Shown here: positions 1 to 64,000 of the stretch, in pieces | Position numbering within the stretch: position 1 is the first letter of the stretch | Layout: each line of letters opens with the position of its first letter | Assembly (NCBI GenBank): GCA_046861395.1 | Contig: JBHHUC010000004.1 | Span: 1,985 to 65,984 of the forward strand | Direction of reading: 5' to 3' | Origin: Fidelibacterota bacterium | GTDB lineage: Bacteria; Fidelibacterota; Marinisomatia; Marinisomatales; JABMOV01 | Length of the DNA: 64,000 nt | Notes under the pieces: generated by a model | Database searches by the model: none | What the model saw: only the letters and a program-made list of their open reading frames with translations | What the model was told of the DNA's origin: nothing | Program-made: the position numbers and the translations under genes

Positions 1-817
1 CCGGCACCAGGCGACAGGCCGCCGTAACATCGGGGAATAGGAGTAATCCGGTGGCTTTCTGTCCCGGGTCAGGGATGGTTTCAAATGTTATCCGTGAAAT
101 GAATGCTAGCGTACCTTCCGCCCCGATCAGGAGATGGGCAAAAATATCCAGCGGATGATCATAGTCGATGAAGGCATTCAGTGAATACCCCAGCGTATTC
201 TTCCGGCGGTATTTATCCCGGACCCGATCCGCCAGTTTCGGATGGTTTTCTATCCGTGCTTTCAATGTCAGCAATCCATCGGCCAGGGATTTTTCAACCT
301 TTACAAATCGGTCATAATCTTCTTCCACCGCAGTATCATAGATTTGGCCGTTGGCCAGGATGAAGCGGATCGTGTGCATGGTATGATAGGAATTATAAAC
401 CACACCGCAACACATGCCCGAAGCATTGTTACTGGCAATGCCACCGATCCGGGCGGCTTTGATGCTGGCAGGGTCCGGACCGATCCGCCGACCGTAGGGT
501 TGCAAAACACGATTGACGAATTCTCCCGTCAGTCCCGGCTCCACCGAAATGTATTTGCCCTGGTCCTTAATTGAATAACCCTTCCAATCCCGCACCACTT
601 CGGCGATCAGACCGCTGGTAACGGCCTGACCGGACAGGGATGTCCCGCCTGTGCGGAAGGTTACCGACGTAGAATGGGTCCGGGCGTAGGACAGCAATTC
701 ACGGATTTCATCTTCATTACGGGGGCGCACCACGGCCGATGGAACCAGACGGTATAAACTGGCATCATGGGCATAGGCCAACCGGTCGGTCCAACCGGTA
801 AGCAATTCAACGGGCAT
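1..817 (-). CDS. FAD-binding oxidoreductase, GlcD / D-lactate dehydrogenase-like (N-terminal part; gene runs off the left edge)
   Basis: Absent from the ORF track because it has no stop in the window. Manual minus-strand translation from ATG at 815-817 gives MPVELLTGWTDRLAYAHDASLYRLVPSAVVRPRNEDEIRELLSYARTHSTSVTFRTGGTSLSGQAV...IGGIASNNASGMCCG...LIGAEGTLAFISRITFETIP, open to position 1. FAD-binding PCMH-type motifs are present. The ATG overlaps the upstream thioesterase stop by 11 nt. Confidence 0.75.
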   Translation of the reverse strand, partial: MPVELLTGWTDRLAYAHDASLYRLVPSAVVRPRNEDEIRELLSYARTHSTSVTFRTGGTSLSGQAVTSGLIAEVVRDWKGYSIKDQGKYISVEPGLTGEFVNRVLQPYGRRIGPDPASIKAARIGGIASNNASGMCCGVVYNSYHTMHTIRFILANGQIYDTAVEEDYDRFVKVEKSLADGLLTLKARIENHPKLADRVRDKYRRKNTLGYSLNAFIDYDHPLDIFAHLLIGAEGTLAFISRITFETIPDPGQKATGLLLFPDVTAACRLVP

Positions 818-1247
818 GATGTTCCTGAAAGTACTGATGCAACACTTGCGGCACCGGGATCGGCCGGTTCAGGGTATAGTTATACGCCACCAATTTGAAT
901 TCAGCCTGCAGGATGGGGACCATTTCATCCGGCAGGAATATCCCCGTTTGCATATCAAAACTGGTCCGGCCGATTCGAGATATATTCTGACCGATTTCAA
1001 GCTGTGACGGATGGGTAATCGGATAAAAATAATGGATTTCCATTCCGGCCAGGATTGAACTGTTTTCCGCTTCCCACCGGGAATAATCCATGCCCAGGTT
1101 GTGGTAAAAATCCAGCCGGGCAGTTTCCATGTAGGAGAGATAGGCAGCATGATTAATATGTCGCAATCCGTCCATATCCCCCCAGCGTGTTCTGAGCGCG
1201 GTCCAGAATGAAAAATCCGATCGTTTTAATTTTTCCCGTTTCACCAT
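807..1247 (-). CDS. acyl-CoA thioesterase, hotdog fold (4HBT/YbgC-like)
   Basis: 146-aa ORF. RTRWGDMDGLRHINHAAYLSYMETARLDFY matches the N-terminal D-x-x-G-H-hydrophobic-N-x-x-Y motif of YbgC-type thioesterases. Confidence 0.65.
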   Translation of the reverse strand: MVKREKLKRSDFSFWTALRTRWGDMDGLRHINHAAYLSYMETARLDFYHNLGMDYSRWEAENSSILAGMEIHYFYPITHPSQLEIGQNISRIGRTSFDMQTGIFLPDEMVPILQAEFKLVAYNYTLNRPIPVPQVLHQYFQEHHAR

Positions 1248-1372
1248 GATGAAATTTAACGGTACTCCGGGAAAATGCGATCAGGAAATCCCGGCCAGCA
1301 GGCAGAATATTTTATTACGATTTTCTCCGAATGGTGGTAATATTCCGGTTATTACACACGATTGGAGGGTTC

Positions 1373-2623
1373 ATGAAGTTCAATTACTGGCGCATTTTAC
1401 TCCTGGGATTTGGATTTATGGGCGTTACGTTGCTCTGGGGAATATATAATGCCTACGTCCCCATCTTCCTGCAGGCCGGCCGGCCGGACTACAGTACTAC
1501 AGCCGGGGTCAACGGCTTCGGGATGAGTGCCGGGATTACCGGCTTCATCATGACGCTGGATAATATTGCCGCCCTGCTGATCCTGCCCTTTGTGGGCGCA
1601 TTCTCAGACCGGATCTGGACCAGAATCGGACGCCGAAAACCATTCATTTTATTCGGAGCGCCCCTGGCTTTCCTGGGCTTCATTGCCATCCCTCTTTTCG
1701 TAGGAAAATCGCTGGTATTCTTCATGGCTGCCATCGGTTTAACCCTGTTGGCGATGGATATTTTCCGTACACCTGTCATTTCCTTCATGGGCGATATTAC
1801 ACCGTCTCCCCGTCGTTCACAGGCTAATGGCATGATCAATCTTATGGGTGGTATCGGCGGCGTGCTGGCCTTTGTCGTTGGTGGTCTATTGTTTAAAGTG
1901 TCGGTCGGTGCTCCCTTTTATTTTGGCGGACTGGCCATGTTGGTGGGCTGTGGAATTGTCCTTCTATTGATCCGGGAACCGGAGCCACAGGAAGCCAATG
2001 CTCCGGAAGAAGAACCGGCCTTGATTCCCAGCCTGAAACGCGTCGTGCGGGACCGGGACAGGTCAGCTCTAATGCTCCTGGGAGCAATCTTCTTCTGGTT
2101 TCTGGGCTACGGCGCACTGGAAGTCTTTTTCACGTCTTTTGCCGTCAACCGTCTCCACGTTGACAGCGGCCAGGCGACCTTTCTGCTGGCATATTTCTCG
2201 ATTGCAATTATCGGGTTTTCCCCTCTCAGCGGCTGGATCGGAAGCCGAATGGGTCGGAAACGAACCATCGCAGTTGGAATTGTGGCCTTTGCTGTCCTAC
2301 TGGCCATCGGATTCTTCATGGATACGGTTCTTCAGGCCAAGATTATTCTGCCTCTGTGCGGGATTTCCTGGAGCCTGATTCTGGTGAATTCCCTGCCCAT
2401 GATTCTGGACATGGCCCCTCCCGGTCACCTCGGTGTCTATACCGGATTATATTACCTGGCCTCGCAATTCAGCAATATCGTGGGACCCATTCTATCCGGA
2501 AAGATTATAGACATTTTTCACAATGATTACAGAACCGCTTTTCTCTATGGGACATTTACCCTCCTGATCGCTCTGGTATTCCTGCTACCCGTTACAAAAG
2601 GTGAAGCCGTTGAGACCGGCTGA
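1373..2623 (+). CDS. MFS transporter (GPH/SLC45-like sugar-cation symporter type)
   Basis: Highly hydrophobic ORF with about 12 hydrophobic segments. It carries a RIGRRKPFILFG loop motif. Start moved from 1331 to ATG 1373, which has a GGAGGG 5 nt upstream. Confidence 0.75.
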   Translation: MKFNYWRILLLGFGFMGVTLLWGIYNAYVPIFLQAGRPDYSTTAGVNGFGMSAGITGFIMTLDNIAALLILPFVGAFSDRIWTRIGRRKPFILFGAPLAFLGFIAIPLFVGKSLVFFMAAIGLTLLAMDIFRTPVISFMGDITPSPRRSQANGMINLMGGIGGVLAFVVGGLLFKVSVGAPFYFGGLAMLVGCGIVLLLIREPEPQEANAPEEEPALIPSLKRVVRDRDRSALMLLGAIFFWFLGYGALEVFFTSFAVNRLHVDSGQATFLLAYFSIAIIGFSPLSGWIGSRMGRKRTIAVGIVAFAVLLAIGFFMDTVLQAKIILPLCGISWSLILVNSLPMILDMAPPGHLGVYTGLYYLASQFSNIVGPILSGKIIDIFHNDYRTAFLYGTFTLLIALVFLLPVTKGEAVETG

Positions 2624-2883
2624 TAGTACGATCATGACAATCGGTCCCGGCAACAGTAATCGATGCGGAGGCATGGGTTAAACCACTTGATTGAAGTTCG
2701 CGCATGATACCCTGAAGCAATGCCACCGATATTAGGCGGATCCGATTCCCTGGAAATGGTACGATTACGGTGTGCTTAAGAGACGGGCCTGAGGAAATGG
2801 TCAACATCCTTCAAATCGGTTGACATGTGTCGCAGTCAAACCCCTAGTCACTTAAATCGTCTTCCGTAATATACAAGGACCGG

Positions 2884-2931
2884 GGAATGCCATGCTGAAG
2901 CGTAACCAGTTTACTGTCATCATGGCATTCC
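2884..2931. repeat. perfect 11-bp inverted repeat (GGAATGCCATG / CATGGCATTCC) with a 26-nt spacer, in the 401-nt spacer between convergent genes
   Basis: Read directly: arms at 2884-2894 and 2921-2931. On the plus strand it is followed by AGACAGATTTTATTAT. Function (terminator, sRNA or protein site) is not established. Confidence 0.5.
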
Positions 2932-3024
2932 AGACAGATTTTATTATCCTGACCTCACAGTCCCGGTACAAGAAAATTAAGATAGATGAATCTAATCATC
3001 GCTCCGTCGCTGATAAGTGCCGGT

Positions 3025-4995
3025 TTATTGAACCAAATTCACATACTGTGAGAGGATTGCCCTGATTGCTTCACCATTATGGATTCCGCGACTACCGTCC
3101 TTGCGAATGGAGTCCAGAGCAGCTCGAATGGATTGTATTTCTTCCTGGGATAATCCGTTTCGTTTTTCTTCCAGGATAGATTCCAATTGCTCCATCTCAG
3201 CCTGGATTTCATCCTGCCATTCGCTGAAATAATCCTCATATTCTTCTTCATGGCAATCCACACAGGAAGCGGCTCCAGGACGAATCACCGGTTCGTCCTT
3301 TTCTCCGGCGTGACAGCCCAAGCAGTCTACGTCACCCTGTTCCATGAAGTCGGCCTCAATGTCCACCGCCAGATCAATGGATCCTTCATAGATTTCAGTC
3401 TGTAAACGATGACATTTTTCGCAGGAAACTTTTTCCTGGGTATGGTGACAATTCAGACATTCTGAACGGGTAATAGTCGTTTGTCCGTGGTTCTGCCGGT
3501 TCGAATGACAGGTGGAACAAGGTAATTTATTGTTATTGATATGAATATCATGACTGAAAGTAACTCCAAAGGCTTTGACGTCAACTTTTTCCTGGCCGTA
3601 GTGGCAATTGACGCATTCCGATGGTATCAGCTGGCTGTATTCGGATAAATCGGGTGAACATCCCTCCACTCCGATGAGGTCGGTAATCTTCTGTAAATCA
3701 TCCGATGCTTCCACCAGCAGCTTATCGGAAAAGGCCACATTGTGAACTACATTCCCGTTAAGGACCAGTTGGTAATTGTATTCCGCGGATGCTAAGGGTG
3801 GATTAATTTTTGCAAGAATTTCATCGGAATAATCCGCCGTCTGAATAATCTCCCTTACCTTAGCAAGACAATCCCCCACCAGGGTCAGTTTTTCTTCCAT
3901 GATGGATTCCCAGCGATCGAACAATTTGGCGTATCCGGTGCCGTGACAGCGTTCACAAGATTCTCCCTTGGCCCGGGACACTTTGTCGATCACTGAACGG
4001 GACGTTGATTCATGGAAAATATGGCAGGCCTGGCAATTCAATCCGGCCTCAAACATGGGATTGGGCAGTTGATAATCATGCATTGTATTGCGACCGGTAA
4101 ATAGGGTCAGCTGCTCCGTATGTTCCGATTCATGGCAACTGTTACACTCCGGCAATATGTCATCCGTTCGGGCAATGGATTTATGCTGGATACTCGTGTG
4201 GCAGCTCTGGCATTCCACTTTATGATCCGTGATATGATTCTTATGGATGAATTCCACATCGGAATACTTTTCCAGTTTTTCAATTTCCGCATGACAGACA
4301 CTGCAGCGGTTTTCAGGAACACTTCCGTCACCAACCTGCATTTCCCCGTGGCATTTCTGGCAGGTTATATTCTGTTCCAGGACATAAACATGGTCATAGG
4401 GTACGTCCGGTGTTTCTTCTGTCTTTACGGGTGCATTATGGCAATTGGTACATGAATTAATCGATTCCGTCAATTCTGATTGCTTGAAATGGCACAGGAA
4501 ACAGGTGTTTTTAGTAACTGAAATATGTTCCCCCTGAACAATCTGTGAATGACAACTGGTACAACGGAGCTTCTTGTTCCGGCGCAGTACCGTCAAATGC
4601 GGTTCATGGTCGAAAATGATGCCTTCCCTGAATTCAATTTCACCTTTCAAATTACGTTCCACATGACAGCCGGAACGCAAACAGGATGCATCTTCGATTT
4701 CGGCCCAGGGTTTTGATTTTTTATAGACCCCGGTCATATAGTTCACGACCATGGAAGCGGCTGTCAGTTTCCCCTTAACCTTGGATTTGAAGCCGGGTGG
4801 AAAATGACAGTCGGTACAGGTAACGTCGGCGTGCGAAGACGTTTTCCAGGCCGCGACATAGGGTTCCATAAAATGGCAGGTTGAACAAAAGGCAGGTTTT
4901 GATGTTACTTCAATAAGTCCGAATACGAATATCCCCCCCACTATCAGAATACCGGTAAATAGGAGCAACATACGTATCGTATTTTTCGTAGTCAT
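3025..4995 (-). CDS. membrane-anchored multihaem cytochrome c with a NapC/NirT/NrfH-type N-terminal module (17 CXXCH + 1 CX4CH)
   Basis: 656 aa. A single N-terminal TM helix (LLLFTGILIVGGIFVFGLI) is followed at once by CSTCH..W.TSSH..CTDCH. I counted 17 CXXCH motifs plus CLRSGCH. There are two haem-free helical segments of 109 and 74 aa. Confidence 0.9.
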   Translation of the reverse strand: MTTKNTIRMLLLFTGILIVGGIFVFGLIEVTSKPAFCSTCHFMEPYVAAWKTSSHADVTCTDCHFPPGFKSKVKGKLTAASMVVNYMTGVYKKSKPWAEIEDASCLRSGCHVERNLKGEIEFREGIIFDHEPHLTVLRRNKKLRCTSCHSQIVQGEHISVTKNTCFLCHFKQSELTESINSCTNCHNAPVKTEETPDVPYDHVYVLEQNITCQKCHGEMQVGDGSVPENRCSVCHAEIEKLEKYSDVEFIHKNHITDHKVECQSCHTSIQHKSIARTDDILPECNSCHESEHTEQLTLFTGRNTMHDYQLPNPMFEAGLNCQACHIFHESTSRSVIDKVSRAKGESCERCHGTGYAKLFDRWESIMEEKLTLVGDCLAKVREIIQTADYSDEILAKINPPLASAEYNYQLVLNGNVVHNVAFSDKLLVEASDDLQKITDLIGVEGCSPDLSEYSQLIPSECVNCHYGQEKVDVKAFGVTFSHDIHINNNKLPCSTCHSNRQNHGQTTITRSECLNCHHTQEKVSCEKCHRLQTEIYEGSIDLAVDIEADFMEQGDVDCLGCHAGEKDEPVIRPGAASCVDCHEEEYEDYFSEWQDEIQAEMEQLESILEEKRNGLSQEEIQSIRAALDSIRKDGSRGIHNGEAIRAILSQYVNLVQ

Positions 4996-5140
4996 AGTAA
5001 TTGATCCGATATTATTATATGTGGATTATTGATGTGATTCCCCCATTTGACTTGACCCCCGATATAGATTATTACCTTACATAGACAAACTGAATCGGGT
5101 AAATGAAATGAGGCTGTTTGAAATTGTTTGCATCATGACC

Positions 5141-5971
5141 TCAGCTAGGTGCAATGATTCCATTGTGACAAACCGGGCAGGATACGGTTATTTTTCCTTG
5201 TTCCCCTGATCGCGTATGGCACGAAGTGCAATAGATGCCCACGGTGTTTTCCTGCTCGGTATCGGTTTCTGCCTTGGCATGGTAATAGGCATGGCAATTT
5301 GTGCAGCGCTGGTCCAGCAGATAGGCTGTACCGTGGAATTGTTTCTGTTCTTCAATGGTGGCTGTGGAATCCACCGGTGTTCCCACCCAGATCGCCACAG
5401 GCGGGTGTCCACTTTCACCGCCTTCGTGGCAGGAATAACAGGAAATGCCTGTAATGCCCCCCTGATAATTGCTGCCATGACAAGCCTGGCATTTCTCAAT
5501 CCCGAAATCCCCGATACTGGCCATGTGAGAATAAGTGGAATCGGGGTTGGTCCATCCGGCGGTATGACTCTGTGCCCCGAGATAATGGCAACCGCTCTGG
5601 TAGCAGGTCACTTCGGCGATTCCACCCTGCAAAGTGGCGCCGTGGCAGGCTCCGCAAGCCTCCCACCCGAATTGGGATATGGCATCGGGATGGGATGTCC
5701 CGGATACGGTAAATACCCAGCCCTCTTCCTGATGTAAACCGTCCTCTAGATGGCAGTCGGAAGTAAAACAGGACACACCCGCTGATCCTCCCTGTAAATG
5801 TTCACCGTGACAGGGACGACAACTCTCCAACCCCACGACGGATAATTTTTTCATGTGGGAGATGGTTGCCTCGGGGTCAGCCCAGGTATCGGGATGGATG
5901 ATCTCTTCATTCAGTTCCGTGCAAGAAAAAACCAGTACTGAGACAGAGAACAATGTCAGAAATAATTTCAT
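5141..5971 (-). CDS. multihaem cytochrome c lipoprotein (7 CXXCH + 2 CX4CH)
   Basis: Signal peptide with lipobox LVFS|C. Motifs: CRPCH, CFTSDCH, CGACH, CYQSGCH, CQACH, CYSCH, CTNCH, CTSCH, CPVCH. The ORF track starts at GTG 5980; ATG 5971 (MKLFLTLF) forms an ATGA overlap with the upstream stop and is preferred. Confidence 0.88.
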   Translation of the reverse strand: MKLFLTLFSVSVLVFSCTELNEEIIHPDTWADPEATISHMKKLSVVGLESCRPCHGEHLQGGSAGVSCFTSDCHLEDGLHQEEGWVFTVSGTSHPDAISQFGWEACGACHGATLQGGIAEVTCYQSGCHYLGAQSHTAGWTNPDSTYSHMASIGDFGIEKCQACHGSNYQGGITGISCYSCHEGGESGHPPVAIWVGTPVDSTATIEEQKQFHGTAYLLDQRCTNCHAYYHAKAETDTEQENTVGIYCTSCHTRSGEQGKITVSCPVCHNGIIAPS

Positions 5972-6795
5972 TGATGACACCTCAAACAGGTTGGGTTGTT
6001 TTCGTCCAGATGACAGGCTTTACAGGTCATGGGACTATCAGCCGCAGAACTGCCATGTAACCCACCGTCCTCCGGCAGGTTATTGACCCAGTCTGGCAAA
6101 TTATGGTCCACCGGCATATGCTGATTCCGGACATGACAGGTATAGCAACTGGTGGCAATATTATGGCAGGTATAGCAATCTTTGATCCCCAAACGGGATT
6201 CCATGCCGTGGCGAATCATGAAATCGACCGGATGTACGCGGGGTTCGAACTGCTGCAGGGCATGGCATTGGTCACAATAGGATTGCGTGTGGCACATGGA
6301 ACAGTTATTTTCATCTCTACTAACCACTGTGGAACCGTGAATATCTTTCCAACCCGGCATATGGTTTTCCGGTTTATTAATACTGTGGCATTGCCGACAT
6401 TGTGATTCATCCCAAGCCTGATACCGTTCCTCGCCATCATCGACGAGCGTCGCGCCATGACATTTGCCACAGTCCGTAAACCGGGATAAATGCCGTTTAT
6501 GCGAAAAGGGCAATCCGCTGTTATGATGAAATTCCTGGTAGGACAATGGATCATCAGTATTCATATGACAAATCGAACAGTTTTCATCATCCTCGACTTC
6601 GTGACAATCAGAACAGACATCCATGGTGGGGAGAATGCTGTAGTCCAATTGGGTGGATTGGGACACATCACTATGACAAGTGGTACATTCCAGTTCTTCA
6701 TCCTCTACGTGCAGAGGATGGGAAAAACGGATATAATCCGTCGTTTGTCCGCTGAGAATGACGGACAGCATGAGTATGATACTATAACGCGACAT
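5968..6795 (-). CDS. periplasmic multihaem cytochrome c (11 CXXCH)
   Basis: 275 aa with Sec-type signal MSRYSIILMLSVILSGQ and no lipobox. There are 11 CXXCH motifs, about one haem per 25 residues. The start overlaps the upstream barrel-gene stop by 14 nt. Confidence 0.9.
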   Translation of the reverse strand: MSRYSIILMLSVILSGQTTDYIRFSHPLHVEDEELECTTCHSDVSQSTQLDYSILPTMDVCSDCHEVEDDENCSICHMNTDDPLSYQEFHHNSGLPFSHKRHLSRFTDCGKCHGATLVDDGEERYQAWDESQCRQCHSINKPENHMPGWKDIHGSTVVSRDENNCSMCHTQSYCDQCHALQQFEPRVHPVDFMIRHGMESRLGIKDCYTCHNIATSCYTCHVRNQHMPVDHNLPDWVNNLPEDGGLHGSSAADSPMTCKACHLDENNPTCLRCHQ

Positions 6796-7951
6796 GAATG
6801 GTTACTCCTCCCCTTCCGTCCTGGATAAAATATGGATTCGACGCCATCCGGAAATAACTGCGAAAGGCAATATTCCGCATGGGATTCCACTCCAGCCAGC
6901 CATAGATACCATAGGAATTGGCATTTTCGAACCATTCATCCACCAGAACCAGAATATTGGTTTCATAATTCAAACCAACCCTGATTTTACGATGAATTGT
7001 CCGGGTCAAACCGACATTGCCACCGTACCAGGTCCTGCGGCCCTGCGATCCCACCAGTAAGCCCAGGGAATAATCTTTGTAAACTGCGGCACTATGCAGA
7101 TAGGTGGATGGTTCATTTTGAAATCGATATGAATATTGGTTCACTACTGCCAGTTTTCGCCCGAACCGTGACCGGGTCTGGAAGTAAAAGGTCGGCGGAA
7201 TGGTAATACCTTCCTCACTCCAATGAAAGAGTTCCCCAACCATATATCGGCGTTGCTTCAGACCTAATTGCAATAGGTGATTATTCAGATTGTACTGTAG
7301 GGAAAAGCGGAAATTATGGATTCGTTCGCTTTCCTGATCGTAACTGATCTGCTGACTGATCTGGATACCGAAAATGGGATAAGTCCAGGCCAAACCGGTA
7401 AAAGAATGGCTTTCGCCGCCTAACGATTGTGTCCAGTACGATGCCTGAAGATTCCTGAATCGATTTCCCGCAGTCCAGGAAACCAGTACCACGGGATCGG
7501 GTGAAGCAGAATCTCGGGTCAATTCATAAATGGCTTCGAGTCCGGATAAGAATGTGAATCGACCCAGTCGCCGGGTCTTTAACGCATAGGTCAGACCATC
7601 GAAACGCAGGTTATTCATCCGGCTCCAATATCCTTGCCGACCCAAAGCAATTGAATGTGTATTATTCTGATAGCGAATTGATAATTGATACATCCGGAAG
7701 GATTTCGTTAATAGGAGGTTGGTACTCCCTACTTCCAGCAAGGATTGTATGGCAATGTGCCGGGTGGGATCGGCGTGGAATTGCAATACACTGCGCCACT
7801 GGAGATCTTCATCCGCGCTCCAGAGATGTAAGCGGGGTGTGATAAAGGAGCTGGTCAGAGATGTGGTCGTAGCACCATGAACGATTGAAATGAAGACGAA
7901 AAAACACATCAGGCCAGAGCGTCGCAAATTTCGCATGAGCAAGGAATTCAT
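6782..7951 (-). CDS. secreted beta-strand-rich protein, probable outer-membrane beta-barrel (candidate porin partner of the cytochromes)
   Basis: 389 aa with signal peptide MRNLRRSGLMCFFVFISIVHG|ATT. It has many alternating aromatic/polar strand-like segments (YQLSIRYQ, LTYALKT, FRFSLQYNL, FYFQTRSRF, VGLNYETN, YGIYGWLEW) and no Cys or haem motif. No family was recognised by eye. Confidence 0.6.
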   Translation of the reverse strand: MNSLLMRNLRRSGLMCFFVFISIVHGATTTSLTSSFITPRLHLWSADEDLQWRSVLQFHADPTRHIAIQSLLEVGSTNLLLTKSFRMYQLSIRYQNNTHSIALGRQGYWSRMNNLRFDGLTYALKTRRLGRFTFLSGLEAIYELTRDSASPDPVVLVSWTAGNRFRNLQASYWTQSLGGESHSFTGLAWTYPIFGIQISQQISYDQESERIHNFRFSLQYNLNNHLLQLGLKQRRYMVGELFHWSEEGITIPPTFYFQTRSRFGRKLAVVNQYSYRFQNEPSTYLHSAAVYKDYSLGLLVGSQGRRTWYGGNVGLTRTIHRKIRVGLNYETNILVLVDEWFENANSYGIYGWLEWNPMRNIAFRSYFRMASNPYFIQDGRGGVTIHVAL

Positions 7952-8000
7952 TTTATTTCCATATGGTTATGATGTTTTCCATTAAGGATAATCGGAACCG

Positions 8001-8465
8001 TTACTGTTCCCGGAGTTTCATTTCGAATAATTCCTTTAAATGTCCCACCTGCCCGGCAGCGCGATACACATTACAGTCGCGACAATCATCCTGCTGACAT
8101 TTATCCGAGGCAACATTCAATTGCCAGCAAGCCTGGTCATTGGAATGGTAGGCCTGACAATTCCGGCGTTCTTCCGGAGCACAGGGTTTTAGGTTCCAGC
8201 AAGGAATCAGGGCCAGTAGACGACGAATACCGGCAATATTCAATTTATGGATATTGATTTGTCGTCGGATACACATGATCCAGTCCAAATCAGAATGGGA
8301 ATACAAACGCCGCCCAGTGGCCGTCTTATGTGGCAATAATAATCCTTCCCGCTCATAAAGGCGTAATGTTTCGGGTGAAACACCAATTTTAACGGCGGCA
8401 ACGCCAATTGTGAAAACTGGTTCTGAGGCTTCAAAAGAGACGGATTGAAAGTCTGGTTGATCCAT
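8001..8465 (-). CDS. MerR-family transcriptional regulator with a Cys-rich C-terminal region
   Basis: The N-terminal HTH FTIGVAAVKIGVSPETLRLYEREGLLLPHKTATGRRLYSHSDL is typical of MerR. The C-terminus holds 7 Cys within about 45 aa (CWNLKPCAPEERRNCQAYHSNDQACWQLNVASDKCQQDDCRDC). Confidence 0.85.
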   Translation of the reverse strand: MDQPDFQSVSFEASEPVFTIGVAAVKIGVSPETLRLYEREGLLLPHKTATGRRLYSHSDLDWIMCIRRQINIHKLNIAGIRRLLALIPCWNLKPCAPEERRNCQAYHSNDQACWQLNVASDKCQQDDCRDCNVYRAAGQVGHLKELFEMKLREQ

Positions 8466-8475
8466 TTGGGATATC

Positions 8476-8493
8476 CTGTATTATCCGATACAG
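8476..8493. promoter_or_regulatory. perfect 6-6-6 palindrome CTGTAT-TATCCG-ATACAG, 11 nt upstream of the merR-like start codon (candidate operator)
   Basis: Read directly from the sequence in the divergent intergenic region 8466-8615. No binding data. Confidence 0.3.
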
Positions 8494-8570
8494 TAAAATT
8501 ACCAAATTTCATAATTATATACAATGATTATAAGATGTTAATATCTTCTTTAATTAATGCCGTTGAAGCC

Positions 8571-8579
8571 TGGTAGAAT
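8571..8579 (+). promoter_or_regulatory. candidate extended -10 promoter element TGGTAGAAT for the plus-strand gene at 8616
   Basis: TGnTAnAAT-type match 37 nt upstream of the TTG start at 8616, in AT-rich divergent intergenic DNA. The -35 is weak (TTAATT). Motif match only. Confidence 0.25.
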
Positions 8580-8615
8580 TTATTAATTTTCTTCATCACA
8601 CTGGATGGTACAACA

Positions 8616-10079
8616 TTGATCCCACACGATATTATTGCCGGAATTCTTTTTGTCAGCGGTATTGTTTCCGTATTAATAGTGAGCGAAATACTGCACCGAA
8701 AATTCGCTGTTACGGCTGATACTACCCGCAAACTGGTCCACATTACGGTAGGCCTGATGGCGGCTTCATCCCCCTGGATATTTATCAACCCACCGGTTCC
8801 CCTTCTCGTCGGCAGCATGTTTATCATCGGGAATTACTGGTTGTTAAAACGTGATAGAATTGTCAGTATTCACCGCCATGACAGACAAAATTACGGAACA
8901 GTATTTTTCCCGCTGGCGTTTGTGATTTTAATTGGGCTCTACTGGTATAAACACCACATCTATATATCAGGATTACTCATGATGTCCATCAGCGACCCCA
9001 TGGCCGGTTCTTTAGGAAAACGGATAAAACATCCACTGTCTTATACAATCTGGGGAGAACAGAAAACGGTGGAAGGTTCGGTTGTCATGTTTCTTTCCGC
9101 CTTCCTCATCACTGCGGCCGTACTGTTTTATACCAGTCAGACTCAGCAACTCCTCTATCCCCTCCATTCGGGGGTGATTTTCGGTCTTGCAGGACTGGTG
9201 GCCCTGATGGCAACGATGGCGGAAGCCACCAGTCGAAACGGTTCCGATAATCTTTCCGTTCCTCTGCTCTCCGCTATGATGCTGGACCTGTTGATCATTC
9301 AATGGAACCATGGCTACTTCTACCCGCTTCTGATCTGGATTTTTCTTTCGGCAATCGTATTTTATATCATTATGCGATCCGGCTGGCTGAGTCCCGACGG
9401 TACGGTCGGTGCCTGGATCATGGGTGTATTCATTGTCGGAAGTCAGAGCTGGGTATGGATCATCTACCTTTTCTCCTTCCTCATCAGCGGAACACTGTTG
9501 AGTCGGCAACACGGCAGAGAGAATAATCATTTTCAATCCAGTGAATCACGATCCATCGTCCAGGTATATGCCAATGGGGCTCTCCCGTTGATCATTGCTC
9601 TTTCCGCTTTTTATCTACAATCGGAAAAGGGAATATTCCTCTATCTGGCGGCCATTGCAGCCGCCACGGCCGATACCTGGGCTACAGAACTGGGTTTACG
9701 GAGTAAACGACCACCACGCAACCTGATCACCCTAAAACCGGTATTACCGGGACAATCCGGCGGAGTAACGGTACAGGGATTATTAGGCTCTTTATTAGGT
9801 GCGATCTTTATTGCTGCCCTCTCCCTAATCATCACCCGCGATCCGAGGATACTTGGCATCATTGTTATTGCCGGTTTTACCGGTGCTCTCTTTGATTCTG
9901 CTCTGGGTGCCACGATCCAGGCCCAATACCGCTGTTCCCGCTGTTCACAACCAACCGAACATTCTTCGCATTGCGGAATTGGGGCCGAGAAGGTGTCCGG
10001 TTGGTCATGGATCGGGAATAATACCGTCAATTTCATTAACACCGTCACCGGAGCGTTGGTGCTCTATTTCCTGTTATGA
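8616..10079 (+). CDS. fusion membrane protein: N-terminal phytol/dolichol-kinase-like (VTE5/CTP-transferase-1 family) domain + C-terminal DUF92 (TMEM19/VTE6-like) domain
   Basis: 487 aa with a TTG start. N-terminal half: RKLVHITVG, SDPMAGSLGKRIKHPL, KTVEGSVVMF, EATSRNGSDNLSVPL (polyprenol kinase motifs). C-terminal half: QVYANGALP, ATADTWATELG, LPGQSGGVTVQG, FDSALGATIQ (DUF92 motifs). Confidence 0.75.
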   Translation: MIPHDIIAGILFVSGIVSVLIVSEILHRKFAVTADTTRKLVHITVGLMAASSPWIFINPPVPLLVGSMFIIGNYWLLKRDRIVSIHRHDRQNYGTVFFPLAFVILIGLYWYKHHIYISGLLMMSISDPMAGSLGKRIKHPLSYTIWGEQKTVEGSVVMFLSAFLITAAVLFYTSQTQQLLYPLHSGVIFGLAGLVALMATMAEATSRNGSDNLSVPLLSAMMLDLLIIQWNHGYFYPLLIWIFLSAIVFYIIMRSGWLSPDGTVGAWIMGVFIVGSQSWVWIIYLFSFLISGTLLSRQHGRENNHFQSSESRSIVQVYANGALPLIIALSAFYLQSEKGIFLYLAAIAAATADTWATELGLRSKRPPRNLITLKPVLPGQSGGVTVQGLLGSLLGAIFIAALSLIITRDPRILGIIVIAGFTGALFDSALGATIQAQYRCSRCSQPTEHSSHCGIGAEKVSGWSWIGNNTVNFINTVTGALVLYFLL

Positions 10080-10534
10080 TGAAACAGGATATTTACCGGT
10101 CGTTGCTCGTGGAATTAGAGGCCTTCCTCGGCCCGAACGGATATTCCTTATCGGATATCGGTAAAATGGCCACCATCTCTTCCTGTCTTTATCGCTCGTT
10201 TCCTGAATGGATCTTTGCCGGATTTTACCGTGTTGTTGCACCGGAATTACTTGAAATCGGCCCCTGTCAGGGACCGGTCATAGCCTGCGGAACCATTCGA
10301 TTCGGTCACGGCGTATGTGGAAAAAGTGCCGCCCGGGGTGAAACCATCATCGTCCCGGATGTAAGGGAATACCCCGGATACATTGCCTGTGATGATAAAA
10401 CAATATCGGAAATCGTCATCCCAATAAAGAAGGCCAAGACGGTGTTAGCCGTTCTGGATATTGATTCACCGGAAAAAGGATATTTTGATTCCACCGACCA
10501 GCACTTCCTGGAACGAATTGTACAATTAATATGA
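10076..10534 (+). CDS. msrC: GAF-domain free methionine-(R)-sulfoxide reductase (YebR/MsrC-like)
   Basis: 152 aa, collinear with E. coli YebR as I recall it: WIFAGFYRV....LEIGPCQGPVIACGTIRFGHGVCGKSA...YIACDDKTISEIVIPI...AVLDIDS. ATGA overlap with the upstream gene. Confidence 0.8.
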   Translation: MMKQDIYRSLLVELEAFLGPNGYSLSDIGKMATISSCLYRSFPEWIFAGFYRVVAPELLEIGPCQGPVIACGTIRFGHGVCGKSAARGETIIVPDVREYPGYIACDDKTISEIVIPIKKAKTVLAVLDIDSPEKGYFDSTDQHFLERIVQLI

Positions 10535-12111
10535 AATTCCCTTCCAGCCTCGGACTGTTTACCGGTCTGTTAGCTTATACCGAAATTCATTACCGATTTC
10601 CCTGGTTTCCTATTTCGCGCTATTATCAGCGGGAACCGGAAATAATCGTTGATGTCCCTTACCGGGTGGACCCCGGCAAACCAATACCTATTTTTCTCCT
10701 GATAAAAGATGCCCACATCTTCCCCATTGCGCTGGAAACGTTTCAGATCATGATTGAATGCCCTTCCGGCAGAATCGAAACAATTGAAAAAAGGTACAAT
10801 GAGGTAATTTCCACACGATGGTATTGGGGCGCGACAGAATTCCAGCCCAGCGAAAGCGGAGTCCATCGCATTACCGGCACCGTGTCATTTCGTCGGGGAA
10901 ACACCACCCGGACCGTTGTCAACCATAATGTAAAAACCAGCCCTGGCACCGCCCTGTCCACCTGGGTCGACGATTCACCTTTACCCGGCTCCGCCGTATT
11001 TTGTTGGGGCGACCTGCATTATCACAGTTCCTATACGGAAGATTATGTGGAGTTTGGGGCTCCCCTGCCCATGACGGTAAAAGCTGCAGCCGCCTGCGGT
11101 CTGGATTTCCTGGCTGTCACTGATCATTCCTACGACCTGGATGATAAACCGGGTTCCTGGTCGGAAACGGATCCGGACTTGAGGAAGTGGAAACGATCCA
11201 GATTCGAAATCCAGTCGCTCAATGAATCGGGTTCTTTCCGTCTGATTCCAGCGGAAGAAGTCACGGTCCGGAATGGCCGGGGAAAAAATATCCATTTTCT
11301 GATTTATAGGTATGCGGATTTTATTCCTGGAAGCGGTGACGGCGCCGAAGATTGGTTCAAGACCAGAAGTGAATATGATATAGCCGATATCATAGCCAAA
11401 ACCGGGGACTCGATCCTGAAAATCGCCGCCCATCCCCGGGTTTCAGTATCCTGGCTGGAAAAATTACTCATTAATCGCGGATACTGGGAAGATGCCGATC
11501 TGAATCACGATGGATTGGACGGATTGCAGATCTTAAACGGATCCATTGACCGGCACTTCGAATCGGGATTGTCCTGTTGGCGCAGACAATTATTGAACGG
11601 GAAAAAACGATTTATCTACGCCGGTAACGATGCGCACGGCAATTTCAACCTATTTCATCAAATCAGAATTCCCATGCTGACAACCGCAATGCACCGAGAA
11701 CAAATCCTGGGACAATGCCGAAATGGCGTTCCCAGAGAATCATCACACTCGCTCACTGAATTATTGATCCATCTAAAGCAGGGGCGCTCCATCATTACCA
11801 ACGGGCCTGCACTGCAATTGACTGTGAATGAGCGCTATTTTACGGGGGAATCGATTGTAACGGATAAGGCAGATGTTGCGCTTTGGGGCGAATCCTCTCC
11901 CCTATTTGGCAATATTGCACACGTCCGGTTATTCAGGGGTGACCTGAATCGACAGGAAGAAAAAATGATAAAGGAATGGGGAACGGATGCCCTACAGATG
12001 AAAGCTGGAATTATTATAGATATCAACGGCCCGATATACCTGCGAGCCGAAATATGGACGGTGAATGGTCAGGCGGGGTTTACAAACCCGCTCTGGATAT
12101 CCCAAAAATAA
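10531..12111 (+). CDS. PHP-domain metallohydrolase (CehA/McbA-like) with an uncharacterised ~150-aa N-terminal domain
   Basis: 526 aa with PHP metal-ligand motifs GDLHYHSSYT, AVTDHSYD, AAHP, AGNDAHGN. ATGA overlap with msrC. Confidence 0.65.
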   Translation: MKFPSSLGLFTGLLAYTEIHYRFPWFPISRYYQREPEIIVDVPYRVDPGKPIPIFLLIKDAHIFPIALETFQIMIECPSGRIETIEKRYNEVISTRWYWGATEFQPSESGVHRITGTVSFRRGNTTRTVVNHNVKTSPGTALSTWVDDSPLPGSAVFCWGDLHYHSSYTEDYVEFGAPLPMTVKAAAACGLDFLAVTDHSYDLDDKPGSWSETDPDLRKWKRSRFEIQSLNESGSFRLIPAEEVTVRNGRGKNIHFLIYRYADFIPGSGDGAEDWFKTRSEYDIADIIAKTGDSILKIAAHPRVSVSWLEKLLINRGYWEDADLNHDGLDGLQILNGSIDRHFESGLSCWRRQLLNGKKRFIYAGNDAHGNFNLFHQIRIPMLTTAMHREQILGQCRNGVPRESSHSLTELLIHLKQGRSIITNGPALQLTVNERYFTGESIVTDKADVALWGESSPLFGNIAHVRLFRGDLNRQEEKMIKEWGTDALQMKAGIIIDINGPIYLRAEIWTVNGQAGFTNPLWISQK

Positions 12112-12140
12112 AAAAGTCCGCCGATCGCGGACTTTTTTAT
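12110..12140. terminator. bidirectional rho-independent terminator between convergent genes
   Basis: AAAAAA-GTCCGC-cgatc-GCGGAC-TTTTTT. Stem at 12116-12121 / 12127-12132, 5-nt loop, with an A-run on one side and a T-run on the other. It starts at the stop codon of the PHP gene. Confidence 0.8.
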
Positions 12141-12153
12141 TAAGGCACAGGAA

Positions 12154-12390
12154 TTATATTACTTTACTGACTAGAATGCCCACCATGACGATCAATGAAA
12201 TAAAAATCAGGGCAACTCCCATATTACCTTTCTTGATTTCTTCCCATTCGTCAATATCGGTAGACAGCCAATCAAATACTTTCAAGGCGACGCCCACACC
12301 GAAGGCAAACCCTACTGCCGCAATAATAGACCAGCCGAGTGCTCTGGCATATTCTATCATTAATCCCGAAAATGAATTAGGATCAAACAT
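12154..12390 (-). CDS. DUF350 small membrane protein
   Basis: 78 aa with two hydrophobic helices and the central DWLSTDIDEWEEIKKGNMGVAL motif typical of DUF350. AGGAGG lies upstream. Confidence 0.7.
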   Translation of the reverse strand: MFDPNSFSGLMIEYARALGWSIIAAVGFAFGVGVALKVFDWLSTDIDEWEEIKKGNMGVALIFISLIVMVGILVSKVI

Positions 12391-12402
12391 CTTTCCTCCT
12401 GT

Positions 12403-12843
12403 TTATAAGGTTGTAATTGAATCTTTTATTAAGCGGATAAATTCTGATGATTTCAGCGTCCCTTCCGCCAGCCGCTGAACATTGCTGGCCGAAGCCCTGG
12501 CTGTGATAACCGTCCCTTTTCGTCCCAGGGGGACATGAACCACGACTTGAATGGTTTGGGGAAGTATGGGGGTATATCTCTGTTTCATTTTTGCCAAATA
12601 TTGTTGATGGATGAGTGCCTGTCCCGCCGCGGCAAAACCTACCAGCATCGTCATTTCAAAATCATTCCGTTTACTTTCCAGTTCCAGGGAAAAATTTGAT
12701 GCTGTTAATTCCATCCCGCTATTAACAATATCAACGCGGTAAGTTTCACAGGTTTTGCGCACTTTATTGTAAAAAGCGTAATTCCCAAACACCGGTTGCA
12801 AAAACAGTAAAAGAATTACTGAAAGACTAATTCTATTTTTCAT
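12403..12843 (-). CDS. hypothetical secreted protein
   Basis: The ORF track starts at TTG 12855. ATG 12843 gives MKNRISLSVILLLFLQPVFG, a signal peptide. No recognisable family. Confidence 0.5.
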   Translation of the reverse strand: MKNRISLSVILLLFLQPVFGNYAFYNKVRKTCETYRVDIVNSGMELTASNFSLELESKRNDFEMTMLVGFAAAGQALIHQQYLAKMKQRYTPILPQTIQVVVHVPLGRKGTVITARASASNVQRLAEGTLKSSEFIRLIKDSITTL

Positions 12844-12927
12844 AGGGTTGATCAATCGTTATTATAAAAATAGTAAGAAGAAGTTTATTATCAAAATTCC
12901 AATTCGGCAAGAAGAAGAACGGAATAA

Positions 12928-14130
12928 TTACACTATTTCTCCCCGCTTCAAAACAGTGCGGATCGGCATGTCCGATACGGTATAAGGGATTTGAACCAAT
13001 TCCTCCAGGTCCCAGATTATCAAGTCGGCCACATATCCCGGCGCGATGGCACCAATTTCATGTTCCCGATCCAGGGTTTTAGCGGCGGTAAATGTAGCTG
13101 CTTTCAACGCCAGCTGAACGGGAAGATGCAGATAGATGCAAGCCAGCGTGATAATGAAGGGCATGGATTGAATATGGCAACTACCCGGGTTGTAATCCGT
13201 TGCCAGCGCAATATCCATTCCGGCCCTCACCATGTCCCGAGCAGGAGCATAATCGGTTGAACCCAAAAAGAATGTTGTTCCCGGCAACAATGTGCCAATG
13301 ACCTGATTTCGGACCATATCCATAATGCCGGTCCGGCTGACAGCCATCAGATGATCAGCAGTGACGCAACCACACTCACCTGCCAGGGAAGCGGCGCCGG
13401 AATCCTTGAATTCATCGGCATGCATCCGTAAGCCGAGACCGAATTCCCGGCCCCGTTTCAGGATTTTCCGGCTATCAGCTACAGTGAAATAACCCTGCTC
13501 ACAGAAAACGTCAATATATTCTGCAATCCCCTGGCGGGCCACGGCCGGGATCATTTCATCACAGAGATACCCAACATATCCATCCTTATCCCCGGCATAC
13601 TCCGGTGGAATTGCGTGAGCCCCCATAAAGGTTGGATGAATATCGATGGAATGCGTTTGGTTGACGGCATCCAGTACAGCCAAACTTTTCAGCTCCGAAT
13701 CCAAATCCAACCCATAGCCGCTCTTGGCTTCCACCGTCGTAGTTCCAAGTGATAGGAACCGATCCATCCGTTTCCGGACCACATCGATCAATTCTTCCCT
13801 GGAGGCAGACCGCACACCGTCAATACTGGATTGGATCCCCCCACCAGTGGCGGCAATTTCCTGGTAGGATTTCCCGGCCAGGCGATCCATGAATTCCTGT
13901 TCCCGGCCCCGGAAAAATACAGGATGAGTGTGGGGATCGACAAAACCGGGAGTAACCAATTTTCCGTGGCAGTCCAGAACTTGGTCCCCGCTTGCGGTTC
14001 CCGGTTGGATCGAATGAATTCGCCCGTCTTTGAGATAAAGTGATACCTTGGAATAGGTCCGTACTTCACCGGTCTTCGGATCAGTGGTAACCAATTTACC
14101 GATATGGGAAAGGGCCGAAATATCAGTCAT
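12928..14130 (-). CDS. hutI: imidazolonepropionase
   Basis: 400 aa amidohydrolase with [20 protein letters not shown] and DYNPGS motifs. Immediately downstream of hutU with an 8-nt overlap. Confidence 0.92.
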
Positions 14131-15775
14131 CGAGCATCGGAATTTTCAAGCCCCACTCGCGGGCATTATTTATCGCTCTTTCATAACCCGCATCGGCGTG
14201 ACGCAAAATCCCCATGCCTGGGTCGTTAGTCAGAACGCGGTCCAGTCGTACACTCATTTCCGGTGTTCCGTCTGCTATAATCACTTGTCCGGCATGAATG
14301 GCTAACCCCATACCTACCCCACCACCATGATGAAGAGAAACCCAGGTCGCACCGCTGGTCGTATTTACCAGGGCATTCAGCAAGGGCCAGTCTGCCACGG
14401 CATCGCTACCGTCCTTCATGGCTTCCGTTTCACGATAGGGCGATGCCACCGATCCGGTGTCCAGATGATCACGGCCGATGACAATGGGTGCTTTTAATTC
14501 TCCCGAAGCCACCATTTCGTTCAATGCCAGACCAAAACGGGCACGCTGAGTATATCCCAGCCAGCAGATGCGGGATGGTAATCCCTGAAATTTCACTTTT
14601 TCCCGGGCCATCGTAATCCAGCGTACCAGTGTTTTATCCTCGGGGAATAATTCCAAAACTTTTTTGTCCGTTTTATAAATATCGTCCGGGTCTCCAGATA
14701 ATGCCACCCAGCGGAAAGGTCCTCGACCGTCACAAAACAGGCCGCGGACGTAGGCCGGTACAAATCCGGGATAGGTGAAGGCGTCTGTTACACCGGCTTT
14801 TTTCGCCTGTCCTCTGAGATTATTCCCATAATCGAAACAAATGGCTCCCATTTCCTTCAGCTTAAGAATGCCGCGTACATGTTCGGCCATGGCGCGAAAA
14901 CTTTCCCGGGTATAGTCACCGGGATTGGATTTCCTCAAAGCCAGAGCCTGATCATATCGCATTCCATTGGGAATATATCCATCCAATTCATCATGAGCCG
15001 AAGTTTGATCGGTTACCAGATCGGGTACGATGCCCATTTTGGCCACTTGGGGAATAATATCCGCCGCATTACCCAGCAGACCAATGGACAATGGTTCACC
15101 GGCCAGGACTTTGTCCCGGGCCAATGTGAGTGCTTCATCAAGCGATTCGGTTGCCATATCGAGATATTTTGTTTCCAGGCGGCGTTGAATCCGATGCGGA
15201 TCAACTTCCACGACAATACAAACACCCTGGTTCATCGTAACAGCCAGTGGTTGGGCACCACCCATGCCGCCTAATCCGGCGGTGAGGACAAATTTTCCGC
15301 GCAAATCAGCCGAGAAATGCTGCTGGGCGGCTTCGGCAAATGTTTCATACGTACCCTGAAGAATTCCCTGAGTCCCGATGTATATCCAGCTACCGGCCGT
15401 CATTTGACCATACATCATGAGACCCTTTTTATCCAGTTCATTAAAATGGTCCCACGTCGCCCACTGCGGCACAAGGTTGGAGTTGGCAATCAATACTCGT
15501 GGAGACGAAGGATGAGTCTTTAAAATGCCAACCGGTTTCCCACTTTGGACTAACAATGTTTCATCATTCTCCAGAGTGGTCAGGGAACGGAGAATGGCAT
15601 CATAGGCTTCCCACGACCGGGCAGCCTTCCCTTTCCCGCCATATACAACCAATTCATCAGGATTCTCGGCTACATCCGGATCGAGGTTATTTTGAATCAT
15701 ACGGTAAGCCGCTTCCTGCGGCCATCCCTTGCAATGTAATGTTTGGCCTGTCGGCGCATGGATAATTCTTGCCAT
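14123..15775 (-). CDS. hutU: urocanate hydratase
   Basis: Highly conserved HutU sequence (RAPTG-type start [45 protein letters not shown]). The ORF track begins 27 codons earlier (15856); ATG 15775 fits family N-termini. Confidence 0.95.
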
Positions 15776-15900
15776 GATATCCTCTTGATAAGGGTTAATC
15801 CAACGGTAGAAAATACAACATTTGCTTCCGGCAGGACGACCATCTTTCCCTTCCAATTTGCTCTGACTGTTCTTATTATCCGGTGGAAAGGGAGAGTGAT

Positions 15901-16395
15901 ATGAAATTATTGCATTGCATTTTGCTATTCATTGTCCTTGCCATGGGACAGGATCAAGATAGCAGCGCTTCGGTCATGGATGAGGAAAAGATCTTGGGTA
16001 TGTGCACCATCAGCGATATTACCTCAGGTTATCACGGGAAATGGTACAACAAGGAATTCGCTGAATATGAGGTGGATACCTTCGCCTTACGGCCCGTACA
16101 GGAAATTTTAGGCGAAATTCAGATCGTCCTGGTATTCGGAACCTGGTGCAGCGACAGCCGACGGGAAGTACCCCGGTTTCTGAAAATCCTGGATAGCCTG
16201 GAATACCCCAAGAATTCACTCACCCTTGTCGCCGTGGATCGGGATAAAATCATGGATCCGGAGAGTGGTTATCATTTCACCATTGACCGCGTACCCACAA
16301 TAATTTTCCTGATGCAGGGGATTGAACTGGGACGCATCGTCGAGACGCCTGACGAATCTCTGGAAGCCGATATGGCTGCGATTCTGGGTTATTAG
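15901..16395 (+). CDS. secreted thioredoxin-fold protein (TlpA-like) with a monothiol WCSDS motif
   Basis: Signal peptide [32 protein letters not shown] sits where thioredoxins carry WCxxC. A VPT cis-Pro-like motif follows (RVPTIIF). ATG 15901 is preferred over GTG 15883. Confidence 0.7.
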
Positions 16396-16396
16396 T

Positions 16397-17572
16397 TCAA
16401 CGCAACAGGACGCTGCGCAGCTGATCCATGTAGCGGGGATTTTTCCCTACAACCGAATAGGAGAACAAAGCAACGCCGGGAAATCGCGTAATCTTTGTAT
16501 ATTTGATTTTATCGGCCACATCCGGTGCTTTCTGATTATATGTGGCAATGCCCATGATGATTTTATCGCGGTATTTCTGAGGCAGATTATCATAAATAAT
16601 ATCAATATTCTTGGCAAATCCACGGATGGAAACGGAATAATTCATGGGGATTGCCCAGTCTATATAATTGGCAGCCAACCACACATCCCATTCCTGTAAA
16701 TACCGGTCACGTGCTTCATATAAATTGGGTTTAACAGCGGCTGAAAGAATGCAGTCAGGACGAACCTCTGCAATCATGCGGTGTGTATCCTTGACCAGAT
16801 TGGTGACAGCCTGGCGTTTATAATCACCCCACTTTGACAATTTGGAAGCAGTTTGGACATCATTGGTTTTCAGGTTCTTCATAAATAGAAAACGTTGCGG
16901 GTCATCTCCGTTATGATCGGTATAATGTTCCATCGCCTTATCATTCTTTCCATAATGGGAATCCTTGTAGCGAATATAATCGAAATGCAGACCATCCAGG
17001 TCATATTTCGCTACCAATTCTCTGAATACAGCCAGTAAATATGGATTTACACTGGGATGATGAGGCGCCAGATAGATGCCTTCATCCCTGCCCTTCTTCT
17101 CCCTGTATTGCTGAATCATGGCTTTGGCATTCTTGGCCTGATCATCCTGGTCAAACCAGTCCGGATGCGTATATACCAGATGATCATTACTATAAGGCAT
17201 GGAGTTCGATGACCAGAGAATATAGACATTCACCCAAGCATGAACCTGAATCCCACGGGAATGGGCTCTCCGGATAATAACAGACAGGGGATCAAAAGAA
17301 TCATTCGCCAGTAAGGCGCTGCGGGGTACGATATCGGATTGATAGAGTGCGTCCCCGCGACCACGTACCTGTACAAATAAATGGGTAATTTTATTGCGTG
17401 CTGCAAAGTCGACGACTTCATCAATGGCCTGTTCACTGAGGATGGAATTTCGTACGACCCATAGACAGGTGTATTGGAGCGGTTTATTAACCGGAGCTGT
17501 AAATACCAGACTTAAAGTAAAAAGGGTAGTAAATATTACTACCCTTGAATGTTTCGTCAATAAATGTGACAA
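16397..17572 (-). CDS. glycoside-hydrolase-like family 10 (GHL10/DUF187, YngK-like) protein
   Basis: 391 aa with HLFVQVRGRGDALYQSDIVP, GIQVHAWVNVY, LDGLHFDYIRY motifs. TTG start and a signal-like N-terminus. Confidence 0.7.
   Translation of the reverse strand: MSHLLTKHSRVVIFTTLFTLSLVFTAPVNKPLQYTCLWVVRNSILSEQAIDEVVDFAARNKITHLFVQVRGRGDALYQSDIVPRSALLANDSFDPLSVIIRRAHSRGIQVHAWVNVYILWSSNSMPYSNDHLVYTHPDWFDQDDQAKNAKAMIQQYREKKGRDEGIYLAPHHPSVNPYLLAVFRELVAKYDLDGLHFDYIRYKDSHYGKNDKAMEHYTDHNGDDPQRFLFMKNLKTNDVQTASKLSKWGDYKRQAVTNLVKDTHRMIAEVRPDCILSAAVKPNLYEARDRYLQEWDVWLAANYIDWAIPMNYSVSIRGFAKNIDIIYDNLPQKYRDKIIMGIATYNQKAPDVADKIKYTKITRFPGVALFSYSVVGKNPRYMDQLRSVLLR
17511..17546 (-). terminator. candidate intrinsic terminator of the alpha operon (lies inside the first ~20 codons of the next ORF)
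   Basis: Minus-strand RNA AAGGGUAGUA-AUAUU-UACUACCCUU followed by UUUACUUU. This is a perfect 10-bp stem (17522-17531 / 17537-17546), 49 nt downstream of the rplQ stop. Confidence 0.45.
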
Positions 17573-17594
17573 TGGAACGATGAAAATAATCTAT

Positions 17595-18008
17595 TTATTC
17601 TGATTTGTCGTCTTTTTTCGATTTTTTCTCTTTTTTTGTCCCTTCACCTTCCATATCAACCAATTCGATTAGCGATACTTCGGCCCGATCATTATCACGG
17701 AAACCAAGTTTAATTATGCGGGTATATCCACCGGGACGGTCGGCATAGACCGGGGCTATTTCATGAAACAGGGAATGCACTACATCCTTATGGCGAATTT
17801 TCCTCATCACTTGACGCCTGGCATGGACATCACCACGTTTGGCAAAGGTAATTAACGGTTCAATAAACTCCCGCAGAGCCTTGGCCCGGGTATGAGTCGT
17901 TTTGATACGTTTGTGTTCAACCAGGGAGGCTGCCATATTGGCCATCATCGCTTTGCGGTGTGACTTGGTTGACAAGCCTAATTTTCGGGTGGATTTACGG
18001 TGCCGCAT
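17595..18008 (-). CDS. rplQ: 50S ribosomal protein L17
   Basis: [26 protein letters not shown] signature; follows rpoA. Confidence 0.97.
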
Positions 18009-18009
18009 G

Positions 18010-18981
18010 TCAGATTTCTTCCGTTAAATATTCGTCAACATTCATTCCAAAATGGAGTCCCATTTCATCCAGTTTTTCTACCAGCTCGGTTAGTGATTTC
18101 CGGCCGAAGTTTTTGTATTTAAGCATTTCGCTTTCTTCTTTGCTCACCAGTTCACTGATATACTTAATACCTGCAGCCTGGAGACAATTAAAGCTTCGGA
18201 CGGAAAGTTCCATTTCATCAATGGTAGATTTTAACAATTTCCGAATGGACAGGACTTCTTCACTCACATTATCCGTGACTTCCAGGACTTCCGGACGGCT
18301 TAATGCTTCAACGGTTTTCAAATGTGCTGTCAAGACGGAGGCAGAATAGGATATGGCATCCACGGGAGTGATGGACCCGTCCGTCTCGATTTCTATTTTC
18401 AGCATTTCTGTGGACTCTTTCTCACCCGGGAGTGAAGTGACATTATATGACACTTTGGTCACCGGATTGAAAATACTGTCAATGGAAATCATGCCGATGG
18501 GAGAATTGGGTAATTCATTTTCCTCCGATGGGACATAGCCCTTACCGATGCCAATCCGTAATTCCATCCTCAATTCACCTTTTTCATTGATTTCGGTGAT
18601 ATAATGATCGGGATTGAGTATCTCGAACTGATCACTGACATCCTGAATATCTTTGGCCGTTACGGTACAGGGTCCCTGAAGATGAAGCAAAACACGATCG
18701 GGGTTCTGGTCCATTAATTTAAAACGCACACCCTTCAGATTCATGATAATATCGGCCACATCTTCCCGTACACCTTCCAGGCTGGCAAATTCGTGTTGCA
18801 CATTCTCAATACTTACATTGGTGATGGCGGCTCCAGGAATGGACGTAAGCGCCACCCGGCGCAAAGCATTCCCTAAGGTGATCCCGTATCCGCGCTGCAG
18901 TGGCTGCACGATAAACTCGGCTTTATTATCACTGACGGATTTCGTTTCGATTGCTAGATTGAAATCTAAATTATTTGCCAT
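18010..18981 (-). CDS. rpoA: DNA-directed RNA polymerase subunit alpha
   Basis: 323 aa with [20 protein letters not shown] and C-terminal [10 protein letters not shown] motifs. Alpha-operon position. Confidence 0.97.
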
Positions 18982-19001
18982 GGTATTCCTGTTCTGATTT
19001 C

Positions 19002-19619
19002 TTATTTGGAGTATAACTCAACGACCAACTGTTCATTAACAGTCAAATTCATCTGGTCCCGCTCTGGCAAGGCAACAAAAGTACCCGACATCCGGGCTTT
19101 GTCAAGTTCCAGCCAGGGCAAGTCAATATCGCCTTTGATGCGCCGCATGGCATCCTGGATGATATCCAATTTTTTACTTTTATTGCGAACCTGAATTACA
19201 TCTCCCGGTTTCACCCGGTAGGACGGAATATTTACGGAGCGACCATTGACCAAAAAATGTCGGTGGTTGACCAATTGCCGTGCCGCCGGCCGTGAAGGTG
19301 CGAATCCTAAACGGTAGACAACATTGTCCAGCCGGCTTTCCAATAATTGCAATAGGTTCGTTCCGGTTTCACCCACCATTTGATCCGCTTTATTGAAATA
19401 GTTGCGGAATTGTTTTTCCAACAAGCCATACATGAATTTTATTTTTTGTTTTTCACTGAGCTGAACACCATAGTTGGACATCCGGCGACGGCGGGTCTGA
19501 CCATGCTGTCCCGGACCGTATGGTTTTTTAGCTAGGAGGCGGTCATATTTGGTATTACCAAAGATGTTTTCGCCAAATTTTCTTACGAGCTTTCCTTTTG
19601 CTCCGGTAAACTTTGCCAT
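19002..19619 (-). CDS. rpsD: 30S ribosomal protein S4
   Basis: 205 aa with YGVQLSEKQK and LESRLDNVVYRLGFA motifs. Confidence 0.97.
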   Translation of the reverse strand: MAKFTGAKGKLVRKFGENIFGNTKYDRLLAKKPYGPGQHGQTRRRRMSNYGVQLSEKQKIKFMYGLLEKQFRNYFNKADQMVGETGTNLLQLLESRLDNVVYRLGFAPSRPAARQLVNHRHFLVNGRSVNIPSYRVKPGDVIQVRNKSKKLDIIQDAMRRIKGDIDLPWLELDKARMSGTFVALPERDQMNLTVNEQLVVELYSK

Positions 19620-19634
19620 GTTTTCTCCTACCCC

Positions 19635-20030
19635 TTATACCCGGCGGCGTTTTGGTGGCCGACAGCCATTATGCGGTAATGGTGTGACGTCTTTGATGGA
19701 TGTAATCTGTAATCCGGCAACGGCCAGGGATCGAATTGCCGATTCGCGTCCGGCACCCGGTCCTTTTACTCGTACTTCTACATTCTGCAGTCCCATGGAC
19801 ATGGCGTCGTTGGCCGCATTCTGTGCTGCCTGTGATGCTGCATAGGCTGTATTTTTCCGTGACCCCTTGAATCCGGATGTTCCGGCGGTAGCCCAGGCAA
19901 TCACATTGCCGAATTTATCGGATAATGTAATATGCGTATTGTTAAATGTTGCTTTAATGTGTGCGACACCGGAAGGATCGACTGAACCCTTCTTTTTCTT
20001 TTTTCGCTTATCTGATCCAGCTTTAGCCAA
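19635..20030 (-). CDS. rpsK: 30S ribosomal protein S11
   Basis: 131 aa with [18 protein letters not shown] and [16 protein letters not shown] motifs. Confidence 0.97.
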
Positions 20031-20050
20031 TTTTTATCCTTTCTTGCAAA

Positions 20051-20422
20051 TCAACCTCTACCAAGCCCAATAGTACGTTTGCGACCTTTGCGTGTGCGGG
20101 CATTGGTTTTTGTGCGCTGACCATTGACAGGTAATCCTCTGCGATGACGGATACCTTTATAACTGCCGATATCCTTCAATCGTTTAATATTCATGGCAAC
20201 TAGCGATCGGCTTTCTCCTTCGACTTTCACATCCAGAGAATTAATCGCGTTACGGATTGCCGTCACTTGTTCTTCGTTTAAATCCTGGACCCGTAATTCA
20301 CGGTCCACACCGGCTTCATCACAGATTTTCTGTGCTGTGGTAAGGCCGATACCAAAAATGTAGCATAATGAATATGGAACTTTCTTATCTCTTGGAATAT
20401 CTACTCCGGCAATACGTGCCAT
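20051..20422 (-). CDS. rpsM: 30S ribosomal protein S13
   Basis: [40 protein letters not shown]. Confidence 0.97.
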
Positions 20423-20428
20423 AAACTT

Positions 20429-20542
20429 TTACCCTTGTCGTTGTTTGTGTTTGGGATTTTCGCAAATCACTAATACGACGCCCTTACGCCGTATAATTTT
20501 GCATTTTGAACACATTTTTTTTACTGATGGACGGACTTTCAT
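20429..20542 (-). CDS. rpmJ: 50S ribosomal protein L36 (zinc type)
   Basis: Below the ORF-track size cutoff. Manual translation gives [37 protein letters not shown]. Lies between infA and rpsM. Confidence 0.95.
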
Positions 20543-20549
20543 AGTTCTC

Positions 20550-20777
20550 CTATTTCTGACGGTATGTAATTCGTCCCCGTGATAAATCATAAGGTGATAT
20601 ATCCAGCGTTACCTTATCCCCCGGTAAAATTTTGATGAAATGCATACGCATTTTTCCGCTCACATGAGCCAGTACTTCGTGTTTTTTACCACCGATGTCG
20701 ATTTCAACACGAAACATGGCATTCGGCAATGTTTCCTTGATGATTCCTTCCACAGTGATGGGTTTTTCTTTAGCCAT
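20550..20777 (-). CDS. infA: translation initiation factor IF-1
   Basis: [26 protein letters not shown]...[16 protein letters not shown]. Start taken at the fifth codon of the tracked ORF (ATG 20777). Confidence 0.95.
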
Positions 20778-21528
20778 GATTCCGTCCAACGCTTAATATT
20801 TTTGGTCCATTTGCCGTAATGGCAATGGTATGTTCGAAATGGGCGCTGGTCGATCCATCCTGTGTTTTCACCGTCCAGCCATCGGATTCCGTGAACACTT
20901 CCTTGCAACCCATATTGATCATGGGTTCAATGGCCAGAACCATTCCGGTACGCAGTTTATGTCCGCGGTTTGGCAAACCATAATTTGGGATCTGCGGCTC
21001 TTCGTGCAATTGCGTTCCAATGCCATGCCCTACGAGTTCACGAACAACAGAGTAGCCGTGCTTCTCCACATGAGTCTGGATAGCATGACCAATATCTGAA
21101 ACATGATTTCCGACCCGTGCCTTTTCAATCCCCAGCATTAAAGCTTCCTGCGTTACACGCATTAATTCCTTTTTATCCTCAGCGATGGTACCGACGGAAT
21201 ATGTCCGGGCTGAATCGCCGTAGTATCCGTTTTTCTCGGCCCCGCAATCCACGCCAATGACTTCTCCATCCTTCAAGGCACGATTACTGGGAATGCCATG
21301 GACGACTACATCATCCACCGACAGACATAAAGTGGAAGGAAAGCCCATATATCCTTTAAAGGCGGGACGGGCGCCCTGAGACCGGATATAATCTTCGGCT
21401 GCCTGATCCAGCGCAATCAACGATACGCCGGGCTTGATCAATTTTTCCAGCATGATCAGTGTATCAGCCACAATCTGGCAGCTTTCGGTAATGAGATCAA
21501 TTTCTTTCTGGGAGCGAATCGCAACCAT
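20770..21528 (-). CDS. map: type I methionine aminopeptidase
   Basis: 252 aa with [35 protein letters not shown] metal-site motifs. Confidence 0.95.
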
Positions 21529-21531
21529 GGG

Positions 21532-22869
21532 TTACATTCTCCTCCGCCCACGGATTTTACCCTTGGTTAAAAATCCGTCGTAATGACGCATCATCAAGTG
21601 GGATTCAATCTGCTGTAAAGTATCCAGGGCCACACCAACAATGATGAGCAGACTGGTGCCGCCAAAAAAGGAAGCCAGATCGTATCCGATATCCGTGGCC
21701 TTCATAATCGCATAGGGCGTCACGGCAATCAAAGCCAGAAATATGGACCCCGGTAATGTTACACGAGTCAGAATATTGTCAATATACTCGGCCGTGCGTT
21801 TTCCGGGCCGGACTCCGGGAATAAATCCACCCTGCTGTTTCATAGTGGAGGAAACCTGAACCGGATCAAAAGCTATGGCTGTATAAAAATAGGTAAAGAA
21901 AACGATGATGCTACCAAATACAATCCAGTAAAACGGATGATCAAAAGAAAACCATCGCATGATAGATTGCATGAAATCATATTCGCTGAAAAAGGTGGCA
22001 ACCGTCGTGGGAATAAACATAATGGACTGAGCAAAGATAATGGGCATCACTCCCGCCGTATTGACGCGCAAGGGAATATGCGTGGACTGCCCACCGTATA
22101 CCTTGCGTCCTACCACACGTTTGGCATATTGAACGGGTATTTTTCGCGTACCTTGTGTCAACAGAATTACAATCCCAACGATTATCACGAAAATACCCAT
22201 GAGAATAAATTCACCCAGGAGATTTCGTACTCCTTCCTGAATCAATGTTATCTCAGCCAAGATGACATTGGGAAAACGTGACAAAATACCTACCATGATA
22301 ATCAATGATATACCGTTCCCAATTCCACGCTCCGTAATCCGTTCTCCAAGCCACATCAGGAGAATAACACCAGTAATCAGACTCACTATGGCAGTGAATT
22401 TGAATAGGAATCCGGGATGAGGAATGACAGAAACCGTGGCGCCGCCTATGTTGGCCGTCATGCTCTCCAGGAATACGGTAACACCATAGGCCTGCATGGC
22501 ACCGATCAAAACAGTTCCATAGCGGGTCAATTGCGTTATTTTCTTCCGCCCTTCTTCGCCCTCCTTTTGTAAGCGCTGGAAATACGGAACCACAGACCCC
22601 ATTAACTGAATAATAATGGAGGCCGAAATATAGGGCATGATTCCCAGGGCAAATAAGGTGGCCTTCTTGAACGCGCCTCCGGCAAATAAATCGTAGAGGC
22701 CAAACAGGGTGTTCTGGAAATTCTGGATGGCCGCACCCAGGGCTTCTCCGTCAACACCCGGTATGGGAACGTGAGCCCCAATACGAACGACAATCAAAAT
22801 TCCAAACGTAAATAGAATTCGGGACCGGAGTTCGGGAATACTGAAGATGTTTTTAATTTTATCAATCAC
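21532..22869 (-). CDS. secY: preprotein translocase subunit SecY
   Basis: 445 aa polytopic membrane protein with GIMPYISASII and NTAGVMPIIFAQS motifs. Sits at the spc operon end; no adk follows. Confidence 0.97.
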   Translation of the reverse strand: MIDKIKNIFSIPELRSRILFTFGILIVVRIGAHVPIPGVDGEALGAAIQNFQNTLFGLYDLFAGGAFKKATLFALGIMPYISASIIIQLMGSVVPYFQRLQKEGEEGRKKITQLTRYGTVLIGAMQAYGVTVFLESMTANIGGATVSVIPHPGFLFKFTAIVSLITGVILLMWLGERITERGIGNGISLIIMVGILSRFPNVILAEITLIQEGVRNLLGEFILMGIFVIIVGIVILLTQGTRKIPVQYAKRVVGRKVYGGQSTHIPLRVNTAGVMPIIFAQSIMFIPTTVATFFSEYDFMQSIMRWFSFDHPFYWIVFGSIIVFFTYFYTAIAFDPVQVSSTMKQQGGFIPGVRPGKRTAEYIDNILTRVTLPGSIFLALIAVTPYAIMKATDIGYDLASFFGGTSLLIIVGVALDTLQQIESHLMMRHYDGFLTKGKIRGRRRM

Positions 22870-23306
22870 AGGACGTTCGCACTGCCTCCCTGTTGCTCAA
22901 TTTTATTTTTTGCTCCCACGCTGAAAGCATTCGCTTCCACAATAATGGCATGGTCAAGTTCACCATTGCCCAGAATTTTCACCGGACGTAACGCCGAACG
23001 CACTAAACCGTGATTGTACAATACAGTAGAATCGATTGTTTTCTCTTCCAACTTATTCAGGTCCGAAAGATTGACAATTTGATACTCTTTGCGAAATAAA
23101 TGGTTGGAGAAACCCCGTTTCGGCAAACGTCGCTGTAACGACATCTGTCCGCCCTCAAACCATGTCCGTTTTTTATTCCCACTCCGTTGTCCGGCGCCTT
23201 TATGACCCCGACCGGAAGTTTTACCCAATCCACTCCCAGGGCCTCGTCCCAGTCTTTTAGTATTTTTCTTCGCGCCGGAAGCAGGTTTCAAATCATTAAT
23301 TTTCAT
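22866..23306 (-). CDS. rplO: 50S ribosomal protein L15
   Basis: [28 protein letters not shown]. Confidence 0.96.
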
Positions 23307-23500
23307 GAAATTTCCTCGACCTTCAACAGAAAATCAATTTTTTTAATCATGCCGCGTATAACCGGATTATCCGCATGCTCAACGGTATGATGAAGTCGTC
23401 GAAGTCCCAGGGCTTCCAGGGTTTTCCTGAATTTCTTATTATGTCCGATGGGACTTTTAACCTGTGTAATTCTCAGTTTGGATTCTTTTTTCTTAGCCAT
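23303..23500 (-). CDS. rpmD: 50S ribosomal protein L30
   Basis: 65 aa with [27 protein letters not shown]. Confidence 0.93.
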
Positions 23501-23501
23501 A

Positions 23502-23999
23502 TCAGTTAAATACTTCTTTAATCGTCATGCCCCGTTTACTGGCAACCGATACAGCATCCTGCATTTCCGTCAGTGCTGTCATGGTGGCCCTAACCACATT
23601 CAAGGCGTTATTTGAACCCAGCCGTTTGGTCAATATATTATGGATGCCGGCCTGTTCCATCACGGCACGGACAGCCGCTCCGGCGATAATTCCCGTACCA
23701 GGGGAAGCCGGTTTCAGCATGACGCTGCTGGCACCATATTTACCAATAATTTTATGCGGAATCGTCCCGTTTATAACGGGAACCTTCACAATATTTTGTT
23801 TGGCATTTTCTTTCGATTTATTAATGGCGGCAATGACTTCATTGGCCTTACCTACACCAACACCAACGTGTCCTTTTCCGTCACCGACAACCACTACCGC
23901 GGTAAAACGAAAACGCTTACCCCTGGATGTCACTTTCGCGACCCGCTTGATGCGGACAACGATTTCTTCTTTTAAATCTAATTCAGCTGGATTGATCAT
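23502..23999 (-). CDS. rpsE: 30S ribosomal protein S5
   Basis: [37 protein letters not shown]. Confidence 0.97.
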
Positions 24000-24020
24000 C
24001 TGCTAATCATTACTCCGTTT

Positions 24021-24392
24021 CTAAAAGGATAAGCCATCTTCACGGGCCGCATCGGCAAGGGCCTGAACCCGTCCATGATAGGTAAAGCCATTCCGGTCGA
24101 GAACGACTTTGGCTATTTTCTGTTTTTTCGCGCGTTCCGCCAGGGCTTTACCAACAATTTTACTCCGCTCGACCTTGGTGGTTACTTTTTCCAGTTTTTT
24201 CACCAAATCTTTATCAATGCTGGACGCAGAGACAATCGTAGCACCTTTAAAATCATCAATTATCTGGGCCGATATATGTTTATTGCTCCGGTAGATACAT
24301 AAACGCAGACGATCGGGATGAAAACGTGCCGTGCGTTTACTCCGGTTTCGGTTACGGGTAAAACGAGCAATTTCTTTCTTAGACTTGGCCAT
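24021..24392 (-). CDS. rplR: 50S ribosomal protein L18
   Basis: RLCIYRSNKHISAQIIDD, DRNGFTYHGRVQALADAAREDGL. Confidence 0.96.
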   Translation of the reverse strand: MAKSKKEIARFTRNRNRSKRTARFHPDRLRLCIYRSNKHISAQIIDDFKGATIVSASSIDKDLVKKLEKVTTKVERSKIVGKALAERAKKQKIAKVVLDRNGFTYHGRVQALADAAREDGLSF

Positions 24393-24394
24393 CT

Positions 24395-24931
24395 TTAGCT
24401 ACCTACCGTCTTTCCTTGTTTAATTCTTACATATTCATCCTTATAGCGAATCCCTTTTCCTTTATAGGGCTCCGGCTTCCGGAACGAACGAATCTTCGCG
24501 GCGACTTCACCGACTAATTGTTTATCTATCCCAGTGATAGTGATCTCCGTACGGCTGGCCTGGATATTGATCTCTTCCGGCGGATCAAATACAATGCTGT
24601 GTGAATATCCTAGCTGTAAAATCAACCTGTTATTCTCGACCACAGCCTGATAACCAACCCCACGGATCTCCAGGACTTTCTGGAATCCTTCCGTGACACC
24701 AATAACACAATTGGACAACAATTGGCGGGTCGTGCCGTGCAACGCTTTCTGGGTCTTGGATTCAGACGTCCGGGATACGACCAGGGTACCATTTTCCTGC
24801 ACAACCTTGATCTTGGGATGAACAGTGACGGATAACTGGCCTTTTTTACCCTTTACCGTCACCACATTATCCTGAAGAGTGACATTCACTCCTTCGGGAA
24901 TGGAAATTGGATTATTACCTATTCTAGACAT
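24395..24931 (-). CDS. rplF: 50S ribosomal protein L6
   Basis: MSRIGNNPISIPEGV, GVGYQA, PEPYKGKGIRY. Confidence 0.97.
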   Translation of the reverse strand: MSRIGNNPISIPEGVNVTLQDNVVTVKGKKGQLSVTVHPKIKVVQENGTLVVSRTSESKTQKALHGTTRQLLSNCVIGVTEGFQKVLEIRGVGYQAVVENNRLILQLGYSHSIVFDPPEEINIQASRTEITITGIDKQLVGEVAAKIRSFRKPEPYKGKGIRYKDEYVRIKQGKTVGS

Positions 24932-24934
24932 AGT

Positions 24935-25333
24935 TTACCAGACATTGCATAATATTTCGCCGCCTACGTTTAACCGTTTGGCAGTTTTATTGGAAATCAC
25001 ACCCTTTGATGTGGACAAAATGGAAATTCCCAGGCCATCCAGGACACGGGGAATATCATCCGCACCCACATAGCGGCGGCAACCGGGTCTGCTCACACGT
25101 TCAATACCAGTGATAATGGGTTTACCATGATAATCGTATTTAATAAACACACGAATGGAACTCTTATTTCCATCCGCAACAAACATAAAATCCTCAATAT
25201 ATTTTTCTTCCTTCAGAATGAAAGCAATGCGCTTTTTCAGATTGGACGAAGGGATATCCACCCACCGTTTATCGGCCCGCATTCCATTTCGGATTCTGGT
25301 GAGAAAATCTGCGATTGGATCTGTCATACCCAT
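24935..25333 (-). CDS. rpsH: 30S ribosomal protein S8
   Basis: MTDPIADFLTRIRNG, GISILSTSKGVISNKTA, GGEILCNVW. Confidence 0.97.
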   Translation of the reverse strand: MGMTDPIADFLTRIRNGMRADKRWVDIPSSNLKKRIAFILKEEKYIEDFMFVADGNKSSIRVFIKYDYHGKPIITGIERVSRPGCRRYVGADDIPRVLDGLGISILSTSKGVISNKTAKRLNVGGEILCNVW

Positions 25334-25345
25334 GAAATTTGCTCC

Positions 25346-25531
25346 CTACCAGCTAGCCTTTGTGATTCCAGGAATTTCTCCCCGCAATGCCATTTCGCGG
25401 AAACATAGACGGCATAATCCAAAACGTCGGATATAGCCATGGGGACGACCACATTTAAAACACCGGTTATATTTTCTCGTCGAAAATTTTGCCTGTTTCC
25501 TGGCTTTTACAATTAGTGATTTCTTTGCCAT
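25346..25531 (-). CDS. rpsN: 30S ribosomal protein S14, type Z (zinc-binding, 61 aa)
   Basis: [23 protein letters not shown] CxxC..CxxC motif, ending in W. Confidence 0.96.
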
Positions 25532-26157
25532 TAAGCTGCCTCAGCTTCTTCTATGCTTTTTACCGGTTTTTCCCGTAACGGTAAGCCAAATTCCTTTAAT
25601 AACCAATAGGCTTCGTCGTCGGTTTTTGCCGTTGTTGTAATAGTAATATTCATTCCCCGGATCGTATCAATTTTATCATAATCAATTTCCGTGAAAATGA
25701 TCTGTTCGGTCACACCAAAGTTATAATTCCCACGCTTATCAAAGGATTTGAAGGATAAACCTCTGAAATCACGTGTACGGGGCAATGCAATTGAATTCAA
25801 TCGCTCAAAGAATTCATACATCCGGTTAGCCCGTAAAGTCACCATTGCTCCCACCGGAAAACCCTTTCGGATTTTAAAGTTGGAAATATCTTTCCGTGAT
25901 CGAGTAATGACGGCCTTTTGTCCCGCAATTAGATTCAGTTCTTTCAATGCACTCTCCAAGGCCTTCGAATTATTCTTGGCATCACCAATCCCGTAATTGA
26001 TTGTAATCTTTTCCAGCCGCGGGACTTGCATGGCTGTTTTATACCCGAACCGCTTCATCAGGCTAGGAATAATGGTTTCCTGATAGATACGCTTATAATT
26101 AGGCGTATAGGAATCACTTTTCTTTGTGGTTTTTTTCTTTGTTTTCTTTTCGGCCAT
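25531..26157 (-). CDS. rplE: 50S ribosomal protein L5 (with a Lys-rich N-terminal extension)
   Basis: [39 protein letters not shown]. About 18 extra residues ([18 protein letters not shown]) precede the conserved core. Confidence 0.96.
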
Positions 26158-26158
26158 A

Positions 26159-26467
26159 TCAGAGCTCTATCTCTTCACCAGTTTTTTTTGCCACACGGAC
26201 TTTGGAACCGTCTTCCAAATATTTATACCCGATCCGGGTTGGCTGCCCCCCATGTATTACCATCACATTGGAAACATGGATCGGTGCCTCCTTCTCAATA
26301 AAACCGCCACTGGGATTTTCCTGTGAAGGCCGGGTTGAGCGGCGAATCAGATTTACACCTTCGATTATCACCCGATTTTTCTTGGGAAATACAAACAGAA
26401 TCTTTCCTTCTTTCCCTTTGTGGTTGCCGCTAATTACCCGGACGGTCATTCCTTTTTTCACAAACAT
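26159..26467 (-). CDS. rplX: 50S ribosomal protein L24
   Basis: [23 protein letters not shown] motif; spc-operon position. Confidence 0.95.
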
Positions 26468-26835
26468 TATAATACCTCCGGTGCCATCGAAACGATTTTC
26501 ATATAACCGCCATCACGCAATTCACGGGCTACTGGTCCGAAAATACGTGTGCCACGGGGTTCCCCCTGGGAATTCAACAGAACGGCGGCATTATCATCAA
26601 ACCGAATGTAAGAACCGTCTTTCCGGCGGATTTCCTTCCGCGTACGGACGATGACCGCGCGTGTTACCTGTCCTTTTTTGACCATTCCACCGGGAATGGC
26701 TTTTTTAACGGTAACCACCACAATATCGCCGACCGATGCATAGCGACGACCCGAACCACCCAAAACCTTAAAGCACAGAACTTCTTTTGCTCCGGTATTG
26801 TCCGCTACTGTTAATCTAGTTTCCTGTTGAATCAC
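26467..26835 (-). CDS. rplN: 50S ribosomal protein L14
   Basis: [28 protein letters not shown] ... [10 protein letters not shown]. Confidence 0.98.
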
Positions 26836-26840
26836 GATTC

Positions 26841-27107
26841 TTATCCAATATTTTTCGATTCACGAACGATTTCACTCACACGCCATTTCTTATTCTTACT
26901 CATGGGACGTGAGTGGATTATTTTAACCAGATCCCCTTCTTTCGGTACTACCGAGGATACATTGGCCATATATTTCTTATTACGGCGGATATATTTTTTA
27001 TATATAGGATGGGGAACCTTCCAGGAGACATCAACTACAACCGTTTTTTCCATTTTGGTACTGACAACTTCGCCAATTAAGGATTGTTTTTTACGCGTTA
27101 CAGCCAT
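26841..27107 (-). CDS. rpsQ: 30S ribosomal protein S17
   Basis: [42 protein letters not shown]. Confidence 0.96.
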
Positions 27108-27325
27108 TATTTATCTCCATCCTTGATCTCTCTTATACCCAGCTCATATTCGTGTAAAACTGTTTTAATCTGGGCAATTTCCTTTTTTAAAAACCGAATC
27201 TGCAACGGGTCCTCAATCTGTTGTAACGCTTTTTGAAACCGCAAATTCCTGAGCGCGTCCATATCATCCTGAAGCTTGAGCTCCAGTTCCGAAACGGTAA
27301 GTTCTTCTATCTGACTTCTTTTCAT
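27107..27325 (-). CDS. rpmC: 50S ribosomal protein L29
   Basis: 72 aa helical protein with LRNLRFQKA. Lies between rplP and rpsQ. Confidence 0.9.
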   Translation of the reverse strand: MKRSQIEELTVSELELKLQDDMDALRNLRFQKALQQIEDPLQIRFLKKEIAQIKTVLHEYELGIREIKDGDK

Positions 27326-27330
27326 GGTAC

Positions 27331-27744
27331 TTAAAACTCCCGCCGCTCAACTATTTTTGTTTTGATCGGTAATTTATGACTGGCATTGACAAACGCTTCC
27401 TCGGCCTGCTCGCGGGTAACACCTTCCACTTCAAATAGAATACGACCCGGTTTCACATTGGCCACCCAATACTCCGGGGCACCTTTCCCCTTACCCATAC
27501 GGGTTTCCGCCGGTTTCGTGGTAATGGGCTTATCAGGGAATATCCGAATCCACATTTTCCCTATTTTACGCACGACACGGGCGATGGTGATACGGGAAGC
27601 CTCAATCTGGCGGGCGGTGATCCAGCCGGGTTCCATGGCTTTCAAACCGTAGCTGCCGAAAGCGACATAATTTCCGCGCATGGCCATCCCACGACGATGT
27701 CCGCGATGATGACGACGATATTTAATTTTTTTCGGTTCTAACAT
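27331..27744 (-). CDS. rplP: 50S ribosomal protein L16
   Basis: [29 protein letters not shown]. Confidence 0.97.
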
Positions 27745-27746
27745 AT

Positions 27747-28379
27747 TTATTTACTACTGCTTATACCGTTACAAATCCATACTTTAATTCCGATGACTCC
27801 GTAAGTAGTGTGCGCTTCTGTTAGGCAGTAATCAATATCTGCTCTTAAGGTGTGCAATGGAACTTTCCCTTCCATGAATTTCTCACTACGGGCAATTTCA
27901 GCTCCCCCCAAACGTCCCGCCACATTAATACGAATTCCCTCAGCACCCATACGCATGGTAGATTGAATTGTTTTATTAACTACCCTCCGGTAGGATATTT
28001 TCTTCACCAGCTGATGAGCAATATTGGCACCTACGAGAGCAGCGTCAAGCTCGGGGCGTTTCACTTCAGAAATATTAATCTGGATATCTTTGTTGGTGAG
28101 TTGCTTTACTTCCCGTTTCAACCGGGACACTTCTTCGCCACCTTTTCCAATAACAATCCCAGGACGGGCTGTAAAAATGGTAACTGTCACCACCTTGGAG
28201 GTACGGCTGATCTCAATTTTTGAAATACCAGCATTCGGCAGACGGATTTTCAGGTATTTTCTGATCCTCACATCTTCGGCCAACTCCTTGGCGAAGCTAT
28301 CCTTTGGTGAAAACCATTTAGACCGCCAATTCTTATTGACGGACAATCTGAAACCAACTGGATGTGTTTTTTGACCCAA
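27747..28379 (-). CDS. rpsC: 30S ribosomal protein S3
   Basis: [28 protein letters not shown] (KH domain), [12 protein letters not shown]. Confidence 0.97.
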
Positions 28380-28391
28380 AATTCCTCCGAA

Positions 28392-28736
28392 TTATTTGCT
28401 GTCAGAAACAACAATAGTTAAATGAGCTGACGGGCGACGCAACCGGCTAGCTCGACCCATGGATGCAGCGCGAAACCGTTTCATCACCGGTCCACCATCC
28501 ACATAGGCTTGCACGATATATAATGATTCCGGATCGATCGATTTATCATCCGATATCACCATCAGGTTCGCTACGGCTGATCGTAAGGTCTTTTCAATGA
28601 CCACGGCAGCCTTTTCCGGTGAAAAATGCAGCGTATTTAACGCCGCGCCGACTTGCTTCCCGCGGACTAGTTCAAGCGTCTTACGAACTTTCCGGGGAGA
28701 TTGACGGATATAACGATGTTTTGCTGTCGCTTCCAT
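28392..28736 (-). CDS. rplV: 50S ribosomal protein L22
   Basis: RYIRQSPRKVRKTLELVRGK, VDGGPVMKRFRAASMGRASRLRRPSAHL. Confidence 0.96.
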   Translation of the reverse strand: MEATAKHRYIRQSPRKVRKTLELVRGKQVGAALNTLHFSPEKAAVVIEKTLRSAVANLMVISDDKSIDPESLYIVQAYVDGGPVMKRFRAASMGRASRLRRPSAHLTIVVSDSK

Positions 28737-28738
28737 GT

Positions 28739-29008
28739 TTAATTCTTTCTATCTCCCGAATGCATTCTAAAGGTTCGTGTGGGTGCAAATTCACCTAACT
28801 TATGTCCCACCATATTTTCATAGATATAAACCGGGATAAATTTATTCCCGTTATGCACAGCCAGGGTATGACCTACAAATTCCGGTGTAATCATTGAACG
28901 GCGGGACCAGGTTTTTATTACCTTCTTTTTCCCCGCTTCATTCATAGCCTCAATTTTCTTCAGGAGTTTTTCATCGACGAAAGGACCCTTTTTCAAGGAA
29001 CGTGGCAT
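28739..29008 (-). CDS. rpsS: 30S ribosomal protein S19
   Basis: [46 protein letters not shown]. Confidence 0.97.
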
Positions 29009-29009
29009 A

Positions 29010-29834
29010 TTACTTTCTCCTCCTGATAATCATATCATTGGATTTCTTATTTTTCTTTCTGGTATTATAGCCCTTGGTCGGTTTTCCCCACGGTGTTTTT
29101 GGGTGACCACCACCGGATGTTTTACCTTCACCACCACCCATGGGATGATCAACCGGGTTCATCGCCACGCCACGCACGGTCGGTCGACGACCTAACCAGC
29201 GGCTTCGCCCTGCTTTTCCGGAAATAATCTGTTCATGAGTCCGATTCCCAACCTGACCTAGCGTAGCGTAACAGGTTTCACGAACCATTCGAACTTCCCC
29301 GGAGGGTAACTTCAGTGTCGTAAATCCTTCATCATGAGCCATTACTTGAGCCACTACACCGGCACTGCGTACCAACTGTCCACCCTTACCCGGAACCAGC
29401 TCAACATTATGAACAAACATACCAGTAGGGATCTTTTTCAGCGGCAAAGCATTCCCGGTCTTTAAAGGCACATCTTCACCGGACACAATACTCATTCCCA
29501 CCTTCAAATCAACAGGTGCCAGAATATATCGTTTTTCACCGTCGGCATAATGAATCAGCGCAATGTTTGCCGACCGATTCGGGTCATATTCAATTGTGAC
29601 CACTTTACCGGGGATGTCATATTTATTCCGTTTAAAATCAATGATACGGTAACGACGACGATGACCGCCACCACGATGACGGCAGGTAATGCGACCGCTG
29701 TTATTTCTGCCACCGGTTTTACGCAGGGCAACGGTTAAGGATTTTTCCGGCTTATCCGTCGTGATTTCACTAAAATCGGAACGAGTCGCAAACCTATTGC
29801 CGGGAGTGGTCGGTTTTATTGTCCTGATTCCCAT
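29010..29834 (-). CDS. rplB: 50S ribosomal protein L2
   Basis: [33 protein letters not shown]. Confidence 0.98.
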
Positions 29835-30151
29835 TAACCTTCACCCTTCAATAAATCGATTGAATATCCATCCTGCAACGTAACTACAGCCCGTTTCCAA
29901 TTTGAGCGCCGTCCCGTAGTCCGTATTGTCCTCCCACCGGAACGCACGGTCATCTGCTTGGCCTTTCCTTTGCGATTCATGGTTGCAACCTTGACTACTT
30001 TCACATCAAACAATTCCTCAACCGCACGTTTGATGGAAATTTTATTCGCGCCCGGGTCAACCTCGAAAGCGTATTTACGTTCTGTCTCTTCAAGGATGCT
30101 CATTTTCTCCGTAAATATCGGTCTGATAATGATATCTTTAAAATCCGGCAT
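29834..30151 (-). CDS. rplW: 50S ribosomal protein L23
   Basis: [13 protein letters not shown] motif. The tracked ORF starts at 30166 inside rplD; ATG 30151 (MPDFKDII) is 1 nt after the rplD stop and is preferred. Confidence 0.93.
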
Positions 30152-30152
30152 T

Positions 30153-30785
30153 TTAATTCTTTTCACTTAATGTTTCATTGAGCAAGGCTAATCCCGCCTT
30201 ATCAAATAGCAGTACGTCGCTATCCACCAGATCATAGGTACTGGCATGCGTACTGGGAATAACCGTTACATTCTTGATATTTCTGAAACTGAGTAATACA
30301 TTTTCTTCAACGACAGCCGGAAGAAAAACGACTTTTTTACCGGCAATACCCAGGGTCATCAACAGCTCCTGTGCCACTTTTGTTCTGGGGCCATCCAGCT
30401 CAATCTTATCAATGACAATAATGGCATTCTCCGCCGCCTTACCGGATAATACGCTGCGACGAGCCAAACGATTCATCTTTTTGGGCATATGCTTGCCGTA
30501 TGGATGAGGCTGAGGACCGAAAACCGTTCCACCACCACGCCAAATGGGTGATCGTGTGGAACCGGCTCGAGCGGCACCACGACCTTTTTGTTTCCAGGGC
30601 TTCTTTCCTCCCCCGCTGACCTTGCCGCGCGTTTTGGAAGAATGGGTCCCTTGCCGCATATTGGTTAATTCCATTTCCACGGCTTGATGAATCACAGCCA
30701 TATTGGGTTCAATCCCGAAAACGGATTTATCCACCTTGATTTTTTTGCTCTCACTGCCATCGCTGTTTTTAACTAAGATGTCCAT
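30153..30785 (-). CDS. rplD: 50S ribosomal protein L4
   Basis: SGGGKKPWKQKGRGAARAGSTRSPIWRGGGTVFGP. Confidence 0.97.
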   Translation of the reverse strand: MDILVKNSDGSESKKIKVDKSVFGIEPNMAVIHQAVEMELTNMRQGTHSSKTRGKVSGGGKKPWKQKGRGAARAGSTRSPIWRGGGTVFGPQPHPYGKHMPKKMNRLARRSVLSGKAAENAIIVIDKIELDGPRTKVAQELLMTLGIAGKKVVFLPAVVEENVLLSFRNIKNVTVIPSTHASTYDLVDSDVLLFDKAGLALLNETLSEKN

Positions 30786-30787
30786 AA

Positions 30788-31405
30788 TTATTTCGTAATG
30801 GTTAAATATCCGTTATTCGCGCCCGGGACTGCACCCTTGAGGTAAAGCTGGTTTTTCTCCGGGTCAACACCAACTACCTCCAAATTTCGCACGGTTACAT
30901 TGTCAACGCCATAATGACCAGCCATTTTCATACCCTTGAACACCCGGGACGGATCGGATGCCTGTCCGATGGAACCAGGGTGGCGCAGGTATTCGCTCTG
31001 ACCGTGTGTTTCATTCTGGCGTTGAAAATTGTGCCGTTTTATTACACCGGCGAAACCGCGACCTTTTGACGTTCCGCGGACATTGACTTTATCGCCCACC
31101 CTGAACAATGTCACAGTAAATTTCTGTCCAGTCTGATAATCAAAACCCGGCACAGGTTTGAATTCAGCGATAATTTTCTTCGGCGATGTGCCCGCTTTCT
31201 CAAAATGCCCAGCCAAAGGTTTACTAGTGTGCTTCATCTTCCGCTCACCAAACCCCACCTGGACAGCATTATAGCCGTCGTGATCTTCGGTTTTCACCTG
31301 GGTCACAACGCAGGGACCGGCTTCAATCACCGTTGCCGGCAGAACTTTCCCCTGATCGTTATAGATCTGGGTCATTCCAATCTTTTTTCCTATCAATCCA
31401 CGCAT
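30788..31405 (-). CDS. rplC: 50S ribosomal protein L3
   Basis: [32 protein letters not shown]. Confidence 0.97.
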
Positions 31406-31409
31406 TTGA

Positions 31410-31718
31410 TCAAACCTTTATCTCAATATCCACACCGGCTGGAAGATCCAGCTTCATAAGAGATTCAACCGTTTTGGGGGTTGAATTGAGGATATCCACG
31501 ACCCGTTTGTGTATTTTCGTTTGGAACTGTTCCCGGGATTTCTTATCAACATGAGGAGAACGCAATACCGTATAAATGGTACGTTTCGTCGGCATGGGAA
31601 TCGGGCCTGAAATAACGGCACCCGTCGATTTAGCCGTTTTCACGATCTTCTCGGTTGACTTATCCAGCAGAGAATGATCGTAGGCTTTTAAACTGATTCT
31701 AATGGATTGCTTCGGCAC
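31410..31718 (-). CDS. rpsJ: 30S ribosomal protein S10 (GTG start)
   Basis: [42 protein letters not shown]. The start codon GTG (31716-31718) lies inside the tuf repeat unit. Confidence 0.97.
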
Positions 31719-32928
31719 GTTTCAGTCCTTACTTAATTATCTCCGTTACAACACCGGCTCCCACCGTATGCCCTCCTTCACGAATCGCAAAGCGCAATTC
31801 CTTATCCATCGCAATCGGGGTTATCAACTCTACCGTTAATTCCACCTGATCACCTGGCATCACCATCTCCGTTCCCTCCGGCAAATGGGCCACTCCCGTG
31901 ACATCCGTCGTACGGAAGTAAAACTGCGGCCGATATCCATCAAAAAACGGTGTGTGACGTCCGCCCTCTTCCTTCTTCAACACATACACATTGGCCTTGA
32001 AATTCGTATGCGGTGTAATACTCCCCGGTTTGGCCAATACCATCCCGCGGGATAATTCGTCCTTGTCCACACCACGCAGCAATAATCCGGCATTATCTCC
32101 GGCACGACCTTCATCCAATATCTTACGGAACATCTCAACACCGGTACATACCGTCTTGCGATGAACCCCCATACCAAGAATCTCTAACTCATCACCAACC
32201 TTCACGATTCCGCGCTCAATACGTCCCGTACCCACCGTACCACGACCGGTAATGCTGAATACATCTTCCACCGGCATTAAAAACGGCTTATCAATATCAC
32301 GCTTCGGTTCCGGAATAAAGCTGTCACAGGCATCCAGTAATTCCACGATCGATTTCGTCGCCTCTGCATCACTAGGATTATTCAGTGCCGTTAATGCACT
32401 CCCCATGATAATCGGGGTATCATCCCCCGGAAATTCATATTCATTCAATAAATCACGTAATTCCATCTCCACCAGCTCCAACAGCTCCGGATCATCCACC
32501 TGGTCTGTCTTATTCATATAAACCACAATGCTGGGAACATTCACCTGGCGAGCCAACAATACATGCTCACGGGTCTGCGGCATGGGACCATCGGCGGCAC
32601 TTACTACCAGAATCGCGCCATCCATCTGAGCGGCTCCCGTGATCATGTTCTTGATATAATCCGCATGGCCCGGACAATCCACATGGGCATAATGACGATT
32701 CTCCGTCTCATACTCCACATGAGCCGTCTGGATCGTAATACCACGCTCACGCTCTTCCGGAGCGTTATCAATCGAATCAAATGACCGTACCTCTGACATC
32801 CCGCGGGCACCCTGTACCAGAGTGATTGCCGCCGTTAATGTCGTCTTACCATGATCTACATGACCTATCGTTCCGATGTTTATATGAGGCTTCGTCCTCT
32901 CAAATTTTGCCTTTGACATGGGTCCTCC
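31716..32928 (-). repeat. 1213-bp direct repeat, copy A (tuf plus both flanking spacers)
   Basis: Read base-by-base against 47153-48365 (offset 15437) with no mismatch seen. It runs from the GTG start of rpsJ to the base before the fusA stop codon. Confidence 0.9.
31729..32919 (-). CDS. tuf: elongation factor Tu (copy in the str operon, after fusA)
   Basis: 396 aa with [22 protein letters not shown] motifs. Protein identical to the copy at 47166-48356. Confidence 0.98.
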
Positions 32929-35019
32929 TTAAGACGCCTTTCCGTGAACACGTTCCATGATTTCAGTCTGGACACTGGCAGGGACTTTCTGATAATTTGA
33001 AAATTCCATATGAAAAACAGCCCGCCCCTGTGTGATCGAACGCAGATCCGTGGCGTATCCAAACATGCGACTCAGTGGAACCGATGCCGTAATGACCTGA
33101 GCATCTTTCCGTTGAGCCATTCCATCAATTTTTCCGCGACGGGAATTAATATCCCCCATCACATCTCCTAAATATTCTTCCGGTGTAACAATTTCAACAT
33201 TCATAATCGGTTCCATCAATACCGGTCGCGCTTTACGACAGGCTTCCTGAATTGCCATCGATCCTGCGACCTTAAACGCAATTTCAGAACTATCCACTTC
33301 ATGATAAGAACCAAAAACCAACTCAACCCTTACATCCTCGATGGGATAGCCAGCCAGCACACCATTGCTCAGGGCTTCCTTGATCCCCTCATTCACAGGA
33401 TTGATATATTCACGGGGAATGACACCACCCACGATCTTGTTCTCGAAATGATACCCCTTACCCTCTTCATTGGGTTCGACATTGATAACGACGTGACCAT
33501 ACTGTCCGCGACCACCGGATTGCCGCACGAATTTTTTATCAACTTTTTCCACACGGGTCGTAATCGCTTCCGTATATGCCACCTGCGGTGTTCCCACATT
33601 GGCCCGAACTTTAAATTCCCGCAATAAACGGTCGATCAGAATTTCCAAATGCAACTCACCCATTCCGGCAATGATGGTCTGCCCCGTATCCTCATTCGTT
33701 GAAACCCGGAAGGTAGGATCTTCCTCAGACAACTTCACAAGACTCTTAGAGAGATTATCCTGATCAGCTTTACTTACCGGCTCTACTGACACCTCAACTA
33801 CCGGCTCGGGGAAGTCCATGGATTCCAGAACGATGGGATGTTTTTCATCACATAAGGTATGCCCGGTATTCGTGGATTTCAATCCGACAGCGGCAACAAT
33901 TTCACCGGCCGCTACCCTTTGCATATCTTCACGTTTATTCGCATGCATCAGAACCAGCCGACTGATCCGCTCCCGTTTCCCCGTATTGGGGTTAAAAATA
34001 TATGACCCCTTTTCCAATACTCCGGAATAAACCCGGATATAGGTTAAACGTCCAACAAAGGGGTCGGTCGTAATCTTGAAAGCCAGCGCACTAAAGGGCT
34101 CTTTTTCGTCAGGTTCCCGCTTTAATTCAACATCGGAATCATTGGGTTTTACACCAACAATTGCGCCCACATCCAACGGAGAGGGCAAGAAATCAACAAT
34201 TGCATCCAGCAATCTCTGCACACCCTTGTTCTTAAACGCTGAACCACACAGTGTGGGTACAAATGTATTATCAAGACACCCTTTTCTCAACGCGGCCTTT
34301 ATTTCATCAACGGTGATTTCTTCATCACCTAAATATTTTTCCAGGAGTCGTTCATCATAGGTTGCCGTTTCCTCAATCAAATGATGGCGCCATTTTTCCG
34401 CCACCTCTTGCATGTCAGCCGGAATATCGGCATAATCAAAGCGCGCCCCCAGAGTGGATTCATTATAGAGAATTGCTTTCATAGATAGCAGATCGACAAT
34501 CCCCGTAAATAATTCACCCGCACCAATGGGAATCACAAGGGGCAGAGGATTGGCATGGAGCCGGGATTTCATCATATCAACAACATGATAGAAATCAGAA
34601 CCGACACGATCCATTTTATTTACAAAGGCAATCCGGGGAACATCATATTTATCCGCCTGTCGCCACACCGTTTCACTTTGCGGCTCAACGCCGCCCACGG
34701 CACAAAATACGGCCACTGCACCATCCAGCACACGGAGGGAACGTTCCACTTCGACGGTAAAATCGACGTGACCAGGGGTATCGATAATATTAATCCGATG
34801 ATCATCCCAAAGGCAGGTTGTCGCAGCGGATGTAATGGTAATACCCCGCTCTTTTTCCTGCTCCATCCAGTCCATAGTGGCACCGCCTTCATGGACTTCA
34901 CCGATTTTATGGGTCCGGCCGGTATAATACAAAACGCGCTCGGTCAAAGTTGTTTTTCCGGCATCGATATGGGCCATAATACCAATATTGCGGACGCGGT
35001 CTAAAGGAATCAGCTTCAT
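32929..35019 (-). CDS. fusA: elongation factor G
   Basis: 696 aa with [27 protein letters not shown] motifs. Lies between rpsG and tuf. Confidence 0.98.
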
Positions 35020-35030
35020 CAGTGACTATA

Positions 35031-35495
35031 TTATCGGAAATGCGCAAACGCTTTGTTTGCTTCCGCCATTCTATGGGTATCATCTTTCTTCTTGATTGCG
35101 CCACCTTCATTATTTGCAGCTGCAATCAACTCCAGTGCAAGCCGATCGGCCATCGGCTTACCCTTCCGGCCCCGGGAAGCATTTATAATCCATAGTGATG
35201 CCAGGTAAAACTGACGATGCTTGGGAACCTCTATCGGCACCTGATATGTGGCACCACCAATACGGCGTGATTTTACTTCCAGTTGCGGGGAAGCATTTTC
35301 AATAGCCGTTTTAAATATCTTCAAACCGTCGGTTTTGGTCTTCTGTTTGATGGAATCCATGGCACCATAGAAAATATTTTCTGCGACACCTTTTTTTCCA
35401 CGCTTCATAAGATAATTGACAAATTTAGCAACGGCTAAATCCTGGAACACCGGATCCGGCAATATCTGTCTTTTTTCTGGACGTCTTCTTCTCAT
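35031..35495 (-). CDS. rpsG: 30S ribosomal protein S7
   Basis: [38 protein letters not shown]. Confidence 0.97.
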
Positions 35496-35504
35496 GTTAA
35501 ACCA

Positions 35505-35879
35505 TTAAGCTTTCGGGCGTTTAGCTCCATAACGTGAACGACTGGTCTTCCGGTCGGAAACACCCGCCGTATCCAAAGTTCCTCTGATAATATGATACCG
35601 AACTCCGGGCAAATCCTTCACACGACCACCCTCGATTAAAACAATGGAGTGTTCCTGAAGATTATGACCTTCCCCCGGAATATAAGCGGCAACTTCCATG
35701 CCGTTTGTCAGGCGTACACGAGCGACTTTCCGTAAGGCTGAATTCGGTTTTTTAGGGGTCGTTGTATATACACGAGTACACACACCCCGCTTCTGCGGGT
35801 TTCCTTTTAAAGCCGGTGTCGATGTCTTCTTGACAACCCGCTTTCTTCCGTTGCGAATGAGTTGATTTATTGTCGGCAT
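35505..35879 (-). CDS. rpsL: 30S ribosomal protein S12
   Basis: [44 protein letters not shown]. Confidence 0.98.
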
Positions 35880-35969
35880 ATTAGATTATTATTTAGCCCA
35901 TAAAGTTATCGATGAATTGAAAATGGACGCAAAACATTTTTGTCTCATAACTGTACGAATTTCTACCGA

Positions 35970-38900
35970 TTAAACGCTTTCCGCTACCGGCTCAAAAGCC
36001 GTTGAATCAGAATCTTTTCCTTCAACAATAATATTTTGCAATTCCGGAAAACCGGTACCAGCCGGTATGATACGACCGATAGCGACGTTTTCTTTCAGAC
36101 CACGTAAAGTGTCTGTTTTCCCGGCAGTTGCAGCATCTGTCAGGACACGGGTTGTCTCCTGGAAGGAGGCAGCTGAGAGGAAACTTTCCGTGTTTAGGGA
36201 AGCCTGAGTAATTCCCATCAGCAATGGTTCGAAGGTGGCCGGTTTCGTTTTCCTGGTCTTTACCGGCTTTTGATCATTTTCTTTTAACGCCTTGTTCAGC
36301 TCCGTCACTTCCGTCTTTTCAATCAGCATTCCTTCTTCCAGATCGGAATCACCAGGATCGGTAATGACCACCAGTTTCGCAATGCGTTCATTTTCCGCAA
36401 AGAAATCGGGGCGATCAACCCGTTCCGTTTCCAGGAATTTGGAATCACCTGGATCAACAATTTCCACCTTCTTCATCATTTGTTTCACAATGACTTCAAT
36501 GTGTTTATCATTGATGGACACACCCTGTAAACGATATACTTCCTGAATTTCATTCACTAGATATTCTCTCACGGCGCTGGGACCCAGAATCCGTAAAATA
36601 TCCACCGGTGATACGGCTCCTTCACAGAGTTGGGTACCGGCGGTGATGAAATCGCCCTCGTGGACAATAACATGTTTACCGTAGGGGATATTGTACTTGC
36701 GAACATCTCCGTCTGAGCTTTCAACCAGGATTTTCCGAACACCACGTTTGGTTTCACCGAATTTCACGATACCGTTAATTTCAGTGACCACGGCCAGATT
36801 AGACGGTGTACGGGATTCAAACAATTCTGCCACTCGTGGCAAACCACCCGTAATATCCCGGGTTTTACCAATATCCTTCTGGATTTTCACAAGGGTTTCA
36901 CCTCGTACAACTTTTTGCTTATCCGATACAACCAACGTAGCGCCTACCGGCAGAATGGTACCTCCGGCCAGCACTTTCCCTTCCTCGTCCGTCAATTCGA
37001 TATGCGGACTTAACTGGCGGTTGCGGGATTCAATAATCACCATCTGTTTCTTGCCGCTTTCGACCGCTTCCACCTGGAAGGTTTCACCTTCAATGAAGTC
37101 TTTCAGATTTACGGTACCGGTCTGCCGCGCCAGGAGACTATCAGTGTAAGGATCCCATTGGAATAAGAGTGTATTCGCCTTGATAGTCTGTCCATCTTCC
37201 ACCAGCACGGTGGCACCATAAGGCACGTTGAATTCAACTTTCACGGCATCTTTATCTTTCGGATCCACAATATTCAATTTTGCATGGCGAGACATACAAC
37301 GACGGATTTTGGTACCCGTCTCATCAATGGTATCGGCATATTCATAATTTTCAGAGAACGAGATCAGACCACCGTATTTTGATTTCACTTCCGACTGTTC
37401 AATGATGCGGGTTGCCGTTCCACCGATATGGAAAGTCCGGAGAGTCAACTGTGTGCCCGGCTCACCAATACTCTGCGCCGCCTGAATACCAACGGCGGTA
37501 CCGATGTTGACATTACGATGCAAGGCCAGATTCCAGCCATAACATTTAGCACATACACCCTGATGCGACTCACAGGTTAACACCGAACGAATTCGGATGA
37601 CCTTGGCATCACTCTCGCCGATGATGGCCGCTTCTTTTTCATTGATGACCGTACCGGCTTTTATTTTCACTTCGCCGTCAATGATGAAATCATCCTGAAT
37701 GGTTCGTCCCAATACCCGGTCTTTCAACGGTTCAATGATCTCCTCACCTTCCTTCAGATCGGAAACCATGATACCATTGATGGTACCGCAGTCTTCGGAT
37801 GTAATGACAACATCCTGAGCCACGTCCACCAGGCGGCGGGTCAGGTATCCGGCATCAGCCGTCTTCAGGGCCGTGTCAGCAAGACCTTTTCGGGCTCCGT
37901 GCGTGGAAATAAAGTATTCCATCACGGTCAAACCTTCTTTGAAATTAGAAGTAATGGGCGATTCGATAATTTCACCCTTACCACCAGTCATGGATTTTTG
38001 CGGTTTTGCCATCAAACCACGCATCCCGGCCAGCTGCTTGATCTGATCCTGACTGCCTCGGGCACCGGAGTCAGCCATCATAAATACCGGGTTAAACCCG
38101 TCTCTGTCCATACCTAGTTCTTCCATCATGGACGCGGCCACTCGGTTGGTAGCATGGGTCCAGACGTCAATCACCTTATTATATCGTTCTCCATCCGTCA
38201 GGATGTGCCGATCAAATTTGGCATGGATATCATCGATGGCCTTTGAGGCTTCATCAATGATTTTTTCTTTCCTTTTAGGGACCAGAATATCGCTAATAGA
38301 GATAGATGAACCGCTTTGGGTAGCGATTCGAAAACCCAGATCTTTCAAATCATCCAGGAACATTACTGTCTTATAATTACCGGCCAGAAGATAGGTCTGG
38401 TTTACAATAGTGCCTAGACGTTTTTTCGTAATAATATCATCAACATAGTCCACCTTATCCGGTAGGATTGAGTTGAATACAACTCGCCCGGCGGTTGTAT
38501 TTTTATACCATTTCCCTTTATGCCTGACATTGAGGATGGCATGAAGGTCCACAACCTTATTTTCCAGTGCCAGCAGGACCTCATCAAAAGATCCAAAAGA
38601 TTTCCCTTCTCCCTTTGCCCCCTTTAAGGGACGGGTCAAATAGTAGGTACCCAAAACCATGTCCTGACTCGGAATGGCAATGGGACGACCATTAGCCGGA
38701 TGTAAAATATTATGGCTGGCCAACATAAGTATCCGTGCCTCCATCTGAGCCTGAATGGACAACGGAACATGAACAGCCATCTGATCACCGTCAAAGTCGG
38801 CATTAAACGCGGCACATACGAGGGGATGAATCCGAATAGCTTTCCCGTCCACTAACACAGGCTGAAAAGCCTGAATACCCAGACGATGCAACGTGGGGGC

Positions 38901-40220
38901 ACGGTTCAGCAGAATGGGATGATCCTTGACTACATATTCCAGCACCTCATATACGATGGGTTCCCGGTTTTCCACCATGAGTTTTGCGCTGCGGGGCGTT
39001 TGCGAATAACCCCGGTTAATCAATTCATTTACCATGTGCGGCTTGAATAATTCGAGCGCCATATTTTTCGGCAGTCCACATTCATGGAGTTTCAGATTCG
39101 GACCCACTACAATCACGGAACGACCGGAGTAATCCACCCGCTTTCCTAATAAATTCTGACGGAAACGCCCCTGTTTTCCACGCAACATATCGGATAGGGA
39201 TTTCAGCGGACGACGGGTTCCAGAACGAATTGCGGTACGACGACGACTGTTATCAAACAAGGCATCGACTGCTTCTTGTAGCATCCGCTTTTCATTCCGC
39301 AAAATGACATCCGGTGCCTTGATTTCCATCAATTGTTTCAACCGGTTGTTCCTGATAATAATACGCCGATAGAGATCGTTCAGATCACTGGCAGCAAACC
39401 GGCCTCCCTCAAGTGGGACGAGTGGTCTTAATTCCGGCGGGATAACCGGAAGAACCGAAACCACCATCCATTCCGGACGATTGATTCGTTTCTTCATTCC
39501 GTCGGGCAAAAATTCCTTGACCACCTTCAGCCGCTTCAAGGCATCACTGCGTTTTTGCTTGGACCGTGAATTGGCAATAATTTCCTGCAGATCTTTCTGC
39601 AAATCATATAAATTTAGACGGGATAGAACTTCCCGCAGTGCTTCACCACCCATGGCAGCATAAAAATAATCCTCGTTGTCCCTATCCTCATCACTGACAG
39701 CGTAGTATCCGAATTCTCTTTCCAATTCAAGGTATTCTTCTTCCGCGATCATTTCCAGCGGTTCTTTGCCGCTTTTTCCCGGCTCAATCACGATGAACGA
39801 TTCATAATAGATTATTCGTTCCAGATCTTTCGTACTCAGACCAACCAGGTAACTCAATTTGGACGGAATGGATTTCAGGTACCAGATATGAACGACCGGC
39901 ACTGCTAACGTAATGTGGCCCATCCGTTCCCGGCGTACTTTCTTCCGAGTCACTTCCACGCCACAACGGTCACAAATAATTCCGCGATACCGGATACCTT
40001 TGTATTTACCGCAATGACATTCGTAATCCCTTACCGGCCCAAAGATTTTTTCACAGAATAATCCGTCTTTTTCGGGTTTATAGGAACGGTAATTAATGGT
40101 TTCCGGTTTGATTACCTCGCCGTAAGAGCGCGCCAGGATGGTTTCCGGAGAAGCCAATCCGATGGTAATTGCGGAATAATTCTTGGTCGTATCGATTTTG
40201 GTTGATTGGATGTACGTCAA
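35970..40220 (-). CDS. rpoC: DNA-directed RNA polymerase subunit beta-prime (TTG start)
   Basis: 1416 aa with a zinc-finger region [23 protein letters not shown] and the catalytic NADFDGDQM motif. TTG at 40218-40220 with GAGGAGAGG upstream; no in-frame ATG for about 95 codons. Confidence 0.98.
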
Positions 40221-40230
40221 AATCCTCTCC

Positions 40231-43200
40231 TCAATCTAATTCTATGTCAATACCCAGACCCTGAAGTTCTTTTATCAGAACATTAAAGGATTCAGGCGAT
40301 CCATAGGGAGGCATATCCTCTCCACGGACAATTGCATTATATACCTTGGACCGACCCTCAACGTCGTCAGATTTGACCGTAAGGATCTCTTGAAGTGTAT
40401 GGGCAGCACCATAGGCTTCCAGTGCCCAGACTTCCATTTCACCAAACCTCTGTCCGCCGAACTGGGCTTTTCCACCTAACGGCTGCTGGGTAATGAGTGA
40501 GTATGGTCCGGTGGATCGGGCATGCATTTTATCTTCCACCATGTGGCTGAGTTTCATCATGTAGATCACCCCGACTGTAACCGGATTATCTATCCGCTCA
40601 CCGGTCTGACCGTCAATGAGGTAAGCTTTCCCAGTGTGAGGAATACCGGCTTTCTTCATTTCGGCTTCCACTTCCGCCGGTGTGGCACCATTAAATACAG
40701 GTGTATCATACGACACTCCCAGAATATCACCGGCCCAGCCTAACATGGTTTCATAGAGCTGACCCAGGTTCATACGAGAAGGAACACCCAAAGGATTCAA
40801 TACAATATCCAGTGGAGTACCGTCCTCGGTAAATGGCATATCCTCCTCAGGAACAACCGCCGCTACAACACCCTTGTTTCCATGACGGCCGGCCATTTTA
40901 TCACCAATTTGGATTTTGCGCTTATTTGCCACATATACCTTGGCGAGCTTCAGGATGCCGGGTTGTAATTCATCACCAACACGTAATTTGAATATTTCAC
41001 GTTCCAGGTCGTCTTCAATTCGTTTCCATTCGATTCGGAAAATCCGCCAGACTGTTTGAACCTTTTTCCAAGCCTTATCATCTTCAACCCAGGGTGTATC
41101 CTGTGCGAAGCGTTCCAAATCATAGGATTTCAATCGTTTATCGGTAAGGCGTGTGCCCTTTTTAATCAGTGTTTTCCCGGAAGATTTATCTCGAATACCG
41201 TATGAAATTTCATCGCGCAGCAATTCCATTAATTTATTATCACGCGATACCTTCAGGGCTTTTTTCCGTTCCCGGGTATTTTTCTGCAATTCATCCAGCT
41301 TTGTCCTGTCATCCAACTTGGAACGAGTACCGCGTTTCTCAAAAAGTTTGGTATTGATTACAACACCTTTGATACCCGGCTCAGCGCGTTTGGAAGCATC
41401 TTTCACATCTCCTGCTTTCTCACCAAAGATTGCACGCAGAAGTTTTTCTTCCGGTGTTGGATCCGTTTCCCCTTTCGGGGTTACTTTTCCGATCAGAATA
41501 TCGCTTTCCTTTACTTTGGCACCGATGCGAACAATACCATTCTCATCCAAGTCTTTCGTCGCTTCTTCACTAACATTGGGAATTTCCGGAGTCAGTTCCT
41601 CCTCTCCCCGTTTCGTATCCCGCACTTCCAATTCGATTTCACTTATATGCAGAGAGGTGAATACGTCATCCTTAACTAGCCGTTCGCTGATGATAATGGC
41701 ATCTTCGAAGTTGTAACCGCGCCATGGCATAAAAGCCACCTTGACATTTCGGCCCAGTGCCAGCCGTCCTCCATCGGTGGAGGCTCCATCGGCAATAGCC
41801 TGCCCTTTTTTCACACGCTGTCCAACTTTGACAATTGGTTTTTGATTGTGACAAGTATTCTGGTTCGAACGCTGGTATTTCTTCAATTTCAACTCAACCA
41901 GGTTCTGGCCCTCCATAAGATTCAATTCTTCGGGAATGTCCTCGATCTTCATGATGATCCGTTCCGAATCCACATAGATGATTTCACCATTGCTCGGAGC
42001 CGTAAGTGTGGCACGGGAGTCAATGGCAACCTTAGATTCGATACCGGTACCTACAATCGGAGCCTCCGGTACCAATAAAGGAACCGATTGCCGTTGCATA
42101 TTGGACCCCATCAAGGCACGATTGGCATCATCGTGCTCCAAGAAAGGAATCAGAGCGGCCGCTACACTGAGAATCTGGTTCGGTGTGACATCCATGTATT
42201 GTACCTGTTCGGACGGCACGATGGGAAAATCTCCCCGTATCCTAACCCGTAGACGCTCCTCTTCAATAACACCACTTTTCTTTAACTGACGGTTAGCCTG
42301 GGCAATTAATACGCGGTCCTCGTCATCAGCTGATAAATATTCTACTTCGTTGGTAACCTTTGCTTTTCCACGGACTTCCACCACCTTGCGATACGGTGCT
42401 TCAATAAAACCATGCCAGTTGACTTTCGCCAACAAGGCAAGGGATGAAATCAAACCGATGTTGGGTCCTTCCGGTGTTTCAATGGGACAGAGACGGCCAT
42501 AATGTGTATAATGAACATCACGGACTTCAAATCCGGCCCGTTCCCGTGTCAGACCACCGGGACCTAACGCCGAGATCCGCCGTTTATGCGTGATTTCCGC
42601 TAAAGGATTGGTCTGGTCGCCAAACTGGGATAATTGGCTGGTGCCGAAGAAAGTGTTAATCACCGTCGTCACCACCCGTGAGTTAATGAGATCCTGCGGT
42701 GTAATCGATTCCGATTCACGAAGATTCATACGCTCATGAATGGTCCTAATCATACGGCTCAAAGCAGTAGCAAATTGATCTTTCAACTGCTCACCGATAG
42801 TGCGAACGCGACGATTCCCCAGATGGTCAATATCATCGGTTCCCCGGGCACCACGGCGCAAATCAATCAAAGTATTCAACACCTGGATGATATCATCCAT
42901 GGTCAACACTGTACTTTCTACCGGAACATCCAGATCGAATTGCTGATTCAGACGATAACGTCCGACCTGACCCAGATCATATTTTTTCGGGCTGAAGAAG
43001 ATACGTTCGATGAATTTCTGTGCCGTTTCCAGGTTCGGTGGTTCACCGGAGCGTAATAACTGATACACAACCTCCAGCGCTTCTTCCGTGTTGCGGGTAG
43101 GATCTTTCTCCATCGTATTCAATAACAGCATGGAAGAAAATTCATTTTCACCGTCGACAACTTCCACTGATTTTATCTTTGCTGCCAGCAGCATATCGAC

Positions 43201-44004
43201 ATTTTCTTGGTCAATAACCGTCCCGCTTTCCACAAAAATTTCACCGGTCAATTCATCTACGATATCACGGACTACCGTTTTGCCCAGCGCATCTTTGCCA
43301 TCCTTTTTCAGCTTCACAACCTGGATGGATTTGAAAGCCCGGAAGATATCTTCGTTAGTTGAAAATCCCAGGGCCCGCAACAACATTGTCACGGGGAATT
43401 TCCGGCGACGGTCAATTATTACAAACAGGCAATCGTTGATATCAGTCGTAAAATCGACCCATGAACCTCGAATCGGTATGATGCGGGCCTGATACAGCTT
43501 GGTACCGTTGGGATGCGTTGTTTCGTCAAAGAATACACCGGGCGACCGCTGCAACTGACTGACTACAACACGTTCCGCACCATTAATGATGAAGGTACCT
43601 TTTTCCGTCATGTAGGGAATGTTACCGAAATAGACATCTTGTTCGATGGATTGATCGAATTCATTACGGTTTTCTTCGTTGGTGATATGCAACACCAACT
43701 TCACCTTCAGCGGTGCAAAATAGGTTACACCACGATCAATACATTCTTCCGGTGAATATTTCGGCGTTCCAAGGAAATAACTCTTGTATTCCAAGACATA
43801 ATTCCGGTGGGAATCTTCAATTGGAAATACACTTTGGAACACCTCTTCCAATCCGATGGGAACACGCTTTTCTTCAATAGCGTGTTCCTGGAGGAAAAGT
43901 TTATACGATTCCGTCTGAATAGACAGAAGATCAGGTATCTGGACGAAAGAGTCAATTTTCTGAAATGATACTCTTTCAGCCAATCCTCGCTTAGTGGCTC
44001 CCAA
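40231..44004 (-). CDS. rpoB: DNA-directed RNA polymerase subunit beta (TTG start)
   Basis: 1257 aa with [41 protein letters not shown] at 44002-44004, 6 nt after AAAGGAGG. Confidence 0.98.
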
Positions 44005-44063
44005 GAAAGCCTCCTTTGTTACGGGTTATACTTAAATAAGGGTAGATAAGGATCGGTAACCCT

Positions 44064-44441
44064 TTATTTGAGTTCGACAGTGGCCCCTGCTTCTTCTAAC
44101 TGCGCTTTGACTTCTTCAGCTTCGGCTGCGGAAATCCCTTCTTTCACAGCTTTAGGTGCACTATCGACCAGTTCTTTCGCGTCTTTAAGACCCAAACTGG
44201 TAATTGCCCGAACAACTTTGATCACATTGATCTTGGCCTGGCCGGCGGATGTCAAGACGACATCGAATTCGGTTTTTTCTTCTTCAGCGGCTTCTCCTCC
44301 GCCGGCAGGTGCTGCAGCAACTGCAACGGGGGCGGCGGCGGTAACACCGAATTTATCCTCGATCTCTTTGATGAGTTCAGAGATCTCAACCATATTGGCT
44401 TCTTCGAGATAATTAAGAACATCTGCTCTGGAAACAGCCAT
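44064..44441 (-). CDS. rplL: 50S ribosomal protein L7/L12
   Basis: 125 aa with an Ala-rich hinge ([22 protein letters not shown]) and a C-terminal [11 protein letters not shown] motif. Confidence 0.97.
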
Positions 44442-44472
44442 TACCTCACTCCTTAGCTTTTATTCGTTTATG

Positions 44473-44988
44473 TTATGATTTTTTGTCTTTTAAACTCGTC
44501 AACACACCAACGAATTCCGTCAGTGATGCGCTGAACGTGCGAACCAATTTCGTCATTGGACTCTGTAAGGTCGCAACCAAAGTAGACAACAATTCTTCCC
44601 GCGATGGTAAATCAGCGAGTCGTTTAAATTCTTCACCCCCCAGCAATTCGCCCTCAAAAAGGATTCCCTTTACAGATGGCATATCATTGGTTTTAGTGAA
44701 ATTCTTCAGTACACGGGCCGGGGCCGTCGGTTCGCCGTAGGAAATCGCAATGGCCGTCGGGCCCTGCAACACTTCATCTAATCCGGTTATTTCATGTTCT
44801 CCTGCGGCAATCTTAATTAACGTGTTTTTTGCGACCGTATATTCCACATCGGCTTCATAAAACTTCCGTCGCAAGTCGGTAATACTGGCAACATCCAATC
44901 CAAGATAATCGGTAAAATAAACGGCCTTCGCCTTCTCAAATTTTGATGACAATTTCTCTACAGCTGAAATATTTTTTGAATTTGGCAT
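44473..44988 (-). CDS. rplJ: 50S ribosomal protein L10
   Basis: 171 aa with YFTDYLGLDVASITDLRRKF. Lies between rplA and rplL. Confidence 0.95.
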   Translation of the reverse strand: MPNSKNISAVEKLSSKFEKAKAVYFTDYLGLDVASITDLRRKFYEADVEYTVAKNTLIKIAAGEHEITGLDEVLQGPTAIAISYGEPTAPARVLKNFTKTNDMPSVKGILFEGELLGGEEFKRLADLPSREELLSTLVATLQSPMTKLVRTFSASLTEFVGVLTSLKDKKS

Positions 44989-44991
44989 TTC

Positions 44992-45681
44992 CTACCTCAG
45001 ACTTGCAATATCAATGGTTATACCGGGACCCATGGTGGACGACAAGGTGACCTTTTTGATATATTGTCCTTTTACAGCTGCCGGACGGGCTTTCAATAAG
45101 GTACTGTAAATCGTTTTAATATTTTCGACCAAATGATCCTTTTCAAATGAAAGCTTGCCACAGGCAGCATGAACAATTCCCGTTTTTTCGACACGCAATT
45201 CAATCTTTCCGGCTTTTATTTCCTTCACGGCTGTCGCGACATCCATCGTAACCGTTCCGCTTTTCGGGTTCGGCATCAATCCCCGCGGACCCAAAATACG
45301 GCCCAGCTTACCCAGTTCCGGCATCATATCAGGGGTGGCGACAATCTTGTCCACATCAGCCCAACCGGCTTTAATTTTTTCAAAATATTCCTTATTGCCC
45401 ACAAAATCAGCGCCGGCATCCTTTGCTTCCTGCTCCTTGGGTCCACTGGTAATAACCAGTACACGTACATTTTTACCGGTACCATACGGTAATCCGGTGG
45501 TAACACGGATGTTCTGGTCGGCGTGACGGGGGTCGACCCCCAAGTTCACAGCAATATCGACCGTTTCATCAAATTTTGTTTGTTTTAATTCCTTGAGAGT
45601 ATCAACGGCCTGTTCAACCACATAGGTTTGATATTTATCGAACTTTTCATTGATAACTTTTTTTGCTTTCGTAAGTTTCAT
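44992..45681 (-). CDS. rplA: 50S ribosomal protein L1
   Basis: 229 aa with FDETVDIAVNLGVDPRHADQNIRV and LGPRGLMPNPKSGTV. Confidence 0.97.
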   Translation of the reverse strand: MKLTKAKKVINEKFDKYQTYVVEQAVDTLKELKQTKFDETVDIAVNLGVDPRHADQNIRVTTGLPYGTGKNVRVLVITSGPKEQEAKDAGADFVGNKEYFEKIKAGWADVDKIVATPDMMPELGKLGRILGPRGLMPNPKSGTVTMDVATAVKEIKAGKIELRVEKTGIVHAACGKLSFEKDHLVENIKTIYSTLLKARPAAVKGQYIKKVTLSSTMGPGITIDIASLR

Positions 45682-45687
45682 CGCGAT

Positions 45688-46113
45688 CTACTCAATCACT
45701 TCAATGCCCATTGAACGGGCTGTTCCCCGGATCATATTCATTGCCTGGTCAATCGTATTGGCATTCAGATCCTTCATTTTGATTTCGGCAATGTTACGTA
45801 AATCATCTACGGTAACCTTGCCCACCTTGTCCCGATTCGGTTCGGCGGACCCTTTTCCCAGATTCGCAGCTTTCAACAACAATGTGGAAGCCGGCGGCGT
45901 TTTGGTAATAAAGGTATAACTCCGATCAGCATATACAGTAATCTCAACCGGTATAATCATCCCGGGCTGGTCCTGCGTAGCAGCATTAAACGCTTTACAA
46001 AAATCCATGATATTCACACTGTGCTGACCTAGAGCAGGCCCTACCGGCGGGGCGGGATTCGCTTTCCCAGCCGGAATCTGCAATTTAATAAACCCAACTA
46101 CTTTTTTTGCCAT
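45688..46113 (-). CDS. rplK: 50S ribosomal protein L11
   Basis: [35 protein letters not shown]. Confidence 0.98.
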
Positions 46114-46122
46114 TGTTAATCT

Positions 46123-46668
46123 TTACTTTTCCAATTCAACCTGTAAGAAATCCAATTCAATCGGTGTCGGCCGACCAAAAATGCTGACCGAAACCTTTAA
46201 TTTTTGTTTTTCATTGTTAATTTCCTGGACATATCCCAGAAAATCCATAAACGGTCCGTCCACCACCTTAACTGCGTCACCCACCTTAAAGGGATGAGTA
46301 ACCACTTCCTGTCCTTCTCCGGCCTCAACAACACCCAGAATCCGATTGACTTCTTCCGGTTTCAGAGGTTGTGGGTTTCCTTTCGGTCCGACAAAACTCA
46401 TAATGCCGTTTATGTTTTCCACCAGATAGCGCGTTTCATTGTTCAATTCCATCTTAACCAGCATATATCCCGGGAAAAATACTTTGTTTTTTACCTTCTT
46501 TTTCCCATCCCGCATTTCAACAATATTCTCTGACGGAACCAGGACCTCCGGGATTAATTCCTCCATGCCAGCATGTTCAATTTCCAGCTTGAAAGCATCA
46601 CGGATTTTTTTCTCCTTACCGGAGATTACTCGCAGGGTATACCACTCCATATCAGAGTACGTAAGCAA
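46123..46668 (-). CDS. nusG: transcription termination/antitermination factor NusG
   Basis: 181 aa with WYTLRVISGKEKK (NGN domain) and FKVGDAVKVVDGPF (KOW domain). Follows secE. Confidence 0.96.
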   Translation of the reverse strand: MLTYSDMEWYTLRVISGKEKKIRDAFKLEIEHAGMEELIPEVLVPSENIVEMRDGKKKVKNKVFFPGYMLVKMELNNETRYLVENINGIMSFVGPKGNPQPLKPEEVNRILGVVEAGEGQEVVTHPFKVGDAVKVVDGPFMDFLGYVQEINNEKQKLKVSVSIFGRPTPIELDFLQVELEK

Positions 46669-46834
46669 TAACGCGGTTTAAGATAAAGTCAACAATAAAC
46701 AGAAATACGGCCAGCATGAGAGATAAGGACAGAACGATGTAGGTCGATCCTTTCAGCTCCTCCCAACTGGGCCAGGAAACTTTATTCATTTCCACACGAA
46801 CGCTTTCCAAAAAGCTTTTAATTTTTTCAAACAT
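46652..46834 (-). CDS. secE: preprotein translocase subunit SecE
   Basis: 60 aa with E..KVSWPSWEEL followed by one TM helix. Upstream of nusG with a 17-nt overlap. Confidence 0.9.
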   Translation of the reverse strand: MFEKIKSFLESVRVEMNKVSWPSWEELKGSTYIVLSLSLMLAVFLFIVDFILNRVIAYVL

Positions 46835-46882
46835 TATACCGAATTCCTGTTTCGCTATCTCGGTTGACTAATTTTTTCGTTG

Positions 46883-46955
46883 CAGGAGCGGCAGGAATCG
46901 AACCCGCAACCCCCGGTTTTGGAGACCGGTGCTCTGCCAGTTGAGCTACGCTCCT
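46883..46955 (-). tRNA. tRNA-Trp (anticodon CCA)
   Basis: Minus-strand read AGGAGCGTAGCTCAACTGGCAGAGCACCGGTCTCCAAAACCGG...GGTTCGATTCC...CGCTCCTG. Acceptor stem 7 bp; anticodon loop CT-CCA-AA; no encoded CCA. Confidence 0.93.
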
Positions 46956-46990
46956 ATCAAATAACAACGGATCAATCCGTAGGACAATAT

Positions 46991-47155
46991 TTATTTCGTC
47001 TCCTTGAACATCACATGCTTCCGAATGACCGGATCATACTTTTTGTATTCAACACGCTCAGGATGACGACGACGACTTTTTGTAATCGTATACCGATATC
47101 CAGTACCAGCCGTACTTTCAATGTGGATAATATTCCGTTTACTGTTTCCAGCCAC
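46991..47155 (-). CDS. rpmG: 50S ribosomal protein L33 (GTG start, Cys-free type)
   Basis: Below the ORF-track cutoff. Manual translation gives (M)[53 protein letters not shown]. The GTG at 47153-47155 is inside the tuf repeat unit. Confidence 0.9.
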
Positions 47156-48365
47156 GTTTCAGTCCTTACTTAATTATCTCCGTTACAACACCGGCTCCCA
47201 CCGTATGCCCTCCTTCACGAATCGCAAAGCGCAATTCCTTATCCATCGCAATCGGGGTTATCAACTCTACCGTTAATTCCACCTGATCACCTGGCATCAC
47301 CATCTCCGTTCCCTCCGGCAAATGGGCCACTCCCGTGACATCCGTCGTACGGAAGTAAAACTGCGGCCGATATCCATCAAAAAACGGTGTGTGACGTCCG
47401 CCCTCTTCCTTCTTCAACACATACACATTGGCCTTGAAATTCGTATGCGGTGTAATACTCCCCGGTTTGGCCAATACCATCCCGCGGGATAATTCGTCCT
47501 TGTCCACACCACGCAGCAATAATCCGGCATTATCTCCGGCACGACCTTCATCCAATATCTTACGGAACATCTCAACACCGGTACATACCGTCTTGCGATG
47601 AACCCCCATACCAAGAATCTCTAACTCATCACCAACCTTCACGATTCCGCGCTCAATACGTCCCGTACCCACCGTACCACGACCGGTAATGCTGAATACA
47701 TCTTCCACCGGCATTAAAAACGGCTTATCAATATCACGCTTCGGTTCCGGAATAAAGCTGTCACAGGCATCCAGTAATTCCACGATCGATTTCGTCGCCT
47801 CTGCATCACTAGGATTATTCAGTGCCGTTAATGCACTCCCCATGATAATCGGGGTATCATCCCCCGGAAATTCATATTCATTCAATAAATCACGTAATTC
47901 CATCTCCACCAGCTCCAACAGCTCCGGATCATCCACCTGGTCTGTCTTATTCATATAAACCACAATGCTGGGAACATTCACCTGGCGAGCCAACAATACA
48001 TGCTCACGGGTCTGCGGCATGGGACCATCGGCGGCACTTACTACCAGAATCGCGCCATCCATCTGAGCGGCTCCCGTGATCATGTTCTTGATATAATCCG
48101 CATGGCCCGGACAATCCACATGGGCATAATGACGATTCTCCGTCTCATACTCCACATGAGCCGTCTGGATCGTAATACCACGCTCACGCTCTTCCGGAGC
48201 GTTATCAATCGAATCAAATGACCGTACCTCTGACATCCCGCGGGCACCCTGTACCAGAGTGATTGCCGCCGTTAATGTCGTCTTACCATGATCTACATGA
48301 CCTATCGTTCCGATGTTTATATGAGGCTTCGTCCTCTCAAATTTTGCCTTTGACATGGGTCCTCC
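47153..48365 (-). repeat. 1213-bp direct repeat, copy B (tuf plus both flanking spacers)
   Basis: Identical by eye to 31716-32928. It runs from the GTG start of rpmG to 22 nt before tRNA-Thr(GGT). Confidence 0.9.
47166..48356 (-). CDS. tuf: elongation factor Tu (copy downstream of the tRNA cluster)
   Basis: 396 aa, identical to the copy at 31729-32919. It sits in the thrU-tyrU-glyT-thrT-tufB-type context. Confidence 0.98.
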
Positions 48366-48387
48366 GTACCATTTTAGTTATTTCCTG

Positions 48388-48460
<73 letters not shown>

Positions 48461-48499
48461 AAGCTCAGCGTTGCGACTTAAATGTTGTGCGTAATGTTG

Positions 48500-48572
48500 A
48501 GCGGGCAACGAGATTCGAACTCGCGACCCTCAGCTTGGAAGGCTGATGCTCTACCAACTGAGCTACACCCGC
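48500..48572 (-). tRNA. tRNA-Gly (anticodon TCC)
   Basis: GCGGGTGTAGCTCAGTTGGTAGAGCATCAGCCTTCCAAGCTGAGGGTCGCGAGTTCGAATCTCGTTGCCCGCT. Anticodon loop CT-TCC-AA. Confidence 0.93.
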
Positions 48573-48576
48573 AATG

Positions 48577-48659
48577 TGGGGAGAGAAGGATTCGAACCTC
48601 CGTAGGCGTTCGCCGGCAGATTTACAGTCTGCTGCCATTGACCGCTCGGCCATCTCCCC
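48577..48659 (-). tRNA. tRNA-Tyr (anticodon GTA), long variable arm
   Basis: GGGGAGATGGCCGAGCGGTCAATGGCAGCAGACTGTAAATCTGCCGGCGAACGCCTACGGAGGTTCGAATCCTTCTCTCCCCA. 83 nt, class II. Confidence 0.93.
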
Positions 48660-48687
48660 AAAGGTTTAACCACTATTCGATCTGATG

Positions 48688-48760
48688 AGCCACCGGAGGG
48701 ACTCGAACCCCCGACCAACTGATTACAAATCAGTCGCTCTACCAACTGAGCTACGGTGGC
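48688..48760 (-). tRNA. tRNA-Thr (anticodon TGT)
   Basis: GCCACCGTAGCTCAGTTGGTAGAGCGACTGATTTGTAATCAGTTGGTCGGGGGTTCGAGTCCCTCCGGTGGCT. Anticodon loop TT-TGT-AA. Confidence 0.93.
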
Positions 48761-48923
48761 AATTCACTCGCCTGCAGCCATTCAGGGATGGTTCAGATCA
48801 ACCAGTTGGTCTTTTCTACCTTATCAAATAACGAAAGAACGCACTAATTTTTAAGCGCAGCAGAGCCTCGTAAATTAGAACTGTAATTAAAATATATTCA
48901 AATATTATTTACCTGAGATGAAA

Positions 48924-49361
48924 TTATTTTTCGGGATAGACAATTCCTGGCAATCCAATCAGGAATTCCGAATCCTCATCCGTTGAGTCGGGGAACAGAT
49001 CATTGATATATACCGAACCCACATATTCCCCCCGTGCCGTCCGCTTCTGCAGTTTCCAACTCATCAGCAATGGATCATAGTCCAACTGATACCAGTTTTT
49101 TACATGATAGCCATCATCCAAAACAATAATCCGACTCAACCGTTCATCGGCATATACGTATTCATGCTGTTTTACAAATTTTCCCCCTTCGTCAAAAAAC
49201 TGAATCTTCGCTAAGGAATGGTCCTGATAATATTCCACCCGATAAGGAAATACTATTGAATCGGGACTGACAGCCGCAGACCAAATCCCCCAACCATTAT
49301 AGAACCGGATGGAAGATGTGGTTTGTGATAAGGCGATGGTAGCTGCGACCACCATCCCCAT
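48924..49361 (-). CDS. hypothetical secreted protein
   Basis: The tracked ORF starts at 49412 inside cysS. ATG 49361 (MGMVVAATIALSQ, signal-like) shares one base with the cysS stop (TAATG). No family recognised. Confidence 0.5.
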   Translation of the reverse strand: MGMVVAATIALSQTTSSIRFYNGWGIWSAAVSPDSIVFPYRVEYYQDHSLAKIQFFDEGGKFVKQHEYVYADERLSRIIVLDDGYHVKNWYQLDYDPLLMSWKLQKRTARGEYVGSVYINDLFPDSTDEDSEFLIGLPGIVYPEK

Positions 49362-50743
49362 TATTCGATTTTTGAGCACTTTGTCCCACCCGGCGTATCC
49401 TTTACCAGCCACCCCATGGCTTTCAACCGATCACGGATTTCGTCGGATAAGGACCAGTTTTTATCCCGCCGGGCAGCTTCCCTTTCGGCTACCATCTGCC
49501 TAACTTCATCCGGTATTTCCTCTGGTTTGGGCGAAAAATCAAATACGGCATTGAAGCGCTCCAGAAAATGGTCTGCCTCGGCAATATCATCCGGTGTAAA
49601 CGATTGCCGATCCAAACGCGAATTCATTTCCTTGATCCAGGCATAAAACACCCCCAGGGCTCCCGGAGCATCAAAATCATCTACCAGAGCCCCTAGAAAC
49701 CGATCAAAGGCAGCCGGAAGTTTTTCCGTCCGCCGGTGTGGGATATCCTGAATCCGGTCCTGAAAATCCCGGATGCGCTGGATGGCTTGTAGGGCTTCAT
49801 GTTTCTTCGACAACGAAAAATTGACTTTGGAATGATAGTGTGTGGATAATAATAGATACCGGAGCATTTCAGAGGAGAAACCCTGATCAATCAAATCCTG
49901 AATGGTGTAAAAATTCCCCAGTGATTTACTCATCTTGCCACCATCCACCAGAAGGTGTTCGTTATGAATCCACACATTAACAAACGGCTCACCGGTAGCA
50001 CAAACCGACTGGGCAATTTCATTTTCATGATGGGGAAACATATTATCAACGCCACCGCAATGAATATCGAAATGATTTCCCAGGTATTTGGTAGACATGG
50101 CCGAACATTCTATGTGCCAGCCGGGGCGTCCCTTTCCCCAGGGTGAGTCCCAATACACATCACCATCCTCCGGTTTCCAGCTTTTCCAGAGAGCAAAATC
50201 CTGAGGATTATCCTTTGAATATTCATCTTCCTGTATTCGTTCTGTGGTTTGCTGCTGCATCATGTCAACACGGGTCAGCTGACCGTAATCCTGAAATGAA
50301 TTCAATGCAAAGTAAATGGAGCCATCTGAGGTCTGATAGGCATGATTCTCGGACAGCAGGTCTTCGATCATCGCAATCATTTCGGCGATATGCTTCGTCG
50401 CCCGGGGATATACGTCTGCCGGGATCACTTTGAGCAAGGCTAAATCATCAAAGAATCGTTTGGTATAAATGTCGGTCAATTCCGAAAGTGATACCCCCCG
50501 GTCCTGAGATCGTAAAATTGTTCGGTCATCCACATCGGTGATATTCATTACATGATAGACGGAAAATCCCGCCAGCTGAAATACGCGTTTGACAAAATCC
50601 TCAAAAACAAAAGCCCGGAAATTTCCGATATGTGCCACATCATAGACCGTGGGACCACAGGTATATATCTTTACCTGATTCGGTTTCAGCGGTATAAACG
50701 TTTCCTTTTTTCGCGACAAGGAATTAAATATTTTTATATCCAT
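49361..50743 (-). CDS. cysS: cysteine--tRNA ligase
   Basis: 460 aa with class I motifs HIGN (VAHIGNFRAF) and KMSKS (GGKMSKSLGN), plus the zinc-site CGPTVYD. Confidence 0.97.
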   Translation of the reverse strand: MDIKIFNSLSRKKETFIPLKPNQVKIYTCGPTVYDVAHIGNFRAFVFEDFVKRVFQLAGFSVYHVMNITDVDDRTILRSQDRGVSLSELTDIYTKRFFDDLALLKVIPADVYPRATKHIAEMIAMIEDLLSENHAYQTSDGSIYFALNSFQDYGQLTRVDMMQQQTTERIQEDEYSKDNPQDFALWKSWKPEDGDVYWDSPWGKGRPGWHIECSAMSTKYLGNHFDIHCGGVDNMFPHHENEIAQSVCATGEPFVNVWIHNEHLLVDGGKMSKSLGNFYTIQDLIDQGFSSEMLRYLLLSTHYHSKVNFSLSKKHEALQAIQRIRDFQDRIQDIPHRRTEKLPAAFDRFLGALVDDFDAPGALGVFYAWIKEMNSRLDRQSFTPDDIAEADHFLERFNAVFDFSPKPEEIPDEVRQMVAEREAARRDKNWSLSDEIRDRLKAMGWLVKDTPGGTKCSKIE

Positions 50744-50744
50744 T

Positions 50745-51236
50745 TTATTTTACCGGTCTTAGATAATTACGTTCAATGTGAACACTCATGGCATGTTGGA
50801 TGGCATCTATTTTCAGGATGAATTTTTCATTACCTTTGATCTGAGCAACAAGACCGCGAATCCCTTTCATGGGACCGGCAATGATTTCCACCTCTTCGCC
50901 CACCGTGAAATAATCCGTGGCTTCCGGTTTTAGGCCCCCTTCTATGGAAGTCCGAATGGCCTCTATCTGTTCATCCATAATGAATGCAATCTCATTCTTG
51001 AATTTAATGATATGATGCACACCGGGCGTCTGCAACACCCACAGACTGTCCTTGGGCACAGTGTGAACAAAGATATAACTACGGAACAACGGAACATCGA
51101 CCCACTTTTTACGGTCACTCCATTGCCGCCGTTGACGAATCAACGGTAAATAGGATTCAATGCCCTTCTCTTCCAGGAGGGCATGGACTTTTTTTTCATA
51201 ACGCGGTTTAGTATAGACGGCAATCCAGCGTTTCAT
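50745..51236 (-). CDS. NusG paralog (UpxY/RfaH-like transcription antiterminator)
   Basis: 163 aa with NGN-like WIAVYTKPRYEKKVHALLEEKGIESYLP...LFRSYIFV and KOW-like FTVGEEVEIIAGPMKGIRGLV. Distinct from the bona fide nusG at 46123. Confidence 0.75.
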   Translation of the reverse strand: MKRWIAVYTKPRYEKKVHALLEEKGIESYLPLIRQRRQWSDRKKWVDVPLFRSYIFVHTVPKDSLWVLQTPGVHHIIKFKNEIAFIMDEQIEAIRTSIEGGLKPEATDYFTVGEEVEIIAGPMKGIRGLVAQIKGNEKFILKIDAIQHAMSVHIERNYLRPVK

Positions 51237-52126
51237 GATTTCATAGCCAATGTAAGCAAAGTATCGATGAGTTGATGAAAAGACATCCCGGCTGCCTTTA
51301 CAGCCTTGGGAACCAGACTGGTTGCCGTCATTCCCGGGAGAGTATTCATTTCCAGAAACCAGTATTCCTCACCGTCCAGACGGAAATCGACACGACCGTA
51401 ATGCCGGCAACCCAGGGCCCCGTAGATGGCCTCGGCGGCTTCCTGAATCTGTTGCGTCAAGGTCGGTTCCAGGTCGGCGGGACAGGTATAGTTGCTCAGT
51501 CCCTGGGAATATTTACATTCATAATCATATAGTTCGTGGGAAGGAATGATTTCCACCACCGGATAGGGATTTCCGTCAATGACAGCTACGGTAATCTCAC
51601 GGCCGGGAATAAATTTTTCCATCATGATTCGTCGTGAATACGGTCTGGCATTGGTCCATGCCGTTTCCAGTTCGGTGACCTGATGGACGATGCTTAATCC
51701 AACCGTACTGCCCTGATCCACCGGTTTTACGACCAGAGGAACAGCCAGTGACACTTCGGCAGGCGGCGCCGAAGCCGGCAGTAATTCCCAGTCCGGTGTG
51801 CGTAATCCTGCATCCCGGACGATGATTTTACTGAAATGTTTATCCATGCATAAAGCGGATGACAGCGCACCTGATCCGGTATAGGGAATTCCCAGCGTAT
51901 CCAGATATCCCTGGACGATGCCATTTTCACCCATTCCACCATGAAGAGCGTTCAGGACAACATCAACCTTCTGCAACGGTGAATCCAGGGCACTGAGGGA
52001 TGATCCCAGTTCAATCTTAATTCCCTTATATCCCAGGGCCAAGACCGCCTCATACATGGCCTGTCCGGTTGCCAGGGATACATCCCGTTCCGGTGAATTG
52101 CCGCCCAGTAATATTCCGACGTTCAT
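51233..52126 (-). CDS. ddl: D-alanine--D-alanine ligase
   Basis: 297 aa with VGILLGGNSPERDVSL, HGGMGENG, ATP-grasp, and a LEMNTLPGMT C-terminal motif. Confidence 0.93.
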   Translation of the reverse strand: MNVGILLGGNSPERDVSLATGQAMYEAVLALGYKGIKIELGSSLSALDSPLQKVDVVLNALHGGMGENGIVQGYLDTLGIPYTGSGALSSALCMDKHFSKIIVRDAGLRTPDWELLPASAPPAEVSLAVPLVVKPVDQGSTVGLSIVHQVTELETAWTNARPYSRRIMMEKFIPGREITVAVIDGNPYPVVEIIPSHELYDYECKYSQGLSNYTCPADLEPTLTQQIQEAAEAIYGALGCRHYGRVDFRLDGEEYWFLEMNTLPGMTATSLVPKAVKAAGMSFHQLIDTLLTLAMKS

Positions 52127-52674
52127 TTCCCTGCCTCAGACAATTGCAACGCACCTTCCCAGAGATCGGGTGCCGTATAGGTCGCGTGTATTTTCCCTTT
52201 TTTCAATGTGGTCTCCCCTTCACCGGTCAGCACCAGCATCGTTTCCATTCCGGCGGTCTCTCCGGCAATGATATCCTTATCCGTATCGCCGATCATCAGA
52301 CAGCGTTTCAGGTCGATCTGATGATCCCGCGCCGCATCGTTGAACATACCGATGGCCGGCTTGCGATGCGTGGACGATGTCCCTGGCAGGTCATAGCAGA
52401 CATAAATACCGACCAGGGGCAATCCCTGTTCGGCGAACGAAGAATTGATATATTCATGGATTTTCCCCAGCGCTTTTTCCGTGATCCAGCCCCGGCCTAC
52501 CCCGGATTGATTACTGACAATGCAGAAACGGTCTGTGAGGGTCTCCAGGACTTTCAGAGCCGGGAAGGTAAACGGGAAAAAGGTGAATTCATCCAGAGAT
52601 TTTATATAGCCCGGATCGGGATTCAGGGTACCGTCACGATCGAGGAATATGGTGTCAAATCGTTTCTTTGGCAT
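52123..52674 (-). CDS. HAD-IIIA family phosphatase (GmhB / histidinol-phosphatase-like)
   Basis: 183 aa with FLDRDGTLN, SNQSGVGRG, HRKP, MIGDTDKDI motifs. It lacks the Cys-rich zinc loop of classical GmhB. Confidence 0.7.
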   Translation of the reverse strand: MPKKRFDTIFLDRDGTLNPDPGYIKSLDEFTFFPFTFPALKVLETLTDRFCIVSNQSGVGRGWITEKALGKIHEYINSSFAEQGLPLVGIYVCYDLPGTSSTHRKPAIGMFNDAARDHQIDLKRCLMIGDTDKDIIAGETAGMETMLVLTGEGETTLKKGKIHATYTAPDLWEGALQLSEAGK

Positions 52675-53668
52675 CTTTCATATCGGCAAAATGAAAACTG
52701 TTATGAATAAAATAATACGCTCCGATAATGATAAACGGAATGTATCCGACGGCATGCATGACGACGGCAAACGCCTGGGCGCTGGGCATATCCACCTCAA
52801 AAAGTTGCGTCAGGACGGCCACGGCCACGGCATGGTAAGTACCGATATATCCCGGGGCGGACGGAACAGAGATTGAAAGTGTCGTCGTAATTAACAATAT
52901 TCCTACCGACACCCAGTCCAGTTCCAGATGCATTGCTTTTACCAGAATGATCAAATAGACATAATATATCACCCAGAGGTAAACCGTATACATTGTAATT
53001 CGGAATGAATGATGTGTATCCCGGATAGCGGTAACTCCTTCAATGATTTTTTCCAGCATTTGCCAAAATGTTTTTCCGATCCCACGCTGCAGAAAGGGAA
53101 ATTTTTCAGCCAACATATCCCACGGAAGTTTTGTTTTTCCCAACCAGTACACGAGAACCACGGCCAGTGTGGTTACGATACAGATAATGAGCAAAATATT
53201 TCCAAACGCGCTTGACAAGGGATACATGACAGTAAAAAGTATAATCACGCCCACCAAACCGACCATATCGAGCAAACGATCCAAAATGATAGTCCCAAAG
53301 ACATTGGATTGACTGATTTTCTCGAGCGTGCCCAGGCTATAGGCCCGCATGATTTCCCCCATTCGTAATGGTAGAACAGCATTGCCAAAATACCCGATCA
53401 TGGTTGCGCTGAACAGAGATGACAACGGGACTTTCTTTTGCGGCAAGACCAGATAGCGCCAGCGTTGGGCCCGGACAAAAGCACTGTATACCATAAGGAT
53501 GATTGCCGCCAACACGACCCTGTGATCCACTCCGGCCAGTGCTTTAAGCACTTCATCCAGCTGAATCCCCCGAAAAGCGTACCACATTCCGGCAATGCTT
53601 AAACCAAAACCGGCAATCAGTGTAATTTTTTTATTCACGTAAATCCAGTATCTCCCATTCGGCATCAA
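52655..53668 (-). CDS. flippase-like / lysyl-PG-synthase TM-region family membrane protein (UPF0104)
   Basis: 337 aa with about 8 hydrophobic helices and a RAQRWRYL motif after TM2. The start is uncertain: GTG at 53638 would remove the 38-nt overlap. Confidence 0.55.
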   Translation of the reverse strand: MMPNGRYWIYVNKKITLIAGFGLSIAGMWYAFRGIQLDEVLKALAGVDHRVVLAAIILMVYSAFVRAQRWRYLVLPQKKVPLSSLFSATMIGYFGNAVLPLRMGEIMRAYSLGTLEKISQSNVFGTIILDRLLDMVGLVGVIILFTVMYPLSSAFGNILLIICIVTTLAVVLVYWLGKTKLPWDMLAEKFPFLQRGIGKTFWQMLEKIIEGVTAIRDTHHSFRITMYTVYLWVIYYVYLIILVKAMHLELDWVSVGILLITTTLSISVPSAPGYIGTYHAVAVAVLTQLFEVDMPSAQAFAVVMHAVGYIPFIIIGAYYFIHNSFHFADMKDAKETI

Positions 53669-54233
53669 TGGTGTAACGATTCATCAATTCCGATCTTTTT
53701 ATTTCCTTTATATTATCCACCAGGATACGGACGGTATCGGCACTTTCGGTACCGACCACTAGTTTATCGGGCAGATATGATTCCGCATTGAACCAGATTG
53801 TACCCGAAATATCATAGTCCGGTACAAATAAATTGCATTCAATTTTTTTCCCGTGTCGGGCCTTGATCTGTAACTGAACACCGCTGAAATTCCCTGTGAA
53901 GATTGAAAGACTATTATACATTTCCGGGGAATAAGTTTCCAGAATTACATGCTGTTGGGTCGGGGAAAACGTGGCGATAGTTTGTCCCGTTACTTTGATG
54001 ATGGAATTTCCGTTCTCATAGGCAAAACTATCCGGAGAAAATATTTCAAAGCGACCATTGGAACGATGACGATTCCCCTGAATATCCTGCGTCAGAGAAA
54101 AATCAATCCGGAGGCCGTGGTGGGAATGAAATTCAGCCTTCACCGTATCAATAAAGGTTTGCGCGAAATACAGCCCGCTAAGCCCAAAGACAAAAATTAG
54201 GATTCTAATCAAGGGTCTGTAAATATAATTCAT
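53631..54233 (-). CDS. LolA-like outer-membrane lipoprotein carrier protein
   Basis: Signal peptide MNYIYRPLIRILIFVFGLSGLYFAQ, a beta-rich ~180-aa body, and the conserved ftsK-lolA synteny. The tracked ORF starts 17 codons earlier. Confidence 0.5.
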   Translation of the reverse strand: MNYIYRPLIRILIFVFGLSGLYFAQTFIDTVKAEFHSHHGLRIDFSLTQDIQGNRHRSNGRFEIFSPDSFAYENGNSIIKVTGQTIATFSPTQQHVILETYSPEMYNSLSIFTGNFSGVQLQIKARHGKKIECNLFVPDYDISGTIWFNAESYLPDKLVVGTESADTVRILVDNIKEIKRSELMNRYTIDAEWEILDLRE

Positions 54234-56589
54234 CCACCAACACTTCCCGAGCCTTGCTCCCGGTAAACGGTCCCACAACACCAATTTGTTCCATTTGGTC
54301 GATCATGCGGGCTGCCCGGGAATACCCCACTTTTAACCGGCGCTGAATCAGGGAAATAGAACCCTGCTGGTGGGTCACAACCAGACGAATCGCCTCTTTG
54401 AATAATTCATCATCGGTATCGCCGTCAATATCACCATTCATTACGGATGATTCCCGAACCGATGCCAGTTTCTCGTTTTCAAATTTCGGTTGTTGTGAAA
54501 TGTGATTCATGATGGCTTCGATTTCTTCGAGAGAAATAAAGGCATTGTGCATACGTGTAATTTCTGACGATCCGGTGCCCAGGTAAAGCATATCACCACG
54601 ACCGATTAATTTTTCCGCGCCCATGGAATCCAGGATGGTACGGGAATCGATTTTCGTTGCCACCTGGAACGCAATCCGGGCGGGGAAATTGGCTTTGATG
54701 ACACCGGTAATCACATCTACCGATGGTCTTTGTGTAGCAATTACCAGATGAATACCCACGGCCCGCGCCAGCTGAGCCAGCCGGGCAATCGGAGCTTCCA
54801 CATCTTTGGCACTCATCATCATTAAATCGGCTAACTCATCCACGACTAAAATGATGTAGGGCATTATGGCTTCCTTATTCTTGCGCGCCCGGTGGTTGTA
54901 TTCGTCGATGTTCCGAACCACAGCGTCGGCCAGAATCGTATACCGGCGATCCATTTCTTTCTCCAAGGCCTTCAGCGCTAGGATGGCATTTTCGGTGGAC
55001 GTGATGATGGGTTCATCAATATCTTCCGTCCCCAGGAGATAATAGCCATCAAGTGCCCGGTATAATGTCATTTCAACCTTCTTGGGATCAATAATCATAA
55101 ATTGGACTTCATCCGGTGTGGACTGATATAAAATGCTGCAAATGATGGTATTCAGACAGACGGATTTCCCCGATCCCGTTGTTCCTGCAATTAACAGATG
55201 AGGCATTTTCGCCAGATTCAGGGTCGCGATTTCACCACTGGTGGTTTTTCCAATGGCCAGGGTCAGCTTGGAGTCCGCCTTGGCGAATTTCTCAGAATTG
55301 ATAACCGATTTGAAATAGACCGTGGCAGGATTGCGATTGGGAATTTCAATTCCAACCGAAGATTTCCCCGGAATCGGTGCAATTACGCGAACGCGACTGG
55401 CTTCCATGACCCGTGCCAGGTCATCGGATAATTGTACGAATTTATTGACCCGAACTCCCTCCGCAGGTTCAATCTCGAACAATGTGATGACCGGTCCGGG
55501 ATGCACATTCACGACTTTCCCTTCCACCCCGAAGGTGGCCAGGGACTGGGCCAGGAAATTCGCACGGTCAACTAATTCCTCATTGGACTGCCCTTCGGTA
55601 ATTCTTACGGGTGACGAAAGCAATTCCGATTTAGGTAGTTGAAATTTTTTCCGGGGTGCTTTTCGTTCTTTTAGCGAATCTAACTCTATCTCTTCCTCAA
55701 CCACCATTTCTCCTACTTCAATTTCATCCACATTTCCCAATTCCGTTGGTGGCGGTTGAGGGTCCGTCTTCCCGGCCGGTGGAGGTGGCGGAGTCGGTTG
55801 TAATATGGATGTTCCAGAAACCCCGGGCTCGGGTTGTGCTTCGACCTGTGTTTCATCTTCCGTTTCTATTACCGCAAAGGATTCGGCTTGCATCTTCGTG
55901 CTCTCATCCTCCTGTTCCCGGCGGGCATTAATTTTTTCCAATAATTCCTTAGTATGCTTGCGTTTGACCTGATCGGTGTTTTTTTGCGCTTCGACCTTTT
56001 TTCGCAAGCCCGGGAACGATGGCAGTTTATCACTCAAACGCTTAATCGGATCGGCAAAATTCCATTCGAAATACCCCCGGGCCAGAATGAGCCATAGAAT
56101 GATCAGAAGAATCCCTGCCCCGTAAAGGCCCAGGAAGTCGATAAAAAGGGTTCCCAATAAACCACCGATAAACCCGCTGTAAAGCATATCCATATTTTCC
56201 TGGAAGAAAGATAAATCTATCCAGCCGATTGTCACCGACAACAGAACCAATACCCCCAGAAGATAACCGCTGAGCCGCATTACGGATGCAATCGACTTTC
56301 GGTAAAACAGATTCCAGCTCCATACCAGACCCAATATCGGCAACAACCCAATGGCATATCCCAATCCCATCTTGATACCATAATGCCCAACATAGAGGCC
56401 TAAAATGCCCATGGGATTTTCAATCATGATATTGGATGCAATGCCCGGTTCTTCATAGGGTCGATACCCCAAAAAGCTCAGTCCCACAAACAGGGACACG
56501 GCGAACAGCAGCATTCCCAGAATTTCTATACGGCGATCTTTCATACCCTTCTCAGATGTATAACTCCGGGTGCGTCCGTTGTTTTTCAA
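54205..56589 (-). CDS. ftsK: DNA translocase FtsK
   Basis: N-terminal TM helices, a Pro-rich linker (PTPPPPPAGKTDPQPPP), a motor domain with GTTGSGKS Walker A and VVDELADLMM Walker B, and a C-terminal gamma winged-helix (ISLIQRRLKVGYSRAARMIDQME). ATG 56544 is an alternative start that avoids the overlap. Confidence 0.95.
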   Translation of the reverse strand: MKNNGRTRSYTSEKGMKDRRIEILGMLLFAVSLFVGLSFLGYRPYEEPGIASNIMIENPMGILGLYVGHYGIKMGLGYAIGLLPILGLVWSWNLFYRKSIASVMRLSGYLLGVLVLLSVTIGWIDLSFFQENMDMLYSGFIGGLLGTLFIDFLGLYGAGILLIILWLILARGYFEWNFADPIKRLSDKLPSFPGLRKKVEAQKNTDQVKRKHTKELLEKINARREQEDESTKMQAESFAVIETEDETQVEAQPEPGVSGTSILQPTPPPPPAGKTDPQPPPTELGNVDEIEVGEMVVEEEIELDSLKERKAPRKKFQLPKSELLSSPVRITEGQSNEELVDRANFLAQSLATFGVEGKVVNVHPGPVITLFEIEPAEGVRVNKFVQLSDDLARVMEASRVRVIAPIPGKSSVGIEIPNRNPATVYFKSVINSEKFAKADSKLTLAIGKTTSGEIATLNLAKMPHLLIAGTTGSGKSVCLNTIICSILYQSTPDEVQFMIIDPKKVEMTLYRALDGYYLLGTEDIDEPIITSTENAILALKALEKEMDRRYTILADAVVRNIDEYNHRARKNKEAIMPYIILVVDELADLMMMSAKDVEAPIARLAQLARAVGIHLVIATQRPSVDVITGVIKANFPARIAFQVATKIDSRTILDSMGAEKLIGRGDMLYLGTGSSEITRMHNAFISLEEIEAIMNHISQQPKFENEKLASVRESSVMNGDIDGDTDDELFKEAIRLVVTHQQGSISLIQRRLKVGYSRAARMIDQMEQIGVVGPFTGSKAREVLVDELYLQTLD

Positions 56590-57550
56590 TCAGCCAGTTC
56601 ACGAAAATTTCGATTCCCTCCGATGGTGTTGTTTTGGGTTCATAATCCAATCGCTGCCGGGCCCGGGAAATATCGGCAAAAGTCTGTAACACATCCCCGG
56701 ATGGTAATTCCTGATATTCCAGGATAGCTTTCCGGCCTGTTTTTTCTTCGATAATTTCAACTAATTCCGCCAGTTTTACTGGTTCCGAATTCCCCAAGTT
56801 ATACACGGTAAACCCCGGTTCCAAATCGATTGCTTTCAGAATGCCATCAATGATATCATCGATATAAGTATAATCCCGGGCCGTAGAACCGTCACCAAAA
56901 ATAGGAATGGTCTTGCCACTTAATATATGACGCACAAATTTATGGATGGCCATTTCCGGTCTTTGCCGCGGACCGTATACGGTAAAAAATCGGAGGCAGG
57001 TCGTGGGGATCTGAAACAGTTTCGAATAGGGATAACACATAATTTCGCCCATTTTCTTGGTTGCACCATAATGGGAGATTTGATTATCGACGATGTCATC
57101 TTCGGAAAAAGGCGTTTTTTCATTATTCCCGTAAACGGATGAGGATGAGGCGAAAATAAATTTCTGAAGCGGATAATGAGACATGACTTCCAGCAATTGC
57201 TGAGTTCCCACGATGTTTACGTCTGTATAATATTGCGGTTGTTCCAGAGAAGGACGAACCCCGGCCATGGCCGCCAGATGAATTACAAATCCGATTTCAT
57301 GGGATTTGAAAATCTTCTCAAGCGTGTCAGCCGATCGTATATCCCCTTCCACAAAAGTGTAATGATCAAAATCGAAATGCCGTTTTATATTCAACCGCTT
57401 GATAGCGGGATTATAAAAATCGTTTAAATTGTCGAGCGTAATCACCTTGACACCCCTGGCCAACAGAGTCCCGGCCAGATGTGAACCAATAAACCCGGCA
57501 CCACCGGTAATGAAAACAGCCCGACCATCATGGAGAATATTGTCTATCAT
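56552..57550 (-). CDS. NAD-dependent sugar-nucleotide epimerase/dehydratase (SDR, GalE/UDP-glucuronate 4-epimerase-like)
   Basis: 332 aa with ITGGAGFIGSHL Rossmann motif, a SSSSVYG serine and YGATKKMGE (YxxxK). Confidence 0.85.
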   Translation of the reverse strand: MIDNILHDGRAVFITGGAGFIGSHLAGTLLARGVKVITLDNLNDFYNPAIKRLNIKRHFDFDHYTFVEGDIRSADTLEKIFKSHEIGFVIHLAAMAGVRPSLEQPQYYTDVNIVGTQQLLEVMSHYPLQKFIFASSSSVYGNNEKTPFSEDDIVDNQISHYGATKKMGEIMCYPYSKLFQIPTTCLRFFTVYGPRQRPEMAIHKFVRHILSGKTIPIFGDGSTARDYTYIDDIIDGILKAIDLEPGFTVYNLGNSEPVKLAELVEIIEEKTGRKAILEYQELPSGDVLQTFADISRARQRLDYEPKTTPSEGIEIFVNWLIEKQRTHPELYI

Positions 57551-57553
57551 AAG

Positions 57554-58660
57554 CTAAAGAAGAGCGGTTCCTGATGTATAAAAAGGAGGTTTAATGATAA
57601 CAGCGGCGAAACGCCTACCGCGAATGCTGATCTGGAGTTTCGTTCCGATTTTATGATGGGGAACATCAACGTATGCCAGGGCAATTCCCTGTCCCAGGGA
57701 TGGGGACTGGGTTCCACTGGTCACATGCCCTACGCCAGTTTCATCATGAAACACGTCATACCCGGCACGAGGTACTGCCCGCTCCAGCATTTTCAGACAC
57801 ACCAACCGTCGGGACACAGATTTTTTCGCCGCCAGGATTGCATCACGACCGATAAAATCACCTTTATCCAGTTTTGTGATCCAGCCCAGTTCGGCTTCGA
57901 TGGGATTGGTGGTTTCGTCAATATCATTGCCATAGAGACAATATTTCATTTCCAACCGCAGCGTATCCCGGGCCCCCAACCCGGCGGGACGCAATCCGCG
58001 CGATTCCCCCACCGTCATAATATGATCCCATAATGCGGCTGCCTGAGCCGAGGGAATATAGATTTCGAAACCCAATTCACCGGTATATCCGGTACGGGCC
58101 AGAGTCACCGGGACATCTTGATAGGTCGTTGTCATGAAATGATAGAACGCCAGATCGCCGATGGCGGAAAAGCCGCAGTCTGCCAGGATATCACGGGAAA
58201 CCGGTCCCTGCACAGCCAGGAGAGCAATAGCATTACTCCTGTCCTCCAGACGAACGGATGGAGGGCGGTGTTCTTCCAGCCATTGCAGGTCTTTCTGTCG
58301 GTTGGCCGCATTCACAACAATCATGTAATAATCGGAATAGCGGTAGATGAGTAAATCATCGAGCATGCCGCCATCCTCCCGGCATATGGCGTTGTACTGC
58401 GCCTGGCCCACGGCGATGACGTGAATATCATTGATGGTCACGGTTTGCAGAAATGCGTCTGCTCCCGGTCCGGACACAAGGAATTCACCCATGTGGCTGA
58501 CATCAAAAATTCCGGCCTGTTGACGCACGGCCAGATGCTCCGCTCTGATACCGGAATACTGAACCGGCATCAGATAACCGGCAAAGGGCACCATTTTCGC
58601 CCCGGCGGCTACATGGCAATCATATAATGGTGTTTTCTGCACGGAACTAATCGGATTCAA
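57554..58660 (-). CDS. gcvT: glycine cleavage system aminomethyltransferase T
   Basis: 368 aa with TPLYDCHVAAGAKMVPFAGYLMPVQY, FDVSHMGEF, TGYTGELGFEIY. Confidence 0.95.
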   Translation of the reverse strand: MNPISSVQKTPLYDCHVAAGAKMVPFAGYLMPVQYSGIRAEHLAVRQQAGIFDVSHMGEFLVSGPGADAFLQTVTINDIHVIAVGQAQYNAICREDGGMLDDLLIYRYSDYYMIVVNAANRQKDLQWLEEHRPPSVRLEDRSNAIALLAVQGPVSRDILADCGFSAIGDLAFYHFMTTTYQDVPVTLARTGYTGELGFEIYIPSAQAAALWDHIMTVGESRGLRPAGLGARDTLRLEMKYCLYGNDIDETTNPIEAELGWITKLDKGDFIGRDAILAAKKSVSRRLVCLKMLERAVPRAGYDVFHDETGVGHVTSGTQSPSLGQGIALAYVDVPHHKIGTKLQISIRGRRFAAVIIKPPFYTSGTALL

Positions 58661-59843
58661 ACCAGGTTTTCAACCGGCCCAGGCCTTCCTGAATGGCATC
58701 GGTATTGATGCCCGAATAGGCAAACCGAATGAAGAATTCCGATTCATCGTCGGCCACCCGCCCGAAGTGATTCCGGGTACAGAAGGATACACCGGTATTG
58801 TAAAGTGCCCCATCCTGCAACTGACTGATATCGGTAAACCCTTTGCGTTCCATGATCCGCGTTACATTGGGAAAGAGGTAAAACGTACTGTTGGGCAGAG
58901 GCAGAGAAATACCGTCGATTTCGTTCAAGGCAGCTACGGCTACGTCACGACGGGATTTGAGTTCAGCCAAAATTTTCTCCGGTCCGGACGGATCTCCCGT
59001 TAACGCTTCTGTCATCGCCCATTGAATAAAATGATTGGAACATGATTCTGCATTGGTATTGAGTTTATTGATAACATCAATCACCATTTTTGGTCCAATG
59101 GCTGCCCCCAGACGCCAGCCTGTCATCGCATATTTTTTGGAAAAAGTGTAGAGAATCACCGTGCGTTCCTGCATGCCGGGATAGGCTACGATGGAACGGG
59201 CTTGTCCGCTGTACCGTATTTCATAATAGGCATCGTCGGAAAGGACCCAAAGATCATGTTTCAAGGCTAATTCGGCCAGAGCCGCCATTTCTGCTTCACT
59301 GGACGAAGCACTGATGGGATTCTGGTAATTATTGTAGATCAGGATGGTCGTTTTATCGGTGATGGAGTCCTCCAACTTCTCCATGTCAATGGCAAAGCCG
59401 GTAGCCGTCTCCACGTATTGATAGGGCACTGCAACACCACCCTGAAATTCAATCTGGCTTTCATAGATGGGATAGCCGGGATTGGGATAGAGGACTTCAT
59501 CCCCGTGGTTCATAACGGCGGCGATAAACTTCCCGATCACCGGCTTTCCTCCCGGTTGGACCGACACATTTTCAGCAGCATACTTCACTCCGCGGCGGCG
59601 GCCCACATCCTCGGCCAGGGCTGCTCGCAACGCCGGAATTCCAGCTCCGGGACAATATCCCGTTTTTCCGTCCCGGATCGCTTTGAAGGCCGCATCCACA
59701 ATATTCGTCGGTGTAGGCAGATTAATATCCCCCAAATGAAAAGGATAGACAGTATTCCCCTTAGCCGCCCAATCCGCCGCTTGGGCCGATACGGCAAAGG
59801 CTGTCTCTGTTCCCAGATGAGCCAATTCTTCAGATAATTTCAT
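58647..59843 (-). CDS. pyridoxal-phosphate-dependent aminotransferase, class I/II (aspartate aminotransferase-like)
   Basis: 398 aa with NPGYPIYE, NNYQNPI, and YTFSKKYAMTGWRLG (PLP lysine motif). Confidence 0.85.
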   Translation of the reverse strand: MKLSEELAHLGTETAFAVSAQAADWAAKGNTVYPFHLGDINLPTPTNIVDAAFKAIRDGKTGYCPGAGIPALRAALAEDVGRRRGVKYAAENVSVQPGGKPVIGKFIAAVMNHGDEVLYPNPGYPIYESQIEFQGGVAVPYQYVETATGFAIDMEKLEDSITDKTTILIYNNYQNPISASSSEAEMAALAELALKHDLWVLSDDAYYEIRYSGQARSIVAYPGMQERTVILYTFSKKYAMTGWRLGAAIGPKMVIDVINKLNTNAESCSNHFIQWAMTEALTGDPSGPEKILAELKSRRDVAVAALNEIDGISLPLPNSTFYLFPNVTRIMERKGFTDISQLQDGALYNTGVSFCTRNHFGRVADDESEFFIRFAYSGINTDAIQEGLGRLKTWFESD

Positions 59844-59851
59844 TATTGCTC

Positions 59852-60451
59852 CTATAAAATTGTTGCTAAAGCCAGTTTGATTAATTCTTCCAGTGAATCG
59901 GGAAGGGACCCGGCTTTCTCTATTTTTTTAAATGCTTTTTGTATCTGTGCCCGGTTATACCCCAGTGACAGGAGAGCATCCCTAGCATCTTTGATAATAT
60001 CCGATGATCCACTTTCACTGAAGAATTCATCGAATTCCTTATCCGACACACTGGTAAATTTATCCTTTAATTCCAAAATCATGCGCTTGGCGGTTTTGGG
60101 ACCGATCCCGGGAATGACGGTCAAGGCCTGAATGTCTCCAACAATGATTTTCTGGCGAAATTCCGCTGGTGATGTACCAGACAAAATTGTAATGGCCAAT
60201 TTGGGTCCGATCCCGCTGATGCCGATCAGCAAATGAAAGATGTCCCGCTCCGATTCGGTGTAGAATCCGTATAAATCCAAGATATCCTCACGGACATGAA
60301 GATATGTCAACAGCGTCACAGTCGTATTGGTCCCCGGCAATTTTTCATAGGTCGGAACTGTAATATGTATCCGGTAGCGGATTCCCTGAACATCCACGAT
60401 GGCATATGTCGGTTGCTTGGCTGTAAGGATTCCTGAAATTGAGTCAATCAT
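59852..60451 (-). CDS. ruvA: Holliday junction branch migration complex subunit RuvA
   Basis: MIDSISGILT...VDVQGIRYRIHI and HhH motifs (GISGIGPKLA, IPGIGPKTAKR). ATG 60451 forms an ATGA overlap with the ruvC stop. Confidence 0.93.
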   Translation of the reverse strand: MIDSISGILTAKQPTYAIVDVQGIRYRIHITVPTYEKLPGTNTTVTLLTYLHVREDILDLYGFYTESERDIFHLLIGISGIGPKLAITILSGTSPAEFRQKIIVGDIQALTVIPGIGPKTAKRMILELKDKFTSVSDKEFDEFFSESGSSDIIKDARDALLSLGYNRAQIQKAFKKIEKAGSLPDSLEELIKLALATIL

Positions 60452-60927
60452 TTTATATTTCCCAAGTGATGAAAATGACAAATACCGATGGCCAAGGCAT
60501 CGCTGGCATCCAATGGTTTGGGCGGCTCGCTCAAAGTCAGAATACGCTGGACCATGAACTGGACCTGTTCCTTGGTAGCGGCACCGTTTCCCACCACCGC
60601 TTGTTTGATCTTCCGGGGTGCGTATTCGGAACAGGGAATGCCGTAATTGGCCCCTGCCACCAACAACGTCCCCCGGGCCTGCCCCAGAGCAATGGCCGAA
60701 CGAATGTTTTTTTGATAAAACGTGTCTTCAATTGCCAATGAATCAGGTTGATAAGTTTGCATAATGGTTAATAATTCATCATGAAGGTGTTTTAATCGCA
60801 GTGGCAGCGGCCGACCGGCGGGAGGACGAATCACACCATAACAGATGGAACGAATATCCGGTCCTTTCTTTTTCAGAATGGCAAACCCCGTCACGGACAA
60901 ACCGGGATCGACACCGATCACTTTCAA
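60448..60927 (-). CDS. ruvC: crossover junction endodeoxyribonuclease RuvC
   Basis: MKVIGVDPGLSVTGFAIL, AIEDTFY, DASDALAIGICH catalytic acidic residues. Confidence 0.95.
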   Translation of the reverse strand: MKVIGVDPGLSVTGFAILKKKGPDIRSICYGVIRPPAGRPLPLRLKHLHDELLTIMQTYQPDSLAIEDTFYQKNIRSAIALGQARGTLLVAGANYGIPCSEYAPRKIKQAVVGNGAATKEQVQFMVQRILTLSEPPKPLDASDALAIGICHFHHLGNIK

Positions 60928-60957
60928 GGTTGAATATCCCGCCTGGCATGTCCATCC

Positions 60958-61704
60958 TCAGGCATTGGCCGACAGATCCGTCTCATTAATATCCATATTG
61001 GTATAAATATTGTTAATGTCATCATTATCATCAAGGGCATCCAACAAATTCAATAATCGTTCCGCCTCCTTCCCTTCCACTTTCTGCAAAGTTTTCGGGA
61101 TGAAATCAAGACGGGCCGATTCCACCGTAAATCCCTTGGCTTCCAGGGCGTCCTTGACACTCATCAAAGCCGTGGGTTCAGTGGTAATGGTGTATACTTC
61201 ATCTTCGGGTTCAAAATCGTCGGCCCCGGCTTCCAAAGCGGATTCGAATATTTCCTCTTCCGACCCTGCTGATGCCGGTATGACGATTTGTCCCTTTTTG
61301 TCAAACATCCAGGCTACGCTGCCGTTTTCACCCAGATTGCCGCCATATTTACTCATGATGTGCCGGATTTCCGATACGATACGGTTCTTATTATCGGTTA
61401 TAACTTCCAGCAGGATTGCCACACCGGCGGGCCCATATCCTTCATACGTCATTTCCTCATAAACGACACCAGGAAGTTCACCCGTTCCTTTTTGGATGGC
61501 CCGTTGAATATTGTCATTGGGCATATTCGCGCCCCGGGCCGCAATGATGGCCGACCGTAAACGGGGATTGGCCGATTCATCGCCACCACCCAACCGGGCC
61601 GCAACGGTTATTTCCTTTATCAGTTTGGTAAATATCTTGCCGCGTTTGGCATCAATGACAGCTTTTTTACGCTTAATAGTGGACCATTTACTGTGACCGG
61701 ACAT
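60958..61704 (-). CDS. YebC/PmpR family DNA-binding transcriptional regulator
   Basis: [28 protein letters not shown] signature. Upstream of ruvC as in many bacteria. Confidence 0.95.
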
Positions 61705-61738
61705 ATTACTCCTTTAAATCTGATTTAAAATTTACAAT

Positions 61739-61759
61739 CAATGGTCATTGTGACCAATG
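61739..61759 (-). terminator. weak candidate terminator hairpin downstream of the SPOR gene
   Basis: Minus-strand CAUUGGUCA-CAA-UGACCAUUG (8 of 9 pairs), 21 nt after the stop at 61780, followed by AUUGUAAAUUUUAAAU. Confidence 0.3.
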
Positions 61760-61779
61760 AAAGGAACGTGTTTTATGCT

Positions 61780-62208
61780 TCACTGTGTTTCATAGACCCG
61801 GGTCCGGATAATCCAGGCCGAAGAAAATCCCTGTTGTATCAATTCTTTCTGCAATACTTCCGCTTCGTTACGAACAGGACAATTGCCGACCCGCACCTTG
61901 TAATTAGGAGCTTCGAAATCGATATAGACTTCATTCTCATATCGTTCAACCAGTGCTTCCCTCAAACTATCGGCTTTTTCGTAAAAACGGGTCGCCAGGA
62001 CCTGAACACGGTACCCGTTTATTAATTTCCCCGTTCGCTCCACGGATTTCGTTTCGAGGATGGATTCTGATTCCGGGATAAGAGGATGAACAATGGTAGG
62101 CCAATTGGGTTCCGGGTTCTTCAGGAGGGCCGGATCTACATCGATTTTTTCTTTATCTGACTGGGCCAGCAGAAAACGGAACAGGAAGATGAACATTACT
62201 TTTTTCAA
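61780..62208 (-). CDS. SPOR-domain (peptidoglycan-binding) protein
   Basis: Signal peptide MKKVMFIFLFRFLLAQ. C-terminal GYRVQVLATRFYEKADSLREAL...YKVRVGNCPVRNEAEVLQKEL is a typical SPOR repeat. Confidence 0.8.
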   Translation of the reverse strand: MKKVMFIFLFRFLLAQSDKEKIDVDPALLKNPEPNWPTIVHPLIPESESILETKSVERTGKLINGYRVQVLATRFYEKADSLREALVERYENEVYIDFEAPNYKVRVGNCPVRNEAEVLQKELIQQGFSSAWIIRTRVYETQ

Positions 62209-62265
62209 ACTATTATCGCCGCCATTTCATGGTACAATTTACACCGCGAACACGATTCCTGCCGA

Positions 62266-63006
62266 TTAAAGGTTGCGATAGGTATCCGATCGGATCCATC
62301 CTTTTTTCCCATCCAATAAAATGATCTCCGACCATTCCGGTTGCGATTGGATTATTTCCACCTTAACGCCTTCATGAATTTTAAACAGAATATCGTCGGA
62401 CCGCTCAAACGGAGCGGAATAAGCGAATATTTCCATGTCCGTGATAATTGCTTCCCGAGTATCGGAAAATTCCCAGTATTTATCCAGGGCGATCATATGG
62501 CTGATCAAAGCAATGAATACCACCGCCAAGACAATCTGGTTGCGCAGAACGGTCAAGTGCAGGAATGATCCCAGATTAAACAGAAAAGCACTCAGGAGAA
62601 ATCCACCCAAACCAATCCAGATCCATTGTTTCAGGGTGAATCCAGATTTCAGCCACCGATACCATTCTACGACAAAAAGGGTTTCCGGCATGTCAATCCG
62701 GTCCCGGACCTGGGTTTGGGCAATGGACAGGTTATAGCTGATATCATCATCCCTGGGATTCAGTTGCCGGGCCTTTTCGTAGGCCCAGATGGCCAACCCG
62801 TTTTGTCCCGACCGATAATAGGCATTTCCAAGGTTATAATACAGATCGGCATGTTCAAATCCCTGCGATAAGATCCGCTCATACTTCGCCGCTGATTCTT
62901 CATACCGCTCTTGCTGCATGAGTGCGTTGGCATCCTGGAAGGTTGCATCCAACGTCGACTGGGCAGTCAATACCGTCAGAATGAATATGAAGCTAAGATA
63001 CCGCAT
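62266..63006 (-). CDS. TPR + SH3 domain membrane protein (BatE-like)
   Basis: ATG 63006 gives the signal MRYLSFIFILTVLTAQS. TPR repeats are present (YYNLGNAYYRSGQNGLAIWAYEKA), then a TM helix and a C-terminal SH3-like WSEIILLDGKKGWIRSDT. The tracked ORF starts 47 codons earlier inside batD. Confidence 0.7.
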   Translation of the reverse strand: MRYLSFIFILTVLTAQSTLDATFQDANALMQQERYEESAAKYERILSQGFEHADLYYNLGNAYYRSGQNGLAIWAYEKARQLNPRDDDISYNLSIAQTQVRDRIDMPETLFVVEWYRWLKSGFTLKQWIWIGLGGFLLSAFLFNLGSFLHLTVLRNQIVLAVVFIALISHMIALDKYWEFSDTREAIITDMEIFAYSAPFERSDDILFKIHEGVKVEIIQSQPEWSEIILLDGKKGWIRSDTYRNL

Positions 63007-64000
63007 CGATTTCTTTGATGATTTGGGCCGTATCGGATAACAAGGATTCGGCATGCGTGGCTGCACCCGGGGCAAAACGACCGGCATCGCATACGCGCAG
63101 ATGTTGAACCAAACGTTCCAGTACGTCGGCGGGAATGTGCGTGGCAAATTCTTTTTCGATCAATAAAGGATCCAGGTATTCCGAACGCAGGCCGAACCGG
63201 GCCTTCAGGTAAGTATAAATCGTCCGCTCAGCTTGTTGAAAGATATCATCTTCCTTCATCTTCAATGCTTTGAGCGCCACCTTGGCAGCCTTTTTGGACT
63301 GACGGTCGGACTGCGTGCTTAAACGACCCTGATTTAATTCCCGGACAAATCCCGGGAGGGAAAAGGCAGCCCCAGCCAGTAAATACCAACCCAGAATGGC
63401 CCAGGAAAGCCCCCGGTCTTCTATCAGTTTCCAGTGAGGAGATGAGGTGCGGATATAACGAATATCCTTGCCCAGCAGAACTATTTCTTCTTTCGTGAAT
63501 CCCGTACCGCTAACGGCCATTTCTTTGCCTGGCCGAACGGATAACCGCACACCCCGTGTTTTGGTTTTTTCCCAAGTCTGTCGTACCGGATCAAAATAAT
63601 GGAAAACGATACCGGGGAGTAAATACGTTCCCGGTTCCCGGGGGATTAAGATATATTCCGTCGTTATCGTCCCGGAAACCTCATCCCGGAAGGGTTCCCG
63701 TTTCACGTCAGTCGTGGGTGGAAACACCTCAATATCGGCGGGAAAATCAATCTCCGGCAAGGTTAGAATGGGCAAATTCCCTGTCCCGGACAGAATGACT
63801 CGAAACGTGACCGCCTCATTCACACTGATCTGGGCCGTATCCAGCGATGAACGAATGGAAAATTGGCCAATTGCATTGGTAAATCCCGGTGGCGGCGGTG
63901 TTGGAAACGGACGCACTTCAATTTCATCCTCACCGGTCCGGATAATTTTCTCTACCGTCTGCTGATTACCGAAAAAGGGATCCATGGAATTGAAAAATGG
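62993..64000 (-). CDS. BatD-like protein (C-terminal part; gene continues past the right edge)
   Basis: The frame is open to position 64000 (PFFNS precedes the tracked Met). GFTNAIGQFSIRSSLDT..VNEAVTFRVILSGTGNLPILTLPEIDFP resembles the BatD core, and a C-terminal TM helix (WAILGWYLLAGAAF) is present. Followed by the BatE-like gene. Confidence 0.6.
   Translation of the reverse strand, partial: PFFNSMDPFFGNQQTVEKIIRTGEDEIEVRPFPTPPPPGFTNAIGQFSIRSSLDTAQISVNEAVTFRVILSGTGNLPILTLPEIDFPADIEVFPPTTDVKREPFRDEVSGTITTEYILIPREPGTYLLPGIVFHYFDPVRQTWEKTKTRGVRLSVRPGKEMAVSGTGFTKEEIVLLGKDIRYIRTSSPHWKLIEDRGLSWAILGWYLLAGAAFSLPGFVRELNQGRLSTQSDRQSKKAAKVALKALKMKEDDIFQQAERTIYTYLKARFGLRSEYLDPLLIEKEFATHIPADVLERLVQHLRVCDAGRFAPGAATHAESLLSDTAQIIKEIDAVS

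Follow-up and report, generated by a model that had tools for sequence, protein, structure and literature searches.

Do three multihaem cytochromes encoded beside a putative outer-membrane barrel in a Fidelibacterota genome form a path for electrons across the outer membrane? This question arises from a stretch of DNA of 64,000 nt (hereafter, the window), for which a preliminary description had proposed a trans-outer-membrane conduit. The in silico analysis presented here supports that reading, and every test proposed with it that was run came out in its favour. We put at roughly 0.66 the probability that the cluster codes for a porin-cytochrome conduit of the Pcc type, by which respiratory electrons pass from the menaquinol pool across the outer membrane to the cell exterior.

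Organization and conservation of the cluster

An ORF check of the window recovered the five co-directional minus-strand genes where the preliminary description had placed them, together with the four junctions it had listed. A merR gene (8001..8465) is followed, after a 49-nt gap, by the barrel gene (6782..7951), which overlaps by 14 nt with the gene of an undecahaem cytochrome (5968..6795). The latter shares a 4-nt ATGA start/stop overlap with a lipoprotein cytochrome gene (5141..5971), and a spacer of 145 nt (4996..5140, minus strand) separates this one from the gene of an 18-haem cytochrome (3025..4995). A consensus scan gives a weak promoter-like site in the spacer (5038-5011, 9/12 matches), which may provide the NapC-like 18-haem gene with a candidate promoter of its own. 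Recounting the motifs yields, as described before, 11 CXXCH, 7 CXXCH plus 2 CX4CH, and 17 CXXCH; with an additional CX4CH in the last protein, the haem sites of the whole cluster sum up to 11+9+18 = 38, the maximum that had been announced.

Eight further loci share the gene order of the window cluster, with barrels that are only 19-35% identical, and the cluster is thus not a chance assemblage. A gene-neighbourhood comparison shows the trio of barrel, periplasmic multihaem cytochrome and lipoprotein multihaem cytochrome to be conserved in the nine loci, where it is usually followed by NrfH-headed or cytochrome-b-fused multihaem proteins. The clusters of relatives add CbcL-like multihaem/cytochrome-b561 fusions and a c554-like tetrahaem cytochrome, both missing from the window cluster itself, and one of them further encodes a cytochrome that has 9 haems and a T9SS secretion tail. 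A haem-based catalytic reductase of the NrfA/Otr/MccA type, to which such clusters might have been tied, was found in none of the nine loci. There is no cultured organism among the carriers of the barrel cluster.

The inner-membrane cytochrome and the proposed direction of electron flow

The 656-aa product of the last gene has one N-terminal transmembrane helix and was previously described as having a NapC/NirT-type head. This assignment holds, with Cytochrom_NNT (PF03264) matching residues 10-94 at 47.5 bits (cut-off 24.1), and the head is of the NrfH type, with the conserved Met of CXXCHxM. Its four haems are attached at C37, C60, C105 (a CX4CH) and C145, and Met43 is the methionine of the motif. 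The earlier count of 17 CXXCH is correct, but falls one short as a haem total: the additional CX4CH (C105LRSGCH) is at least 90% conserved in 107 homologues, which makes this an 18-haem protein. The same level of conservation (at least 90%) holds in these homologues for each of the 18 sites, for 35 His and for Met43, and a CXXCK motif was not found in the protein. The head is followed by six haems of the c7/c3 type and by an OcwA/NrfA-like module of eight haems that carries a helical tail.

Two PDB matches bracket this architecture. Residues 21-83 match NrfH from Desulfovibrio vulgaris (2j7a chain C, 5.6e-9), with which the protein shares the N-terminal helix, the first two haem motifs and CXXCHxM. 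Contrary to NrfH, however, a CX4CH binds the third head haem, the fusion adds fourteen further haems, the cluster has neither an NrfA partner nor a CXXCK catalytic haem, and the score against the TIGR03153 equivalog is 51.5 bits, with a cut-off of 134.2. The eight-haem module and its tail (residues 321-644) show a weak similarity (1.3e-6) to 6i5b, an entry titled 'Uncharacterized protein' that corresponds to the nonahaem surface cytochrome OcwA from Thermincola potens; the window protein differs in being membrane-anchored in a diderm and in having no evident haem with open coordination. Taken together, PF03264, the NrfH match and the CXXCHxM methionine support a predicted quinol site.

The family of the 18-haem protein has 2596 members (E<=1e-3) and outnumbers that of the barrel by about two orders of magnitude. 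Its gene clusters with the barrel module in the window and in L006, L014, L016, L018 and L023, is absent from L021 and L022, and occurs free of the barrel in L008 and L009. This distribution indicates a general hub rather than a dedicated part. In Aminicenantes, a homologue adjoins a genuine MtrB/PioB barrel and a decahaem cytochrome.

The conduit could also work in the opposite direction, as MtoAB/PioAB do, with extracellular Fe(II), reduced minerals, sulfide/S0 surfaces or partner cells as electron donors. Its NrfH-type head would then reduce quinone, or its 18-haem protein would supply an oxidase or reductase at the end of the chain. In principle, bis-His multihaem wires conduct both ways, the source names of the closest relatives (L006, 'FCB group bacterium'; L007, 'Neomarinimicrobiota J089') suggest MAGs from hydrothermal and hot-spring settings, some loci have rhodanese or Psr neighbours, and the Marinimicrobia literature discusses a possible action of PsrABC on H2S and polysulfide (PMC5688066). 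We nevertheless consider this reversal unlikely, since the window shows no sign of lithotrophy, the cluster lies among histidine-utilisation and housekeeping genes, and neither Cyc2 nor oxidase genes are linked to it. Moreover, NrfH/CymA-type heads and CbcL-like proteins, the latter being partners in the relatives, have been characterised as quinol oxidases in reducers.

The barrel and its proposed undecahaem partner

The 389-aa protein with a Sec signal peptide (approximately residues 1-26) had been suspected to be an outer-membrane barrel, and it does model as one. The AF2 model, built on a 29-sequence family alignment, has 22 antiparallel strands (pLDDT 89.2, pTM 0.78) and lacks a plug. Long and short loops alternate, with tight turns at one side and loops of up to 15 aa at the opposite one. 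The best 50 of 268 Foldseek matches in the PDB (E<=1e-3) are all outer-membrane barrels, the top one being the 22-strand BtuB (TMq 0.52). In addition, the family-averaged dyad amphipathicity reaches z=5.9, a value equalled or exceeded by none of 2000 shuffles, and the C-terminus resembles a beta-signal. The protein had been called Cys-free, which is right for the mature barrel and wrong for the full precursor, whose single Cys (residue 16) lies within the signal peptide. With all loops of 15 aa or less and a C-alpha radius estimated at around 20 Å, the empty barrel would be a very large hole in need of a protein filler.

Regarding its origin, none of the 29 family members has a sequence match in Pfam, NCBIfam or the PDB. 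An MtrB/PioB homologue was ruled out, as PF11854 matches none of the 29, hhalign gives a probability of 0.3% against an MtrB/PioB protein, and the barrel has 22 strands in 389 aa. An exhaustive HMMER search among 1.84 billion representatives returned only 34 clusters, and found no relatives outside Marinimicrobia/FCB; every named member belongs to these and is a 'hypothetical protein'. Judged from these searches, the barrel founds an unannotated family restricted to the Fidelibacterota/Marinimicrobia phylum.

The filler is proposed to be the undecahaem cytochrome, a 275-aa protein with a Sec signal and 11 CXXCH whose gene immediately follows the barrel gene in 9/9 loci. The divergence of both proteins is correlated (Mantel r=0.57, equalled or exceeded in 12 of 5000 permutations). 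The 11 motifs and 10 non-motif (distal) His are invariant in six aligned clusters of 39-47% identity. Its profile matches c7-type modular cytochromes, namely a domain of the dodecahaem 'nanowire' GSU1996 (3ouq, 1.5e-13; see also 3ov0) and ACIII ActA (3.7e-12), which suggests an elongated chain of bis-His haems. Contrary to GSU1996, which is soluble, periplasmic and without a paired barrel, the undecahaem differs in haem number and context, and would be a haem wire inserted into the barrel. Its 17 bits against the DmsE/MtrA family stay well short of the cut-off of 192. The invariant distal His of the undecahaem, and the 35 His and missing CXXCK of the 18-haem protein, support a role of the cluster haems in electron transfer and not in catalysis, as far as can be read from sequence.

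A rhodanese or a Psr-like molybdoenzyme operon adjoins the cluster in 4/9 loci, which might reflect sulfur chemistry in the periplasm instead of electron transfer to the outside. In that reading, the barrel could be a wide solute channel admitting polysulfide, thiosulfate or a bulky substrate, with cytochromes that are wholly periplasmic, a lipoprotein facing the periplasm, and a reductase (e.g., Psr) encoded elsewhere. In L016, L021 and L022 the gene immediately upstream of the barrel encodes a rhodanese lipoprotein, in L018 the upstream genes comprise a PsrABC-like operon, sulfur-transport genes and a rhodanese gene, and psr/rhodanese clusters are known from the phylum (PMC3906813). This explanation seems quite unlikely, however, as neither rhodanese nor Psr was found in the window or in the three closest clusters (L006, L014 and L023), a 22-strand barrel modelled without plug or constriction loop would not be selective, and the overlapping frames and constant barrel-undecahaem pairing argue for a stoichiometric complex. 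Furthermore, the cluster rhodaneses bear poly-acidic tracts after the Cys (e.g., C-SDDDDDD) resembling FCB surface-export signals, so their sulfur chemistry would be extracellular and compatible with a conduit that reduces S0.

The lipoprotein cytochrome

The lipoprotein multihaem cytochrome (276 aa, lipobox LVFS|C) consists of three tandem dihaem repeats of around 55 aa each. Its two CX4CH are regarded as genuine haem sites, since they occupy the CXXCH positions of the third repeat and of the homologues. Eight clusters of lipoprotein cytochromes keep the lipobox Cys with T/N-E/D after it, as well as an 'HPxxW' motif. The Glu/Asp at +2 or +3 resembles a surface-export signal of FCB bacteria, whereas Asp at +2 means inner-membrane retention in Enterobacteria. 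We infer surface exposure and propose this protein as the terminal cytochrome on the outer face. A conduit made of barrel and undecahaem alone, in the manner of two-gene Pcc/Mto/Pio systems and with the lipoprotein and 18-haem proteins as merely co-located periplasmic or inner-membrane accessories, is very unlikely. Two-gene Pcc clusters do exist, and their periplasmic cytochromes are larger, with 12-14 haems (Shi et al. 2014, PMC4245776); moreover, 11 haems could suffice to span the membrane, the lipoprotein is a variable member (4 to 10 haems across loci), and the 18-haem gene is missing from L021 and L022. However, the lipoprotein gene comes after that of the undecahaem in each of the eight loci long enough to show it, usually with a start/stop overlap, and keeps its N-terminal motif.

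The MerR regulator and its candidate operator

The first gene encodes, as previously stated, a MerR-like regulator (154 aa; MerR_1 PF13411 2e-17, PF00376 2e-11), which stays under the cut-off of every NCBIfam equivalog. It is found upstream of the barrel module in 6/9 loci. Its C-terminal domain is Cys-rich (PCW..KPC..C..ND..CW.L..C..C.VY), with a Cys pattern kept in four clusters, and makes it a putative metal or redox sensor. A perfect dyad, CTGTAT-N6-ATACAG (8476..8493), precedes the start codon of merR by 11-28 nt and is the sole copy in the window, where 0.05 would be expected. L014 (TGTAT-N6-ATACA) and L016 (CTGTA-N8-TACAG) have equivalent dyads upstream of merR with the same spacing, and the window dyad is a candidate operator for this regulator. 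Further upstream, a consensus scan gives a candidate sigma-70-like promoter, TTAACA-16-TATAAT (8514..8541, minus strand, 11/12 matches).

Comparison with known conduits

Geobacter ImcH (NapC/NirT-related, 7 haems) and CbcL (9-haem c domain plus dihaem b) represent a quinol-oxidising entry to a periplasmic haem network comparable to that proposed here, and relatives of the window cluster encode CbcL-like c/b561 fusions next to an NrfH-headed cytochrome. The window protein differs from both by its single helix, its NrfH-type head with a CXXCHxM Met ligand and its 18 haems. The logic of Shewanella MtrCAB plus CymA, and of MtoAB/PioAB, is also present: a NapC/NirT-type quinol dehydrogenase, a periplasmic multihaem cytochrome in a barrel and a surface lipoprotein multihaem cytochrome. 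However, CymA is a tetrahaem protein and not an 18-haem fusion, and MtrB has 26 strands in about 700 aa.

The closest counterpart is the Pcc of Geobacter sulfurreducens (OrfR/S-OmbB/C-OmaB/C-OmcB/C), with regulator, barrel, periplasmic multihaem and lipoprotein multihaem cytochromes in the same order, as the preliminary description had noticed. Differences lie in the periplasmic cytochrome (11 haems vs 8 in OmaB), the outer one (9 sites vs 12 in OmcB) and the regulator, OrfR being of the TetR family and the window protein a MerR with a Cys-rich domain. The Pcc class, which includes IALB_1837-1839 from Ignavibacterium album, combines a barrel of 18-22 strands, a periplasmic cytochrome of 5-14 haems and an outer cytochrome with atypical motifs; barrel and periplasmic cytochrome co-vary, and the outer cytochrome is the most variable part (Shi, Fredrickson and Zachara 2014, PMC4245776). 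The window cluster agrees in each of these respects, including the CX4CH of its outer cytochrome, and likewise has inner-membrane cytochrome genes attached; its barrel, far smaller than MtrB, is set beside OmbB/IALB_1839 by architecture. Since a barrel of half the size of MtrB is the norm in the Geobacter-type class (PMC4245776), the system is best seen as a Pcc-type variant. The suggestion of an independent or undescribed conduit type, therefore, does not stand for the architecture, but does for the barrel family, which has no Pfam or NCBIfam model and is confined to one phylum.

A proposed route for electrons

In the proposed Pcc-type conduit, the NrfH-type head of the 18-haem cytochrome would oxidise quinol on the periplasmic side of the inner membrane, and its 14 further bis-His haems would carry the electrons into the periplasm. 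There they would pass to the undecahaem, a slim cytochrome of c7-type modules seated inside the 22-strand plug-less barrel, to whose gene its own would be translationally coupled, and from it to the lipid-anchored 9-haem cytochrome at the outer face. For the latter we infer an insoluble or non-permeant acceptor, such as Fe(III)/Mn(IV) oxides, humics, or elemental sulfur/polysulfide. The Cys-rich MerR, through the conserved dyad before its own gene, would set expression on a metal or redox signal. If this reading is true, a phylum-restricted barrel family would wire respiratory electrons across the outer membrane of Fidelibacterota (Marinimicrobia/SAR406).

The candidate conduit and its genomic setting

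The five-gene cluster of this Fidelibacterota (Marinimicrobia/SAR406) MAG is read here as a candidate porin-cytochrome conduit, a reading to which we would give about two chances in three. The same interpretation was offered in the preliminary description; the observation behind it is confirmed, and it is supported by the fold predicted for the barrel protein, the haem chemistry of the cytochromes and the deep synteny of their genes. All five co-directional minus-strand reading frames are present, with coordinates, gaps and overlaps exactly as described: merR (8465-8001), the gene of a 389-aa barrel protein (7951-6782), and those of a 275-aa undecahaem cytochrome (6795-5968), a 276-aa lipoprotein cytochrome (5971-5141) and a 656-aa NapC-like cytochrome (4995-3025). 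The haem motifs also agree, with 11 CXXCH in the 275-aa protein, and 7 CXXCH plus 2 CX4CH behind a lipobox (LVFS/C) in the 276-aa protein. For the 656-aa protein the 17 CXXCH stand, to which a CX4CH (C105LRSGCH) missing from the earlier list has to be added, and the barrel protein, described as free of Cys, has a single one, inside its signal peptide. Pfam recognizes the regulator (MerR-type N-terminal HTH; PF13411, 2e-17; PF00376, 2e-11) and the NapC/NirT head (PF03264, residues 10-94, 47.5 bits against a cut-off of 24.1), as had been supposed; otherwise the cytochromes of the cluster give generic c7/c3 multihaem matches only.

Near-identical copies of the cluster occur in independent assemblies from other sequencing runs, three of which cover all five genes. 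The assembly L001 (SRR29324588) differs from three other independent assemblies in having, at ~13010, six Gs where they have seven (window ~4937-4943). The seven-G run forms codons 17-20 of the 656-aa gene, within the region coding for the TM helix, so that six Gs shift the frame of this gene, whose call in L001 begins 42 codons later. This difference is either an assembly error or the mark of a slippage-prone tract.

An origin of the cluster as a mobile island was rejected, since the ribosomal-protein/rpoBC/tuf super-operon lies ~10 kb away and the GC content is normal. The stretch from 14123 to 48760 is ordinary core chromosome, where Pfam matches identify hut genes (urocanase and imidazolonepropionase) and L17; the sizes and order of the reading frames point to a ribosomal-protein/secY/rpoA block, EF-G, rpoB/rpoC and two 396-aa frames (31729-32919 and 47166-48356), probably copies of a duplicated tuf gene. 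The same stretch holds a tRNA cluster (Thr-Tyr-Gly-Thr ... Trp). No further multihaem genes were seen elsewhere in the window.

The MerR protein reaches the cut-off of none of the MerR, CueR, ZntR, SoxR and HspR equivalogs. A perfect dyad, CTGTAT-N6-ATACAG, lies at 8476-8493, 11-28 nt upstream of the merR start codon, as the only copy in the window (0.05 expected), and equivalent dyads stand at the same distance from merR in two related loci, L014 and L016; it is a candidate operator. The 10-mer TATCGGATNA is enriched in the window, with six copies (5002-5011, 8481-8490, 19916-19925, 28546-28555, 36919-36928 and 63031-63040) against 0.88 expected and none of 100 shuffles reaching six. One copy precedes the start codon of the NapC-like gene by 7 nt, and another that of merR by 16 nt; the 10-mer is not claimed as an operator because unrelated sites also carry copies. 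Terminator and promoter scans of the cluster returned no more than expected from shuffles, which leaves its operon structure undefined by these scans.

The barrel protein

The barrel protein belongs to a family that is recovered by exhaustive HMMER search only. Whereas word-indexed searches returned the protein itself and nothing else, both as a single sequence and as a profile (2 matches), phmmer against 1.84 billion representatives gave 34 clusters, 21-36% identical and nearly all of 375-450 aa. No Pfam or NCBIfam match was obtained for 29 members of the family, and its profile found no relative among PDB sequences. Named members are all annotated as "hypothetical protein" and assigned to Marinimicrobia, Neomarinimicrobiota, Fidelibacterota or the "FCB group", apart from one member labelled "Simkaniaceae", probably through a binning error. 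Certain clusters are found on many assembled contigs, up to 104, so the trait is no rarity in nature.

The 389-aa protein models as a membrane barrel, as had been proposed. The AlphaFold2 model built with a 29-sequence alignment (pLDDT 89.2, pTM 0.78), which replaced a single-sequence model of pLDDT 31, is all-beta with 22 strands. Every PDB match listed by Foldseek (the best 50 of 268 with E<=1e-3) is an outer-membrane barrel, and of these the 22-strand BtuB has the best query TM-score, 0.52. Within the strands, the family-averaged hydrophobicity has a period of 2 (z=5.9; 0 of 2000 shuffles as high), and the C-terminus resembles a beta-signal (e.g., ...HVAL, ...NYTF). Tight turns of 2-5 residues alternate with longer loops of at most 15 residues. 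The estimated C-alpha radius is ~20 Å, compared with ~23.5 Å for a 26-strand barrel. With neither a plug nor a constriction loop, the modelled barrel would therefore form a huge open pore if it were not filled by another protein, and we infer from the model that one may occupy its lumen.

The undecahaem and lipoprotein cytochromes

The gene directly after the barrel gene, which it overlaps by 14 nt, encodes a cytochrome in which all 11 CXXCH and 10 other His are invariant among six clusters of 39-47% identity. Such a pattern is typical of bis-His electron-transfer chains and not of catalytic haem proteins. By profile, the cytochrome matches modular cytochromes of the c7 type, among them a GSU1996 domain (3ouq, 1.5e-13) and ACIII ActA. 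The divergence of this cytochrome is correlated with that of the barrel (Mantel r=0.57; 12 of 5000 permutations as high).

The lipoprotein cytochrome is built of three tandem dihaem repeats of ~55 aa. Its two CX4CH motifs are credible haem sites because they occupy the positions at which the third repeat and the homologues carry CXXCH. Among relatives the number of haems ranges from 4 to 10, and both the lipobox and an N-terminus of the form "C-T/N-E/D...HPxxW" are kept. The orientation of this putative surface protein is the weakest link of the conduit reading.

The putative 18-haem quinol dehydrogenase

The 656-aa protein has an N-terminal TM helix followed by a Cytochrom_NNT head, and its residues 21-83 align with the quinol dehydrogenase NrfH (2j7a_C, 5.6e-9). 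The NrfH-type haem-1 signature CXXCHxM is present as C37STCHFM. The 18 haem sites, 35 His and the Met of this signature (Met43) are each at least 90% conserved in 107 homologues. Residues 321-644 align with PDB 6i5b (1.3e-6), which we take to be OcwA, a surface cytochrome of Thermincola. With its 656 aa and 18 conserved haem sites, this protein is not one of the small tetra- or pentahaem proteins that serve a separate redox partner such as NrfA, NapAB or TorA; it stays below all NCBIfam equivalog cut-offs, those for NrfH (51.5 against 134.2), NapC (31.4 against 310.6) and TorC (32.4 against 478.2), and no partner reductase is encoded in the window's cluster.

Its family comprises 2596 proteins with E<=1e-3, from Marinimicrobia, Aminicenantes, Acidobacteriota and Armatimonadota. 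A scan of contigs with the 18-haem protein gave 8 loci, a low number that reflects the use of a single sequence as query. In two Fidelibacterota loci the family occurs without the barrel: in L008 (6562-9250) and L009 (4505-7201), the 18-haem gene is followed by genes for an 8-haem membrane-anchored cytochrome, a TAT-signal 4Fe-4S protein (Fer4_11) and an NrfD-family membrane protein. In L008 the 18-haem gene comes after a Rieske/cytochrome-b pair and a 9-haem cytochrome, and a c554-like protein also stands beside the family member in both loci. These genes would represent a second respiratory module, one without a barrel, with the same 18-haem hub. In an Aminicenantes MAG (JASFEP01; L010, 4551-7671), a homologue of 38% identity adjoins a PF11854-positive MtrB/PioB barrel of 725 aa, together with a 10-haem MtrA-like cytochrome, a c/b561 fusion and a c554-like tetrahaem protein; judging by its genes, this looks like a conduit of Mtr type that draws on the same set of inner-membrane components. 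Since the family is found both without a barrel and with one of MtrB/PioB type, its role appears to be that of a general quinol-to-periplasm hub, one that may serve different outer-membrane modules.

Gene order among relatives

Nine loci with a barrel-family member were compared, namely the window, L006, L014, L016, L018 and L020 to L023, whose barrels are 19-35% identical. In 9/9 the barrel gene is directly followed by the gene of a 274-306-aa cytochrome, mostly with overlapping frames; this protein has 11 CXXCH in eight loci, and 10 plus one CX3-4CH in L020. A lipoprotein cytochrome comes next in 8 of the 8 loci that extend far enough, and six of the nine have, upstream, a merR gene whose product shares the Cys-rich C-terminal motif. 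Most relatives continue downstream with genes for a c554-like tetrahaem protein, for one or two multihaem-c/cytochrome-b561 fusions, built like CbcL of Geobacter, and for the 18-haem protein with its NrfH-type head. Of these, the minimal cluster of the window has the 18-haem protein alone.

Other genes accompany the cluster in some relatives. On a more distant branch, a rhodanese-domain lipoprotein is encoded directly upstream of the barrel (L016 7002-7937, L021 8977-9927 and L022 658-1695), with a poly-acidic tract after the lipobox Cys (e.g., C-SDDDDDD, C-GEEETQD and C-EDEKETE). In L018 (216-5744), a PsrABC-like molybdoenzyme operon, two Sulf_transp genes and a rhodanese gene stand ahead of the MerR-barrel cluster. 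These neighbourhoods suggest that the conduit may be linked to the chemistry of sulfur or polysulfide, which may take place on the surface of the cell.

An extra lipoprotein cytochrome upstream of the barrel has an in-frame TGA within a poly-Gly linker (GGGG-TGA-GG) in L016 (5567-6973), L017 (5328-6734) and L021 (7343-8935). The TGA is kept in two divergent lineages, and the L014 orthologue (736-2133) is one uninterrupted frame. A test for SECIS elements found a small hairpin after the TGA in L021 (z=-2.2) and none in L016; the codon could stand for selenocysteine, read-through or a genuine split. The barrel-family cluster of L021 also encodes a 1022-aa cytochrome (16488-19556) with 9 CXXCH and a Por_Secre_tail, the C-terminal sorting domain of type IX secretion, which would make it an exported surface multihaem protein.

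Comparison with known porin-cytochrome systems

The predicted architecture of the window's cluster matches, point for point, the porin-cytochrome (Pcc) class described in Geobacter and other bacteria, whose taxonomic range takes in Ignavibacterium album of the FCB group (PMC4245776). Porin-like proteins of this class have 18-22 strands and are "much smaller than MtrB" (Shi, Fredrickson, Zachara 2014; PMC4245776), and the window's barrel likewise has 22 strands, in a model of pLDDT 89 with outer-membrane-barrel matches and amphipathic strands. The periplasmic cytochromes of the class carry 5-14 haems and co-evolve with the barrel (PMC4245776), which agrees with the 11 haems, the adjacent overlapping gene and the correlated divergence found here. 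Its outer-membrane cytochromes are highly variable, often with atypical CX3-15CH motifs, typically CX3-4CH, and its clusters have associated genes for inner-membrane cytochromes (PMC4245776); the putative outer cytochrome of the window has a lipobox and two CX4CH, and its haem number ranges from 4 to 10 among relatives. The preliminary description had taken a barrel of half the size of MtrB as a possible sign of a new conduit type. The size is not anomalous, given the 18-22 strands of Pcc porins, and it is the protein family that appears new. The original survey used similarity to OmbB/OmaB/OmcB (BLAST E<0.01) as its operational criterion (PMC4245776). Indirectly, a single-sequence phmmer search of 1.84 billion representatives detected no similarity between the window's barrel and those of Geobacter or Ignavibacterium.

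The cluster falls outside the Mtr family. The MtrB/PioB family (PF11854) has ~26 strands and ~650-700 aa, compared with 22 strands and 389 aa here, and a reading of the protein as MtrB-like was rejected, as PF11854 matches none of the 29 members and hhalign against a PF11854-positive protein gives a probability of 0.3%. The undecahaem cytochrome scores 17 bits against the MtrA/DmsE decahaem model (TIGR03508, cut-off 192.2) and has 11 haems instead of 10; hhalign aligns it to an MtrA-like decahaem protein with 95% probability, in an alignment made mostly of CXXCH columns. The lipoprotein cytochrome scores 14.8 bits against PF22113 of the MtrC/OmcA surface decahaems (cut-off 30), with no match to MtrC among PDB sequences. 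The impression that none of these proteins is an orthologue of an Mtr component holds in all three family tests. What would be new is a barrel family of one phylum with no annotated relative detected, the Pcc barrels having been compared by single-sequence search. New as well are the fixed undecahaem count, the Cys-rich MerR regulator and the 18-haem NrfH-fused quinol dehydrogenase; CymA, ImcH and CbcL are not fusions of this kind.

Alternative readings and meaning of the proposed conduit

One alternative to the conduit reading keeps the same parts and reverses the flow, with electrons being taken up from outside; this is possible because direction cannot be read from sequence. Alternatively, the cluster could serve a periplasmic sulfur pathway, with the barrel as a channel. 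The sulfur link is real in part of the family, given the rhodanese lipoproteins of three loci and the PsrABC-like operon and sulfur-transport genes of L018, and psr/rhodanese clusters were previously reported for the phylum (PMC3906813, PMC5688066). However, the window and its three closest relatives (L006, L014 and L023) have no rhodanese or Psr genes, and the barrel shows no selectivity elements. Moreover, the poly-acidic tracts of the rhodaneses resemble a surface-export signal. Such a signal, following the lipid-modified Cys, is established for Bacteroidota and is extended here to FCB rhodaneses. All three points favour a conduit, one that in some lineages may have extracellular sulfur as its acceptor. 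Catalysis by a nitrite, sulfite or tetrathionate reductase, a linkage named beforehand as an objection, was rejected for the window, which has no CXXCK and a conserved distal His on all haems, and no such enzyme is encoded in the nine loci.

Porin-cytochrome conduits are the route by which diderms respire minerals, electrodes and partner cells, and what is known of them comes from a few Proteobacteria and Desulfobacterota. In the dark ocean and in oxygen-minimum zones, the Fidelibacterota rank with the most abundant uncultured bacterial phyla. Tentatively, at slightly less than even odds, they may own a lineage-specific conduit, made of a loop-less 22-strand barrel and an 18-haem NrfH-fused quinol dehydrogenase, through which these pelagic heterotrophs would be capable of extracellular electron transfer (EET) to particulate Fe/Mn oxides or elemental sulfur. 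EET is not attributed to the phylum in its main genomic descriptions, and multihaem cytochromes are not mentioned there (PMC3906813, PMC5688066). The cluster is not described in any paper found by searches that join the names of the phylum with terms for multihaem proteins, porin-cytochromes or EET, the nearest match being some hadal-sediment Marinisomatota MAGs that matched FeGenie porin-cytochrome HMMs (PMC10809760). Homology-based surveys of EET could miss the trait, since the barrel is annotated only as "hypothetical", and the barrel and undecahaem alignments could supply profiles for tools such as FeGenie or MHCscan.

If the module works, it would add one more family of barrels, of independent kind, to the few proteins that can sheathe a haem wire, and its great compactness makes this barrel attractive for structural and synthetic-biology work. 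It would also provide a concrete, testable basis for EET, perhaps to particles of sulfur or metal, in a marine phylum of global abundance whose anaerobic energy metabolism has so far been described mainly through psr, nar and nos genes.

Follow-up and report, generated by a model that had tools for sequence, protein, structure and literature searches.

The locus studied here lies in a window of 64,000 nucleotides, the whole stretch of DNA that was analysed, from a bacterium of the Marinisomatota (SAR406 / Neomarinimicrobiota). It raises the question of why a small protein that resembles an outer-membrane barrel is encoded directly before a multihaem cytochrome. We consider it likely that the gene at 6782-7951 on the minus strand encodes the barrel subunit of a porin-cytochrome (Pcc-like) electron conduit across the outer membrane of these bacteria. 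The features of the gene cluster are collected in Table 1.

Table 1. Features of the barrel-cytochrome gene cluster, in the order of transcription (positions are those of the window).
Feature	Position	Strand	Remarks
MerR-family regulator, Cys-rich C-terminal part	8001..8465	-	Pfam MerR_1, E = 2e-17; 8 Cys
Outer-membrane beta-barrel, 389 aa	6782..7951	-	signal peptide aa 1-26; 22 predicted strands; no haem motif; proposed haem-wire sheath
Sec signal peptide of the barrel, aa 1-26	7874..7951	-	cleavage VHG|AT predicted; read from the sequence
Codons of the D-G-R-G-G motif (GAC GGA AGG GGA GGA), last hairpin	6806..6820	-	nearly invariant in alignments A1 and A3
14-nt dual-coding overlap	6782..6795	-	barrel ...H-V-A-L-stop and cytochrome M-S-R-Y-S share bases
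11-haem c-type cytochrome, 275 aa	5968..6795	-	Sec signal, no lipobox; proposed wire inside the barrel
Haem lipoprotein, 279 aa	5141..5980	-	lipobox VFS|C; 7 CXXCH and 2 CX4CH; proposed cell-surface cytochrome
NapC/NirT-type membrane-anchored cytochrome, 656 aa	3025..4995	-	17 CXXCH and 1 CX4CH; proposed quinol dehydrogenase and periplasmic bridge
Decayed remnant, N-terminus of a multihaem c / cytochrome b fusion	2634..2951	-	in-frame stops: 2 TGA, 1 TAG

The barrel protein and its family

The open reading frame of the barrel is far beyond chance as a gene. Its predicted signal peptide reads as an n-region (RNLRRS), a hydrophobic core and a c-region of small residues, and the AF2 model places a helix (residues 2-25) in the same region. 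The single Cys of the protein is residue 16 (MNSLLMRNLRRSGLMCFFVFISIVHG|ATTTS); because it sits within the predicted signal peptide, the mature barrel of about 363 residues (about 40 kDa) is Cys-free, in agreement with the original prediction of a Cys-free mature protein of about 365 residues. There is no CXXCH motif. The net charge of the barrel is +12, and those of the cytochromes are -24 (the mature 11-haem cytochrome of 258 residues) and -21. The C-terminus, IHVAL, had been noted for its lack of a terminal aromatic residue. This is no oddity within the family, whose members end in L, I or F, and the last four codons are shared with the start of the next gene.

We predict with good confidence that the gene product is a compact 22-strand outer-membrane barrel. 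When AF2 was run on an alignment of homologues, which was shallow (13 sequences), it returned a signal helix and 22 antiparallel beta-strands (pLDDT 81.6, pTM 0.69), with the first strand beginning 2 residues past the signal peptide. The longest connector between the modelled strands has 19 aa, and therefore the model contains neither a plug nor a constriction loop. Foldseek assigned the model to outer-membrane barrels with a probability of 1.00 and gave 286 matches at E <= 0.001, with outer-membrane barrels making up 50 of 50 among the matches listed. FimD and PapC, usher pores with 24 strands, gave the best TM-scores (0.47-0.55, at 7-9% identity). The barrel fold that had been proposed for this protein is thus borne out by the model, and its amphipathic, aromatic-rich strands are confirmed by two lines of evidence. 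One face of the 22 modelled strands is lipid-like (54% hydrophobic, 23% aromatic, 5% charged) and the other is polar and basic (18% charged, 37% polar). The family-averaged dyad-repeat hydrophobic moment is 1.00, about 6 SD above that of shuffled sequences (0.69 +/- 0.05); in a simple test, dyad amphipathicity was weak in strands 4-6 and 8.

The Murzin estimate gives a width of 39-41 A from C-alpha to C-alpha for 22 strands and 46-48 A for 26. From the strand number, this formula, which is not a coordinate measurement, yields a lumen of roughly 2.8-3.1 nm, above the 2.5 nm below which a haem-binding polypeptide had been thought not to fit. In MtrB the periplasmic aperture is about 30 A (PMC7198977), and a cross-section of 30 x 35 A is reported for its partner MtrA. 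Considering that the estimated lumen of about 28-31 A is near this cross-section, a cytochrome would fit plausibly but tightly.

The earlier description of the protein as family-less stands only in part. On the one hand, searches of Pfam, NCBIfam and PDB sequences with the barrel gave no match (in NCBIfam, none at E <= 1), its profile retrieved only noise from the PDB sequences, and Pfam searches of the family members gave isolated weak matches, each in single members only. On the other hand, the protein is not an orphan, as a phmmer search of 1.84 billion representative proteins found homologues that form 34 clusters when grouped at 50% identity. All named members that were checked carry the label "hypothetical protein" and come from Marinimicrobia, Neomarinimicrobiota or the FCB group. 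The family occurs in 40 of 201 Marinisomatota genomes, with a best E-value of 5e-84 in relatives, and it is known so far only from Marinisomatota (SAR406). A search for the locus with 10 family sequences returned 10 genome loci and 2 metagenome loci, and an equivalent cluster surrounds a family member that is only 21% identical. In the homologous-protein search, the barrel query found itself only and the profile one further member, and a query with the 11-haem protein yielded 5 relatives without linking it to other phyla.

Coupling to the 11-haem cytochrome and the rest of the cluster

The stop codon of the barrel had been placed 14 nt inside the gene of the next cytochrome, and the overlap at 6782-6795 confirms this. 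In 20 of 20 loci, a start codon precedes the end of the barrel stop codon by exactly 14 nt. Among the other genomes that carry the 11-haem gene, it is present as a single copy adjoining the barrel in 30 of 30, including 2 at or near a contig end in which the barrel is a 26-aa fragment or was not detected. The overlap and the adjacency both support the translational coupling claimed at the outset. The D-G-R-G-G codons, which were tabulated for 21 loci, contain in the present locus a GGAGG core at a distance of 11 nt from the downstream ATG of the cytochrome; judging from this sequence, it could double as a Shine-Dalgarno site. The cytochrome has 11 CXXCH motifs and Pfam matches to Cytochrome_C7 and to the MtrC/MtrF II-IV domain. 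Assignment of this partner to the MtrA/DmsE family (TIGR03508) was rejected, as it scored 17 bits against a cut-off of 192.2.

The haem lipoprotein gene overlaps the 11-haem gene by 13 nt. Its orthologues in L002-L022, which like the other L numbers below are loci of relatives, all have the lipobox Cys followed by acidic residues, and the protein is presumably exposed at the cell surface. A lipoprotein cytochrome is absent downstream of the barrel in L006, L010 and L023, and therefore the three-part architecture is not universal. The MerR gene, the first of the cluster, is separated from the barrel gene by 49 nt, and a MerR gene occupies the equivalent position in L003, L005, L013-L016, L018, L022 and L027. 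The 17-haem protein matches Pfam Cytochrom_NNT (E = 2e-12) and TIGR03153 NrfH (E = 1e-13), and its orthologues close the cluster in L013, L014, L018, L019, L021 and L027. The decayed remnant came up in a genome search, and by tblastn it matches residues 31-131 of L013:9225-11747 with 31% identity (E = 2e-11); the corresponding multihaem c / cytochrome b fusion protein is intact in relatives. The 2.4 Mb genome holds about 20 multihaem ORFs.

In many relatives the gene immediately preceding that of the barrel encodes a rhodanese-domain lipoprotein, and the present window has no such gene. Genes for a Psr-like molybdoenzyme, NrfD, sulfur transport and a rhodanese are found nearby in locus L027.

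Known conduits and alternative functions

Known porin-cytochrome porins comprise the families MtrB, OmbB, ExtB/E and ExtI (Arbour et al. 2020, PMC7399161), which are regarded as three or four independent lineages. Among the Pcc systems, barrels of about 45 kDa have been on record since 2014 (Liu et al. 2014, PMC4282303; Shi et al. 2014, PMC4245776). OmbB and OmbC of Geobacter are 45-kDa barrels with 20 predicted strands that were purified together with OmaB and OmcB as a 1:1:1 complex; Pcc barrels in general have 18-22 predicted strands, their periplasmic cytochromes 5-14 haems and their outer cytochromes often atypical CX3-15CH motifs (PMC4282303; PMC4245776). These barrels contradict the original argument that known sheath barrels are much larger and that a barrel of this size would be structurally new. 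The present cluster has the same architectural features, that is, a haem-free 22-strand barrel, an adjoining 11-haem Sec cytochrome and a lipoprotein cytochrome with 7 CXXCH and 2 CX4CH motifs. Most likely, the barrel is a lineage-specific example of the known small "porin-cytochrome" conduits and not a new structural class.

On the one hand, the cluster resembles Geobacter orfR-ombB-omaB-omcB in its order of regulator, haem-free barrel, Sec-exported multihaem cytochrome and outer-membrane multihaem lipoprotein. It also agrees with the Geobacter Pcc in size class (45 kDa and 20 strands in OmbB, about 40 kDa and 22 strands in the mature barrel here), in an 11-haem partner that falls within the range of 5-14 haems, and in an outer cytochrome with atypical motifs, here CX4CH. 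ExtB/ExtE and ExtI of Geobacter are likewise small porin-like barrels encoded beside multihaem cytochromes. On the other hand, the present system belongs to the phylum Marinisomatota, its partner has 11 haems instead of 8, the regulator is of the MerR type, a NapC/NirT-type 17-haem protein is part of the operon, and the 14-nt dual-coding overlap is conserved. At the level of single-sequence comparison, an exhaustive phmmer search, in which all named members checked among the 34 clusters came from Marinisomatota or the FCB group, detected no relationship to the Geobacter proteins. More widely, phmmer and NCBIfam gave no sequence link from the barrel to any experimentally studied sheath barrel.

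With Shewanella MtrCAB (PDB 6R2Q), the cluster would share the principle of a barrel that insulates a haem wire, with a lipoprotein cytochrome as the cap at the surface. MtrB, with its 26 strands, length of about 700 aa and long loops at the surface, differs from the present barrel, which has 22 strands, 363 aa and minimal loops. The first four strands of MtrB make no contact with MtrA, and only the last 22 touch it (Edwards et al. 2020, PMC7198977). The strand count of the present barrel is thus about that of the MtrA-contacting part of MtrB, and therefore, if it is a sheath, it would form a near-minimal insulated transmembrane wire. Membership of the MtrB/PioB class (PF11854, TIGR03509; 26-28 strands, about 650-700 aa) was rejected in view of the 22 strands and 363 mature residues, and no PF11854 match was found in the barrel, in 29 family members or in the genome.

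Other barrel types were rejected as well. General and substrate-specific porins (OmpF, OprD/Occ, maltoporin and AlgE) have 14-18 strands and an inward-folded constriction loop, whereas the barrel has 22 strands and no connector longer than 19 aa; their Foldseek TM-scores were 0.29-0.46 at 5-12% identity, and there was no Pfam match. The original prediction had named homology to a nutrient porin or a non-barrel protein as evidence against a sheath, and the searches found no such homology. TonB-dependent transporters share the 22 strands and carry an N-terminal plug domain and a TonB box, whereas the present barrel starts 2 residues after the signal peptide and has no Plug or TonB_dep_Rec Pfam match. 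A fused cytochrome-porin of the Cyc2 type is excluded by the missing CXXCH motif and by the position of the sole Cys in the signal peptide.

Three other readings have to be weighed against the sheath. The barrel might be a solute channel for sulfur species, metal chelates or oxyanions that feeds periplasmic cytochromes with soluble substrate, and the rhodanese-domain lipoprotein upstream of it in many relatives and the sulfur-related genes of L027 speak for this. However, a 22-strand barrel with neither constriction loop nor plug would leave an unselective opening about 3 nm wide if no partner occupied it, its strict adjacency and 14-nt coupling are to the 11-haem gene and not to the rhodanese, and it matches no porin or channel family; accordingly, we regard a solute channel as unlikely. 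We also find it quite improbable that the barrel is an usher-like or Slam-like translocation or assembly pore that brings the haem lipoprotein or the cytochrome to the cell surface, without becoming a permanent part of the wire. Its closest structural matches are indeed the ushers FimD and PapC, and a lipoprotein cytochrome needs some route to the surface. But the usher matches, at their low identity, reflect barrel size, and MtrB too has been likened to FimD (PMC7198977), so that resemblance to usher pores in shape is common to MtrB and the present barrel. Furthermore, the protein consists of the barrel only, with no usher plug and no N- or C-terminal domains; it is retained in the three loci that lack the downstream lipoprotein cytochrome, and its invariant partner is the 11-haem cytochrome, which is not a lipoprotein.

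It is extremely improbable that the protein is a soluble or periplasmic beta-rich protein or a spurious gene call. AF2 found no fold from the single sequence (pLDDT 31.5), and no curated family backs any assignment; the family model and its Foldseek matches, the signal peptide, the C-terminal hydrophobic signal, the lipid-like strand face and the conservation across 40 genomes all argue against it.

For the conduit, we infer from the gene context and the model that the proteins form a complex, that the cytochrome is inserted in the barrel and that electrons pass through it. BAM would insert the barrel into the outer membrane by means of its C-terminal hydrophobic signal. The acidic 11-haem cytochrome, to whose charge the haem propionates would add, may then enter the net-basic, loop-free lumen from the periplasm and stay there as an insulated haem wire, and translational coupling would hold barrel and cytochrome at 1:1. 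The lipoprotein cytochrome is proposed to dock on the outer face of the barrel. The quinol pool would supply the electrons by way of the 17-haem NapC/NirT-type protein, and the acceptor would be extracellular or insoluble, for example Fe(III)/Mn(IV) oxide, sulfur or polysulfide, humics or a partner cell. The conduit could also run in reverse.

We propose more tentatively, as a possibility that falls somewhat short of probable, that the family is an independently evolved fifth lineage of sheath barrels beside MtrB, OmbB, ExtB/E and ExtI, almost loop-free, forming a near-minimal insulated wire and confined to Marinisomatota.

Significance for Marinisomatota

The uncultured Marinisomatota (SAR406) abound in the dark ocean, in oxygen-minimum zones and in sediments, and published reconstructions of their metabolism emphasize sulfur and nitrogen respiration. 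In the literature on Marinimicrobia, Marinisomatota or SAR406 together with multihaem cytochromes, porin-cytochrome conduits or extracellular electron transfer, we found no paper describing the barrel cluster, and multihaem cytochromes are not mentioned in Hawley 2017. Since the barrel is annotated everywhere as hypothetical and neither Pfam nor NCBIfam has a model for it, it would be overlooked in surveys of extracellular electron transfer that rely on HMMs of MtrB, OmbB or Ext proteins; a family model derived from alignment A1 would fill this gap. Additionally, the 363-residue barrel with its minimal loops and the 258-residue 11-haem partner would be small enough to make them attractive for a first experimental structure of a Pcc-type conduit.

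In summary, a conserved and complete putative haem pathway from quinol to the cell surface is encoded in 39 of the 141 high-quality genomes sampled, or about a quarter. Its presence points to an ability of these lineages to use insoluble or particle-bound substrates, either for respiration or as a source of electrons. If the barrels are indeed a fifth lineage, part of SAR406 would gain a capacity for extracellular electron transfer that is not described in the literature searched.

Distribution and predicted fold of the barrel family

The 389-aa barrel candidate is the product of a real, conserved gene that has no curated family. As the original prediction had held, neither the protein nor a 29-member profile matched Pfam, NCBIfam or PDB sequences. 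When 1.84 billion representatives were searched exhaustively with phmmer, only 34 barrel-family clusters came up (30 of them at E <= 1e-10); every named member is a "hypothetical protein" of a MAG assigned to Candidatus Marinimicrobia, Neomarinimicrobiota or the "FCB group". Within the same order, 31 of 61 genomes have the family (E <= 1; two are marginal matches), and phylum-wide it is present in 40 of 201 genomes (39 of 141 in the high-quality subset). Several large clades among the 201 genomes, including genomes of ~1 Mb, gave no match.

AF2 produced no fold from the barrel sequence alone, and the model was built on a 13-sequence family alignment (mean pLDDT 81.6, pTM 0.69). In this model, a signal-peptide helix is followed by 22 antiparallel strands (residues 29-388), the first beginning 2 residues past the signal peptide, with connectors of 2-19 residues and no plug, periplasmic domain or long constriction loop. 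Foldseek against PDB returned outer-membrane barrels only among the 50 matches listed, with probability 1.00 at 5-12% identity; the top TM-scores (0.47-0.55) were to FimD and PapC, which are usher pores of 24 strands, and those to 16-18-strand porins were 0.29-0.46. Two checks that we count as independent of AF2 agree with the model. The family-averaged dyad-repeat hydrophobic moment was 1.00 against 0.69 +/- 0.05 in shuffles, and one face of the modelled strands was 54% hydrophobic, 23% aromatic and 5% charged, whereas the opposite face was 18% charged (15 K/R vs 8 D/E) and 37% polar. The beta-barrel assignment is supported.

The size of the barrel was estimated from the strand number by the Murzin relation rather than measured on coordinates. 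For 22 strands it gives 39-41 A from C-alpha to C-alpha and a lumen of roughly 28-31 A after side chains, which as an estimate lies above the 2.5 nm below which a haem-binding polypeptide had been expected not to fit. For 26 strands, the number in MtrB, the C-alpha to C-alpha distance is 46-48 A. The periplasmic aperture of MtrB is ~30 A, MtrA measures ~80 x 30 x 35 A, and strands 1-4 of the 26 make no contact with MtrA (Edwards et al., PMC7198977).

Coupling to the 11-haem gene

The gene features read from the sequence were all found as described, namely the ORF itself, its only Cys within the signal peptide, the IHVAL* end, and a stop codon lying 14 nt into a neighbouring gene with 11 CXXCH motifs. 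This 11-haem gene is present in 31 of 61 same-order genomes, in single copy and adjoining the barrel on the same contig in each, except in two relatives (G021 and G040), whose barrel gene is truncated or reduced because a contig ends there. At all 20 loci examined, the cytochrome start codon lies exactly 14 nt ahead of the end of the barrel stop codon. The overlap consensus xATGTGGCGxTxTAx encodes from the same bases x-V-A-(L/I/F)-stop of the barrel and M-W-R-(Y/F) of the cytochrome. The non-aromatic C-terminus of the barrel is therefore explained by its last codons co-encoding the cytochrome start, and remoter family members end in F. Around P0028, a member just 21% identical to the barrel, the cluster arrangement is the same: a MerR regulator, a 68-aa ORF, the barrel, cytochromes of 270 and 307 aa, a 200-aa tetrahaem-like protein, an 833-aa multihaem c/cytochrome b fusion and a 666-aa NapC/NirT-type cytochrome.

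We also observed a nearly invariant D-G-R-G-G motif in the last hairpin. In the window and 20 other loci its codons are mostly GAY GGN AGR GGA GGN, and in most of these 21 loci a GGAGG core precedes the overlapping cytochrome start by about 11 nt. Judged from sequence, this stretch may be constrained twice over, once for the turn in the protein and once for ribosome binding. However, at the related locus L027 the two genes do not overlap and yet the motif and codons are kept, so that protein-level constraint alone may suffice.

Composition of the cluster in the window and in relatives

Features of the proposed porin-cytochrome cluster and related loci
Feature	Location	Strand	Remarks
MerR-family regulator gene	8001-8465	-	upstream of barrel; cluster head; 8 Cys
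Barrel candidate, 389 aa	6782-7951	-	from ORF listing
D-G-R-G-G codons	6806-6820	-	last hairpin of barrel
c-type cytochrome, 275 aa	5968-6795	-	downstream of barrel; 11 CXXCH
Lipoprotein c-type cytochrome, 279 aa	5141-5980	-	7 CXXCH + 2 CX4CH; lipobox VFS|C
Cytochrome, 656 aa	3025-4995	-	17 CXXCH + 1 CX4CH; NapC/NirT/NrfH-type N-terminus
Decayed fusion-gene remnant	2634-2951	-	in 401-nt 'spacer' 2624-3024 after 17-haem gene
Fusion protein, relatives	L013:9225-11750; L014:9226-11751; L015:9068-11578; L018:8965-11466; L022:6283-8799; L027:10703-13204
Lipoprotein gene directly upstream of barrel, relatives	L006:402-1379; L010:395-1381; L011:2734-3642; L015:4891-5871; L018:4982-5908; L022:2348-3397
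Three successive cytochrome genes, same genome, outside window	C35:17294-22579		20, 31 and 8 CXXCH

The net charge is +12 for the mature barrel, -24 for the 11-haem protein (its 22 propionates not counted) and -21 for the lipoprotein, values that would be compatible with an acidic wire in a basic lumen. The MerR gene holds an equivalent position in distant relatives, and its product is plausibly a redox or metal sensor. The genome itself (a 2.37-Mb assembly, 94% complete) has about 20 ORFs with at least 3 CXXCH, among them proteins of 20 and 31 haems, which is a high load for 2.4 Mb.

In relatives, the cluster includes a fusion protein whose length is about 835-841 aa and which has 17 CXXCH (833 aa in L027; the motif count covers the other loci). 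The L013 and L027 copies end in a Ni_hydr_CYTB membrane domain, of the cytochrome b561 type, and this fusion of multihaem c and dihaem b presumably resembles Geobacter CbcL. The fusion gene adjoins the NapC/NirT-type cytochrome, which gives most relatives two candidate quinol-oxidising entry points. In the window, a remnant matches residues 31-131 of the relatives' intact 841-aa fusion (31% identity, E = 2e-11) and is still readable as QDNKICLECHDD, first haem motif included, with in-frame stops. An intact copy was not found elsewhere in the 94%-complete genome.

Many relatives also encode a lipoprotein of ~300-350 aa upstream of the barrel; the L015 copy, the one scanned, matches Pfam Rhodanese (E = 5e-11). 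Near the L027 cluster are a Psr-like molybdoenzyme, NrfD, sulfur-transport genes and a rhodanese. The window contains neither the rhodanese lipoprotein nor a Psr-like enzyme. The rhodanese and Psr-like neighbours in relatives hint that the conduit may be connected with sulfur chemistry, with sulfur species as one possible substrate.

Relation to known conduits and proposed electron path

A porin-cytochrome conduit (Pcc) is the best reading of the cluster. The original prediction had considered known sheaths much larger and the barrel hence structurally new, an argument that overlooked the Geobacter Pcc class. There, the 45-kDa OmbB/OmbC barrel, with 20 predicted strands, was purified with OmaB and OmcB as a 1:1:1, 20-haem complex, which carries electrons across the membrane of liposomes; for Pcc barrels in general, 18-22 strands are predicted and the periplasmic partners have 5-14 haems, the outer cytochromes often have atypical CX3-15CH motifs, and a transcription factor stands first in the cluster (PMC4282303, PMC4245776). 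The window's cluster agrees with this class in all of these architectural features. MtrB, OmbB, ExtB/E and ExtI, the porin families used for PCC detection, are regarded as three or four independent lineages (Arbour et al., PMC7399161). Membership of MtrB/PioB was rejected for the barrel, which has no PF11854 match and 22 strands against 26-28, as was a DmsE/MtrA identity for its 11-haem partner (17 bits vs a cut-off of 192). As far as the phmmer and NCBIfam searches reach, the barrel showed no homology to the OmbB and Ext porins. No report of such a cluster in Marinimicrobia, Marinisomatota or SAR406 was found in the literature searched.

In the proposed conduit, quinol would be oxidised at the inner membrane by the NapC/NirT-type 17-haem protein, which would also span the periplasm, and the 22-strand barrel would house the 11-haem cytochrome, presumably at 1:1 stoichiometry. 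The lipoprotein cytochrome would act as electron acceptor at the cell surface, and the MerR protein would regulate the operon. What the analysis shows is the class of fold, the make-up of the cluster, the conserved coupling and the co-occurrence of the two genes; cytochrome insertion, the surface location of the lipoprotein, the direction of electron flow and the substrate are what we infer from the cluster.

The lipoprotein cytochromes of the window and its orthologues (L002-L022) all carry acidic residues within about 7 positions past the lipobox Cys (CTELNEE, CTEEAE, CTENAE, CAEEQ and others). In Bacteroidota, a negatively charged export signal directs lipoproteins to the cell surface, and we take the acidic stretch after the Cys to resemble it.

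In summary, the observation behind the original prediction was confirmed and its interpretation partly supported. The system is an unannotated, phylum-restricted representative of the porin-cytochrome kind already known, and founds no structural class of its own. It bears on SAR406 ecology and on surveys that look for extracellular electron transfer with HMMs, and it offers a compact target for a first structure of a Pcc-type conduit.
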